DNA of 64,000 nucleotides from contig CM060734.1 in NCBI GenBank assembly GCA_030704615.1, positions 11,656,001 to 11,720,000 on the forward strand, read 5' to 3'. The DNA comes from Takakia lepidozioides (taxonomy: Eukaryota > Plantae > Bryophyta). The position numbers and the translations under genes were made by a program. This document shows positions 1 through 64,000 of the stretch, in pieces (positions within the stretch are counted from its first letter, which is position 1; each line of letters opens with the position of its first letter). A model generated the notes under the pieces. That model saw nothing but the letters and a program-made list of their open reading frames with translations, searched no databases and was not told where the DNA came from.

Positions 1-330
1 TATACCTCTGTTAGTATACCAAACAGAACCCTCATTTTCAGACTATACCTCTGTAAATGTATCATCAACATAAGGGACCCTAGCAACCTCAGACTATACC
101 TCTGTTAAGGTATCAACAGTGAAAGGACTTAGTGAAATTTAAGGGCCTTTGGAGGATTGTTTGGAAGATATTTGAGGGCCCTTGGAGGAGTATTTGGAGG
201 ATCTTTGGGGTCCTTGGAGGAGTGTTTGGAGGATCTTTGGGGTCCTTGGAGGACCCTTTGAGGAGCTTTGGTGGACAATGTTGAAGAGCTCTTGAAGGAT
301 TGATTGAGGGATATTGAAGGATACTTGCCA
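1..330. repeat. Short tandem repeats: TATACCTCTGT x3 and TTTGGAGGATCTTTGGGGTCCTTGGAGG-like units
   Basis: Directly visible at 1-110 and 150-270. Confidence 0.7.
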
Positions 331-1070
331 CGGCCATACAAGCGAGTGAATAAAGACAGGAGGGAGAGTGGTGGGATGAGAGCATTCTGGGGTTAGGAAT
401 TGCTTTAGTTTCTCTTCTCCATAGTCTTTCACCCTCCCTGTAGGCCGAAACCTTTCCGTAGGTGGAGGCAAGAGTCAGTCCGGGTTTGGGCTAGGTGTCC
501 TTGCAGGAGCGACACTGTGGAGTGTTTTTGGTGTGGGGGAGTTGCTGTCTTGATTTTCTTGTGTTTGGATCCCCTCCACACCTGCATGCTTGACTGTGCG
601 CCATGTTAGCTTTGTGTGGGCGCTTGTTTTCATAGGAGGTTGGTCCGGATTGATCACCGGCCAATCCTAGAGTATGTTGTCGGTGGTGAGGTTGGAGTGA
701 TGATCAGCAAGACCACCAGTGTTTCTTCTATGGTGAGGCTAGGTTGATGACCAGCAGACCATAGGAATGTTTGCGGTGGATGCAGGTGCAGGTACAGGTC
801 TACGTTAGAAACCTATTATTCCTGCTTGAACCAGTAGCCGCAACAGGTTCTCTACCCGGTTACCTTGTAGAAAGTGGGGATTAGAGACAGGTTGACAACC
901 GGTTGGGTTGTGAGTTTTCATCACGGAGGTGCCACCAGTTGCTGAGAGGAGTGCCGGTACGAGCACCAGCGATACTAGTGGGTACACAAGACAAGGTGTG
1001 CCACTTTCACCTTTAGTGTCTTCTGAGGAAGGTTCAGACTCGGAGTCATGAGGATTCTCAAGTCATTTCC

Positions 1071-3231
1071 GTGCCATTGTTGTGGGACACGATGGAGAAG
1101 ATGTATGGAGCTACCAAGGGGCCACGTAGGTACTTTGGAGCTGTGGGCACCATCGAGCTTGATGACTTTATACAAGAGTTTGACAATTGGTGTGATTTGC
1201 AGCAAATGCGCAATCCACAACTGTTTACGCCCTTTATGGCGTGGAAGGGGCTATTCCAGCACCTTGAGGGGCCGCCCATGGATGATTACCATGAATTTAG
1301 GCGGGGACATGCGGTGGAGATTGAGGAGTGGCGAGAGTATTGGTCACCTAACTATGTCTCAATCACTAGAGGCACAAGGGCAGCGGTGACACCAGCAGCT
1401 ACACAAACATCTCCAACTACAAGCACTAGTAGTGGAACATCACGACTACAACACATGTGCCTAGATTCAACCCGGTGGTGGAGTTCTTCTAGGAGTTGTG
1501 GAGGAACTACCAAGGTATACGGACAGAGAAGCTGCGAAGTTTGCAAGACTTTCAGCGCAAATCCAGTGAGAACTTGCGAGAGGCCTACACTCGTATGAGG
1601 CGCTTGATAGTGTGACCCAAGGGGTTACTGAAGCTCAGGCAGTCCAGTTCTGGTATGGAATTTTGGACAAGGAGCTCAGAAGAAGGGTGCGGGATGCAAC
1701 CCTGTTACAAGCGGCCCAACCCACATTAGCAGATGTATTTCTGCTGGCTGAGCAGATTGAACTCAACATGGTAGAGGAGCGAGTTGTTACCATTGGATTT
1801 GGCAAGGACATGCCTGCACGAGGCGCAGCTGCCAGCCAACAGGTACAAGGGACTGTCCAACAGCGTGGTCAGGGGGGCAAGGTTGCCCAACCCAAATTCC
1901 ATGGAGCTTACAGGGGACTTCAGGTGCAGAGACCAGTAGCTTCTTTTGCAGGCCAACAGCAACCAAGGGTGGTATGTTGGACATGTGGAGGACCCGATGT
2001 CAAGAAAGATTGCCCAGAAAGTGGCAAAGGGCCGGCACAAGCACAGCCTGCACAGTTGGAGTGTGGGCATTGTGGCAAGTATGGGCATGGAGATGCCCAG
2101 TGTTATGACTTGCACCCTGAGTTGCGGCGAGACCAGTTCCAAGCGAACAATGGTGGCCAAAGGCGAGGTGGAGCACCTCAGAGAGGACAAGGTGCTCAGG
2201 CACGAGGTGTAGGACAAGGGCAAGCACAATATGGCCAAGGACGTGGAGGTCAGGGTGTTGACCAAGGTATGGCCAACCGGCTTCAGCAGCTAGAGCAAAA
2301 GTTCGCTGCCATGGCCACATCTCAGGTGGTACCAGCTCCAAGACCTGAGGGTCCATCTCTTGTTCCTCCTCAGCAGCATCATCCTGACGGAGGAGACATG
2401 GGAGGCATGGGATTTATGTGTGGGGCAGCACTACCACTAGTGCAGGTGGAGTCTGCTGCAGCCGTCACTCGAGGAGCAGCACGAGTTCCTGAGCCACGAG
2501 GTGCAGAGGTGGAGTTGGATTCACAACGTGGGGAGGCAAGCCGTCAGGCTAGGTTGCCTCAATCATTCATCTTGGCGGAGACAGTGTCGACGACATCCAT
2601 GGCACCTAATTCTCGTCCCACGGATACCGAGGCGGAGGTTATTGTGCCATTGGGAAGAGCTACACGTGCAGCACTGACACCTGCTGCCAAGGCTAATGCA
2701 GCCAGTGTGTTGTTGGGGGCGGCCACCTCTGTGTGTCAGGCCCCACTGTTCTTGGCAACCATGATTGCGACGTCGGGGGTAAGACCAGCTGCAGTGTTCA
2801 GACTTGCAGCAACACTCTATGAGAGTGGGGAGGTCACTTCATCTTCTGCGGAGTTAGTGAAAGGTGTAGTGGCAGAGGGATCCTCGGATTTGAGGGTCAA
2901 GACTGCCATGGCTGCGCCATGGCAAGCTGCAGCTGCCAGGTTCACGGAGCTGCCAGGTAGGCCAGCCTTTGAGCGCGCCATGGTGACACCTAGAGTTGTC
3001 TTGTTAGACAACCAGAGAGGCATTTTCACTTTGAGTGGACCGGCAGGCAAGAAGTACCGGCCACTGCGGGTCTTGTTGGACTCAGGAGCTCAGCCACTGA
3101 TATTGGGCAGAGCTACTATTGCATGTTTGGGCCTCGTGGAGGCGGATATGGAGCCTTGTCCTTTCCAGATACAGACATCTCTTGGAGGATCAGAGCAGGC
3201 TCGGGGCATGACACGGGTGCAACAAGCCTAG
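1071..3231 (+). pseudogene. gag: gag plus aspartic protease of retrotransposon copy 1 (frameshifted)
   Basis: ORFs 1071..1598 and 1612..3231. CCHC-type knuckles at about 1975-2105, a Gly/Gln/Arg-rich tract, and the protease active site RVLLDSGAQPLI near 3070. Confidence 0.85.
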
Positions 3232-3339
3232 ATAAAGACCTTTGTACCGTCAGGAGAGGAGGAGAGTGCGGTGATTGCACCAGGACCATCTCAGTTGTCA
3301 CCATTGGACACCACACCTCTTGTGTGGCAGTGCCCGGAT

Positions 3340-4290
3340 GATGGCATATGCCTTCTGGACTTGTTTGGCGGGATTAATACTGGATTGGCTGCAGTGCTGC
3401 AGGCAGGTGTACGAGTTCGACATTACCTATATGTGGAGAGGGATGAGACTGCACGACGCGTCTCACTGCGCCATGTTGCTCAGTTGGTGCAGCAGTACCC
3501 TGATTTGTTGCCAGTGTCTGCAGTTTGTGGATACCAACAAGCCTTGCCAGCAGACATCTCCTTGCTGGGGGCGCATGATTTGGATCGGGTTGGCCCTATT
3601 CACTTTAGTAGTGGCAGGTTGGCCCTGCCAAGGGCTTTCATCAGCTGGGTATGACAATGAGTTACAAGACTCAAGGTCACGCCTGTTTTGGGAGATGTTG
3701 AGGGTCCTGCGCTATTTACAACTTCAGCAGACAGACTCTTCGGCATATATCTTGGAGAATGTGCCATTGATGGGTGATTCTCGGGCCAAGGTGATGGCCA
3801 GTGTACATCAAGTGTGGTCTTGGCTTGGGTCAGCAATGTTGTTGGATACAGCTGTAGTGGGGTCACGGACTCATCGCCCACGACTATGGTGGACCAACTT
3901 GATGCCACCTACATTGCTCAAGCGTGCATTTGATGGGGTGCAGCGGCCACCAAACCTGACGGTGGATAGCATTTTGGACATAGGGAGGCAGTCTCAGTGT
4001 GTGAGACACGATGACCAATCACCTTTGACAGTGGTCAATAAGGTGGGTCACCCACGAGCAGCATTGCCTACACTGCTCAGCTTTCCAAGATTCTCATGCT
4101 TTCCGGATGGTGGACCCTGGCCTCTTGTGGATACCCAGTTGCAGCAGTTAGTGGAGCCCAATGCTGACGAGCGCGAGCGGACAATGGGTTTCACCACTGG
4201 TACCACGGCGGTGCCATCTCTTTCTGAGGCATCACGTCGTCAGGTTGTTGGGCAAGCAATGGATCTCAATTGCTTGACCTGGATTATCAG
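3340..4290 (+). pseudogene. C5-cytosine DNA methyltransferase domain (DNMT3-like, non-permuted) inside retrotransposon pol; one frameshift near 3600
   Basis: ORF 3271..3654 carries motif I LLDLFGGINTG, II YLYVERD and III PADI. ORF 3275..4474 carries IV VAGWPCQGLSSAG (catalytic PC intact, 3620-3631), V SRLFWEMLRVL, VI YILENV, VIII HRPRLWWTN, IX ERERTMGF and X RRQVVGQAMD. Confidence 0.9.
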
Positions 4291-4739
4291 CTTGGCTATG
4301 GTTAAGCAGCGCAGAGTACGGAGTACACTTCCCTTGATGGTCTCCCTGCCTACCGAGACGGTACAGGCAGCGAGTGGGGGCGAACATGTGAGGACCACAA
4401 GGTGCAGGCCGTATCCATTGCACACGTGGGAGGTGCTCGAGTTCAAAAGGAGTTGGCAGCCAAGGCGGCCGTGATGAATGAGGTTGGGGATTTTCTCGGG
4501 TTGAGGAGGTCCTCAAAGATGGGATGATGGGGCAGGATGAGACATTGTCACTGACAGAGGAGGGAGTGGTCACTGCTCAAGAGGTTGCAGCATAGCAACC
4601 ACGGGACGCGTCTTCTACCTCTAAGCCTGTTAGACTCAAGGTTGCAGTCATGGAGGACAACTGGGAGCCTGATGTTGGACCTATAGTCACCAGAGGAGAA
4701 AGACGACGTATACGGCGGTTCTTGAGGCTTACAGGAACT

Positions 4740-5733
4740 GCTTTGCCTTCAGTTTGAAGGACTTAGGAGCACTGAAGGGTCAAGAGATTCGCATTGAATT
4801 GGCTACTGACACGCCAATCTTTCGGAGACCCTATAGATACAGTGACATGGAGAGGTCCTTGATTCAGATGAGAACTCAAGACCTTTGGGAGGCTGGTTTG
4901 GTGGAGCTATCTAGCGGGGTATGCTTCAGCCATAGTGATGCCAGCCAAGAAAGATGTCTATGGCAATTGGACGGAGAGACGTATGTGCGGTGATTACCGG
5001 CCTGTAAATCGTCAGACCAAGTCCGATAGGTATGCCATGCCGACACCAGATGAGATCTTGATGCCATGGGCATGCCAAGGTCTTCAGCACTTTGGATTTA
5101 TGATCCGGATATCACCAGTTGCCGATCAAGGAGGCGGATAAGCAGAAGACGGCATTCTGGGGGATCAATGAGCACGGGAATGATTGCCTATACCAGTGGC
5201 GGTTCTTACCATTTGAGCTTAAGAACGCTCCGGCAGAGTTTCTGAGAGTCATGGACAGGATTCTAGCAGGGGTGGAGTTTGCTTGGTGCTACATAGATGA
5301 CATCATCATCTTTAGTGCTACGATGGAGGAGCATGAGAGACACCTTCAGGTGATATTTGAGCACTTGAGGGCGCACGGATTGAAGTTACATCTGGGGAAG
5401 TGCAAGTTTTTCCACATCCAAATTGAGTATCTGGGTCACATGATATATCCTGGAGGATTGGGGGTACAGTAGACTAAGGTAGAGTCCATTGCACAGATTC
5501 CACGCCCCACGGATGTGAGCCGAGTTCGAGCTTTCATGGGGTTAACAAACTATTATAGATGGTTTGTTAAGGGATTTAGTGCCATTGCAAAGGCTCTAAC
5601 CAAACTGACCAAGATGGACCAGGAGTGACAGTGGGAAGATGAGCAAGAACAAGCTTTTCAAGAGCTCAAGGCGAGGTTGACCTCGGGCCCCATCTTGAGA
5701 CGACCTATCAGGGGGCGTCCTTTTCAGCTGCAT
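4740..5733 (+). pseudogene. pol: Reverse transcriptase and start of RNase H of copy 1 (frameshifts and stops)
   Basis: IFRRPYRYS, RRMCGDYRPVN, YQWRFLPF-LKNAP, CYIDDIIIFS, KCKFF..IEYLGH. Nearly collinear with 29900-30880. Confidence 0.9.
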
Positions 5734-6459
5734 TGTCGCGGCCCTTTGCCTTGAGGGCAGGGGGTCGGGACACATGAGGGGCTGCCCCTGTGGTGGGGGC
5801 AGCGGCAGCGATAGGTATGGGGGGCTGAAGCACCCTTGAGTGCCCAAGGCACTCAGGAAGCGGAGGCGCTCACTAGGTGGAGCCCCGCACACGGGTTGCG
5901 GTGGGGGTGGCTCCACAAGGGGTGGTGGTAGCTTAGCGGGACTTAGTGGGGGTGGCATATGACTCACCATGGGGGCAGAGACCTCGTGGTGGGAGTCGTG
6001 GGGAGTCTTGGGACTCATCACGGTCCATAGGGGCCGTGGTGAGCGGGCCAAGACTCACCGCGACTCATCACCGGGAGTCGAGGGTTTTCGTGGTGGTTCG
6101 CCATAAAAATGGCATGGCTGGTTGTGAAACCCCGCGGACAGCTACAGAAGTATATATATAGGGAGTAGTAACCCCGAGAACGGTGCAAGCCCGTTGATGA
6201 CCAAAAACTAGTGAGTAAGCGAGCGAGCCGGAAAGCGACCAAAGAGTGGGGAGCTGTTCCGGACTGCCATCTACCAAAAGGAATTCTCCTAGTCCCAAAG
6301 AGCTGGAGGGTTTAGTGGGAAGCGAAGGGGGACCGTTATGTCCCGGTGAGCAGCCGAAGCTCCAAGTTGGCCCGGGCGGCCAGGTTGGGAGTCAGGCGCG
6401 CGCATCAAAGCGAGTAACTATGACTTGAAGGGGAGCTTACCGAAGTGAGGTGCGCGACA
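5734..6459 (+). repeat. 5' LTR of the nested chromovirus
   Basis: TG...CA ends with the inverted termini TGTCGCG/CGCGACA, a TATATATA box at about 6151, an adjacent PBS, and high similarity to the solo LTR at 41231-41954. Confidence 0.95.
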
Positions 6460-6461
6460 CT

Positions 6462-6473
6462 TGGTATCAGAGC
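6462..6473 (+). promoter_or_regulatory. Primer binding site complementary to initiator tRNA-Met
   Basis: TGGTATCAGAGC, 2 nt after the LTR end. Confidence 0.9.
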
Positions 6474-6619
6474 TTAGAGAGTTCAGTACGCGATCGTCCT
6501 TGGGATTGGCCTCATAATAGGGTCGGGCAAGCCGAAGCGAAAGCGGAACGGCCCAAAAGATGATGATCCTGGTGAGCCCGATGGGGGCGACGTGTCACCA
6601 AGGCGGCCATTCGAGGAAG

Positions 6620-9600
6620 CGATGAATGTTTCCGAAAACGAGGCCGCTCAAGAGCGGGAGGAATCGAAGGAGTCGGAGCCCGAGGAATCCTTGAGAGCTC
6701 CGACAAACAAGAGATGCCTCCCATGTCGGCAGCCTTTTGGGAAGGGTTGTTGGCGCAGTTTGGCGGGACGTTGAAAGACGTGTTGAAGGCGGCTAATGCC
6801 ACTTCCACTAAGGCAAAGTTTAAGGTGAAGCCTAAGGAACCCGGCACCTTCGAGGGCGTTCAAAATCGGAAGGCACTCAACACCTGGCTCTTGGAGCTAG
6901 AGCAGTACTTCCGGGCGGCCAAGTTGAGTGAGTGACGAGGATCGGGTGGAAGTGGCTCCCACCTATTTGAGGGCTATGCTCAACAATGGTGGCAGAAACG
7001 CCTTCACGACCGAGGCCAAGCCCGGAAACCTTGAACTGGAGTGGGTTCAAGGAATTGATGAAGAGACAGTTTGTGCCCCTCAACGCGTCCTGGCTTGCCC
7101 GGGACAAGATGAGGAATTTGAAGCAAACAGATGACATTCGGGGGTATGTCCAGGCTTTCAATGTGTTGCTCGAAGTCGCGGACATGGCAGAACCAGAAAT
7201 GGTCTTCAACTTTGTGGCGGGACTGGCCCCATGGGCCAGGCGGAAGTTGGAGGAAAAGCCACCAAGACTTTGAAACGAGGCAATTGAGAGGGCTGAATGT
7301 TTCTCGGATGTCCCTAGGGGTGAGAGACAAGGCGTACGGAGCTGAACCACAAGAAGACCCGGCGGGAAGGTGACTCCTTCCGACCGGAAAAGAAGTGGGA
7401 TAGGCCACGCGGCGACAATGGCACGTGGAAATCGAAGGGAGGGCCTTCACACGTCAAGGCGGCACCCGGTGCTTCGAAAGGAAAAGCGGTGGAGTGGCTT
7501 ATGGCGGACAGAAGGGACCTTTGATGGAGTGTGTTTCAATTGCGGGGAGCCCGGGCACATGGCCAAGAAGTGCACAAAGCCCCGCAATTGAACATGACTC
7601 GGGCGACCACGGAGCTGTCGGAAGATAAGTCGTTTGGTGGAAGCGGTGGTCGCCAGGACTTGCAAGGTAGGCAAATTTTTTTTGTGAGTTGTATCAGGAA
7701 AACTGGCGCCTTACGAAAAGGGAGTCAGTTATTGTTCGTGGATGGGATAATATCCGGAACTAATGTGTCGTTGTTGGTGGACACAGGAGCGTCGCACTCC
7801 TTCATGACACCGGCAACGGCACAAAAGCTGGGACTCCCGACAAGTGACGTGGGGGCCTCTATTGAGGTGCGTTCTGCAAAGGAGAACCACAGTTGGCGAC
7901 AAGGTTGGCGTTTAATGTTCCTCTTCAACTGGGGAGTTGGGAGGGACGTGAGAACTTCACCATCTGCGAGATCGATGGAGTAGATCTCATTTTGGGGATG
8001 ACCTTTTTGAGCAAATCCGGAGCGGTCATAGATGGCCGCAAGAGAGTAGTCACGCTGCCATGTGGGAATGGTGGTGAGGTCTTACGAGTGTCGGAAACGC
8101 CCAAATCCGTGGGAGGGCGAATAAACCTTCTGTCAGCAAGGGAGTGGGCCGTGGAGGAGGCACACGACCCCAGTTTTTGCTTTACATTAGAGAAAGTGAA
8201 GAGAGAAGGCGATGGGGAGCCGAGCCCAGATTGGATCAAGGGGATTTTGGAGAATACCAGGATGTGATGCCGGAGGATTTACCAAGCGGCTTGCCACCGC
8301 GAAGAGGAGTTGACCACAAGATTGAGGTGATATCGGGATCGGAAACGCCTGCCAAGGCGCCCTACCGGTTGAGCCACAGAGAGTTGGTCGAGCTGAAGAC
8401 TCAGCTCAAGGATCTAATGTCAAAGGGGTACATCCGGCCGAGTAAGTCACTTACGGAGCCCCGGTGCTATTCGCAGACAAGAAGGATGGGACGCTGCGGA
8501 TGTGTGTCGATTACAGGGCTTTGAATAAGGTGACTATTAAAAACCGGTACCCTTTGCCAAGGATCGACGACCTTTTCGACCGGTTGGCAGGAGCGAAGTA
8601 TTTTAGCCGGATCGACTTGCGCTCCGGCTATCATCAAATTCGGGTGGCGGAAGGAGATGAGGAGAAGACCGCGTGCAGGGCAAGGTATGGTTCATATGAG
8701 TTCTTGGTGATGTCTTTTTGGCTCACCAATGCAGCGACATTTAGCACACTGATGAACAGCCTTTTTCAGGAGTGGTTGGATGACTTTGTGATCGTGTACA
8801 TCGACGACATCTTGGTGTACTCGAAAACAAAGGAGGAGCACCTCAAAAGGGTGTTTCAAAAATTGCGAGAAGGGAAGCTGTATGCCAAAGCTTCAAAGTG
8901 CGAATTCGGGGTCACGAAAGTGGAGTTCTTGGGGCATGTGATTACACAGGATGGGATCAAAATGGATGACAGAAAGGTGAGGGCGATCTTGGACTGGGAG
9001 CCTCCGACTTCGGTCCCGGGAGTGCGTTCCTTCCTAGGACTCGCCTCCTATTACCGGAAGTATGTGAGAAATTTCGCCAAGATCGCGGGGCCGCTGTCGG
9101 ACCTTCTGTGTAAATCTAAAGTCTGGGCATGGAACATATTTTGTGGCCAAGCTTTTGCTGAATTGAAGCAGCGGATGGCGGAAGCTCCAGTCTTGAAAAT
9201 CCCGGAGTTCGATCGTCCGTTCGAGATACATACACATGCGTCGGACTTCGCGATTGGGGGTGTACTGATGCAAGATGGACGTCCAGTGGCTTACGAAAGT
9301 AAGAAACTGAATGAAAGTGGAGCGACGGTGGCCGACGCACGAGAAAGAGATGAAGGCGGTGGTGCACTGTCTTGAGCTCTGACGCCACTATGTTGGTTCC
9401 AACCCAGTGAAGGTGTTCACGGACAATGTCACGGTGAAGTATTTTGCCACGCAGCCCAAGTTGTCCCCAAAACAACTTAGGTGGCAAGATACTTTGGCGG
9501 TGTTCGACGTGGATATCTAGTACAAACCGGGACGAGACAACGTGGTGGCCGATGCTTTAAGTAGAAAGCAGCAGCTCTTGTTGGTGTACAAGGGCGAGAC

Positions 9601-11040
9601 GGCGCTCCAAAGGAAGATCCGGAAGGCTTGCCGGAAGGATGAGCTGGCAAAGTCCGTGATGCAGGACTTGAGAATGGGGGTTAAATCGCAGTTCCACCTG
9701 CAAAATGGGTTGCTCCGGTATAAGCAAAATCGTCTCTACGTGCCGGGATCAGAGATAGCCTCTTGAGAGAATGCCATGATAGCCCGCTTGCGGGCCACGG
9801 CGTAGCAAGCGCACTGCGGCACTCTTGAAGAAAGAGTATTTCTGGCCCAAACTAAGGGAGGAGGCAGAGGAGTATGTCAAGACATGCACCACATGCCAAC
9901 AAAACCGGAGCGAGTACAAAAAGCAAGCGGGGCTGTTACAACCCTTGCCGATTCCAGATGGGACTTGGGAAAGCGTCTCGATGGATTTCATGACTGCTAT
10001 GCCGCTGTCAAAAGGATTCGATGCAATCATGGTGGTGGTGGATAGGTTCAGTAAAATGGGCCATTTCATTCCCACCAAGGAGACGGCAATGGCGCAGGAG
10101 ACAGGGCGACTTTACTTCGCCCACGTCTTAAAGCATCATGGAGTCCGAAGGATATTGTCTCGGACCGCGATCCAAAGTTTACGAGTAAATTCTGGAGAGC
10201 ACTTTGGAAGAAGATGGGGACGAGGCTGAAGATGAGCACCGCCTTCCGACCTACGACCGACGGCCAAACAGAAAGAGTGAATTCCGTAGTGAAGCAGATC
10301 TTGCGGAATTACGTGTCGGCAGACCAAACAGACTGGGTGGAACACTTAGACGCGGCAGAGTTCTATTATAATAACACAGAACACTCCGCAACGGGAGTTT
10401 CCCCTTTCGTATTGGTCTATGGAAAAGCACCTCTGGTGCCGACAAGTTGGGCCGCCCAGGACGTTGAGGAACCGGCAGTAGCGGCGGTACTGGAAGAACG
10501 CGAGCGTTTGTTGAAGCTCGCAAAGTACAACATTGCCAAAGCTAGGAAACGGTATGAAAGGCAGGCGAATTGGAAGCGGAGGGAAGTGAAATTTGAGGCA
10601 GGCACAGAGGTCTGTTGAACATCAAGAATTTCCGACTACCTCCGGAAGTAAGTCCGAAGTTCGTACCTCCGTATGCGGGACCCTTTCGCATTCGGAAGGT
10701 TATGAATGAGGATGTGTATGAATTGGAGCTGCCGGCAAACAGCAAGGTGCACCCAGTATTCCATGTCTCCCTATTGAAGCCTTACTTCAAAGATGAAGCA
10801 CGTCCAAATCGGCATCAGGTGTTGCGTCCGCCACCTATGCTGTTGGATCATGAAAATGAACCTGAGTACGAGGTGGAGGCAATATTTAAGTCGAGGAGGT
10901 TCAAGAACCGAGAAACGGAGTATCTCATCAAATGGAAGGGCTATCATCATGTGGAGGCATCTTGGGTGCGTGCCTCAGAAATGGGAAACGCATCCGAGGG
11001 GTTGCAGCTTTCGAAGGGCGACCTCAAAAGCGGAAGAAGC
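6620..11040 (+). pseudogene. gag-pol of the nested chromovirus, with a C-terminal type I chromodomain (about 10864-10990); many single-base indels
   Basis: ORF fragments 6714..6935, 6986..7273, 7370..7591, 7531..7983, 7893..8267, 8144..8524, 8464..9375, 9542..9766, 9825..10229, 10214..10618 and 10615..11100 tile one polyprotein. Chromodomain EYEVEAI...YLIKWKGY..EASW. Confidence 0.9.
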
Positions 11041-11252
11041 GTTGATGGGGACATCAACCTTGGATCGTGGGGGAGGAAATGCATGCTTAACCCGGCTTAG
11101 CTAGCTTAGGGATCCGATTACAAAAACTTGTATTGTACAAAAATTTGTTATAAAGGAAATGGGTTCCAAATGTTGTGCGTCCTATTTTGTTTGGAATGGT
11201 GATGCATGGTATGGTTGGCTAGTGTGTAGAATGCATGCTAGCTTATAAAAGT

Positions 11253-13195
11253 GGAGCATGCTGGGGCTTGGAGCGGTGCTCACACAGGTGGATGATGAGG
11301 GAAGAGAGTTCATAGTGGCTTATGCTAGCCGCTCGAACAACGCTGCAGAGTCTAAGTATAGCTCATATGAGGGAGAATGCTTAGCTGCAGTGTGGGCCGT
11401 GGCACACTTCAGGTGCTATCTATACGACAATATCTTCACCCTTGTCACGGATCACTAACCACTCAAGTGGTTGATGGAGTCAGACAAGCTTACGGGGAAG
11501 CTTGCACGATGGGCACTCATCCTTCAAGAGTATGACTTTCAGGTTGTGCATCGACCGGGTTTGGTCAATCGGGATGTAGATGGGTTGAGTCGCAATCCAT
11601 GCACGAGCCAACAGAATGATACTGGAGCTCGGTGGCATGGTGAGACGGACGAGGAGATAGTGCCCGGATGGCATGCATCTACATTTCTGTGTATCTTGGC
11701 AGCGGAAGGCCAGGTTGGACCTACAACAAGGATGACTGTAGACCGAGTGTCTAAGGACCCTGAGGCCAGCAATGAGCAAGGTGGCGCCAAAGATATACAT
11801 GAGGATTCAGCTGTGTTGGACTACCTCCGCACTGGAGACACGGCAGCCACTGTGACTGCCAAGGAGAGGGATCGGATCCTACAACGAGCCAAGAGGTTCA
11901 AGTGGGAGGGGACACACCTGCTCCGAGTGTGGGAGGATGGTCGAGTGAGGATTGTGCCTCACCCAACACAGCGGGCACGGTTAGTGTGGCATGCCCATGA
12001 GGAGTTGGGGCATTTTGGGGTGCGACGCACTCATAGTCTACTGCAGGGGCAGTATTGGTGGCGTGGTATGCACACAGAGGTGCAACAATTTGTGGCTAGG
12101 TGCATGGTGTGTGACAGGGTGCGTGCTTCATTCAACGCCTCTACTCCACAATTGCACCCTCTTCTGATCATGGGATTGGGCTACAGGTGGAGTCTTGACT
12201 TCGTAGGGCTGTTGTCACTGACCATGCGCCACAACAAGTACGTATTGGTGATGGTGGAGCACTTCTCCAAGTGGATCGAGTTGGTTCCATTGCCTGATAA
12301 GGCTAGTGAGGGAGCTGCGTATGCATTCTTGGATTGTGTACTTAGCCGATTCGGTGCTCCAGCTGAGGTACTCACGGACCAAGAGAGAGAGTCCTTGGGG
12401 GAGTTTCAGGCGTTGTGTGACAAGGCCTTGGTAGACCACCGCACCACTTCTCGGGATCATCCTGAGGCCGATGGCCTGGCAGAGAGGGTTGTTCAGACAG
12501 TGAAGAGGGGTTTGCGCAAGTATGGCTTGCAGAAGGGACACTTAGGAGATTGGGAACTTCAGTTACCTTGGTTAGCCATGGGCTATAGGTTCAGCAAGCA
12601 TCACTTGCCTCCTTCTCACCATACTTTCTTCTCTTTGGCCGAGAGCCGGATTTGCCTGCATCCATTCGTAGAGAAGCTGCTACAGTTCTCAACCTTGACA
12701 ATCCGGATATGTGGGCACGTGCATGTGATCAGCGTGCAGAGTTGTTCAAGAAAGTCATGCCCATGGCTTTCGAGAACCTTACCATTGCACAACATCATGA
12801 TACGTTGAGGTATGCTATCATACGTGGTGGGGGCTATCGTCCTGGGGTTCGGAGATTTAACCCTGGTGACTATGTTTATCTGCAGCAGACTGCTCCTACG
12901 ACCTTGGATGTGACTGCAGGACGTACTATTTTGAGGGTTCGAGAGGTGTTGCCCTCAGGAGTCCTGATCTTGGAGGGTCGGGATGGCATGATTTGGAAGG
13001 ACCATGTGCATAAATGCGCGCCATGTCACCTTCCAAATGTTGATGGAAGGGTTGACCCAAACCTGACAGTGGTACCCGCAAGCCACCATGCTGGTGTGTG
13101 ATCAATGCTCTAGAGGTTGGCATATGGGATGCTTGACTCCACCTCTTGAGATGGTTCCTGATGGGGATTGGTTATGTCCGCATTGCATTGGATAG
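11253..13195 (+). pseudogene. pol: RNase H, integrase and partly deleted PHD finger of copy 1
   Basis: ORFs 11258..11458, 11471..12808 and 12652..13101. The tail reads MLVCDQCSRGWHMGCLTPPLEMVPDGDWLCPHC*; the first CxxC is lost by deletion relative to copy 2. Confidence 0.9.
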
Positions 13196-13452
13196 TGGGA
13201 GTGGATACAACCATGGAAGGCTAACAAGAAATGCAAGGCCAAGCTACTAGGAGACCAACACACGAGATCCTGACTCAAGTTCACAGATTGCAAGACGGCG
13301 ACTAACGATGGGGTTGCTCTTGTACCCGGCCTCTTGGTCTATAGAGTTTGAGTACAATAGGGACAATGATAGAGGACTTAGTACGGCTGTGGCTATTATA
13401 TCTTGTAGCTATCTGGAGTTAGAGGGACCTAACCACCAGCTAGGGGGGCGAT

Positions 13453-13537
13453 TGTGGTATAGCTTTCTAGGATTATGTGCTTAGATTGTGTGGTGGACAG
13501 CGATGTATGTTGTGGCACGATGCTTAGGTGCACGACA
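13453..13537 (+). repeat. Very short (85 bp) 3' terminal repeat/LTR of copy 1
   Basis: Directly follows the PPT. Runs TGTGGT...CACGACA, with the same termini as the A repeats at 33008, 33389, 48750 and 49255. Confidence 0.65.
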
Positions 13538-14639
13538 ACTCGTGTATTCCATCAATCTGCAACCCATCAAAAACTAAGGCTTGCATGGCTTTAAGAATTA
13601 CTACAGCAAGGACATTTGTTTGTTTTCCAAGTTCTTGCATAAGATGCACCAACCAACATTGCATTGTGAGACGCTCACTCACTATACTCCACAGCGTCCA
13701 GGGAAGGTCTGTTCAGTACAAACAAAATTTGTTACGTTGTGGGAGTTGCTGCAAACCATGAATCTGAGTTGGAAACGTTGTGTGTTTGTCACCTAGAGCG
13801 ATGAAGACGAGTGGCACTTAAAATCAGACTGTGTTCGGTACGCCACAAATTTCTTACTGTTTGGATATAGGCCCCAACTCCAAATTGGTTGCTAACCACC
13901 TTCTCCCCTTATGGTGTCGTATGTGCTCATGGAGCAAGGAGGGACTGCTTGTTCATTGCACTTTTTTGTTTTCTCTTGCCCTGCCCTCCTATGTCAATCT
14001 TCCCCCCCTCCTCTGGATTATCCAGGTTGTGCACTGGTCTATATCCAAGGTTTCCATCAAGGCTGCAAAGATGGATGAGTGCATTGCCTCTTTCTCACAA
14101 TTGCAGAGTGTGGCAAGGGCATGCTTTAGCTTGTGTACTGGGTGGCTATCATTGCACAATCCCTCCCATTGTCTTCTGTCCCTCTCTACTGCTTGATCAT
14201 GTGTTTTGTGAATGCTACTTGATATGTTCTTATGTATCACCTCAGTCTGCATGTCTATTGTCACAACTCTTCCAACTTATACTGAGATTGGACATTGCTC
14301 ACCCTTGGCCCAACTTCACAACAAAGTCCATGACGAATTCCACTGTAGCCAACAACCTAGATCATCATCACAACACGTACATGATCGTTCAAATTTCTAT
14401 GCAATCACTTCCAACCATGGAAGTTCGCAATGCAAAGTTGTCGGTCTCATGCGAGTCTGCTGCAGGTAATTGCCTGTTTCCCATTCCCTTCAAAGCTGTT
14501 ATTCACATGTCATACATATATCCGACTGCCCATAATTTTCCTATATGATTCAAGGTCCCTCCTTGATGGGAATGTGCCTTGAAATACTCCCGCTCAAATT
14601 GGAGGAACATTCTGCAGATTGGATGAAAATTCTGAGCCA

Positions 14640-15255
14640 TTCTTCTCGTTCGGGAAAGCCCCTGCCCGCGGGCCTTCCACGATTTTCGGGGTGCCAGCCT
14701 CGGGCTAAGGGCCAACTTCCATGTATCGGCAATCGGCCAAGTTGGCACTAGATGACAAAAATGACGACTTGCTTCCATGCGTGAATTTTAGCCGTCGCCC
14801 AGATATCGGTGACCGACATTGGTGAGCGCAATACCTGGGAATTTGGCGCCAGAGTTCATGGCCGATATCGGTACTTGCTTTTCACCTGTTGTACTGGGTT
14901 ACCATGTCTCTTCTACCTGCTGTGAAGGTCACATTTGTGCACATTGCTCATTATTGCTCGTCTCTCTTGACTCGGACATCGCTCTTGCGGGACCACCCTT
15001 TGCCAAGTGACCGGCTCAATTGGTCCTGGCCTTGGACAACGATGCACACCTGTTGCCCGATTGCCTTTTAACCCTATGCACATAAAAACAACCATCCATG
15101 CCACCAGTCGGCCATGCTCCACCGACGTCGGCAAACTTTGGATAACTTGGCCGATTTGGCCGAGACATGGAAGTTGGCCCTAACGCCCTCGGCAGCCCTT
15201 AAATCGTGGAATGCCCTCGAGCATGGGCCTTCCCCTACGCGTAAAAGTCTCATCA
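14640..15255. mobile_element. Non-autonomous foldback/MITE-like element with long (>100 bp) imperfect terminal inverted repeats
   Basis: 14640-14746 (...TTCCACGATTT...AGGGCCAACTTCCATGTATCGGC-AATCGGCCAAGTT) is the reverse complement of 15143-15255. Exact ends and TSD are not resolved. Confidence 0.65.
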
Positions 15256-15874
15256 TACTCGCTCTAAGTTAATGCAGGAATTTAGAATAAGTTTGCATTG
15301 ATGGATCATGCAGACCTGTCAAAATGGAGGGCGGGTCCGCCCTTCAAATCTCAACCATGAATGTGGTGCGCTTGATTGTGTGACTTGCATAGTGAGAAAT
15401 GGAACATGTTCGTGGTGGGACTCCAAGAGCAAGAAAGGTTGAATAACTTTAGCCTAAGGAAGAACTTGGTTGGTGCTGACCCCAGTTAAGATCTCATAAG
15501 GTTGAGAAATGAAGGCACGGGATTGGCCGGCACCCAAGTGTGGTCACAATTTGGTCAGAAGACTTACAGCGCAGCAGCGAGGTGCTTTCTAGGGATTTTT
15601 TTTTCTCGGGAGGGAACCGTGCTGGGTGGTCGGCCACCCAATACATGTGTGTGCAACCCGGGGCATGGCTGCTGGCTCGGTCATCTGCACCTCTGATTGT
15701 CCTGGGGAGATTAGGAGGACCCATTTGCTGGGCAGGCCAGGAATTGGAAGCTTCGGGTGGTGGTGGGATAGTGTGGGAGAAGAGGGTGCGTGTGGAGGGA
15801 TGTGCGTGGTGGGCTAGCTGAGATTTGGAAAGGTTTGTTAAGCTCCAGATTGAGGGTGGGGAAGGCCTCCCACA

Positions 15875-17125
15875 ATGGTTTACTATTTCAAGGCCAGGCC
15901 TGAGGCAGGCGACTACACCATCTACATGGGTCTGGACAAACATGAGAACGAAGACCTCATCAAGTACGGCTGGCCCGAAGATATCTGGTAAGAATGATGC
16001 GTTCACCCTAGAACTTGCAAATAGTTTTTTCGGTGCTTGTCTGTTTTCCTTGTTGGGATGCTTTTTTCTTTGCATGAGATGTAGGGAGCTCGCTGAAGAT
16101 CTGCCTTATCTAAGCGTAGATCAATTTCTGTGTGAGAGGGTGGCAAGAACTGAAACAGCAATGGAGTATGCGATGACTGTAGATTGATTTCTGTGTGAGA
16201 GGACGGCAAGAACTGAAGCAACAATATGGGTATGCGGTAAATGTATGTGGTCCAGGTTAGGGCATTATGTGGGTTCAATTTGGTTCATGCGGAACAAAAT
16301 TAATTAACATCCTGCGCTAGATAGTCATAGAGATTGAAGCTGATGTGGTCCACGCCGAAGGAGACACAGAGAGAAGTATGGGGGAACTCGAAGTTCTACC
16401 TTTGACAGGATGGTTAACGGATCGAGGAACCTTAGAGGGGGGGAAATTTTCCAGGAGGCGATGCAGAAAGTAAATGGTTGTTGGTTTTTGGGAGAAGGGG
16501 TTGGGAGAACAATAGAAAATGGGATTGGGTGGATGCAACGAAGTATTTCTGTGTAGTACGACGTCAAGAGGTATTCTGGAAAAAGAGACGAGGTCTTAAT
16601 ACTCTTGTCTTCTCAAGGAGATGGGAAGTGGAGAGTGTGTTTTGTGATAAAGAGGGACAAGAGAACTTGTATTGAAAGAGGGGTTATGTTACTGCAGAAT
16701 CTAATAACCTTTTCTGAAGGTGGAAGGTAGGTCTGGAGTCCAAGCTCCAGGACAAACAGGGAGCTAGATGGAATGTGAATAGGGATCTTGGGAAAAGGGA
16801 AAGAATAAGCAGACTTTCAGAGACTTTTGGAGATTGCTTCTCATAGGAGAGAGAATGTACTCAGAAGACTTTGTTTGCTGTTGCCTTGTGGCCATAGACC
16901 CCCTCACCCAGTTTGGATGGAAACATAGGGAATAGGCACTACCTTTTTGAGGGGCTCGCTCCAGTAGTGTGACTTACCTTGATACAAACCATTAGCTTGG
17001 GCTTTCCAGACTCTAGAAAGCCCTCCACACAAACATTAATCTGATGTGTGTCAGCAGCCCCAAAGTTATAGCCCAACAGGGCCAGGGCTTTAGGCTCAGC
17101 CTCAAGATTTTGAAAGTTGGTGAGC

Positions 17126-17160
<35 letters not shown>

Positions 17161-19057
17161 GAAGAAAGGAATGCAGAGTTTTGTTTGTGGGTTAAGTGCA
17201 GCAAGGAGCTTGGACTTGTACTCAGGCAGGAATAATGGGACAAAGAGATTCATAGGAATCAGGGGGGAAGATAGGAACATGAATGGAACAGAAAATGAAA
17301 GAAACCGTACTGTATTTGTGTATACTCTGAAGGTGAAAGCCCAGATGCCTATATTTATGACACTTGAGAGAATTGGTGTCATGGGAAAACGGTGCAGGTT
17401 CCATGTTGATAAGCTGTCATCAGCCCATGTTTACTTAAGGATGCAGAAGGGTCAAACAATGGAGAGCATCACACTGGAGCTCTTGGAGGATTGTGCACAG
17501 CTTGTGAAGGCCAATTCGATTCAAGGTCTGTTGTCATGAGACCTAGAAGCTACACTGCTTTGTCAGAGTCCTCCACTACATCTTTGGAGCAGCCATAAAC
17601 ATTTTCCTAAAACTAAAAGTGAGAATGTTGGTTTTGCTGGTTGTGTATTGTCTCCGGGGAGTGGTGATTTGGTAGTCACAGATACCCATAGAAAATTAAT
17701 TTTGCGTCACAACTGAGAGGTCTCATCTTTGTTGGGAGTCTGCACCTGAATTTGCTTGAAGGACAAGAGAGAGAGGCTAATTGAGTTGTAGGTGGTTGTC
17801 TGTAGGCAACAAACTCAATAATCTCGATGTTGTCTATACACCTTGGTTCAATCTAAGGAAGACTCCAAGCATGGACGTTGGCCAAGTTGGATTTCACAAC
17901 TCTAAGCTTGTAAGAGCTTTGGGCCCATCCAATTCTAGTTCTTAGTGTGTGATAGAAACAGGGAAGCGGCTCCTTGGATGTATTTGTGGAAGAATGAGTC
18001 GGGTGGTCAAAGAGCTCAGGGTTCTATTTATGTCTGAATGATGGTCCCCATATTGAATTATACTGGCTGGTTGTTGTTGCACTGAAAATAAGGGGTAGCC
18101 AAGATTCCACCAAGTGTATGGAAACTGCATAGAAATCACCTTTCTAGCAAGTTTTCTAATGTCTCTCGCAGCTGCTGTCTGTTTGCAGGTGCGCACAGTA
18201 AGGGTAGAGAAGCGTACCAATGAGATTGTCAACAGACTGAACAAGACCAAGGTCGAAAGGACACCGGATTTGAAGGGTATTTCCCTGTCCATAAAGGGAT
18301 ACAGGAATCCACTCATCCCAGCTCCTGTATTCTAAGTGTTACATGGTGCCCCATTGAGCTGTATATATGAAGGACTTGCCAACTGATAGTTGTAAATTGG
18401 CCAATTGTGGTGAAGTAACAAGTCTTGATATCAATGCTTGCATTAGTCTTGTCTTTGCAGATGAACTTGGTTTGTTTCTCAGAAAACTGTTGATTTTAAT
18501 TGACATTTTGTTTGCAGCTGAGAGGGAATTATACAATGCTGCGGAGAGAGCAGAGAGAAAGGCTCAAACTCGAGACAAGGTTCACATCTTATTAACTTCC
18601 ATTATCTTGGATTAGTGAGGGTTTAGGGTTTTGGAGTGAAACCTATAATGGGTTGGGCCTATGTTGCAGCTTCTGTAGTCAGAGGTACTCATCACAGCTG
18701 TCTGCTAATGCCTTTAGGGAGTGGAAGGGAGAGTCTTCATGCTGACAATTTACAGAGCAGTTTCAGTTGGGGGATGGGGGAGGCCATATGGCTCCTGCTC
18801 CTGGTTTTCCTATTGTGATATGTTTGACAATGGAGCAAACATAACAGTCTGAGTGGCATAAAATCATTATGTACTAATACCGTCGGAGCTGTTGTTTGCT
18901 GCAGAAACGGCGGGAAGAGATAGAGCGTCTTGAGAAGGAGAAGCAGGCTGAGGTGCGGAGCTACAAGGGGCTTATGGTGTCAGAGAAGATGACGTCTAAC
19001 AAGGACATTGCCTCCAAGGGAAAATCCCTGGCGGAGTTGGAAGAGGATTTCATGTGA
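15875..19057 (+). CDS. CCDC25: Coiled-coil domain-containing protein 25 (NFACT-R family), 6 exons: 15875-15987, 17398-17525, 17806-17909, 18189-18276, 18518-18579, 18905-19057
   Basis: Spliced protein [52 protein letters not shown]...[21 protein letters not shown]...[34 protein letters not shown]...EEDFM*. All introns are GT-AG and the phases match. Confidence 0.95.
16115..16245. repeat. About 63-bp tandem duplication in CCDC25 intron 1
   Basis: GTAGAT..ATTTCTGTGTGAGAGG..GGCAAGAACTGAA..CA..ATG occurs twice. Confidence 0.7.
17128..17157. repeat. (AG)n microsatellite
   Basis: Directly visible. Confidence 0.9.
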
Positions 19058-20484
19058 ATTGTCTGCATTCATCCTTTGGGCTTGGCAACAGAATGGAGTG
19101 GGGTTGTCAGAAGATGTACTCAATGTTACATCACTAAAAGGGAATGACAAATCAAATGTTCTCCAGTGTGGTTGAAGTTGGGTACCCAATGTATTTTCAC
19201 AAGCATCAGTACAATTTCCTGATGTTTCGGCTAGCCCTCAGCAGTTTTGCTTGTTGTTCCATATGTCTGAAACAGATTCACATCTTGCCTCAAACACCTA
19301 GGGATTGGTGCCCTGTCTTGGGAAGTTACAATTAGTTTGTAATTGGCACAGACTTATAAATCAGGATTTCGAGGCTAGGCTCACCAGGCCAGGAGACGCC
19401 CACAATAGAATTGAAGATTCACATATTTTTCCACAGGTTATGCCCAGAAAAGTGGGAAACCTGATCATAGAATCCAGAATATTCATGATACCAGGTCAAT
19501 CATTGAGTGCAAAGCTTGTTGTGTTTCACTGGTTGCCGTCATGTCTGCCAAATATCTATTTCCCTTGGTGTGTGTTGGGAATTCTGGACAAGACATGCCA
19601 TCTTGTGAAGAAGTGTGAAGCTGAGCTTTCAAGCCCCTCTCTGCCAGCCAGCAAATTGTAATGAAACAAGGATAATAGAAAGTAAGGCAAGGTTGTTTGA
19701 AAGGCAAACTGGCCGTTGATTGGAAGCAAAGAGTAGAAGGGCATGTTCTTGTTTTTGGTAGATGAGAAGGCTATGACATGGTAGGGTTTGGAGTTTGGAG
19801 CACCAAGACCATTGGCAACTTTATGACAAAAAATTTGTAAGTAGAAGTATAGCCATGGGGTTCCATAGAGTTCATAGTGAGTATGTAGTGGAAATTGTTG
19901 CAAGGTGGTGATGCCTAGAGTAGAGTTGGAATTCGAATAGCCCAGGGGGGTCCAAGTGGATATCGGCAACTATGAGTTAGAGTTAGAGTTTGAAGTCATT
20001 GCTTGGTTTTGGAATTGGTCATAGGCTTAGTGCATGTTTCTCTATAGCACAAATAATTGGTATATGGGACTTCATGTTAGAAATCGCCTCTCATTTTACA
20101 ATAATAGGGTCATGAACGCAAGCGTGCGAGAAGGACGGTGGGCCCCTCGTCCGGACGAGGGGCGCCCCCCCCACCCGCGCCCACCCGCCCGCCGCTGCCG
20201 CGGCTGCCCCCCCCCCTGGGCTCCGTCCACCGGCCTGTCTGCTGCGGCCGCTCCGCTGCGGCTAGTCCGCTCCCTCTAGTCCGCGTGTCCGCCCGCCCGC
20301 AAGATCTGGGCCGTCCACGACGAATCCCATCGCAGCCCTCCAATTTAGGGCCTTATCTCTGCCGCCTGCCATCTGCCACCAGCTGTAAACGTGGGTCCTG
20401 TTTCTCCGTGCACGTTCTCCATCGTGTCCTGCGGCGCTTTCGTTGCAGGTTCTTCTGGAGCGTGTGTTCTGCACTGTACAGGGC

Positions 20485-23400
20485 ATGGACGTAGGAGCGG
20501 AAGCCGACGACATTCAGCAATTTGAGAGCCGGCTTATATGCCCTCTTCGACAAAGTCTGCAAACACCGAAACCAGGACCTTTCAACAATAAGGACATCCA
20601 TTGGAAGTGTGAAACGCAATATGGGTTTAGCGGGGTGCAAGTGCGTGTTAAAAAGGCATGTATACCTTGGGATAGAGTTGCGGACTTCGTCCATGGAGAG
20701 GAGAGTGTGGAGGACTGCCCCACTCAATATTGGGTACATGTGCACAGTAAAGTGGACGTCGGAGTGCGGAAAGCTCCCAGAGGGAACACCTTCTTGAGCA
20801 GTATTATGTGTGCACCATCCTCATTGTGGTTTAGGGATGTCACTACATTGTTGTTGTGATTTGTATTTGTCTCCGACTGTGGCTTCCATAAGTCCATAGG
20901 TTGATATTTTGGCTTTTGAATTCCATTTGATAGGTATCAATGCTACTACGGACCCGACGACAAGCGCACGGTCAATGCAAGTGTCGAGGATCCAAAACAA
21001 AAGCGTGGAGGTCCGGATGTGGGTGCTGGCACTAAACACCCGCATAAAGGCCCAAGAAGGAAGAAGTCGGACTACGGAGAGTCGTACAAGCGCGGGTGCC
21101 TTTGTTGTTTCAAAGTGCAGCAATCTTATCTTGCCCCGGACATTTGTGTCCTCACATACTACAACAACATGGAGCACGTCGATGCCCTAGGGAAACCCTC
21201 CCATGGCAAGACCGCAGAGTTCAGGAACACACGGGCAGCCTACGCACCCCGCATTAGCCAGGAATTGAAAGCCTAGGTCGTTGAGTGTTTGTGCCGAGGC
21301 CTCATGGTCGCACAAATCATGATGGAACACAAGGAGCATGTCATGAACAACACAGGTTTGGGAGATGCATGGACACGTGATGATTTCCTCCTCGAGCAAG
21401 ATGTCCGCAACCTGGCTGAGAAACGGGCGTGGCAGACGTTCAAAAAGCATGCCAACGATGCCGACGGCGTCCGCATGTGGAAAGACCTGAACCCCGCATC
21501 AGTCTTCCTCTATCGAGAAGAAACATTGGCGCCAACCTTCAAGCATTACGATGGAGATTTGACATTCACTATTGGCATTCAAACTGAGTGGTAGAAGTAG
21601 AAAATGCTTCAATTGGGACATGCGCGTATCGTTGCATGCGATGCAACCTTCAAGACAAACCACCACAAGGTACGATCCCTCTTACTATTTCTGCAAATCA
21701 ATTGTTCGTAGGATGTTGCACATTGGAACCAACTAACATAGTGACATAGTGCATCTGAACAGTTCCCATTGTACACGTTGATGGTTTTCGACGAGTGGCT
21801 AAACGGTATACCAGTTGCGTACATCATATCCGCCAGGAATAGGACAACAGACCTGGTGCCGTGGATGACTACCTTGCGTGACCGACTCCACGCAGATATG
21901 CTGACCTGGCGACCCAATGCCTTCATTGTCGATGATGCGGACGCTGAAATCAATGCTATAAGGTGAGTCTTCCATACCTCAACAGACACCCACTGTCGAA
22001 GTCCTCTGGCATGCAACTGTCGTCATAGTGTGCTTTGGCAGAGTCTGTGGCATAGTCGCGTGCAACAGTTCCCTGAGAGACTCGCATGCGCGAGTCTGCT
22101 GGCAGACTAGACTCGGACCAAGTCGCGTGGGCAAGCCCGACTCGCCCGACCAAGTCGCTGGCAGACTTGCCCGGCCGAGTCCGCTGGCAGACTCGCAGGG
22201 GGGACTCTGCTGGCACCCTTCATGGGTCTGCTGGCAGACTTGGGAGGGGAAGTCGGCCCGCCAGACCCGTAGGCATGTCTTGCGACCAAGTTCGTGTAGG
22301 GGTTGGTGTGGAGTCTGCTTTGGGCTACTCGCTGGCAGACACGCCTGCCAGTACCCTGGCAGACTCGCATGCGCGATTCCGTTGGCAGACTCGACTCGGA
22401 GACTCCGCTACACACTTGTGGGTGAGTCCGCTTGCAGTCAACGGACCAACTCCGCTGGTAGACTTGCGTGGGCGAGTCCGCTGATACACTGAACGGGCCG
22501 AGTCCGCTGGCAGACTCGTCAGGCGGCGTCCGCCACAAGACTCGCAGGGCCGAGTCCGCTGCCACGCTTCATGGGTCTGCTAGCAGACTTGGGAGGGGAA
22601 GTCAGCCCGCCACATCCGCAGGCAATGTCTTATCACCAAGTCCGTTTAGGGGTTGGTGTGAAGTCTGTTGGAGGTCTCCAGCACTCGGATGGTGTCCACC
22701 AACCGGAGTTCCCTCTGAAGTGCCTCATGTGGATGTGTTATGTGCAGGGTTGCTTTCAAAGGAGTCTCATTTTCCTGTGCCTTTGGCATGTCCGCAAGGC
22801 ATGGGTAAAGCAATCATGCCAGAAGACCAAAGATCCCGTCACAGCAACAAACGTGTTGAAGGATATGGGAGACCTCATGTACTATAGAGGTGGACCAAGC
22901 GATCCCAAAAAAACGCTTCTATGGGTTGCCAAAACAATCAGGGACATGAGAAAGAAATATCGGAATGCCCAGGAATTTTTAAAGTACATCGACAAGGAAT
23001 GGTCTCCTAAAATAGCAATGTGGTGTACTGCTGCTCGTCATGTTCCACATGCCAGTCAAGACACAAATGCTAGCATTGAGGCATACCATGGAAACTTGAA
23101 GGCTAGACTGAGGATGGGGGAAAGCAAAATGACTGGTCGAAGAGTCGATTGGCTAATATGGGAACTCACGGGCCGTGTGCTCACACACTACTGGTACGCA
23201 ATTCATTTGAAGACGCATGGGTTCATACGCAATGACAAACAGGAAAAGTACATATCTAGCTCTGTGCTAGCGGCCAGGGACATTCCAGCAAGCAATGTGA
23301 CTCTACCCTTGGTGGAAGGACAACCAGCGTATGTACTAAGCAGCAATCACCCAGACACAACCTACATTGTTTACAACCCTGGATCGGATTGGGCTTCTTG

Positions 23401-23968
23401 CACTTGCCCATGGGCAATAAAAGACAATTTGTGCAAAAACCAAGTGAAAGTGTTGAAGTTGCTTCATCCCGACTTGCAGGATGGACTCATAGTGCGTGCA
23501 TGTGGCACGGCGCTCGGAACCATACATGGAGGATTGCATAATTTGATGTTGGATACAACGACTGTCGCGATGGACAGACTTGTGGAGGATTGTGACTTTG
23601 CACCCCTCAAGGAACCCGTCTACGTCCCACTGAGTATGACCGAAGAATGGTCAGATATACTTCGTATTGTGGGTAATGACAAGTACCTCGAGACACATGT
23701 GCTGTCGTGCCTTCGAATCTGTAGAGGACAACTTATTGATATCATGGCCAAAAGTGCTACTGGGATGCTACATCCTCGTGCAGCAAAACCTTTCCGACCT
23801 GTTGACGACACTAATAATTTGTCTCTGAAAAGGAAGAGGGATTTTGTCGAAGCATGGAAAACCCGACCCAGAGTCTTGCGGAGAACGCGCAATAGGGTGT
23901 ATGCACCTGCAACGAAAATATACTCTAGAATTGTTAAGGTTTCAGACCGTTGGGCGGGACCCAAGTAG
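20485..23968 (+). pseudogene. MULE-type DDE transposase with SWIM finger (resembles the plant AT1G60560/AT4G13970 family); exons at about 20485-20806, 20933-21669, 21763-21962, 22749-23968; premature TAG stops near 21274 and 21592
   Basis: IPWDRVADFVHGEE, KRGCLCCF, ACDATFKTN (D), FIVDDADAE (D), CLWH, TNASIEAYH (E), GRRVDWLI, SWIM CTCPWAIKDNLCKN. Introns are GT-AG. Confidence 0.85.
22035..22680. repeat. Intronic array of palindromic GAGTCYGC-TG-GCAGACTY units, including an internal duplication of about 350 bp
   Basis: The unit recurs many times (e.g. 22092, 22177, 22500). 22219-22320 is similar to 22568-22669. Confidence 0.8.
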
Positions 23969-24732
23969 ACAACATACTCACACAGCAAAACAATGTTATG
24001 CCATCATATTCCATGCAGAGAAATAAAAGGTCCACAATCTGCTTGAAAGTGCATACATGTTTGCATCATTAACAGCCTGGAAGTGCATTCCATCAGAGCT
24101 CAGAGTGCCCCACCGTCTAGTTGCGGAAGACTAGGCATTCTGCTCAATAGACCGCGGAAATGGCCAAACAGACTACTAAGCAGACTGCACAAGTACAGAA
24201 TAACACTGCCAAGTCTGCTGATGGTTTTCGGCTAACAGACTGGGTGGTCCAGCAGACATATAGTATGGACTGACTATGTGGTCTTCTGCACTGTCCATCG
24301 GACTGCTCCCACGGAGCGTACTCGCCCAGACACGGAGCCCAACTGCACACATATAAACTATGCATCAAAATGCCACACACTCTGCCGAGCAGACTGATGA
24401 GCGGCCAGCACACTGCGCGACAGACTTCTCAGCATGCAACAGACTAGCCGGCAGACTGCTCAGCGGCCAGCAGACTGCGTGGCAGACTGGTCAAACAGAC
24501 GGAGACTGCTGTAGTCTGCTAACAGTAATTAATAGTAGAACCAAATAGTCTGCCCAAGTGAGGACGTGGGGTGGTTGTCTACTGGACTGTATTGTTCGGC
24601 CATTGCACGACTTCTTTTGACGAACTTGCATAGGTGGGAACAGTATGAGTGCATGTAGGCCTTCATCTCAGAAAATATTACATACATTCAGAATGTGAAT
24701 TGAAACAACATTGAATGTATATATTTATTTCC

Positions 24733-25763
24733 TCAAGGGAGCAGTTTTTCTGCATCGTCCAAACCACGGCGGATATACTTTACACACTGCAATCGTTGCA
24801 GTAACGGAAACCTGAAATTAAACCACCTTGGTGTGAAGGCTTGTCCTCTCTCTTTGGTTTTCTGCCTATCGCCTTTCAGCCAGTCGTAATACCCTTCAAT
24901 GAAAGACATCACGTAAAACCCACACTCCCAACTGAAAGGTTGTTGGGGCACTTCGGGAGAGTTGAACTGAAATGCCATTACTTCATCCCATTGTGGAGTC
25001 CCAACAGCATATCCAAAGCACCCTGCATGCACATTCCGAATCCAACCAAGGAGCTGTACGCAAGTATGCATTTCCCTCCGGGAGTTCAAGTGGGTGTAAG
25101 CGCCTTTCCTTAGGTCGATGATAATGACGCTCCAGTGGCACCTTCAATGTAAAAATAAACATGCCCGACAATTTCATTAGTTCATACACGCTGTCGGCCA
25201 AAACACACACAGCACTCCAACAGATGCAACGGACTAGTAGTCCAGCAGTCCAACAATCCAAGAGTGCGGGAGTCGAACAGACCATGACGTCCAACTCACA
25301 CGACAGTCGAACAGACCATGAGGTCGAACACACACAGAAGACCCAACATTCAGCAGACAGCAAAATGTGCAACAAGTCCGTCAGGTCTTACCCTTGCAAG
25401 ACCGGCACCAATATATGAGTGCAGTCTTTAATGTCTTTGCCAAGTCGCGCAGGAGTCAAGGCACCATCAAGGTTTGCCACCAAAGTTTCGCGTGGGGCTG
25501 TGTCGAAAGTCTGGAAAACAGACCACGTCGACGTTGGCAAAAGAGCGACAGTGCCATACGTCCTCGAGTCTAGGGTGTTCTCGAAAAAACGACACCAGAC
25601 ATCCAAAAGTCTGTCCGAGCACTCCGACTCAACCACGTTCAGTGCTTTCATGTCTTCCGGCGCAATGCCACATCGGAACCGCGAGTCTCCTTCGAAAAAA
25701 TACACCATGCTATTCCCAGCAGCTACATATATGGACATCAATCGCCGGAAACGACTTTCAATC
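24733..25763 (-). CDS. Ulp1-like (C48) SUMO/ubiquitin-like protease domain, last two exons (about 25763-25391 and 25142-24733) of a transposon accessory gene
   Basis: THILVPVLQG/CHWSVIIIDL...HLNS...PEVPQQPFSWECGFYVMSFIE*. GT-AG junctions at 25390 and 25143 on the minus strand. Confidence 0.8.
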
Positions 25764-26158
25764 CTGCACATACAGTCAGACCCCACCAAGACATCACTCA
25801 TTCCACAATGTCCAAAAACATCAGTCTGCTGCACAGTCTTAGCAGACCGATGAGAGGAACTGAATTACCAGAAAGTCCAGAAACCAAAGTCAAGGGAGAC
25901 TCTTAGGAGACCGACCAACAGACCCGACAATCGGACAGTGGACATTCGGACATTCGGACAGTGGACTGCATTGTCACAACAGACCAAACAACAGACCTGA
26001 CAATCGACAAAGTCGACAAACACAACTGTGGGGCACAGTCACAGCAGACCGAGTACAGGCCTTACAAGACTGCAGACAAGAAGCCAGTAGACTGCCAGAA
26101 AATACATACCTGCAAAGGCAACTTTAAAAGAACACGACCGACAGCAGACACATACGAC

Positions 26159-29100
26159 TTACTTCTTCGACGCCAGTAACTCTGCCACATCTTTGTCCAT
26201 GTCCAAACACAATCGGCGGTCCTTGTTCATAAACACATCTGACTTGTCTTTCCTGGCTGGTCTCTTTTGAACATGACCCTCTCCAGTCTCCTTGACCGCC
26301 TCAATGACCGGACGTTTTTGGGCTTTTCCTCTTTCTGCTCGGACGGAGGCACTCTCTACCGCAATGCTTGGGACGACTTGCCCAGACTGCCGCAATATTG
26401 CAACTCTGCTGCGCAGCAGAAGAGTGTCAGTCGGTTTGTTGACACTTGCCGGTCCAGTCCTTGCAGCCTCACGAATGGCATGCGTTGAACTAACACGAGA
26501 AACGGGCGGTGTGAGCAGACCGCCTGTCTTTGTTGTTGACCCAACATTGGCAGGAGCAGGAGCAGACGGAGACGGCGAAGACAAAGTCTGCTTGCGGACG
26601 TCCTCAACTGTCGCCTCATTGAAACTCTCCTGGGCGGGCTATATAGCAGTCTGCTGGACATACTTTGAAGAAGTCTCCTTGGAAAACTCAAGTGCAGTCA
26701 TCTGTTCAGTCTGCTGGAGATGGTCTACTGCAATCTGCTGGGAATTGTTTGCTGCAGTTTGTTGGGGTGTATCTTCTGAAGTCAACCGGACAGACTCATG
26801 CGTAGTCCGGTGGGCAGGGCCTGCTTCTGCAGTCTCCTGGGCAGACTCATGCGCAGTCGGGTGGGACGGGTCTGCTGCTGCAGTCACCTGGGCAGACTCA
26901 TGCGCAGTCTGGTGGGCAGGGTCTGCTGCTAGTCACCTGGGCATTGTCAGGGTCTGCTGCTGCAATCACCTGGGCAGACTCATGTGCAGTCGGGTGGGCA
27001 GAGTCTGCTGCAGTCTTCCGGGTAGACTCTCTAAGCAGGGCAGTCACCTCGGCGGAGTCTTGTGCTGTCTGCTGACCAGAGTCTTGTAAACTCGTCTGAG
27101 CAGACCTGTGTGTAGTCTCTTGGGCAGAGTAATGTGGAGTCTGGTGGAAGGGATTCTCAAACGCAGAAGCAGACTCATAGGCAGTCTTGCGGATACTCTA
27201 TTGGGCATGGGAGTCATCTGTAGTCTCCGGGGCAATGTCGTTGGCAGACTCCGGAACAATGTCATCCGCACCCACGGCAGTCTCTTACCTAGTCTGCTAG
27301 ACAACTCCCCGTGCAGTCTGCTGGACAGTCTCCTGCCCTTTATCCCGGTTAGTCTCCTGGCCAGTGTACTCTACAGTGTCCAGGGTAGTCTCCTCTCTGG
27401 TCGTCTGTGCACTCCCATTGGTAGTTTTGTCAGTCTGCTGCCTGTCCTGCTCTGCCATACGGTGGTTCTGGTCTTGTAGGCGCACCAGTAGACTATCAAT
27501 TTCACCATCAAGTAAGTTTTGAGGGTCTGCTGACAGAAGAGACTCGGGGTTGAAAAAAGTGGGAAGGGTGCAATCAGAGACATGTAGGGCCGGGTTGGCT
27601 TGAATTCCCTCATCGAATTCTGCTGTAAGGTCTATGATGCGGTTTACTGGTCTACAGGTCGGTTCGCTCACTTCAAATTCATCGATGACTCTCGCCAGTG
27701 AATGAACAAAGACAGGGCTAAGCTCCAAAGTCATACGGGATGATGGATATCGAGGATTTACCGAGGTCATAGTTACATCGTGTGGGCCAAAGTGTGTGGG
27801 TGAACTTATCCGGCGGGGGAAAGTCAATTCTGGCACCGTTGACAAAGGGTTGGCAGACATTAAGAAGTTGGGTTGGGCAGATGATGTCCGTTTCAATCGG
27901 GTCAAATGCTCAGACATCCACTGTTGGTCAGGCCATTGAATGTGCCACTATCCCATTATAACAGACTCAGTAACAAATGTTGTGGGCAAGTCATGGAGGA
28001 CAGTCTGTGGAGGGTACTGTTCAGCAGACTCCACTGAGGTCTGCTGTGAGGTCTTCTGGGTCTTTTGGCAATGCTGTTTCACAATGGGAGTGTCTTTTTC
28101 AGTGTCATCCTGAGTCTTCTGTTCAGTCTATTTGCGAGTCTCCTGGTCATAGGCGTCTCGAGACTCCACGGTAGTCTGCTCCATGACATGTCTTGTCTGC
28201 TCACTTTCCATACCAGTCTGCTGAGTCTGCATACCAGTCCGCTGAAAATCCCCCGCAGTCCCCTGAGACCTCCCCCCAGCCTGCCGGACCTGGCCAGCCT
28301 TACGGACAGTCCCTGGTTTTCATGACCCTGCACAGCCAGGACAACCTCTGCAGCCTGGGCAAGGGAGTCGAAAGCACTCAGTATGCGATTTCCAGGTCCC
28401 GTTGTCCGCCCTGCATGGAACACAAAAAACGATATAAACAAATGCGGTGGAGGATTGGGGGGGGGGGGGGGGGGGGGGGAAGCAGTGAATGAGATAGAGC
28501 AGCGCACGAGTACCTTCCAGCAGATTTCAAACGAGTCTGATGTCCTTAATTTGGCGGTCCAGCAGTGCGGAATCAAGGTGGGCAAGCGCGGAACTACGGC
28601 CGTGATGCGGCGAGCCAGACCACAATACTCTGAACATGTCTGGTTTGAGCAAGACAATGTCAAAGACATCACGCTCCAATACATACGAGAACCACAACAT
28701 AGCCTCATCTACAACAGACTCTCGTGCTTGTGATCCGTCTGTAACAAACTCTCCTGCCAGTGATCCATGTAGGAAGTCTTGCCAAAGAGTGGGCAAGTCC
28801 TTCAGCAACTTCTTGTATGATGTGAAATTTCCAAACTGCATCCACCTATGCTGCAGGAACGATGATGCCATCCGGTCGAAGTGGACCGCAGTCACTGCGG
28901 ACAAGTGCTTCTTGCGGACACCGAACGTTGGGTGTGCCATAGCCATATGCCGCACCTCCTCCGGGCGAGGGTCATCCATAAGGAGGAGCTGAACAAGGAG
29001 TGGCGGTTCATTTACTTCACTCAAAGAAGAAACAACAACTTTCCCTGCTTGCTCCAGAACATGGTTGGCTTCTTCCGTAATATACTCCATGGAATAGAGA

Positions 29101-29374
29101 TAAGGGACAAAGGGCCACCTCCAGCCCGTTACAATGTGGTGCAGGTCACTGTACCAGTCCACATGGGCACTTGTGTCACCAATCCTGAAGCGGGGAAGTG
29201 TAGGATCCTCTGCGTTCTTCGACGCCACCGGTAACGGCGATCTCCACACCCCAAAAACGCCCACAGTGGAGGGAAAATGGGCATAGTCTTCACCCTGTCC
29301 AATTGGCCCAGTCTCAGGTATGAGGTCTGCTGAGGCGTGGTTCGGTCTGCCCAGGGGCGAGGAGTCCTGCTCAT
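26159..29374 (-). pseudogene. Upstream portion(s) of the transposon accessory gene; low-complexity repeat-containing protein of unknown function
   Basis: Minus-strand ORFs 29129..29374, 28527..29264, 27297..27917, 26639..26887 and 26159..26584. A GT donor at about 26162 leads toward the Ulp1 exons. Frameshifts are present. Confidence 0.4.
26785..27015 (-). repeat. About 50-bp coding tandem repeats (AAADPSHPTAHESAQ-like)
   Basis: GGCAGACTCATGCGCAGTC.GGTGGG..GGGTCTGCTGC repeated 4-5 times. Confidence 0.8.
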
Positions 29375-29860
29375 GATTGCTGGCGTGTGCTTTACTGTGG
29401 TTTGGTGTGATGAGGTTTGCTGGGGTCTCTTGAGGTCTGTCGTGGTCTGTTGTGGTCTCCTGAGGAGTGATGAAGTCAGCGGTCTACTGGAGGGGACCTA
29501 CCGACTCCGTGTCAAGTTCGTCTATGGCGGCTGCTGATCCGGGGTATTTCATCAAAATGTACTCGCAAACCTGCTGCACTTCAAGCCGCACCTCACGCAC
29601 TTGCAAAGGAGGTTCCTGACATGGCGTCCGCCAAGTTGATATGGCTTTGCGAATAGACTGAGCAGTGTGCTGTGCAGCAAAAGGAAAATGAGCTTCATCG
29701 GACAGACCGGATCCATTGGACTGACTGAATTTAATGACACTTAGTAGACAATCAACACACCATCAGCAGCCCACAATCCACATTCAGCAGACCACAATAC
29801 TCAGCAGACCATGATAATTAGCAGACACTCATACCTTGGCAGACAATCTGGACTTCAACA

Positions 29861-32800
29861 GACGTATACGGCGGTTCCTGAGGGCTTACATGAATTGCCT
29901 TCAGTTTGAAGGACTTGGGAGCACTGAAGGGTCAAGAGATTCGTATTGAGTTGGCCACTGACAAGCCAATCTTTCGGAGACCCTATAGATATAGTGACAT
30001 GGAGAGGTCTTTGATTCAGATGAGGACTCAAGATCTCCGGGAGGCTGGTTTGGTGGAGCTCTCTGTTGGAGAGTATGCTTCAGCCACAGTGATGCCAGCC
30101 AAGAACGATGTCTATGGCAATTGGACGGAGAGACGTATGTGCGGTGATTACCGGCCTGTAAATCGTCAGACCAAGTCCGATAAGTATGCCATGCCCACAC
30201 CGGAGGAGATCTTTGATGCCATTGGGCATGCTAAGGTCTTTAGCACTTTGGATTTACGATCCGGATATCACCAGTTGCCGATCAAGGAGGCGGATAAGCA
30301 GAAGACGACATTCTAATGGATCAATGAGCACGGCAAGGATTGCCTATATCAGTGGCGATTCTTACCATTCGGGCTTAGGTTCGCTCCTGCAGAGTTCTAG
30401 AGAGTCATGGACAGGATTCTAGCAGGGGTAGAGTTTGTTCGGTGCTACATAGATGACATCATCATCTTCAGTGCTACTGTGCATAAGAGACATCTTCAGG
30501 TGGTATTGGAGCGCTTGAGAGCGCACGGATTGAAGCTGCATCCGGGGAAGTACAAGTTTTTTCACAACCAGATTGAGTATCTGGGTCACATGATATATCC
30601 TGGAGGATTGGGGGTATAGTAGACTAAGGTAGAGGCCATTGCACAAATTCCACGCCCCACGGATGTGAGCTGAGTTCGAGCTTTCATGGGGTTGGCAAAC
30701 TATTATAGACAGTTTGTCAAGGGATTTAGTATCATTGCAAAGGCTCTAACCAAGCTGACCAAGGTGGACCAGGAGTGGCATTGGGAAGATGAGCAAAAAC
30801 GAGCTTTTCAAAAGCTCAAGGCGAGGTTGACCTCGGCGCCTATCTTGAGACGACCTATCAGGGGGCGCCCTTTTCAGTACGGATTGGAGCATGCTGGGGC
30901 TTGGAGCGGTGCTCACACAGGTGGATGATGAGGGAAGAGAGTTTGTAGTGGCTTATGTTAGCCGCTCGAACAATGCTGCAGAGGCTAAGTATAGCTCATA
31001 TGAGGGAGAGTGCTTAGCTTGAGTGTGGGCTGTGCCACACTTCAGGTGCTATCTATACGGCAATCTCTTCACCCTTGTCATTGATCACCAGCCACTCAAG
31101 TAGATGATGGAGTCAGACAAGCTTACGGGGAAGCTTGCACGGTAGGCACTCATATTCCAGGAGTATGACTTTCAGGTTGTGCATCGACCGGGATTGGTCA
31201 ATCGGGATGCGGATGGATTTTTGTGTATCTTGGCAGCGGGAGGCCAGATTGGACCTATGACAGGGATGACTGTAGACGGAGTGTCTGAGGACCTGAGGCT
31301 AGTGACGAGCCAGGTGGCGCCAGAGATATACATGAGGATTCGGCTGTGTTAGACTACTTCCGTACTGGAGACACGGCAGCCACTATGACTGCCAAAGAAA
31401 AGGATTGGATTCTGCAACGAGCCAAGAGGTTCAAGTGGGAGAAGATAGGAGGATGGTCGGGTGAGGATTGTGCCTCACCCAACACAGCGTACACAGTTAG
31501 TGCGACATGCCCATGAGGAGTTGGGGCATTTTGGAGTGCGACGCACTCACAGTCTACTGCAGGGGCAGTATTGGTGGCGTGGTATGCACACAGAGGTGCA
31601 ACAGTTTGTGGCTAGATGCATGGTGTATGACAGGGTGTGTGCTTCATTCAACGCCCCTACACCCCAGTTGCATCCTCTTCCGATCATGGGATTGGGCTAC
31701 AGGTGGAGTCTTGACTTCGCAGGACCGTTGCCACTGACGATGCGTCACCACAGATATGTGTTGGTGATGGTGGAGCACTTCTCCAAGTGGATTGAGTTGG
31801 TTCCGTAGCCTGACAAGGCTAGTGAGGGGTCTGCGTATGCATTCTTGGATTGTGTGCTTAGCTGATTTGGTGCTCCAGCTGAGGTACTCACGGACCAGGG
31901 GAGAGAGTTCTTGGGGGAGTTTCAGGCTTTGTGTGATAAAGCCTTGATAGACCACCGCACCATTTCTCGGGATCATGCTGTGGCCGATGGTTTGACAGAG
32001 AGAGTTGTGCAAACGGTGAAGAAGGGTTTGCGCAAGTATAGCTTGCAGAAGGGACACCTAGGAGATTGGGATCTTCAGGTACCTGGTTAGCCATGGGCTA
32101 CAGGTTCAGCAAACAAGCATCACTTGCCTCCTTCTCACCATATTTCCTTCTCTTTGGCCGAGAGCCGGATTTGCCAGCAGCCATTCATAGGGACACTGCT
32201 CAAGTCCTTAACCTTGACAATCCGGACGTGTGGGTACGTGCATGTGATCAACGTGCAGAGTTGTTCAAGAAAGTCATGCCCATGGCTTTTGAGAACCTTG
32301 CCATTGCACAGCACCGTAATACGTTGAGGTATGCCGCTATACGTGGTGGAGGATATCGTCTTGGGATTCGGAGGTTTAGCCCTGGTGACTATGTTTATTT
32401 GCAACAGACTGCTCCTACGACCCTGGATGTTACTGCAGGGCGTGTTATTCTGAGGGTTCGAGAGGTGTTGCCCTCAGGGGTCCTGATCTTGAAGGGTCGG
32501 GATGGCATGACTTGGAAGGACCATGTGCGTAATTGTGCGCCATGTCACCTTCCCAATGTCGATGGCAGAGTTGACCCAAACTTGGTAATGATACTTGTAG
32601 GTTTGAGGTGCATGTTCTGTGGGTCTGCCAAAGGGGCAGCCACCATGCTGGTGTATGATCAATGCTCAAGAGGTTGGCACATGGGATGCTTGACACCACC
32701 TCTTGAGAGGGTTCCTGATGGAGATTGGTTATGTCCACACTGCTTGGGATAGTGGCAGTGGATATGACTAGTGGCAGCTAACAAGACATGGGAGGCCAAG

Positions 32801-33554
32801 CTCATAGGAGTCAATACATCTCAGGCTCAAGTTCACAGGTTGCAAGACGGCGACTAACGATGGGGCAACTCTTGCACCGGCCCTCTTGATCTATCGAGTT
32901 TGAGTGTAGTAGAGACAGTGGTGGAGGACTTAGTGAGGCTACGGTTACTATTGCATCTTGTGGCTACCTGGACTTAGAGGGACCTAGGCACCAACTAGGG
33001 GGGCGATTGTGGTGGACTGGTGACTGCCATAGTGGGCAGCATAGTGGCGTAGCGATATGTATGCGCACGACAACTGTCAAGTTATTTCACCACTAGTGTG
33101 AAACTAGTTAGAAAATAGCTAGCTTTTACATATTGACATTTGGGATTGGCCCAAGTGTCAATCCAGGGGTCAAGGCAGATTTAGGCCCTGGAGTGGTTAT
33201 CTTCATGGCAAGCGCGGGAGGCTCATCTTTCTCGAGTTGAGCCTCACCGCATCTAGTTATGGTGCCATAATGCGGATTCCCCATAGCGTGGGGTGCACCT
33301 GGCTCGACTTAATATATGAGTGATGTTTTCATGTGCAAGCGTGTGTGTTTTAGAGAGCTTGTGTGCTTGTATTCTTCTTCTTTATCATTGTGGTGGACTA
33401 GTGACTACCATAGTGGGCAGCATAGTGGCAGCCTAGTGACTGACTAGTGACAGCCTAGTGGTTGGACTAGTGGTATACTAGTGTGTGGTGTGCACATGTG
33501 TTGTGTGGTTTTGGACAGCGATGTAGTTGTGTAGTGATATGTATGCGCACGACA
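29861..33554 (+). mobile_element. Ty3/Gypsy copy 2 of the DNMT/PHD family, 5'-truncated (RT-RH-INT-PHD-3'UTR-PPT-terminal repeats)
   Basis: Collinear with copy 1 from about 4705 onward and has no nested insertion. Full-length PHD CMFC...(Y)DQC.RGWHMGC...WLCPHC at 32609-32752. PPT at 32997-33007. Confidence 0.92.
33008..33554 (+). repeat. Composite 3' terminal structure A1(33008-33072)-B(33073-33388)-A2(33389-33554)
   Basis: A = TGTGGTGGAC...GCGCACGACA. The same A-B-A arrangement occurs at 48750-49398. Confidence 0.8.
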
Positions 33555-34139
33555 CCATCAATCTACGCTTCTCCATTGTCATGCCCTGCAAGCTTCAAAA
33601 CCTATGGGCCACAATGCTTGCACCACTGAGCACACAACCCTTTCTCTCTACTTGTCTAGCACAATGCCGCCACGAATTGCAGCCGACAGGAGAGAGAGAA
33701 GCCTAGGGTTGTTGTGCACATGCGCCTACACCCTCTCCGCTGCGTGTCACTGAACGACACGTGTCCCTTTAATTTATCTCCACCCTATATTAGTTTTAAT
33801 TTTTTTTAAATGCGTCTTTATTTTGGACCCTATTTTAATTTAAATGTGATGTTGCCAATATATATTAGTACCCTATAATATTTCTAAATATATTCTAAAT
33901 TTTATTTTCTCAGAATTTTCGGCACCCTATATTTTTTTGCACGTCAAGTGGTAATATTTGGAAGTGACATCCCCTTGGGACGGACATACTGCGATCCAGC
34001 GGACTGACCCAGTGGACCGTCTAAACGGACTTGCTGCGATCCAGCGGATTGACTCAGTGCACTGATCTAGTGGACGTCTCAGTGGACTCCTCTGTCTCAG
34101 TTAGTTGACCCAGTGGGATGCGACATCTGATATGGGGAT

Positions 34140-34985
34140 GGTGTGTGGCGCTTATCGAATAGCGTTAATTTCTGCATCGGCATCGTCCACAATGAAGGCA
34201 TTGGGTTGCCAGTTCGGCATATCTGCAAGGAGTGAATCGTGCAAGGCTGTCATCCACGGCACCAGGTCGGTTGTCCGATTCCTCGCCGATATGATATATG
34301 CAACTGGTATACCGTTCAACCACTCGTCGAATACCATCAACGTGTACAATGGAAACTGTTCTAATGGACAATGTCAGATGGTCACAAGATGCAAAGAACG
34401 CCAATTGCTGGACTTCAAGACTTCATAAGAGGCAAGAGGTCTGTTGCGGTACAAAGAGGGTCTGCCCCTTGGTCTTCCGGCGAGTACACATGAAAACATA
34501 CATAGAAGGTCAGCGCAGGCACGCCCAATGAATACCTGAATTAGACTATATGGTACTATGCATCAGTTCCCACAAGTCCATGGAATCAAATGAGAGCACC
34601 TTATGATGATTAGTCCTGAAGGTTGCATCGCATGCAACAATACGGGCATGTCCTAATTCCACCATTCTCTGCTTCTGCCACGGAGTCTGCACGCCGATAG
34701 TGAAGGTCAAGTCTCCGTCGAAATGTTGGAACGTTGGGGCCAGCTTTGAAGGTTTGCCAGGCCCGTTTCTCCTGGAGGTTGCGGACATCTTGCTCCAGGA
34801 GGAAATCATCAAGTGTCCATGCATCTCCCAACCCGGTGTTGTTCATGACGTGTTCTTTATGCTCCATCATGACTTGGGCAACCGACAGGCCTCGGCACAA
34901 ACACTCCATGGCCCAAGCTTTCAATTTCTTGCTAATGTGTGAAGCGTAGGCATGGCGGGTATTCTCGAATTCAGCCGACTTCCCA
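34140..34985 (-). pseudogene. Fragment of a paralogous SWIM/MULE transposase (same family as 20485-23968)
   Basis: YTLMVFDEWLNGIPVAYIISARNRTTDLVPWM, ACDATFRTNHHK and MMEHKEHVMNNTGLGDAWT are near-identical to the + strand copy, with the same intron positions. Confidence 0.88.
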
Positions 34986-36109
34986 TATTTACTAGCAGTC
35001 CCAATTTCATATAAATATTTGCATATTTAATTGTTTTATTAAATCAGGACTGCTAGTACTAGCCTTCCAATTTTGTAATTAGGGTGGAGCCATTACGCGA
35101 CTAGCCGCTTGTTATTGTAGATCACTCAATGAGAGCTTGGAAGCCATGGAACCTGGAGGTAGGTTCATGCATGCATGCATTGCATTCAGAGGAACCGGGC
35201 TCGAGGGAGTGATACACTCTACTCCATGTTTTCACTATATCATTTTCCCTCTTCACTCTTGCTTTGTTGGGACTCTTGTAGAGAGAGACTTTGCATCGGA
35301 GAAAATGTGGTCAAAGGACCTTACACCGTGTCAAGGCTCCGATTGGTGTGTTGTGCTGAGTCATGCTCCCTAAGTCTTACCTTTCACTTATGTTTTGCCA
35401 AAGCAAGAGAGCCCATCGCCGTTTGAGGCTTGTTTTTTACTGCCAAGGAGGTGGGGTCTGCCACGTATCGCGCCCCGTGGCGGGCGGGTACGGAGGGGCA
35501 GCGATGGCGGGCGTGGAGCTGGAGATGGCGATGAGGCGGGTGTGGTGGTGCGAGAGAAGAAACGTGATGACGGGTCAGGGCGAGGGAGGGGGTGGGGCCG
35601 GATGGGCGGAATGGCTGCCTCGGCACTGGTTTCCGCAATGTGAGGTTGTGCTTGCTTGCGTTTTTCTTATCACAGAAGTGCACTGCACTGCGTTTTCCTG
35701 CTGGTGATAATAATTTCCACAATATTTCAAGTGCAGTGGCAAAGGTGAGGGGGAGGTTGATCTTTTGCGGCTGCGCAGCATCATACGTATCCGGCCATTC
35801 TTGTGGGGAAGAGAAGTGGAGCTTTTGTTTTTAAACTGTAGCCCTCCGCTTGTGCCCTCTCCCTAGTTTGGTTCAGCCTTGCACTTTGCAGCGGTGGAGA
35901 GGGGAAGAGGAGAGGAGGAGGAGACGAGGCAGAAGGTTGATTGTGTGTTCCGTTAGCCCAAATTAAGATCTTACAGGGGTAAAAGGAGGTTGCAATTGAG
36001 GCTTTCTGAAAAAGATTGATTACCACTGTGGCCTGTCAAGGCTCAGGAAAGTGTACGAGAATTGCATTCGTGCGAGGAGAAGTTAGGAGGCGGGCTGTAG
36101 TGCGCAGAG

Positions 36110-37748
36110 ATGGAGTACTACCCGGCGCCGGGAAGGAACCATTTGTTCGTGCCTGGCCCTACCAATGTACCCGAGCCGATCCTGAGGGCTATGAACAGGA
36201 GTAACGAAGACCATCGCTCTCCTGCTTTCCCGAAGCTTTCCAAATCCGTTATTGAGGATGTGAAGCAAATCTTCAAGACCAAGGATGCGCTTTCCTTCAT
36301 CTTTCCTACAACAGGTCCTTCTCGGGCCCCCTCGATTTAGTTTGAAGTAGAATCATACCTGTATAGTTCCCGTTACTGACATGACCTCGTCATGTTGATC
36401 ACAGGAACTGGAGCATGGGAGAGTGCATTGACCAATACATTGTCACCGGGGGACAAAATTATCTCTTTCGAATTAGGACAGTTTAGTCTCCTCTGGATAG
36501 ACCAGATGCAGCGCCTCAAATTCGACGTGGATGTGATAGAGTGTGAGTGGGGAACCGGTATCAACCTGGCTGTTTTGAAGCAGAAGCTATCCTCGGATTA
36601 CTCGCATGCTATCAAGGCAGTCTGTTGCGTGCACAATGAGACATCCACAGGGGTCACAAACGATATTGGCGCAGTCCGGAAGGTACTCGGTGAGCTTCAA
36701 ACAGTGCCGTGCTTATGTCTGTGCGCTGTAATTTGATTGTGAGCTGCAACACACTTATGTGGCGGGGTATTGTGCAGATGAGACCACACATCCAGCCTTG
36801 TTGCTGGTGGATGGTGTGTCATCAATTGGTGCCATTGATTTTCGCATGGATGATTGGAGAGTGGACGTTGCTTTGACTGGATCACAGAAGGCACTCTCTC
36901 TGCCTACAGGCCTGGGAATTGTATGTGCGGGGCCCAAGGCTTTGGAAGCTGCAAAAACTGCCAAATCCTGCAGAGTGTTTTTTGACTGGGCAGATTACAT
37001 GAAGTATTACAAAGCTGGCTCCTATTGGCCATACACTCCTTCAAGCCAGATGCTTTATGGTCTGCGCGCTTCCCTGGACCTCATTTTTGAGGAAGGTCTC
37101 GACAATGTCATTGCCAGGCACCATCGGCTTGCACAATCTACAAGGTATTTGGCCTTAGATTCGCATTTACAATAGTGGTAGTTTCAGCCAACGCCATGGC
37201 AGCTGCCTGATTCTCGTATTTGTATCTGTTCTCAATTCTCTGACGTCGTCACTGAAAATGCAGGGAAGCCGTGAAGGCTTGGGGTCTCAAGCTGTGTACG
37301 CAAAAGGCAGAGTGGCACAGCGATACTGTCACTGCTGTGCTTGTGCCATCTTACATTGACAGCTCAGAGATCGTGAAGCTTGCGTGGAAGAAGTTCAACC
37401 TCAGCCTTGGAGTTGGCCTGAACAAAGTTGCGGGGAAAGTGTTTCGGATTGGGCATCTTGGAAATCTGAACGAGGTGATAACCTTATTTCTCTTTTGGCT
37501 AAGCATAGAGGGTTGTAGGCGCAATCTCACCTCTAATAGTCTTTGTTGATTCTTTATCTAATTACTGTGCTAAAACATCAGAGTGTGACATATGGCTGGT
37601 TGGTTTGCAGCTCCAATTGCTTGGTGCTCTTGCAGGTGTGGAGCTGGTATTACAGGAGGTTGGTTATCCTGTTTCTTTAGGCAGTGGCGTGGCAGCAGCA
37701 GCTGCCTATCTCCAGAAAGCCACCCTGCTCATTGCTTCACGAATTTGA
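36110..37748 (+). CDS. AGT1: Serine:glyoxylate (alanine:glyoxylate) aminotransferase, peroxisomal; exons 36110-36314, 36405-36689, 36778-37144, 37264-37474, 37611-37748
   Basis: PGRNHLFVPGP, TTGTGAWESALTNTLSPGD, VHNETSTG, LVDGVSS, the PLP-lysine motif TGSQKALSLPTG, FRIGHLG, and C-terminal PTS1 -SRI*. Introns are GT-AG and in phase. Confidence 0.97.
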
Positions 37749-38999
37749 GTGTCCTTCAAGCTCTTATTGAGGGAAACCCATACACTGAGACATTGATGCT
37801 GCTTGTAAGCTCCCTTGATGGGCTGCCGGCAAGTGGAAAGGACCTAAAGAATGTAAAGTTTCCCTTACAGCATCAACAGCGATGTGATATGAGCTTTGCC
37901 AAAGGATGCAGCACTACTGGAGCGCTCGTTCCTATCTGCAGTTACCGTCAGTGATTAAACTAGTCCACTGCCCTGCATAGACTCTCAACATGTGTGTAAG
38001 ATGTGGTTTTGGTTCAGTTGCAGGTGCTTTTCACATTACAAACTTTTTATCTTGAGCCTCTTCCCTCATGCATTGTTCAAAGGGTTAAGAAGAATTGTCT
38101 CAACCTGAAGTTGCAATGTAATTTTGTTGTTGATTGGGTTTATTTCACTCCTTCCATTGTCTACCTCTAGTGAATGTTGAAGAGATGATGTGTCAAGTAC
38201 CCTGCATCTTACTGCACTGTTACTGTGTTGAATCACTGCATATTAACGGAACACCGCCAGGAATGTGAGCATAGTGTGAACCTGTCATAAGGTATCTGCA
38301 GTTGGTGATCTCACAATTGGGAATGCTGCCAGTCAATGCCTTCCTGGCCTATTCGCCCTTATCCTTCTCTACCTTGACTCTTACAACCCAATCCTATACC
38401 CTCCCTGCTAAATCCAATCCATTGAGGGTTTGGTTGATCAAGCAAGTGCGTCCTCATCAGTGTTTCCTGACGTTGTTTTTGACAGTATTCTGGCACTGAT
38501 GTTTTTGCAGATTTTAACATAGAATTCTACATCTGGTTGTCTAAAAACTAGATTTGATTATATTTTGACAGTTATCAGTTTATTCTTGACATTATCTATG
38601 ACATAATTGCTGGACAAAAAATTGTCAAATAATTAATCGTCGCGAACAGGGAGCAATTGGTGCTCTCCTGGTACTTTCTATAATCTACACTGTTCTGTTT
38701 TTGGATTCATACTCATCGTAAAATGACATTTTTCTGAAAGCTTGAGGACTCATTTTTTTCCAAGCCAGTTCTTGAGAGGAAAATAAATGCCCTTTGGGGC
38801 CCATGAAGGAAAGGGGGGAGAGAGATATGGCAAACAAGGGTTTGAATCCCAGGCCAATGCACAATAAGTCTTACCACTGGGCTAGCCCTCAGATTGTGCA
38901 TTTCTTTCCTTTTGTTAAAAAGTCTACAAATAAAAACCCAACCTTTAACTTTAAGAAATATTAAATTGAAAAAATCCAAACAGCATCAGCACGGGATCT

Positions 39000-39950
39000 C
39001 CTCCCGATAGAAGCAGGAGCTTGTCTGCCACCTTTCAAAGTGTTGGTCACTCAGAGTCTGGAGCACTTACAATACCATCATGGAACGGATGTATAACACT
39101 ATTTTTCCAGCATGCTTTCCGATGCTCCTTCGGATACACATTGGGCCAGACTTTTCTCTCTTATGCTGGGCCTAGAACAAGTGAGTGGCTCGTGGTACAA
39201 CCAACTATTGCACCCTTCCGTATGTCCTCTGAGTTGTATTTACCACATCCCTTCAAGTTACACTTGGTCTTCCACATCCCTCTGTGCTAGGACTACAATG
39301 GGGTGTTTGTCGCCATCCTATCGACTCACTCGACGTACATCTTCTTCGTTGCCCTTGCGATGGAGAGCGTACTGCGGCTCATGATGTCGTCCAGGATGCA
39401 ACAGCTGCGATTGCTCGCAATGTCGGGGTTTATGTCCTTCGAGAGCAGATACACATTCTCCCATCTCACGATCATCATTCTACTAGACGGCGGGTTGACA
39501 ATATCCTCTCTCACGACGGGCTACGTATATTGGTGGACATCGTCATCACTCATCCTACTAGGTCGGATCTCCTTCCAGGCAACCTCATCACAGGAAGTTG
39601 CTGCTTTAGTAGCTGCATAGGGAAATGAATAAGATTATTGGGAACATCACCGCAAAGACAAATTCCTCCCTTTGGCGGTCGAGATTTTCGGTTGTTTGCA
39701 TCATCAGTTCAACGATTTCCTCCGCATATGTGCCCATCGCGCAGCGGAAAACAAAAGCGTTGGAAGCTCAGACGTATATGCTTTTGTAGCCTTCTTTAGA
39801 CATCGAGTTTTTGTTGCTATACAAAAGGCTCAAGCTCTGTCTATTATATGTTGGATAGAGGTCTCCGGGGTGGCTTCATCTCACCTCCCGGCACTTCCTA
39901 AAGGCTGACCCATCCTCTTTCATGTTGTTGTCTGACCTTCTTTTGGCAGT
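39000..39950 (+). mobile_element. 3' remnant of a non-LTR retrotransposon with restriction-like endonuclease (CRE-like)
   Basis: Zn-finger C..H...HLLRC, then ERTAAHD, RRRVD and LVDIVITHP (PD-(D/E) core), and FLPLAVEIFGCLH. Stops and frameshifts are present. Confidence 0.65.
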
Positions 39951-40779
39951 AGGTAATACTAGAGTAGTTTGATTTCCTTTTGTTAATATACCTAGCTCTA
40001 TGAGATTTTGTTTCTCCTCTTGGGGACAATTTGTACAACCACCCCATTTGGATCTTTTTATAATACTGTGCAGTTGAGTTTCATGTCATAAAAAATTTGT
40101 ACATTTTTTACAAAACATTGATAGGTACGATTTGACATCGTTTTCGATAGTCTGTTGTACACTAAAATTTCATTAGTTCTTGACATTGTACAACACTAAA
40201 GATAATGCTCTAACCAAAAATGTAAAATGTACAATATGCCGAAAAAAAAAAAAAAACTCCTCCCCCACCCTAAAATCCTCTTTGTTCCTTTTGCATGATG
40301 TGATCGTGTACTGATATTAATGACTGTATGTTCAGGGTCATATGGCACTATTGTCTGAAGACTGGGACTTGTCTGGCAACATCATCTTTGGCTTTTTCTG
40401 GATAAGCCATGTTGGAGGTGTGATATGAGGAGTATCTCTCAGTAAGACATTTACTGTCATTACTTGTGCCATTCTCTAGGTTGAAGCCTATATCAAGGAT
40501 GATTGTGCCCAGATCGTATCAATGAGCCAAAGAGCTGATTGATTGAACTTAAGGAAAATAATTTGGGTTGAAGTGACAAGGCTGTTTATGAATGTGTAGG
40601 GAATGGAATTGTACCCATACTTTCAAAGTATTTTAACATCAAGGTTTTCACCAATTCTTGATTTGGGATGATGTCATGGGCCATCCTAAGTTTGCCATCA
40701 AGGAGGGCGACGATTGCCCAACAACAAACAATTGTCGTCCAGATCCAGAGACCCGGTGACTTCCACACAACGGGACTCT

Positions 40780-41075
40780 TGTGAGGCTTCCGGTGTTGTT
40801 AGATAAGGGGTTTGTACAACTGCCACACCTAAATATTTCAGAGGAACGGAGCATTCGAATGCGGCAACAATCCGTGCACGATGGGTTGGACGTGTCTCAA
40901 AAGAATGCTTTAGACAAGAAGTGGGCATCACTATTTTACGATGCCAACATACCCTTTAACGTAGCAAGACTTCATGCATTTGTAAATGTTGTCAAAACAA
41001 CCTCCGAGTCCAAATCCACGTATACACTACTTTCTTATCGTGATCTACGCACAGGATTACTGGAAGAAGCTAGGT
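40780..41075 (+). mobile_element. hAT transposase fragment (N-terminal to DUF659-type region)
   Basis: ALDKKWASLFYDANIPFNVAR...F..SY.DLRTGLLEE. Confidence 0.6.
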
Positions 41076-41230
41076 CCTCTCTTTCTCCACCCTCTCTCTC
41101 CTTGTACCATAATCAGGTTTTCCCGTTCACGTGCCATGACTCTCTTAACCTCACTACTTCGAGAAGGACCATCTGAAATATCAAGTTGGCCCTTCCTAGG
41201 ACCCTCTTCAATTAACCTTACACCTATAAA

Positions 41231-41954
41231 TGTCGCGGCCCTTTGCCTTGAGGGCAGGGGGGGTCGGGACACAAGAGGGGCTGCCCCTGTGGTGGGGGCA
41301 GTAGCAGCGATAGGTACGGGGGCTGAAGCACCCTTGAGTGCCCAAGGCACTCAAGGAGGCGGAGGCGCTCACTAGGTGGAGCCCCGCACACCGGGTTGCG
41401 GTGGGGGTGGCTCCACAAGGGGTGGTGGTAGCTTAGCGGGACTTAGTGGGGGTGGCATAGGACTCACCATGGGGTGGAGACCTCGAGGTGGGAGTCGTGG
41501 GGAGTCTTGGGACTCATCACGGTCCATTGGGGCCGCGGTGAGTGGGCCAAGACTCACCGCGACTCACCACCGGGAATCGAGGGTCTTCGTGGTGGTTCGC
41601 CATAAAATGGCATGGCTGGTTGTGAAACCCCCGCGGACAGCTACAGAAGTATATATAGGGAGTAGTAACCCCGAGAACGGTGCAAGCCCGTTGGTGACCA
41701 AAAACTAGTGAGTAAGCGAGCGAGCCGGAAAGCGACAAAGAGTGGGGAGCTGTTCCGGACTGCCAACTACCAAAGGGAATTCCCGCTGGTTCCAAATCGC
41801 TGGAGGTTCTTTGGGAGAACAAGGGGGGACCGTTATGCCCGGTGAGCAGTCGAAGCTCCAAGTTGGCCCGGCGGCCAGGTTGGGAGTCAGGCGCGCGCAT
41901 CAAAGTGAGTAACTATGACTTGAAGGGGAGCTTACCGAAGTGAGGTGCGCGACA
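41231..41954 (+). mobile_element. Solo LTR of the chromovirus family, with 5-bp TSD ATAAA
   Basis: TGTCGCGG...GCGCGACA, collinear with 5734-6459. ATAAA on both sides (41226-41230 and 41955-41959). Confidence 0.96.
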
Positions 41955-42708
41955 ATAAATGTATTTGTCAGATGAGACGTGGGTGCCAGTGTAGGCCCAA
42001 TTCCCGTCTCATTGGCAGCACTACTATAGGCCTCAAGAGAAACATGGGGTGGAAGACCCTCCTAGAAGATGGGGCTTGCATCAACAGTAGGCCCTTCGGG
42101 GAGGACCCTAGCACCAATATTGGGATCGGATGTAGAAGAAGGTAAGACATTATTAGTTTGGGGTATAGTCAAACCTTTCTTCCTTGCTAAAGCATGATAA
42201 GGATTGGCTTCAGGTCTTTTTCTCTTCTTTCCAAGTGTCTTGTCCGCATCCTTGGCCATATCTAAAATGCAATGGGCGCGATGAAGGGTGAAGCTCCGCG
42301 ATCTGCGGTGAGTGCGACATGGAGTGCAACGGCTATCTATGGCCGCCAGCATGTCTCTACCATGATTATGCATCCTTCCTAGACTCACAGGAACTCTATG
42401 ACAAGACGGCAAGGACACAGTCACATCGTCCAGTGATTGATGCAATTCCTGAAAAGAAAAAAAGACTTAGTCCTCGAGTTCTCAAGCTTTTTCCCTCTTT
42501 TTCGATGGTTTTCTCTCCTCCTTCATCCCTCTGCTTCTTTTCATCTCATTCTTGGACTCAAGTGTTGGCCTTTAAGCCCGGCCGCCAGTTAGTCTCTATC
42601 ACCCCGATATGGGATCAGCCTTAACTACCATCACTCCCCTACGGCATGCAGCCGTCTTTCTATGCGACTAACTCTAAACTCTATGACTCAACCCGGGCAG
42701 TAGCCGCA

Positions 42709-42951
42709 GGGCAGAAGCATGCTACAGTGGCTCACTTTGTGAAAAATTTGTCCAGTCTAAACTTGTCTACTTTTATTTATATCTTTTTTCATATGAACTT
42801 CAAATTAGGTGTTGCAATTTATTTTTGTTGTCAACTCAATTTGAGATCACCCAAAAGTTTCCAAACAAAGCTGTTGTGTTTTGAAGATGAAAAATGAGAG
42901 TAGATTAGAGTAGACTGGACAAAAGTGAGCCACTGTAGCATGCTTCTGCCC
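42709..42951. mobile_element. MITE with about 30-bp TIR (GGGCAGAAGCATGCTACAGTGGCTCACTTT) and 4-bp TSD CGCA; Sola-like
   Basis: Perfect inverted termini, with CGCA at 42705-42708 and 42952-42955. Confidence 0.85.
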
Positions 42952-43255
42952 CGCAAGGCGAAGTGGCTCTTCGTTACGCCGGCCTCGGCCGGAGTCTTCT
43001 CTCTCTCTCTGACTCAACCCAACAACCTTAATCACGCTCGAGGTGCTGGAGATATAACCCCCCGCAGGATCTGGCGTTTGCTCTCTGATAAGTTGTTTAG
43101 CGAGTGTACCTTGCCTTCTCTCTCCCTCCTTCGCATTATTTGGTAAGCTCGGTGATCGATTCTAATTCCATTCTAACTCTAAATTATCTGTTTAGCTCGC
43201 TTTCTCAAGTTTCCCTTCCTGCTCTTGGCCCGCTGGTTCTAGTTAGCACGGTCTC

Positions 43256-43870
43256 ATGGGTCCGAATGGATTCCAAGCATCCCATGGAGCGGCATGGAAT
43301 CGCTCGTCAGGGGTCCCGCCAGACTCCCCTCTGTCCAGCAGCGTCAGCCCTCATCAGGTACGGGTTTCTACTTGGCCCATAGAGCCCATGCTCATCATCT
43401 CCGGAAGATTGAGTAACAATTCTATGATTTTTACCCACCCACCACGGACCTCTCATGCCGATTTTCCCCTCTCTACACTCCTTCATACCCTCCCTGTCAT
43501 CGGGGAGGCTTCGGGTGTTCCTTCAGGAGAAGAGGAGGTTCAGAATAGTCCGTTGGAAAGTCAGGATGGCCCTCAAGATGTCTACAGGCTGCAGAAAGCG
43601 ATGAGTATGGACAACCCGCTAATCAAAGTGGACGTCGATAGGCTCAATAACAAAGTCTCTGACATTGAGGGAAAAATAATCCTTTTGTACTTTCTTGGCA
43701 AGAAAGTTGATAGGGCCTTCGCCAGAGATTGGGCTATCCGCCACTTGGGGAGCTCGGGAGACCTAGCCTCTTGAGCCACAATTCTGCCACTCTATGGGCA
43801 GAGGTTTTTTCTCCATCCTCTTTGAAACTAAGGAGGCGGCAAAGAAGGCTCTTGCCTTCCACTAAGCCAC
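43256..43870 (+). mobile_element. Possible LINE ORF1 5' fragment (DUF4283-like)
   Basis: IILLYFLGKK...DWAIRHLG...MGRGFF-like segment after a Pro/Ser-rich leader. Confidence 0.35.
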
Positions 43871-44079
43871 ACCTTTTGTATTTCCAACTCTCCATTTCAC
43901 TGTTTTTTGAGTCGATTGCGACATTTTGACTACAAGCGTTACCAGTAAAGTCCAGTGAAATCTGTCGAGTTGATTCAGTCACCTAGTTAAATAGGTTTCA
44001 CTAGTCCTGACACAGTGAAAACAATATATTGTGGTGGGACCCACCCTTTTGATCCAAAGAGGTATGCGTGTAGTAAAGT

Positions 44080-44220
44080 GATTTAACTACAGTATGACGT
44101 GGATGCAACGTGGACATGACGTGGAGTAAAGTGGTTTAACTGCATTATGACGTGGATGCATGATGTGTAATAAAATGGTTTTACTATAGTATGACATGGA
44201 TGCATGACGTGGATGCATAA
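44080..44220. repeat. Tandem ATGACGTGGATGC/AAAGTGGTTTAACT units (probable subterminal repeats of a DNA transposon)
   Basis: Directly visible; about 5-6 copies of TGACGTGG-like motifs. Confidence 0.55.
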
Positions 44221-44250
44221 ATATAGAAAATATACACATATATATATATA

Positions 44251-44488
44251 CTTTATTTATTTATTTATAAAAGGAGACCTAGGAGCGACTACTCACAATT
44301 CAGGCCCTTGAGGAGGGGGGGAAATTAACCCCCTTTCAGATAAGCCATTAGGCACACAGGTGGGAAACGTCACCACCAGACCAACCGGTCACAAACAATC
44401 CACACACCGCGTAGGGCAACGGGTTCGAACCCTGAACCACCTGGGCGACAAATTGTGCACTTACCAACTGAGCTACCAGCCGATGTGC
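44251..44488 (-). mobile_element. tRNA-derived SINE inserted in a (TA)n tract
   Basis: On the minus strand: A box TAGCTCAGTTGG, B box GGTTCGAACCC, a tRNA-unrelated body and a (TAAA)n tail, flanked by TA repeats. Confidence 0.8.
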
Positions 44489-44899
44489 TATATATTTAAT
44501 ATATATATATTATATATATATATATGAATTGGGGAGGCTTTTTGTTTAATTTTTGTTTTTTTGTTTTTTTGTTTACTTTTAATTTACTTTTGATTTTATT
44601 TCTATATATATGTGAATTAGTTTTATATTTAAATTTTTTGATTCGCTGCACTACATTGAAAATATATTACAAATACAAAAAAAAACATATAATACAAATA
44701 CATGGCAAGAACCAAAAACATTTGGATGGCTCAAAACTGGTTTATATCAAGAGTGTTTTGTAAAACAAGTTATGGCCACATTCTACAGATGACCAACATG
44801 AGGGCCATGTTGCCATATCCATAGATCACTACCTAAGTGAAGTCAAAAATCTGTTGTGCAACTAGGTCCAGCACTATCGTGGACATGTCAAGAGGATAT

Positions 44900-45460
44900 C
44901 AGAAATCATTTCGAGAATGAATCCAAGAATTTGTAGTTCCAGACAATGGTGGTGCCAGCTACCATGTCACCCAAAGTGACATCCACTTCCAGGGCTGCCA
45001 TGACATACATATCCACCAAGGCAGTGTTTAGAGTGACATCTAGTGGTACAATTCCAGCTTTGATGATGTCACCATGGACCTTTGTGCCCATTTTAGGGCT
45101 GCCAGGCTCACATTTGACGTAGATGTACACCAGGGGGATGTTTAGAATGACATATGGTACAATTACAGCTTTGATAATGTCACCATGAACCTCTTTGCCT
45201 CTTCTTAGGGTTGTTAGGCTCGCATATGCATATTACAAACACAAATGAACATGACCTGGTCTGGCTTCATCCCTTCCCACATCATTTGCTCTTAGGTTTC
45301 CAAAGCCTTAATCCCATACCCCTGTTGAATACCTTGCAATCATGGCACTCCAAAACACCACATATCATTCAGCCATATTGTCGAACTCTCCCTTCGCATC
45401 AGGCTTGTTGTACCCGCATTTGGCATACATGTCCACCAGGGCAGAGTTCAGAAGGACAAC
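44900..45460 (-). pseudogene. PLS-class PPR pseudogene fragments
   Basis: KVHGDIIKAGIVP...LNTALVDMY repeats with frameshifts. Confidence 0.75.
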
Positions 45461-46958
45461 TGGCATGCACTTGAGCGAGGATTCGCTTTTAACGACATCA
45501 TCCATTGTCCTCTGGAACCATGGTAAAATCACTCTCCTCCCTCCAATTTATTGTCATGTGGTTCTCAAGGGCAATGGGGAATGCTCCCACGTGAGCCTGG
45601 CCGCGTGAGCCGGTGAGCACGTGAGCCCAGCCAGGCTCACGCCACATTAGCAATGTTTCCCACGTAAAGGACCTAATTCCGTGGAAGTCACCTATTTCCG
45701 CGGAACGTAAGCCGATTGCCACGCCCTAGATTTTCCAACTTTATTTTGCGAAAAGTCTCCTCCCTCTTCAAAATTTTGTTTGTACGAGAAATCACGGGAG
45801 GTCTGTGGTATTCGAGCACGGGCGCAGGCAATTTCACAGAGTATAATGTCTGATTGCGTAATGAACACGAACGAGAATGACTTAGTTTCAACGAAGTTCA
45901 TTCCCCCTAATTCACATCCACTTTTGAATGATTGACGATTTCCAGACATACACCAGGAAATCCCTAAAGCTGCTCTGCGATATGTGTAAAAACATGGTAG
46001 TAGAACAGGGTGGCAACACTTGTAATGCAAAACACCATTTATTAAGCCAATCTTCATCAACCCCCTCAACAACCCGAGGTTCCAGAGGAACTACATCCAG
46101 ACACAGTAGCAATGTCATCTACATATATGCTAGCCTGACTGCCACGTTTTTTTTGCCAAGGCCCCCATAGAGAGGAGAACAGGCTGATTGCTGGGACAAC
46201 ACATGTGCACATGCCTCCGCGTAAACAGGCAAGTGGAAACCATGGGACGGACTTGGAGTCAAGTTGTATCCTTGAAAACCGAAGAATGTCGTCGATGATT
46301 GGTGCCGCACTCTGAAACGAACCAACCCGAATCGTGTCAGAAGTCACAATTGCGAGATTTCTAATTGAAGGAATCATTTGTATCACGGTTGGGAAAAAAA
46401 CAAAGGAATGCATTACCCGACCGCACGACAACAAACACGACTTACTAATCAGAGTCCACGTCCAGATCTTCGTCAGGGACGTCCGCCTCCTCGAAAACTG
46501 CCTTCGTGTGGGGGGCTGATATTGAGCCTGAGGTAAGCTGTTCAAGCTCGCTGTGTACAACAAAACGAAGAACAGGGCCAACAACCATACAAAATGCAAA
46601 AAACAATCTTAAAAAACAGATGCTTTCATTTCTCAAATCAAGGTTGCGTCAACACAAGGTTGATTTGCATCACCCTCCCAGAAAAAAATAAAAAATAAAA
46701 AATTAAAAATGGAATGAGTGTTGAAGTCGTATGTCTGTCGGTGTATGTCACGTCATCAATCGTGTTGTGCGCGCGTTTGCCATTTGTTGCATTTGTTCCT
46801 CAAACTCATTTGTTCATTTGCAAACACATCAAGTCACATTCAATGACATTCGAAAATCAACCTCGTGTAAACACAAGGTTGATTTCAAGCTAATCAACCT
46901 CGTATTAACACAAGGTTGATCCCTGCAGACGCCCTAAACCCTAAACCCATTTCACCTT

Positions 46959-47688
46959 CAGATAAAGCAAGCTACGGTGGCTCAGAAAAGTCCTCATTTG
47001 TAGTCCTTAAGAAGTACACAACAATTTTTGGTAAAGTTTGAAAAATGAAAATGCAATGCATTGAATGAGAAAGTCGATGGACATATAATGCAAATTCATT
47101 TTAATAAACTAATTGTGATTAGATTAAGTTGTCAAAATCCTAAGGTCAACCTTAAAGTCAACCCTAAACCATAAACCCTAGACCTCTAATTACATGAAAA
47201 AGTCCATATATTTCTTGGCGGTCCTTAATAGGCAAATATACATTTTCAATTAAAGGGAGTTTCTTTAATTCATTCATTTTCCTCATATAGATGCTTTTTA
47301 GGTTATTTAAAAGTACATGAAATTTCCATAATTAAATATTAATCTATTAGATTTGTCATTTTAGTTTCTTTAAGAAAAGTGTCTCTTTATAGTGAGTCAT
47401 TTTTTCATTTTGGTATGTACCATGAAAGAAAAAAGTCCATATCGATAACATTTGTGTATTATTGCATTTGGCCACGATTTTTTCAAAAGTCCAATACTTC
47501 CAAATATTTTATGAATTGACTGATGATGCTTTAAAGTGGGTAAGTATGTTGTAGTAAGAGTACACTATATGAGTCCCATTTGATCTTTTTCATAGAATGT
47601 AAAGAGTATGGATCAATAGAGAGTAAGTATGTACTGCAAAAATGATGTTGTTACAGTTTTACTGAGCCACCCTAGCTTGCTTTCACCT
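46959..47688. mobile_element. AT-rich non-autonomous TIR element related to the 42709 MITE
   Basis: Left end AAAGCAAGCTACGGTGGCTCAG and right end CTGAGCCACCCTAGCTTGCTTT. Both share the AAGCA.GCTAC.GTGGCTCA core with 42709-42951. Confidence 0.7.
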
Positions 47689-48354
47689 TGTGAGCGTACG
47701 CTCACACGTCAAGCTCACGCCGTAGCGTCGTTGGCAATGCAATCACACTAAAGCTCAGATAATCCAACCTCGCCTGTTGCTTCTGTTGTGGAACCATGAG
47801 TGATTCAACTGAAATAGCTCTGATTAAGATGCTATAATCATCAAGTCCATGGAGAACAGGATAACAAAATAGTTCTTGTTGTCGCATTGGCAGTATCATA
47901 TCAAAATCACTCCAAACTAGATTCACTCGACCAGCTAACTTACAGAATCCAACATGGAAATTTAGGGCCGATTGTGATAAGAGGGGAAAATAGTGTGAAA
48001 TGTGTTGAAGAAGATGCCTTCATTAGCAGTGTATGATTTTATCAATTGTGCCGCTGCTGCTGCGGCTTCCAGTTGACCATCTACCTATGCAGGTTTCTTG
48101 TAGCTATCCAGTGGTGTTGCATAGCTCAACGCTATGGCAGCCAAGTGTGGTGAGTGTGGAGCTGTGAGGGTATTAGATGCAAGTCACAGTTATCGGGAGC
48201 TCCAACTTCAAGCTCATAAGGAGGTCTAAGTGAAGAGAGATGGCTGATTTCTCTTGTATGCAAGCCAATGCATTTGTGGCTATGTTGAATTGGGGGTTTC
48301 AATCTGAAACTCCAGCGGTATAAGGGCTCTTGGAGTGGCAAGAGCGGGGCTTCC

Positions 48355-48425
48355 AACTTTTGCAAGTGCTCATTCTTAGAGCTGTACACACTGAAGTCAT
48401 CTAAGAACACTTGCATGAAATCATC
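48355..48425 (-). mobile_element. Short Gypsy RT fragment
   Basis: DFMQVFLDDFSVYSSKNEHLQKL. Confidence 0.55.
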
Positions 48426-48667
48426 CCTACTGCGGTTAGTGCAGGGGGTCCGTGGTCGTACATGGTGGCTATGATCACTATCTAAGTCCTACCGGCAAAG
48501 AGAAATCACGTACTCCTCTTCACAGGGCGAGTTTGCATTTCTAAGTCCCTACGGTATCCTACAATCTATTCAGTAACTGCCTTCCAAGTCTTTGTGTTTT
48601 ATTGTCTAATTCCTATCGCCTAGGCCCCCGAGCCGCCTATAGCCGGGACATGTTTTAATCCCTTCAC

Positions 48668-49398
48668 GACTTTAGTGAGGCTATGGTCACTATCACATCT
48701 TGTGGCTACCTGGACTTAGAGGGACCTAAGCACCAGCTAGGGGGGCAATTGTGGTGGACTAGTGACTACCATAGTGGGCAGCATAGTGGTAGCCTAGTGA
48801 CTGACTAGTGGCAGCCTAGTGGTTGGACTAGTGGCTGGACTAGTAGTATACTAGTGTGTGGTGTGCACATGTGTTGTGTCGTTTTGGACAACGATGTAGT
48901 TATGTAGTGATATATATGCGCATGACAGCTGTCAAGTTATTTCACCACTAGTGTGAAACTAGCTAGGAAATAGCTAGCTTTTACATATTGACATTTGGGA
49001 TTGGCCCAAGTGTCAATCCAGGGGTCAAGGCAGATTTAAGCCTTGGAGTGGTTATCTTCACGGCAAAAAGAGGCTCATCTTTCTCGAGTTGATTCTCACT
49101 GCGCCTAGTTATGGCGTCGTAGTGTGGATTCTCCATGGCATGGGGTGCACTTGGCTTGATTTGTATTTGAGTGATGAGGTTACATATGCATGAGTTTATG
49201 CTTCAGCTTTGTGAGCTCGCATGAGCTTGTGCTTGTATTCTTCTTCTTTATCATTGTGGTGGACTAGTGATTACCATAGTGGGCAGCATAGTGGTAGACT
49301 AGTGGCTGGACTAGTAGTATACTAGTGTATGGTGTGCAAATGTGTTGTGTGGTTTTGGACAACAATGTAGTTGTGTAGCGATATGTATGCGCACGACA
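48668..49398 (+). mobile_element. 3' fragment (3'UTR-PPT-A-B-A) of the DNMT/PHD Gypsy family, abutting a PPR gene
   Basis: Matches 32927-33554. A1 is 48750-48927, B is 48928-49254, A2 is 49255-49398. Followed directly by ACTGCCCTGGTGGAC (TALVD). Confidence 0.88.
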
Positions 49399-50190
49399 AC
49401 TGCCCTGGTGGACATGTATGCCAAATGTGGGTGCATTAAGGATGCGAAGGGAGTTAATTTCAACACTATGGCTGAACGAAATGTGGTGTCGTGGAACACG
49501 ATGCTTGCAGGGATATGCACAGCAGGGGCGTGGGATGGAGGCTTTGGAGGCCTATGAGCAAATGATGGGGGAAGGGGTGAAGCCCAACCACATCACGTTT
49601 GTGTGCATTTGCATTGCATGTTCAAGCCTGACAGCCCTGGAAAAGGGCAAAGAGGTGCATGGTTGCATCGCCAAAGCTGGAATTGGATATGCACAGCAGG
49701 GGCGCGGGATGGAGGCCTCGGAGACCTATGAGCAAATGATGGGGGAAGGGGTGAAGTGCAACCACATCAGTATCACCTTTATATGTGTTCTCTCTGCATG
49801 CAGCCACACTGGCCTACTGAATGAAGGAAGACGCTACTTCGATTCCCTGAGTCAAGATCATGGTGTCACCCCGCCAGTAAAGCACTTTGGCTGCATGGTG
49901 GACCCTCTGGATGTGTGAGACAACTACATGAGGCAGTGGACCCCATTAATAAAATGCCAATCAATCCAGCTGTTGTGGTGTGGAAGGCCTTGCTTGGTGC
50001 CTGCAGAATCCATGGCAATGTGGAGATGGCTGAATGTGTGGCAACATCTATCCTCAAGTGGGATGAACAGGATGTCGTGACTTATGTGTTGCTATATCAA
50101 ACATCTATGTTGCAGCTGGCAGGTGGGATGATACTGCAAATGTGAGAAGAATGATAAAGGTCAAAGGGGTTAGAAATGAGCCAGATGACA
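49399..50190 (+). pseudogene. PLS/E-class PPR (RNA-editing-factor type) pseudogene, 3' part
   Basis: [32 protein letters not shown], and E-domain VWKALLGACRIHGN. Frameshifts are present. Confidence 0.85.
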
Positions 50191-50469
50191 AGTTACATCC
50201 CAGAATTAAGGAAATCCGAAGTATCCAGAAACAAGTAACAGCTGAGACGAGGAGAAGTTGTGGAATGAATACTTTTCTGACACCAATGAATGGTGGGACA
50301 ATTGAGGCAAAAAGGTGAATGCCTGTTGGATTACAAAAAGTAGCAGATGCAATTGACCATAGAAACTAGTGTGATAAGTTGAATTGGGTGTTTTATAGAA
50401 TAAATCTAGGCTGTCATTGTCAGGTGCTAGCAGCAAGGCAAGGATGTATGCATGATTTGTGCAGAGGCA

Positions 50470-50925
50470 TGGATAGCTGAAGGAGCAGGGATAGAGTGTG
50501 GGTCCAGATTCATCCAAGAGGGCCGGACTTCAAGCTCCAGATCACCTATGATTCCATATGGATCAATAGCTACAAGAAACCTGCATGGGTAGATAGTCAA
50601 CTAAAGGTAGCAGCTGTAGCGGCACAGTTGATAAATCAGGCACCTCAACCATGACCACAGCTTCTGAAAGAGGATCAAGAGAGGGAGTCCACAATGCCTC
50701 TTCTGCTGGGCATGTGAAGATGTTTTGTCAGGCAAGCAGACTGACAGAGGCTCTACAGACTTTAAACCAACGAGGCATTTCAGTAGATTTAGATACGTAT
50801 GTCTGTCTCTTGCTTAAGTGCATCAAGATGAAAGGTCTGGAAGCTAGAAACAGGTGCACACTCACATTATCCAAAGTGAATTCACGCCAAATGTTTTTCT
50901 ACTCAACACCCTTGTCATGTGTTGA
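50470..50925 (+). pseudogene. PPR gene 5' fragment; inverted duplicate of 59605-60062
   Basis: MTTASERGSREGVHNASS..GHVKM.C.A.RLTEALQTLNQ.GIS.D..TYVCLLLKC is shared with the minus-strand copy. Confidence 0.8.
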
Positions 50926-52288
50926 GCATAAGAACTAGTGTGATAAGTTGAGTTGGATGTTTCCTAGAACAATGTGGCATGGCATGATCCACTTCAATGC
51001 TGATTGTGATGCCTACTTTGCTGTCTATATCTATGACTCAAACGCGTCTACCTTTGCTATCACTACTTTCCTTCTTGTTGATATTGTAAATTCTTATTCT
51101 CCACCTACTCAACAGTACTCGAAGACATTTCATATCCATATCATGACTTCTACTTGCTGCTGGTTACAATGTAACCTTTTCTCCAATACTAACAAATTAC
51201 TCTTGGGGTTGTTCTCTACAGACACAGGCACTCTGCCACAACACCTATCAGTCTCTTCAGTCTTTTCAGACACTCCTCATATCTCAGTATTACTCTCAAC
51301 AAAACTTTACATTGCTCGTACTTTGATACACTACTCAAAGACATCTATCTATTTCTCCTCCTCAAGGCCACCAGTGATGCATCCATTTACATACACCACT
51401 GCTCCTGTTATCTTCCATTCTCCTTTATGCATCTGTCACCCATGGGCCCACAATCTGGTTCTCCTATAAATATCCTATCTCATATATCTATGATACGTAC
51501 TTTATTTCCTTAAGCGGCATCTGTATGCCAACCAGCTTATATGCAATTCACTTCAGTTATATGGGTATGCTACCCTCCCTGTACTCTCCACATTATGACG
51601 ACACAAGGGCAGATCCACTCCATATACACACTTATACTGTTCACTAATTGTTTGATATATACTTCAGTCACACTACTTCTATACGATTTTCTGCTATATC
51701 CCTCATATACAGTACTACTCCTATACATTTTTATGATACGCCCCTTAAGCCCACTAATCCTATTTTACACTACATGTTGCACCCCTCATCCATAGTACAT
51801 ATTATATTATACAGGATTTTGAGACACTACTCAAGCATACTGCTCATATATACTCTTCCGATATACTACTCAGATACACTACTCACGAACATTACTCAGA
51901 CATGGCCATGTAACTGGAAATTCGGCGCCATTTTTCCAGACATCGTTCCCGTACATGTTGGGACTTAGCCAGTTTTCGGCCCAAAATAGGGAAATACGGC
52001 GCCATATTTCCAGAAATGGCCCCCACAACTGCTACTATTGGAACTCAGTTTTCTGGAAGATCTGCAAATTTTTGCTGCCGCCATCTTATTATGGATTCTG
52101 TTTCGACATTGAATTGCCACTGGACGTCAACGGATATCCAGAAGTCCATAATGTGTTTTAAAGAGATTACTTTAATATTGCCTGTCTCATTCCTGGAGTT
52201 TTGGGTGCATTTCATTACACTGCAAAACAAAGTCTAATGCATAAAAATGCAATTGCAAATATCCATATGGTGGATTCTCTTTGCCCCA

Positions 52289-54500
52289 TCAATGATTTCT
52301 GGAATCCCGACAGAGGAGTTTGTGCAGCTCGTTCACGCTTAACGCTGGTGCATGAACAAAGTCATCAATACTCAAGTTCATCCTCAACCTCTTCAGGTAA
52401 ATGTAATACAGATGCTTGCACGGATAATACTTTATCCCCTTGTTTGTTTCCATCAACGAGAAGTCCATACAATTGCAGGTCGGCTCCACTCCGATTGTAA
52501 TTGTGTATATGTCGTCGCGTACAGCTGAGCCGGCCGTTGCCATCCGATAAACATGCCCAAGGCCGGGTGCGGGTATGTCCACGGAGCTCTGAATAGTGCA
52601 AGCCATCCCAAGAGCATTGACAATCCGAGTCTCATTCAACTTGTTGGGAGGGCATCGTCTCTTCACTCTTTTGAATCGCATTGTGGGATGTGCAGAATTG
52701 TCCAATCCGTCATTACTGGACCTCGCAGTCTGCAATGGTTGGGTCTGAGGAACTGGAAATGGGTGGGCCGGAACGTCTATGTGTTGCACCATTCAAAATC
52801 TTGTTGCAGAAAGAGCATCCACCTCATTCTGAGAGAGGTTGCAACCTGGTGCAACAGGCCAGACGCCCGGAGGCTCCAGCATTCCTTGAATCCCGTACTT
52901 GGGCTTGCCAAATACACAAGTCATTATGTCGTGCCTACAGAACCAAAACGTCTGCGTTGTGGCGTGAGAAAATCTGGGAGTCAAAAATCTGCCGTTGAAA
53001 CAAGGTGCAGGTATAGCACCGTGTGGGTTCCTCCGAATCATCTCACCACAGCGTGCTCTTGTATCCACCCAGATGGCGCAGCACTTCCCTCGAAATGCCG
53101 GCAATGTCCTTGCAATTCTCCACTGTGACTCTGACACTCTTGTCTCCACAATGTGTATGTTGTGCTTCGTTACTACAGATGCCTCGTTATGTTCCTCGTG
53201 CACGTGCCCTGTGCTCAAAGGAGATGGCGATTTTGAACGTGCAAGGCTTGCGATGCTCGACGAGACCTCCTCGGGCAACATTACGGGACCACAAGGGAGC
53301 ATGCAAATTTCTTGTCAGCTCGCCATGAATCCTCTTCTCCGCTAGGTGCCTCGTCAAGTCTTCGTCTCACTGGACGGGTGTGAACATCTCCTTCCAAGTG
53401 TTGGCCTCTTCGAAGCAATGGTGTGTCTCGAAGGCCCTCTCGCAAGGCTGCCGCCCACTTCCGAGGATTCTTCGATCTGGAGGCAGTCCGCATCAGCATT
53501 TCCTGCCTGTCCGGCCCCAAGCCCCACTGTTTCCCTTTCAAGAACTCGTTGTACCTTCATTGTTCCATAATTGACCTGACAATGTCCTCCGTTGTGGTAG
53601 TGAGGATGTCCACCAGATGCGCCGTAGAGGAGGCACGCCAGGAAGAATGTACTGATTTGGCCATGTTTGTTGTCGGCATGTCGGTGTCGGAGTCCAGACA
53701 CATTTCCTGCATATGCACATTCTGAGGTTACAAGCAAGTTACAAATAATAACTAGCATAATATTGAATGGGACGTGAATTCGTCCAACTCACCTCCCGCA
53801 TATAGTCGCCGAAATGGAGGAAACGATAATGCCACCATGCTAGCCAACTGACCATTGCTCCCTCGTCTAATTTCTTTACAGCACCTGATGTTGTCCACCA
53901 AGCCCGTATACATGCAAACTGCGTCTTTGCATCATCCAAGGTGGGAGCATGCTTCCACGCAAGACACATGGAACGGTGCTCCTCTCTGAATTCTGGCACC
54001 ACGAGCCTAGTTGTGTACTGCGACAAGCTCTGCAGAAAATGGAACCCACAAGATCTCTCCTTGCCTTCCATCGGAACATTGGGGTCTTCCCCGTACACCC
54101 TTCGGATGGCAGCCCAATTTGCTTGTGCGTTGTCTGCCATGAAACCACAGAAATTGGGCGGGGGCAATCCCGCCCTGGCCATCTGTTCGTTTATTCCCTG
54201 CCAAATAAGCATCTCCGATTGTGTGTCCTCCCATTTCATCTCACAAATAGCAATTGTCATTAGCATCATGCAGTGGGTGTCGTACACATGTGCACCCATT
54301 GTCACCCACTGGTGATTGGTAATTCGCTTGATATGGTCGAACGTGACCCAACTGTTTGACAAGTCCCCACTCGTCATCCGGTGGACCAGTTCCACGCCGC
54401 TGCCAGGCCTACACGTGGACATTTTGAATACAAAAGAACAATCTGCCTCAGTCCCTTGTCCTGGAAACCTACTTCCATGAATGTAGTCATATCCACATCA
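52289..54500 (-). mobile_element. Second MULE-family transposase with C-terminal SWIM (spliced, degenerate, 5'-truncated)
   Basis: VTFDHIKR (D), FMADNAQAN (D), RSCGFH (CxxH), WLAWW, and SWIM PTCNCMDF...PCKHLYYIY. Intron at about 53727-53793. Confidence 0.75.
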
Positions 54501-54549
54501 TCGCTTCACCTCCAGAATGGAGTGCATATCCGAGCCTTGCCCAATTCTC

Positions 54550-55150
54550 TGTTTGAGTTTTCTCACAATAGTTTACAAGAAAACTCCTTCTAACGAGTTT
54601 GTGGATTATTTGAAGCCGAAGCTGCAGCATTTCGTGAAGCACAACTTTGTTGCGCGATGGGAGGACCAGCAATTTAAAAGGTGTATCAATTCTTTCCCCA
54701 AGGACACTGTAGTGTCAGTTGTGGACTTTGCTGAAAACTACAGCTTTGAGATTGAAAACGAAGTTCAAAGTATGCATTGGCATACTTATCAGATTAGCAT
54801 CCTTGTTCACATTACTTTCCGCCATAACCCTGAAGCTGATCCGTATGATGAAGAATCTTGTATTCTAACTGAATACCATTTCTATATTTCGGACGACCGA
54901 AAGCATGACTCAGAATTTGTGCAGCATTGTTTTAAGCTACAGTGGCAGCACATGGTAGAGAAAGGTATGCACCCAATCAACATTGGATTTGGTCTGATGG
55001 CTGTGCCGCTCAGTTTAAAAGCTCTAAACCTTGGTATTTTGTGAGCAACTACCCTAACATGACCGGGGGATGCAAGATAATATGGAGCTTCTTTGGGAGT
55101 GGTCATGGCAAGGGTCCACACGACGGTGCAGGGGCTGTCATCAAAAGGTA
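54550..55150 (+). mobile_element. Sola-like (Sola2-type) DDE transposase fragment
   Basis: VVDFAENYSF..EVQSMHW, ISDDRKHD, WSDGCAAQFKS, FFGSGHGKGPHDGAGAVIKR. One frameshift near 54970. Confidence 0.65.
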
Positions 55151-58100
55151 TAGAAATCGCAGACATAGGTACCAACACCCTTCTGACCATGCTTTGCACC
55201 CAACAATTGGTTCATACCAATTAATGGGTGCATCAAAAGGGACCTTCAGCATGAACACGGTATCTGGCTGGGAGTAAATTTGAAATGTGTCATCAGCAAT
55301 AAGGACCTCTTTGTGGACAATATGTTACGGGTTTAACTGAGGGATTCCTGTTTGGATTGCTAAGTTCTGTGCCAATGCTATTGTATGTATTTTTGCTAGG
55401 TGACTTCAATGCCCGCGCGGGTAAGGGTCTACAGCACGATGATGGTTTCCATTCTAAATAAAGGACTTGATTGACAACCTGTTGGGTGAAGCAGAGTCTT
55501 AGGCTAATTATTGGTCAATCTGAAATGCAAGAGTGAACACTTCATGCACATAGCAATTAGACCTCATGCATATAACAACCATGGACCCTGTGCATAACAG
55601 AAGGTAACAAAGACTACTTTTGTGAGAGGCTCACTTCAGTGTGCTGACCCTGCTTCACCATTATCTGATTGAAATGGCATGCCAATGAATGCCATGGAAT
55701 TCCCAATTCAGCTGTGATCCAATGCCTTTGAGTTGGATGAAATTAAAGAATACCAAAACTGGTCTACAAGCACTTTGCAAACCGGAACTTCGCTCTTGTG
55801 ATCGACAGTTCTAAAGTAAGCTTGGGATTGTTGATTGACGTAAAGGCTGCACAAACATTGATTCTTTACTGGTATGTGTTGCTACTGCAAACTGGATGTA
55901 TTGAGGTGGAAATTGATAGTCCTTGTAATCGATCTGTCATAACTTCCCTCACATTATCTGGCTACGTTTTTGCGGATTCAATATGTTTTCCCTTGTGCAA
56001 ACTATTGTAAGTGTTTTTGGATTAAACCATATGAAACACATCTGAAAACAGTTGGGTTTCAGTGACATGTGTGACTTCCAACTACTGATCAAGGCAAATG
56101 AAGGCGTTCATCTTGTTTGACCAAGAGCGTGTTTGCATTGTGATAAGTATGGTTGTTATATATTGGTTATGTATCCACCTGAGCTAGAAAGCACACTGCT
56201 AATGGCTGTAGGTCTTGCTGTGGGCTTCAACTGCCCAAAATCAAAGATTGGTGTTGGAACCAGAGACATTCACAGACAAAGAAGCTTTGCACCGAGGATA
56301 GTTAAAGAAAGATTTCCGAGAAAGAAACTAGAACCCTTTCAGCCGATCTAGTCATGAAGCTCAACGTCAAAGAGGAATTGGCAAACTTCAAAACTGCGTC
56401 TGTCCATGGTTTTCTTCAGCTCGCTGTTTCGTCTCTCAGGCTTTTAAGTAGTTTTGGTCCGGTGAGCTTCATTTAGTTTAGGGTTTACTTTGTTTCTTGT
56501 AGTTTTAGTTTCTGTAGTTCACTAGTTTCCATGTCACTGTGAAATGGTTAACCCAAAACAAGTCCATTCCACATGTAGAAAAAAAGAAAAATCAATGAAA
56601 GGCACAATGTAAACTAGTACACAAAACTAACCAAAAGTAACCAACCTCTATAAACTAACTAACCAACCACCCTATACTACCCAAGTACACAAAACTTCCT
56701 TCACCTTCCTTTTCTACACATTCTGACATTTTCCATCAACTGGTCACTTTTCGTTTTAGCTATTAGAGTACACAAACGTCTTTACAATGTGCACAAATGT
56801 CCACGCTATGTACACAATTGTCCATACCATGTCCATACCATGATACAAAGCGGAGCTAAACTTATGAAATAGCATTGATATCAATTTTTTTCAGTGCGAT
56901 TTTTTGGCGCATGCTAAAGGACCCTATATAGATTGTGCATGGAAAGTTTCACGTTCCAAAAAATTCCTAGTTGGCCAAAAACCATGTCATTGCCCTGTAC
57001 ATGATCTGTAGAGGTAAACACTGCCAATTGGCCTTGATACAATTTTTTTTTCACTCTGTTATCGATTCCCAAGCTTCCTAACAACATGCACATTGTTCAT
57101 GCAAAGCGGCGTGTTAAAATAAATTCATATACAAGAGGTTCCACATGTGGTCACATCATTTGCACTTCAAACCTTAAGATCACTTCAACTACATGCTCTA
57201 CTTATGTAGATTGGTACAAATGAGCAAAGAACACACTTTTTGGAGGCACTATTTTTTTTTCTCCCAATCCTTTGCAGAGTTGTAGTACCATGTGTGTGTA
57301 TCTTCACAAAACAAATTTCAGCCAAAAAACAAATCATACCAGGGAGAAAACTGCAACCCTAGCCCTCAAACCCCAAACCCTAGAGACCCTAAATTAATAA
57401 AAAATTCATTTACAAATATTATAACTAATATTTGCAAGCACATGCTATGGACAAAAAGTGAACGGGTAGGGACTGTACTGGTGTATGCATGGACATTTAT
57501 GTACATAGTATGGACATATTTGTACTCTGTTTTGTAAACAAGTATGGACATTTGTGTAGTCTGTTTTGGTGAGAAAAGTATGGGAACTCCAAAATGGATC
57601 AATGTACACTGCACGGAAGGTGAAGGAACTTTTGTGTACTTGGTAGTTTCTTGGGGGTTGGCTTTTTATGCTGTTTTCAAAAAAAAAAAATGCAGATGTA
57701 GTAGGAGTCCTCCATATCCTCCATATCACCATAGGAGTCTGAAGAGGTTTCTGAAAGAAACCAAGACAAAACAGCCTTACTAAGTAAGGCACCATCATCT
57801 ATCTCCTAAGTCACATTTCAGTTTCAGATTTTCCTTCCACTCTTGGGTGATTCGGGTGGGTGGTGGGGTTTGTTTAGAATACCCTTTCCTCACCATGTTC
57901 ATTTGTGCACTGTTAGCTCTGCAAGTGTACTTACTACCACATGGACAGATTCAGAGATACTCAACCTTTGAGAATCACAGGACAAAAGCGTCAATACCCT
58001 TTCAGCAGCATTGAAGCGTAGGAAAAAATGTGCTAAAATCTCAGCTGCAATCAGACTATGTTTACTGCTATATACCTCTATAGCTGCAGTCAGACTATGT

Positions 58101-58749
58101 TTACTGTGCATGCCTTGTGGGCCTCATGACTACATTAGGTGTTACAGGGGCTCCCATGTGCCAGGTGAACCTGCCTCCAGCACTGCTATAGCCCAAGGAT
58201 GGACCATCTTATCTGCCATGAGAGAACCCAGGATACAATTACAAAAGCCATTAGCTGCTATGTCCGCTTGCTACATGCGCCAAATGCAATATAGGATACT
58301 GATTGTTCTCCACTAAGACCAGATACATTGCTGGAGGTCACAACATCGCCACCATATGCACAGGAATCTGGCCCCTCCCAACCATACAAATAGCTACAGT
58401 GGCAAACACAAGTCAGACTTACCCTGATATCCCCCCCATAGTTGCATACGTCACAGAGCTACTCTTAGCTTGGGGGCAGGCCAGCAGATGGGAACCACAC
58501 CAATTATCCACGGTAAGCAGCGATCACCTGTTATCGAAACCAGCACCATCATGAGCTGAATTCTCACATGAATCCAAGGGACATAGCCCCCACATTTATT
58601 AACAACCATAAAGTACATCAACTCATGATCATACTGAACTCAACTCTGACCTTCCCAATCAGCTGCTCTACCTCTAAATATATTAGAAAGCTGACAGCGT
58701 ATGCTAGGCTCAGCCACTATCAGAACCAGCCACTATCAGAACTAGTGAT

Positions 58750-59890
58750 GATGTCACCATGCATCTCTTTGCCCTTTTCCAGGGCTGCCAGGCTTGCACA
58801 AACATTGCAAACACACAAACGTGATCTGGTTACACTTCACCCCTTCCCCCATCATTTGCTCGTAGGTCTCCAAGGCCTCCATCTCGCGCCCCTGCTGTGC
58901 ATATCCTGCAAGCATGGCATTCCATGACACCATATCTTGTTCAGCCATACTGTCGAACACTCCCTTTGCATCCTCGATGCACCCACATTTTACATACATG
59001 TCCACCAGGGTATTGTTCAGAATGACATCGGGTACAATCCAGCTCTGACAATGTCACCATGGACCTCTTTGCCCTTTTCCAGGGCTGCCAGGCTTGCACA
59101 TGCATTGCAAATGCACACAAACGTGATGTGGTTGGGCTTCACCCCTTCCCCCATCATTTGATCATAGGTCTCCAAAGCCTCCATACCAAGTCCCTGTGTG
59201 CATACCCTGGGAGCATCGCGTTCCACGACACCACATCTCGTTCAGCCATAGTGTTGAAAACTCCCTTCGCATCCTTAATGCACCCACATTTTGCATACAT
59301 GTCCACCAGGGCAGTGTTCAGAATGACATAAGGTACAATTCCAGCTTTGACGATGTCACCATGGACCTCTTTCCCCTTTTCCAGAGCTCCCCTGCTTCCA
59401 CACGCATTGCAAACACAAACAAATGTGATGTGGTTGGGCTTCACCCCTTTGCGCAACATTTGCTCATAGGTCTCCAAAAGCATTCCTACCACACCCATGC
59501 TTGGTAAATCCTGCCAACAATATATTCCACATGATCAAAGATCATTGAGGCATTCTGTTGAACACTTGGTGAGCATCCATGATGCTCCCACACTTAACAT
59601 ACACGTTGACAAGGGTGTTGAGTAGAAAAACATTTGGTGTGAATCCACTTTAGATAATGTGAGTGTGCACCTGCTTTCCAGCTTCCAGACCTTTCATCTT
59701 GATGCACTTGAGCAAGAGACAGACATACGTACCTGAATCTGCTGAAATGCCTCCTTGGTTTAAAGTCTGTAGAGCCTCTGTCAGTCTGCCTGCCTCACAA
59801 AGCATCTTCACATGCCCAGAAGTGCCAGAAGAGGCATTGTGGACTCCCTCTCTTGATCCTCTTTCAGAAGCTGTGGTCATGGTTGTGCCT
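58750..59890 (-). pseudogene. PLS-class PPR pseudogene with tandem P-L-S triplets
   Basis: ORFs 59650..60036, 59154..59498, 59017..59226 and 58754..59005 contain repeated [33 protein letters not shown]. Stops and frameshifts are present. Confidence 0.85.
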
Positions 59891-60298
59891 GATTTACCAA
59901 CTGTGCCGCTGCAGCTGCTGCCTTTAGTTGACCATCTACCCATGCATGTAGGTTTCTTGTAGCTATTGATCCACAGGGAATCATAGGTAATCTTGTGCTT
60001 GAAATCTAGCCCTCTTGGATGAATCTGGGCCCACACTGTATCCCTGCACCTTCAGCTATCCAGGCACGAGGCTGGTGAAGCTGTTGCCCGATGCTAGTAG
60101 CCCCTGTAAATGACCTCTTTGTCAACAACAGCCTATACTTTATATTGCAACCTGGATCATTCACCACAAGGTCTTCCCTTTCCCAATTCCAGCTAGACAC
60201 CTGCTACCGTAATATCTCATCTCCGCTTTCAGTTAAGCACTTGCCCTTCCATCAGAACATATAGTCAAGCTTGCAAGAGAAGAAGTAGAGAAACAGAC

Positions 60299-61175
60299 CT
60301 TTTTAAAGCGCTTGAAGTTTGGGCCCAATTTATCTATTTGGGGGCTTGATGCAGTTCCCTCCTTCACGGCAATCACACTGCTGTAGACAATGTCTGCCTT
60401 AACTATTTCACTAACATCTTCAGCAAGGTTGCTTGCCTCTTGCTTGATGCCAGCCTGGGGGGTTGACATTGTCAGAAAGTGCCCCTCCCCTCCAGCAAAT
60501 GGCCTAAGATCTTGTGACCTTGTCAATCCTTCCCTGGACTGCTCTTGCTTTCTCACAGCTGCACCTCTCGCTGTGTTTCTGCCTGACATTTGACTACTCT
60601 CCAAAGAACCGGGTGAAGAGAGATGACCAGTAATAGATTGCCTGGAGGCTTGCTGTTGCAAAGGGGCTGGCGTAACTACAGCAACTTCTTGTGCTGGCTC
60701 AATGTGGAGTTCAGCTGCATTAACCATCTTCACCAGCATATGCAACTCATTGTTGGTGAGAATTGGAGCTCTGTCTGCATGCCCACAGAGCACATGCCCA
60801 ATGGATCTCTCTCTCACAAAAATTACGGTTCCAACCAGCCCTACCTTTGGAGGGTCCATGGCGGCAGTATCATGAAGGTCTTCAGCATCCGTTTCCTCCA
60901 TGGTTTCATCCGTACATGCACTGGCCACAGGACCTGCTTGCAAGGCCATGCTCATGTAAAAAGTTTCCAAGTCTATAGTTCAAAGAACCACAAAGAAAAG
61001 CTGATGTGGCCAGCTTGACCAACCACGAGGCACAAGGCGCTAGTCAGGCGTGTGAATTAATGCTTCAGGGGACTCAAAAGAGTACTGACATACTGGCAGG
61101 AAGTTGCAATGCCACCACATCAAAGTGGCCTGTAAACACTGCCACCACAACCTTCTCAAATCTGGTTTCCTACAT
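60299..61175 (-). pseudogene. NBS1: Nibrin (NBS1)-like C-terminal fragment
   Basis: VVAVFTGHF, SACTDETMEETD and ADIVYS...GPNFKRFKK (Mre11-binding NFKxFxK motif), followed by a GT donor. No FHA/BRCT N-terminus recognised in the window. Confidence 0.6.
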
Positions 61176-63299
61176 ATCTCACTGCTTAATACTACCTAAC
61201 CCACAGCTGCAATTAATCCATCATATCCTGCCAAACCACCCTCACAGCAACTGCCTCTATTGCCAATACCCTGTAGATTTATGGACCCTAAATAAAGGGG
61301 CTCAAGCTAGACTCAAAGGATATCAGATCCCTAAGTAACCCGAATGCTGTCACCAATTCTTTGACGTCACGTTGCTGCTGCTTGATGGAATGCATGCCTG
61401 TAATGATTGGTTGTTAGGTCTTATCTCCGATTGTGTCTGCACTGTTATTCTCCTCTTCTATATGGGGGCAATATAGAAGTGGAGAAAAGCAGTCCAGACT
61501 CAATGTCAGATTGAGTGTGGACTGCTATTAAGCCTGACTCAAGCTGATGAACCCTGCACCCACCCAGTTATACCAGCACACAAGACAACATGAACCCAAA
61601 TGCCACTCATGACACGAGAGTGCAGGGGTGCAATCTTCTAAGCTACAGGCAAAAGAAAACAAATACAAGGCATACCTGGGCAATCAAACAGTTCGACGAT
61701 CATGGACAACAGGTAAGCAGATGAAAAGCAAGGCACCAATCACCAAAGAGAGGTGATCCAAAACATTTGCTAGCCACAGCCATGTGCCCAACACCCTGCA
61801 TATGTTTTGAAAACATCACGCATAGGTACAAACTAGATGCTGGTCTTTCAAAGTACTATTTAGTAATGGTGACAGGCCCCACAGCATGCCCCCAGAAGAC
61901 AGACCAAATAGGATACTCTGAACCAGGCCATGAGCACTCGTGAGAATTATGTACCGCGTAGCTTGAGCAAAATTTTGCATTGCAATGAATCAATTACAAC
62001 GGTGAAATTGATAGTCAATCAACTACTGCGTAAAATGAACTACTGCTGTAATGTATGGTCAGTAGATTTGCCACCGACTCCGCGAGAGCAACTGACATAT
62101 GACCTGAGTCCTGGTAGTACTAGTGGTAGTGAAGATGAAGGTGACCAGGGCAGTGAGATGGAGACTCGGGTCAAAGTGATGATGAGCATGGGCTCAGTGC
62201 CAGAGGTGAGTTGGCAGAATCATCATCTTTTAAGAAGAAGAAAAAGATGATTTCTGTGGAGCGTGATGAACATGAGCAGGAACCACAAGCCAAAAAATCT
62301 AAATCTGCATCAAAGGAGCATGATATTGTGAAAGAGCCAAGGAAGTCTAAGGTGGGACGACAGCCAGGTTCACCATCAAAGAAAGGCCACAAAAAGAAGA
62401 AACCTGTTGCTGACAGGGTGTCTATTGCGAAGACAACCCGTGCTGCTCATCTGGCAGAGGGTGGCTTGCTGCAGTGGACAATCATGTTTTGTTTCCCATC
62501 ATCATCACTCCTCCCAGGTTTAATCTCCACTTCCCTCTTCCGTTTCATTTTGCGTGGGCTACTGTATTCAACATCAGGTGAAGGAACCTCATGACACGGG
62601 TTACGGTGAAATTGTCTGCTAGCAATACTCGGAGTAACATCAAAGCTGGAGTTAAGAGTAGTAGCATCATGATTTGAGTTCAGGGTACTTGCTGGTATGT
62701 AGGTGCTGCCAGCTTTGAGGGCGCCAGGGTTTGTTCCCGAGAAAGAAATAGAAGCTTGTCCAATGTAATATATGTACTTGAAAGGATTCACATGTAGGTC
62801 TAGTGGACTCCCCACATGCTGTATGGACATTGACAGTACTGGCATGGGCATTTTGTGTAGTCCATTGGAAAACAAAAAGAGGGAAGGGACTTTACTATGA
62901 ATGGATGGAAATTCATACCACTGGGCATGGAAATATGTGTACTTCAGGAGAGACCAAGTGAAATGCATGGACTCTACTATGTGTCAATGGACATTCAGTG
63001 CACTTGGCATGGAGACTTGTGTACATCAACAGCTCTGAAATGGAGGGAAGGGACTCTGCTATGATGGAAATTGAAAGCATTGGCCAAGGCAATATGTGTA
63101 CTTCAAGAGAGAGTGTATGAAGGGAAGGGACTGTACAATGTAGAGTCATACAGTCATTGTACAAAGGCAGTGAAACTGACAATATATGTAAGATGTGAAA
63201 CCCCTAAAATCGAGAAGAGCTTACAGAAGTCAAAGAATGTAAAGGGAGAGATTCACCTTCGGCAGGTTTACTCTGAAAGTGGTTCATGCGAAGGTGAGG

Positions 63300-63700
63300 G
63301 CGATCTCCTATGGAAGCAGCCAGTAGATAGGCCAACACACTCCCACCAACTGCCATGCATCTCCTCTTCACAAAAAACGCTGGATACATTTCGTGGAGGT
63401 ACTGAAGTGGGTGTGTGCGCACCAAGGGTGGTAAATATGCTTGCAGCTTGCAATGAACCCTGCCCACTGTGGCTTAAATCCCATCCCATAGAAAGGGCAG
63501 TTAGCAACCCACAAACAAGTCTGAACTTCAGCTTCATTACCTTCAATGGCCGTTGATGGGAGAGGTATGCTCAGGTTAGAGTTAATGATCCCCTTCTGCA
63601 CCTTTTTTATGACAGCTAAAGCCGCTTCGTGGTGTCGTTGAGCAAATGAAAGATTTTCCTCGATTCTAAACAATCTACGACCCACATCATATGCTGACTT
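63300..63700 (-). pseudogene. Degenerate ORF with RING-like Cys/His domain, probably TE-associated
   Basis: CPFY(C)GMGF...ASCKHIYHPWC...KCI...CEEEMH..WW across a frameshift. Confidence 0.4.
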
Positions 63701-64000
63701 ACTGACACGTTCGTGCTCTAGGTTGCCCTCACTTGCAAGGCCCTGGAAGGTCTCAACAACACTCTTGTGAGAGCCGCTACAGACCCTGCTATGGGTCAGG
63801 GTTTATTCACGGTCAATGATATTGTGGTTCCTCCTCGCAGAGTCACCATGACACCACCAGAACGACGGAAGTGAGAGCAAATGTACACCCTAAAGCTCAA
63901 CTTTTAGAAATTTTCTCGTTTGCTCAAGGTTCGCACGCTACATGTAGGTTTCTCAGATTTCGCTTCCATTTCACAATCGACACCATCATCTCCAATACTC

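Follow-up and report, generated by a model that had tools for sequence, protein, structure and literature searches.

A DNMT3-like cytosine methyltransferase in a bryophyte-wide family of Ty3/gypsy retrotransposons, ahead of a conserved stop codon

A 64,000-nucleotide stretch of the genome of the moss Takakia lepidozioides (GenBank assembly GCA_030704615.1, contig CM060734.1, positions 11,656,001 to 11,720,000 of the forward strand; henceforth the window, with positions counted from its first letter) contains, at 3340–4290, a confirmed non-permuted C5 cytosine methyltransferase (DNMT) located between the protease and the reverse transcriptase (RT) of a Ty3/gypsy element. The element is a decayed copy of a Ty3/gypsy family that is abundant and bryophyte-wide. 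Its first ORF comprises Gag, protease and DNMT and is closed by a conserved stop; the chances are about even that this stop is read through, with the enzyme being made and packaged at the level of the capsid and methylating the element's own cDNA prior to integration. The components of this element (copy 1), and of two further family members in the window, are as follows.

1092–2300, + strand: gag with its start codon at 1092 and degenerate CCHC knuckles at about 1975–2110, frameshifted
3073–3216, + strand: N-terminal half of the aspartic protease (LLDSGAQP), the remainder deleted near 3216
3340–4290, + strand: DNMT3-like C5 cytosine methyltransferase domain with motifs I–X in linear order and a single frameshift near 3600
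4593–4601, + strand: conserved stop TAG-CAA-CCA ending the Gag-protease-DNMT ORF, a predicted readthrough site
4680–5733, + strand: RT and start of RNase H (RH), frameshifted
5734–11251, + strand: nested chromovirus-type gypsy element outside the DNMT family, with a 726-bp 5' LTR, TGGTATCAGAGC primer site and chromodomain (PF00385, E 1.1e-10)
11252–13200, + strand: continuation of the DNMT element, with RNase H, integrase (IN) and a PHD finger that is deleted in part
13437–13537, + strand: purine tract plus one terminal repeat, B (TTGTGG...GCACGACA), end of copy 1
29861–33554, + strand: second family copy, 5'-truncated, RT-RH-IN-PHD and full 3' end, 85–92% identical to copy 1
48672–49398, + strand: third remnant, consisting of the 3' end alone, with a purine tract followed by B-2 nt-A-B

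A preliminary description had placed the methyltransferase motifs in linear order on the + strand between protease and RT, with an intact catalytic cysteine, and all of them were found there. In translation, motif I reads LDLFGGI (F at 3364), motif II YVERDE, motif IV AGWPCQ with the catalytic Cys codon at 3626–3628, motif VI ENV (E at 3755), motif VIII HRPRLWWTN (R at 3875 and 3881), motif IX ERERTMGF (about 4169) and motif X GQAMD (4250–4264). The profile search with PF00145 that the description had proposed scored above the cut-off on 3608–4339 (E 3.7e-9; score 36.9 bits, cut-off 22), and the N-terminal piece, 3340–3606, taken on its own, had no Pfam match. Across 309 mapped codons there are no stops and a single frameshift, at about 3600–3607 between motifs III and IV.

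Assignment of the domain to the DNMT3 type, as first proposed, likewise stood, both by motif order and by the best match of a relative. In DRM enzymes, motifs VI–X precede I–V, whereas the moss domain is not permuted. Metagenome locus L005, which has a stop-free domain 64% identical to that of the window and was used for the fold and structure searches, found DNMT3A as its best phmmer match among solved structures (1.4e-11, versus 8e-4 for DRM and 5e-4 for HhaI), and its model (pLDDT 89.8) returned DNMT3A as the best Foldseek match (E 1.5e-20, 23% identity). The host plant enzymes PpDNMT3a/b share a DNMT3-type catalytic domain, but they are encoded by stand-alone genes and are described with a C-terminal DUF3444 (Yaari et al. 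2019, PMC6453930), both features being absent from the window element; Pfam detected DUF3444 in none of 32 scanned short homologues. In a tree without any host DNMT3, the closest relatives of the window DNMT are retroelement polyproteins. The claim of an element-borne, intronless, non-permuted DNMT3-like methyltransferase in a land plant is supported.

The long Marchantia ORFs, as well as distant relatives, retain the catalytic Cys, the Glu and both Arg. Among decayed loci, the Cys is retained in 65/71 and the motif VI Glu in 74/78, while the motif VIII arginines are often mutated (retained in 34/79 and 47/79), a loss that is likely due to CpG decay. It has been considered that the DNMT persists because it serves the particle in a non-catalytic or RNA-directed way, such as by nucleic-acid binding or RNA methylation, given an identity to DNMT3A/B of just 20–23% (structure match of the L005 model) and the lack of DNA activity in yeast of a Klebsormidium nitens counterpart, discussed below. 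Such a role is improbable in light of the retained catalytic residues and of a fold that best matches DNA-bound DNMT3 structures, with DNMT2 matching far less by sequence.

The initial view that copy 1 is broken only by small frameshifts has to be amended, as it also lacks about 150 codons and contains the chromovirus insertion, which interrupts it at the start of RNase H. The codons are absent between protease and DNMT by comparison with Marchantia Mp4g09160, of which residues 684–860 span only window 3216–3283, and because of this loss copy 1 is dead. The protease motif LLDSGA lies at 3073–3090, in a piece that scores below the Pfam cut-off (PF13650, E 0.078), and a contig of sequencing run X7 continues past 3216 with different letters, unlike the window. 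The gag of copy 1 has no Pfam match, and by tblastn is 80% identical to Marchantia protein P0121 over residues 1–94 and 47% over 181–684. RVT_1 is recognized by Pfam on 5107–5469 (E 8.7e-23), with the RT motif YIDD at 5290–5301. The 5' terminal repeat of copy 1 (repeat A) would lie to the left of the window.

The window also contains other mobile and host sequences. The nested chromovirus lacks a 3' LTR, and a solo LTR of its family, 94% identical and apparently with a 5-bp target duplication, occurs at 41231–41954. Fragments of SWIM/MULE-like and other DNA transposons, with translations judged by eye, are located at 22493–23968, 52289–54497 and 54487–55044. Three copies or fragments of a PLS-type PPR gene occupy 44984–45458, 49399–49918 and 58730–60065; the second is inverted relative to the gene at 58.7–60 kb and directly abuts the third remnant of the DNMT family. 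A host gene for serine-glyoxylate aminotransferase, in five exons at 36110–37745, has its best named match in Physcomitrium (84% identical) and groups with mosses while falling outside the Sphagnum pair as well as the Physcomitrium/Ceratodon group (quick tree of this one gene, support 88), which most probably places the host among mosses.

Protein searches yielded 141 and 35 homologues; those with a name come from Marchantia, Sphagnum, Calypogeia and Riccia at 50–72% identity, together with one homologous fragment from the alga Spirogloea; Gag-protease-DNMT proteins are present in Marchantia, Sphagnum and Calypogeia. Among the matches listed (120 of 141, and 35 of 35), there is no named homologue from a fern, lycophyte, hornwort, seed plant or Physcomitrium, a weak negative given that the searches were word-based. 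A named Klebsormidium protein appears neither among the listed matches nor among 20 retroelement proteins looked up, and 20 pattern matches in viral contigs included no confirmed case. At a threshold of 1e-30, 228 of 1.84 billion representatives match; among 142 newly listed representatives, 85 carry retroelement domains as judged by probes, and 57 comprise the DNMT only. Several ORFs of the family reside on the male V chromosome of Marchantia (MpVg00370, MpVg00540; cluster of P0121).

A metagenome scan with the DNMT as query confirmed 144 stretches, from which 80 loci representing 64 distinct copies were kept; because the loci were found in this way, family members devoid of a DNMT cannot be counted. 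Across the 80 loci, the protease precedes the DNMT in 45 (60 have room for it), RT follows it in 65 (73 with room), RT or RNase H stands just upstream of it in none, and the span from Gag to integrase is complete in 16, in the Ty3/gypsy order RT-RH-IN. In four loci (L058, L068, L070, L073), a second N-terminal piece of the DNMT and a protease follow right after RT on the opposite strand, an inverted rearrangement common to their subfamily. All 30 bins of positions 1–6000 are covered by contigs from two runs of a sample labelled organism A, which may be the source of the window itself, and by contigs from a run belonging to another study; in the two organism A runs the DNMT bins are covered like those of gag and RT; run X7, which is RNA only by guess, covers about 400–3600 and nothing in 3601–5600.

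The family-wide presence of the segment bears directly on the suspicion that copy 1 had made a one-off capture, or received an inserted pseudogene, of a host DNMT3 or DRM gene. The heavy rearrangement of copy 1 around the DNMT is compatible with such an event; nevertheless, the segment holds the same position in liverworts and peat moss, its nearest relatives are retroelement polyproteins, DUF3444 is absent from the short homologues scanned, and it evolves under purifying selection, as detailed below. The single-copy test set out in the preliminary description does not refute its reading, since the DNMT recurs in Marchantia, Sphagnum, Calypogeia and the 80 metagenome loci, and one-off capture, having been refuted by family-wide position and purifying selection, retains only a negligible probability.

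A quick DNMT tree was built from 66 rows, for which 25 of the 68 rows of the type RT-RH-DNMT were randomly drawn; it is weakly rooted and includes no host DNMT3. The main group of loci falls together with a named Sphagnum protein in this tree. The sole outsider of an RT tree, the nested chromovirus, was not placed outside, and neither tree gives the direction of transfer. Two layouts are found among the relatives, namely a DNMT ahead of RT, as in the moss and liverwort family and some single-ORF elements, versus RT-RH-DNMT-IN-PHD, as in P0146, P0148 and about 20 others. Proteins of the latter layout often end in a DPWxGxG...TSPW tail without a Pfam match, which we take to resemble an adenine/N4-cytosine methyltransferase, so that these gypsy elements would carry a PHD finger along with two methylases; by probes, this tail is absent from the 80 loci and from the window. 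In P0241, a related DNMT is fused to the copia-type Gag domain PF14223, which suggests that the DNMT module also moved into copia elements.

The DNMT domain is under purifying selection. Comparison of the window DNMT with the 80 loci gave a median pN of 0.244 and pS of 0.737 (omega of about 0.09; dS at or close to saturation, with 23 comparisons saturated); the expectation that the domain does not evolve neutrally across copies was therefore upheld, and RT and integrase behave like the DNMT in this comparison. Close pairs of loci show an omega of 0.5–0.85, as expected because decay after insertion is mixed in. At dS of 0.2–0.5, the DNMT is less constrained (0.53–0.58) than RT (0.31–0.38).

The original placement of the DNMT inside pol, in one ORF joining protease, DNMT and RT, did not survive closer inspection: the DNMT is the last domain of the Gag-protease ORF, which ends at a conserved stop (46/56 loci), usually in frame with the RT-RH-IN-PHD that follows. 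Of 56 loci with DNMT and RT near each other, 35 have RT in the frame of the DNMT, and the stop sits at one anchored place in 46 (TAG in 34, TAA in 12), being followed by CAA in 45, while CAG or CAA replaces the stop in none. The remaining 10 loci comprise one with GAG, one off by a base, one deletion and seven mis-anchored members of other subfamilies; six of these seven have a stop-CAA nearby, in four cases TAA-CAA-TCA. By comparison, no stop due to decay elsewhere is present in more than 30% of copies. In Marchantia, five gene products of 1278–1281 aa consist of Gag, protease and DNMT and end before RT, as judged from the protein ends only, and four further products of 885–1435 aa run from Gag or protease through the DNMT and also end before RT. 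A single ORF with DNMT and RT does occur in the distant relatives P0192 and P0328.

Following UAG, the hexamer CAR-YYA constitutes the readthrough signal of TMV, which is described as working in planta with all three stops (PMC2754532). It is matched exactly by TAG-CAA-CCA in the window and by TAA-CAA-TCA/TTA in one subfamily, and the commonest context in peat-moss-type copies, CAA-CCC, is one base off. Judging from this sequence context, the stop is probably read through into RT-RNase H-integrase-PHD. A conserved RNA structure after the stop was not found, with z below -2 in 2/24 folds. Peat-moss-type copies have an in-frame ATG two codons past the stop, and RT could for this reason be made by re-initiation or splicing instead; some predicted Marchantia gene models (P0126, P0129) indeed join DNMT to RT. 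Production of RT-RH-IN by re-initiation or from an RNA in which the stop is spliced out, with the role of the DNMT unchanged, is nonetheless a little less probable even than a non-catalytic role of the enzyme, because the window copy has no ATG there yet retains TAG-CAA-CCA, and both frame continuity (35/56) and the CAA after the stop are retained in three subfamilies. If readthrough does take place, protease and DNMT would be made at the level of Gag, and RT and integrase at a fraction of it; the conserved stop hence predicts that the enzyme is an abundant component of the particle and not a rare passenger of Pol.

Relatives carry a repeat A at the 5' end and, at the 3' end, a purine tract followed by B-2 nt-A-B. 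The whole A-coding-B-A-B arrangement is complete in L051/L057 and in L054, with repeat A of L057 starting about 1490 nt before gag, and the 3' B-A-B is present in L006, L013, L047 and twice in the window. In the second window copy, which is truncated at the start of RT, the 3' end resolves into B (33007–33072), 2 nt, A (33075–33387) and B (33388–33554). All five distinct copies with both ends are flanked by a 4-bp target duplication (L003 TACA, L031 TGTG, L051=L057 CATA, L054 TCTC, L071 TGTT), and three of the five, like copy 1, have just one B at their 3' end. We infer from these ends a circular or junction-containing intermediate that would be cut by integrase at the B-nn-A joint. A PHD finger is found at the end of the integrase in the family; that of the second copy (PF00628, E 2.6e-9) is closest to the fingers of CHD4, KDM5A/B PHD1 and PHF21A. 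CHD4, KDM5 PHD1 and PHF21A are readers of unmodified H3K4. By this similarity, the finger may bind unmodified H3K4 and thereby favour insertion into chromatin lacking H3K4me3.

The initial statement that DNMT-carrying retrotransposons had been reported in Symbiodinium and Klebsormidium was borne out by de Mendoza et al. 2018 (PMC5890265). According to that account, KnitGypsy-Dnmt3 of Klebsormidium nitens is a DNMT3-bearing gypsy element that shares with the moss family the gypsy domains, an intronless non-permuted DNMT3-like domain under purifying selection, and the DIRS-type repeats A-coding-B-A-B seen in the relatives. It differs, by description and not by sequence, in that its DNMT is said by the authors to share an ORF with RT and RNase H, whereas the moss DNMT ends the Gag-protease ORF at the stop; its host is an alga, whereas the hosts of the moss and liverwort family are land plants. 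Its enzyme produced no DNA methylation in yeast, a result called inconclusive by its authors, while SymbioDIRS-Dnmt3 methylated CG there (PMC5890265). SymbioDIRS-Dnmt3 and SymbioLINE-Dnmt of Symbiodinium are likewise retroelement-borne C5 methyltransferases, and the former has the same split repeats as the moss family, but these elements use a tyrosine recombinase or LINE machinery, in contrast to the DDE integrase and 4-bp target duplication of the moss family (PMC5890265).

EpiLTRs (bioRxiv 10.64898/2026.05.21.726589) resemble the family as LTR elements with a DNMT and a histone reader; as described, they combine DAM, a DNMT4-related DNMT and a chromodomain in Euglena and Cymbomonas, whereas the moss family has a PHD finger and no chromodomain, and the accessible preprint text makes no mention of Marchantia, bryophytes, land plants or mosses. 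Phygy is, similarly, a non-chromovirus gypsy clade of moss (Neumann et al. 2019, PMC6317226), but prefers NCGN target sites, which none of the five target duplications of the moss family match, and no methyltransferase is mentioned for it in the accessible text. Literature searches found no report of a DNMT-carrying retroelement in a land plant, although the word 'streptophytes' in the available text of PMC12344493 and of the EpiLTR preprint could cover such cases, and searches on readthrough and split repeats in DNMT-carrying elements yielded, by title or abstract, no description of the moss and liverwort family. The design as such is already in print for algae; within these searches, the land-plant range and the stop-defined layout are new.

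For the mechanism, it is proposed that ribosomes would translate Gag-protease-DNMT at capsid level, a fraction of them reading through the stop into RT-RH-IN-PHD, and that the DNMT would be packaged in bulk in the particle, presumably be freed by the protease, and methylate the new cDNA of the element before integration. The new copy could benefit by arriving marked like its surroundings or by limiting its own expression. Going by the conserved sequence features, catalytic activity with cDNA as the substrate is a reading about as likely to be right as wrong. The active enzyme may instead work on nuclear chromatin, at the integration site or on resident family copies, with self-silencing or an effect in trans. 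In its favour, output of the first ORF would exceed the enzyme needed for one cDNA, host-benefit and insertion-site roles are listed by de Mendoza et al. 2018 (PMC5890265), and the element is CpG-poor (observed/expected 0.43–0.56) compared with the nested chromovirus (0.87). This CpG contrast is weak, as the value for a host gene in the window is just as low (0.56) and the chromovirus is the younger of the two elements, and CpG depletion was rejected on these grounds as a sign of self-methylation. The DNMT domain itself also contains no chromatin-targeting part, and a nuclear role thus appears unlikely, if somewhat less so than a non-catalytic one. The fullest version of the preferred reading, with methylation of cDNA in the particle, remains tentative and is rather less likely than its core: a gypsy lineage that is old in streptophytes and has many copies in mosses and liverworts, in which a leaky stop would load particles at capsid level with an active de novo methyltransferase, the cDNA would be pre-methylated, replication would use DIRS-like split repeats, and a DDE integrase would be guided by a PHD finger for unmodified H3K4.

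The role of retrotransposon-borne DNMTs has been a standing question from 2018 on, as their known hosts are difficult to handle experimentally. In Marchantia polymorpha, five or more gene products of about 1280 aa possess the complete set of motifs (e.g., Mp4g09160, Mp5g06330, Mp5g06860), and these are annotated only as hypothetical proteins; with the family present in mosses and liverworts, and with stop-free ORFs in this species, the question becomes testable in a genetic model that has methylation mutants. Genes of the family could make the number of DNMTs counted in bryophyte genomes too high, and their products, if active, could contribute to bryophyte methylomes. If the proposed mechanism is true, land plants would harbour a transposon that deposits a silencing mark on itself.
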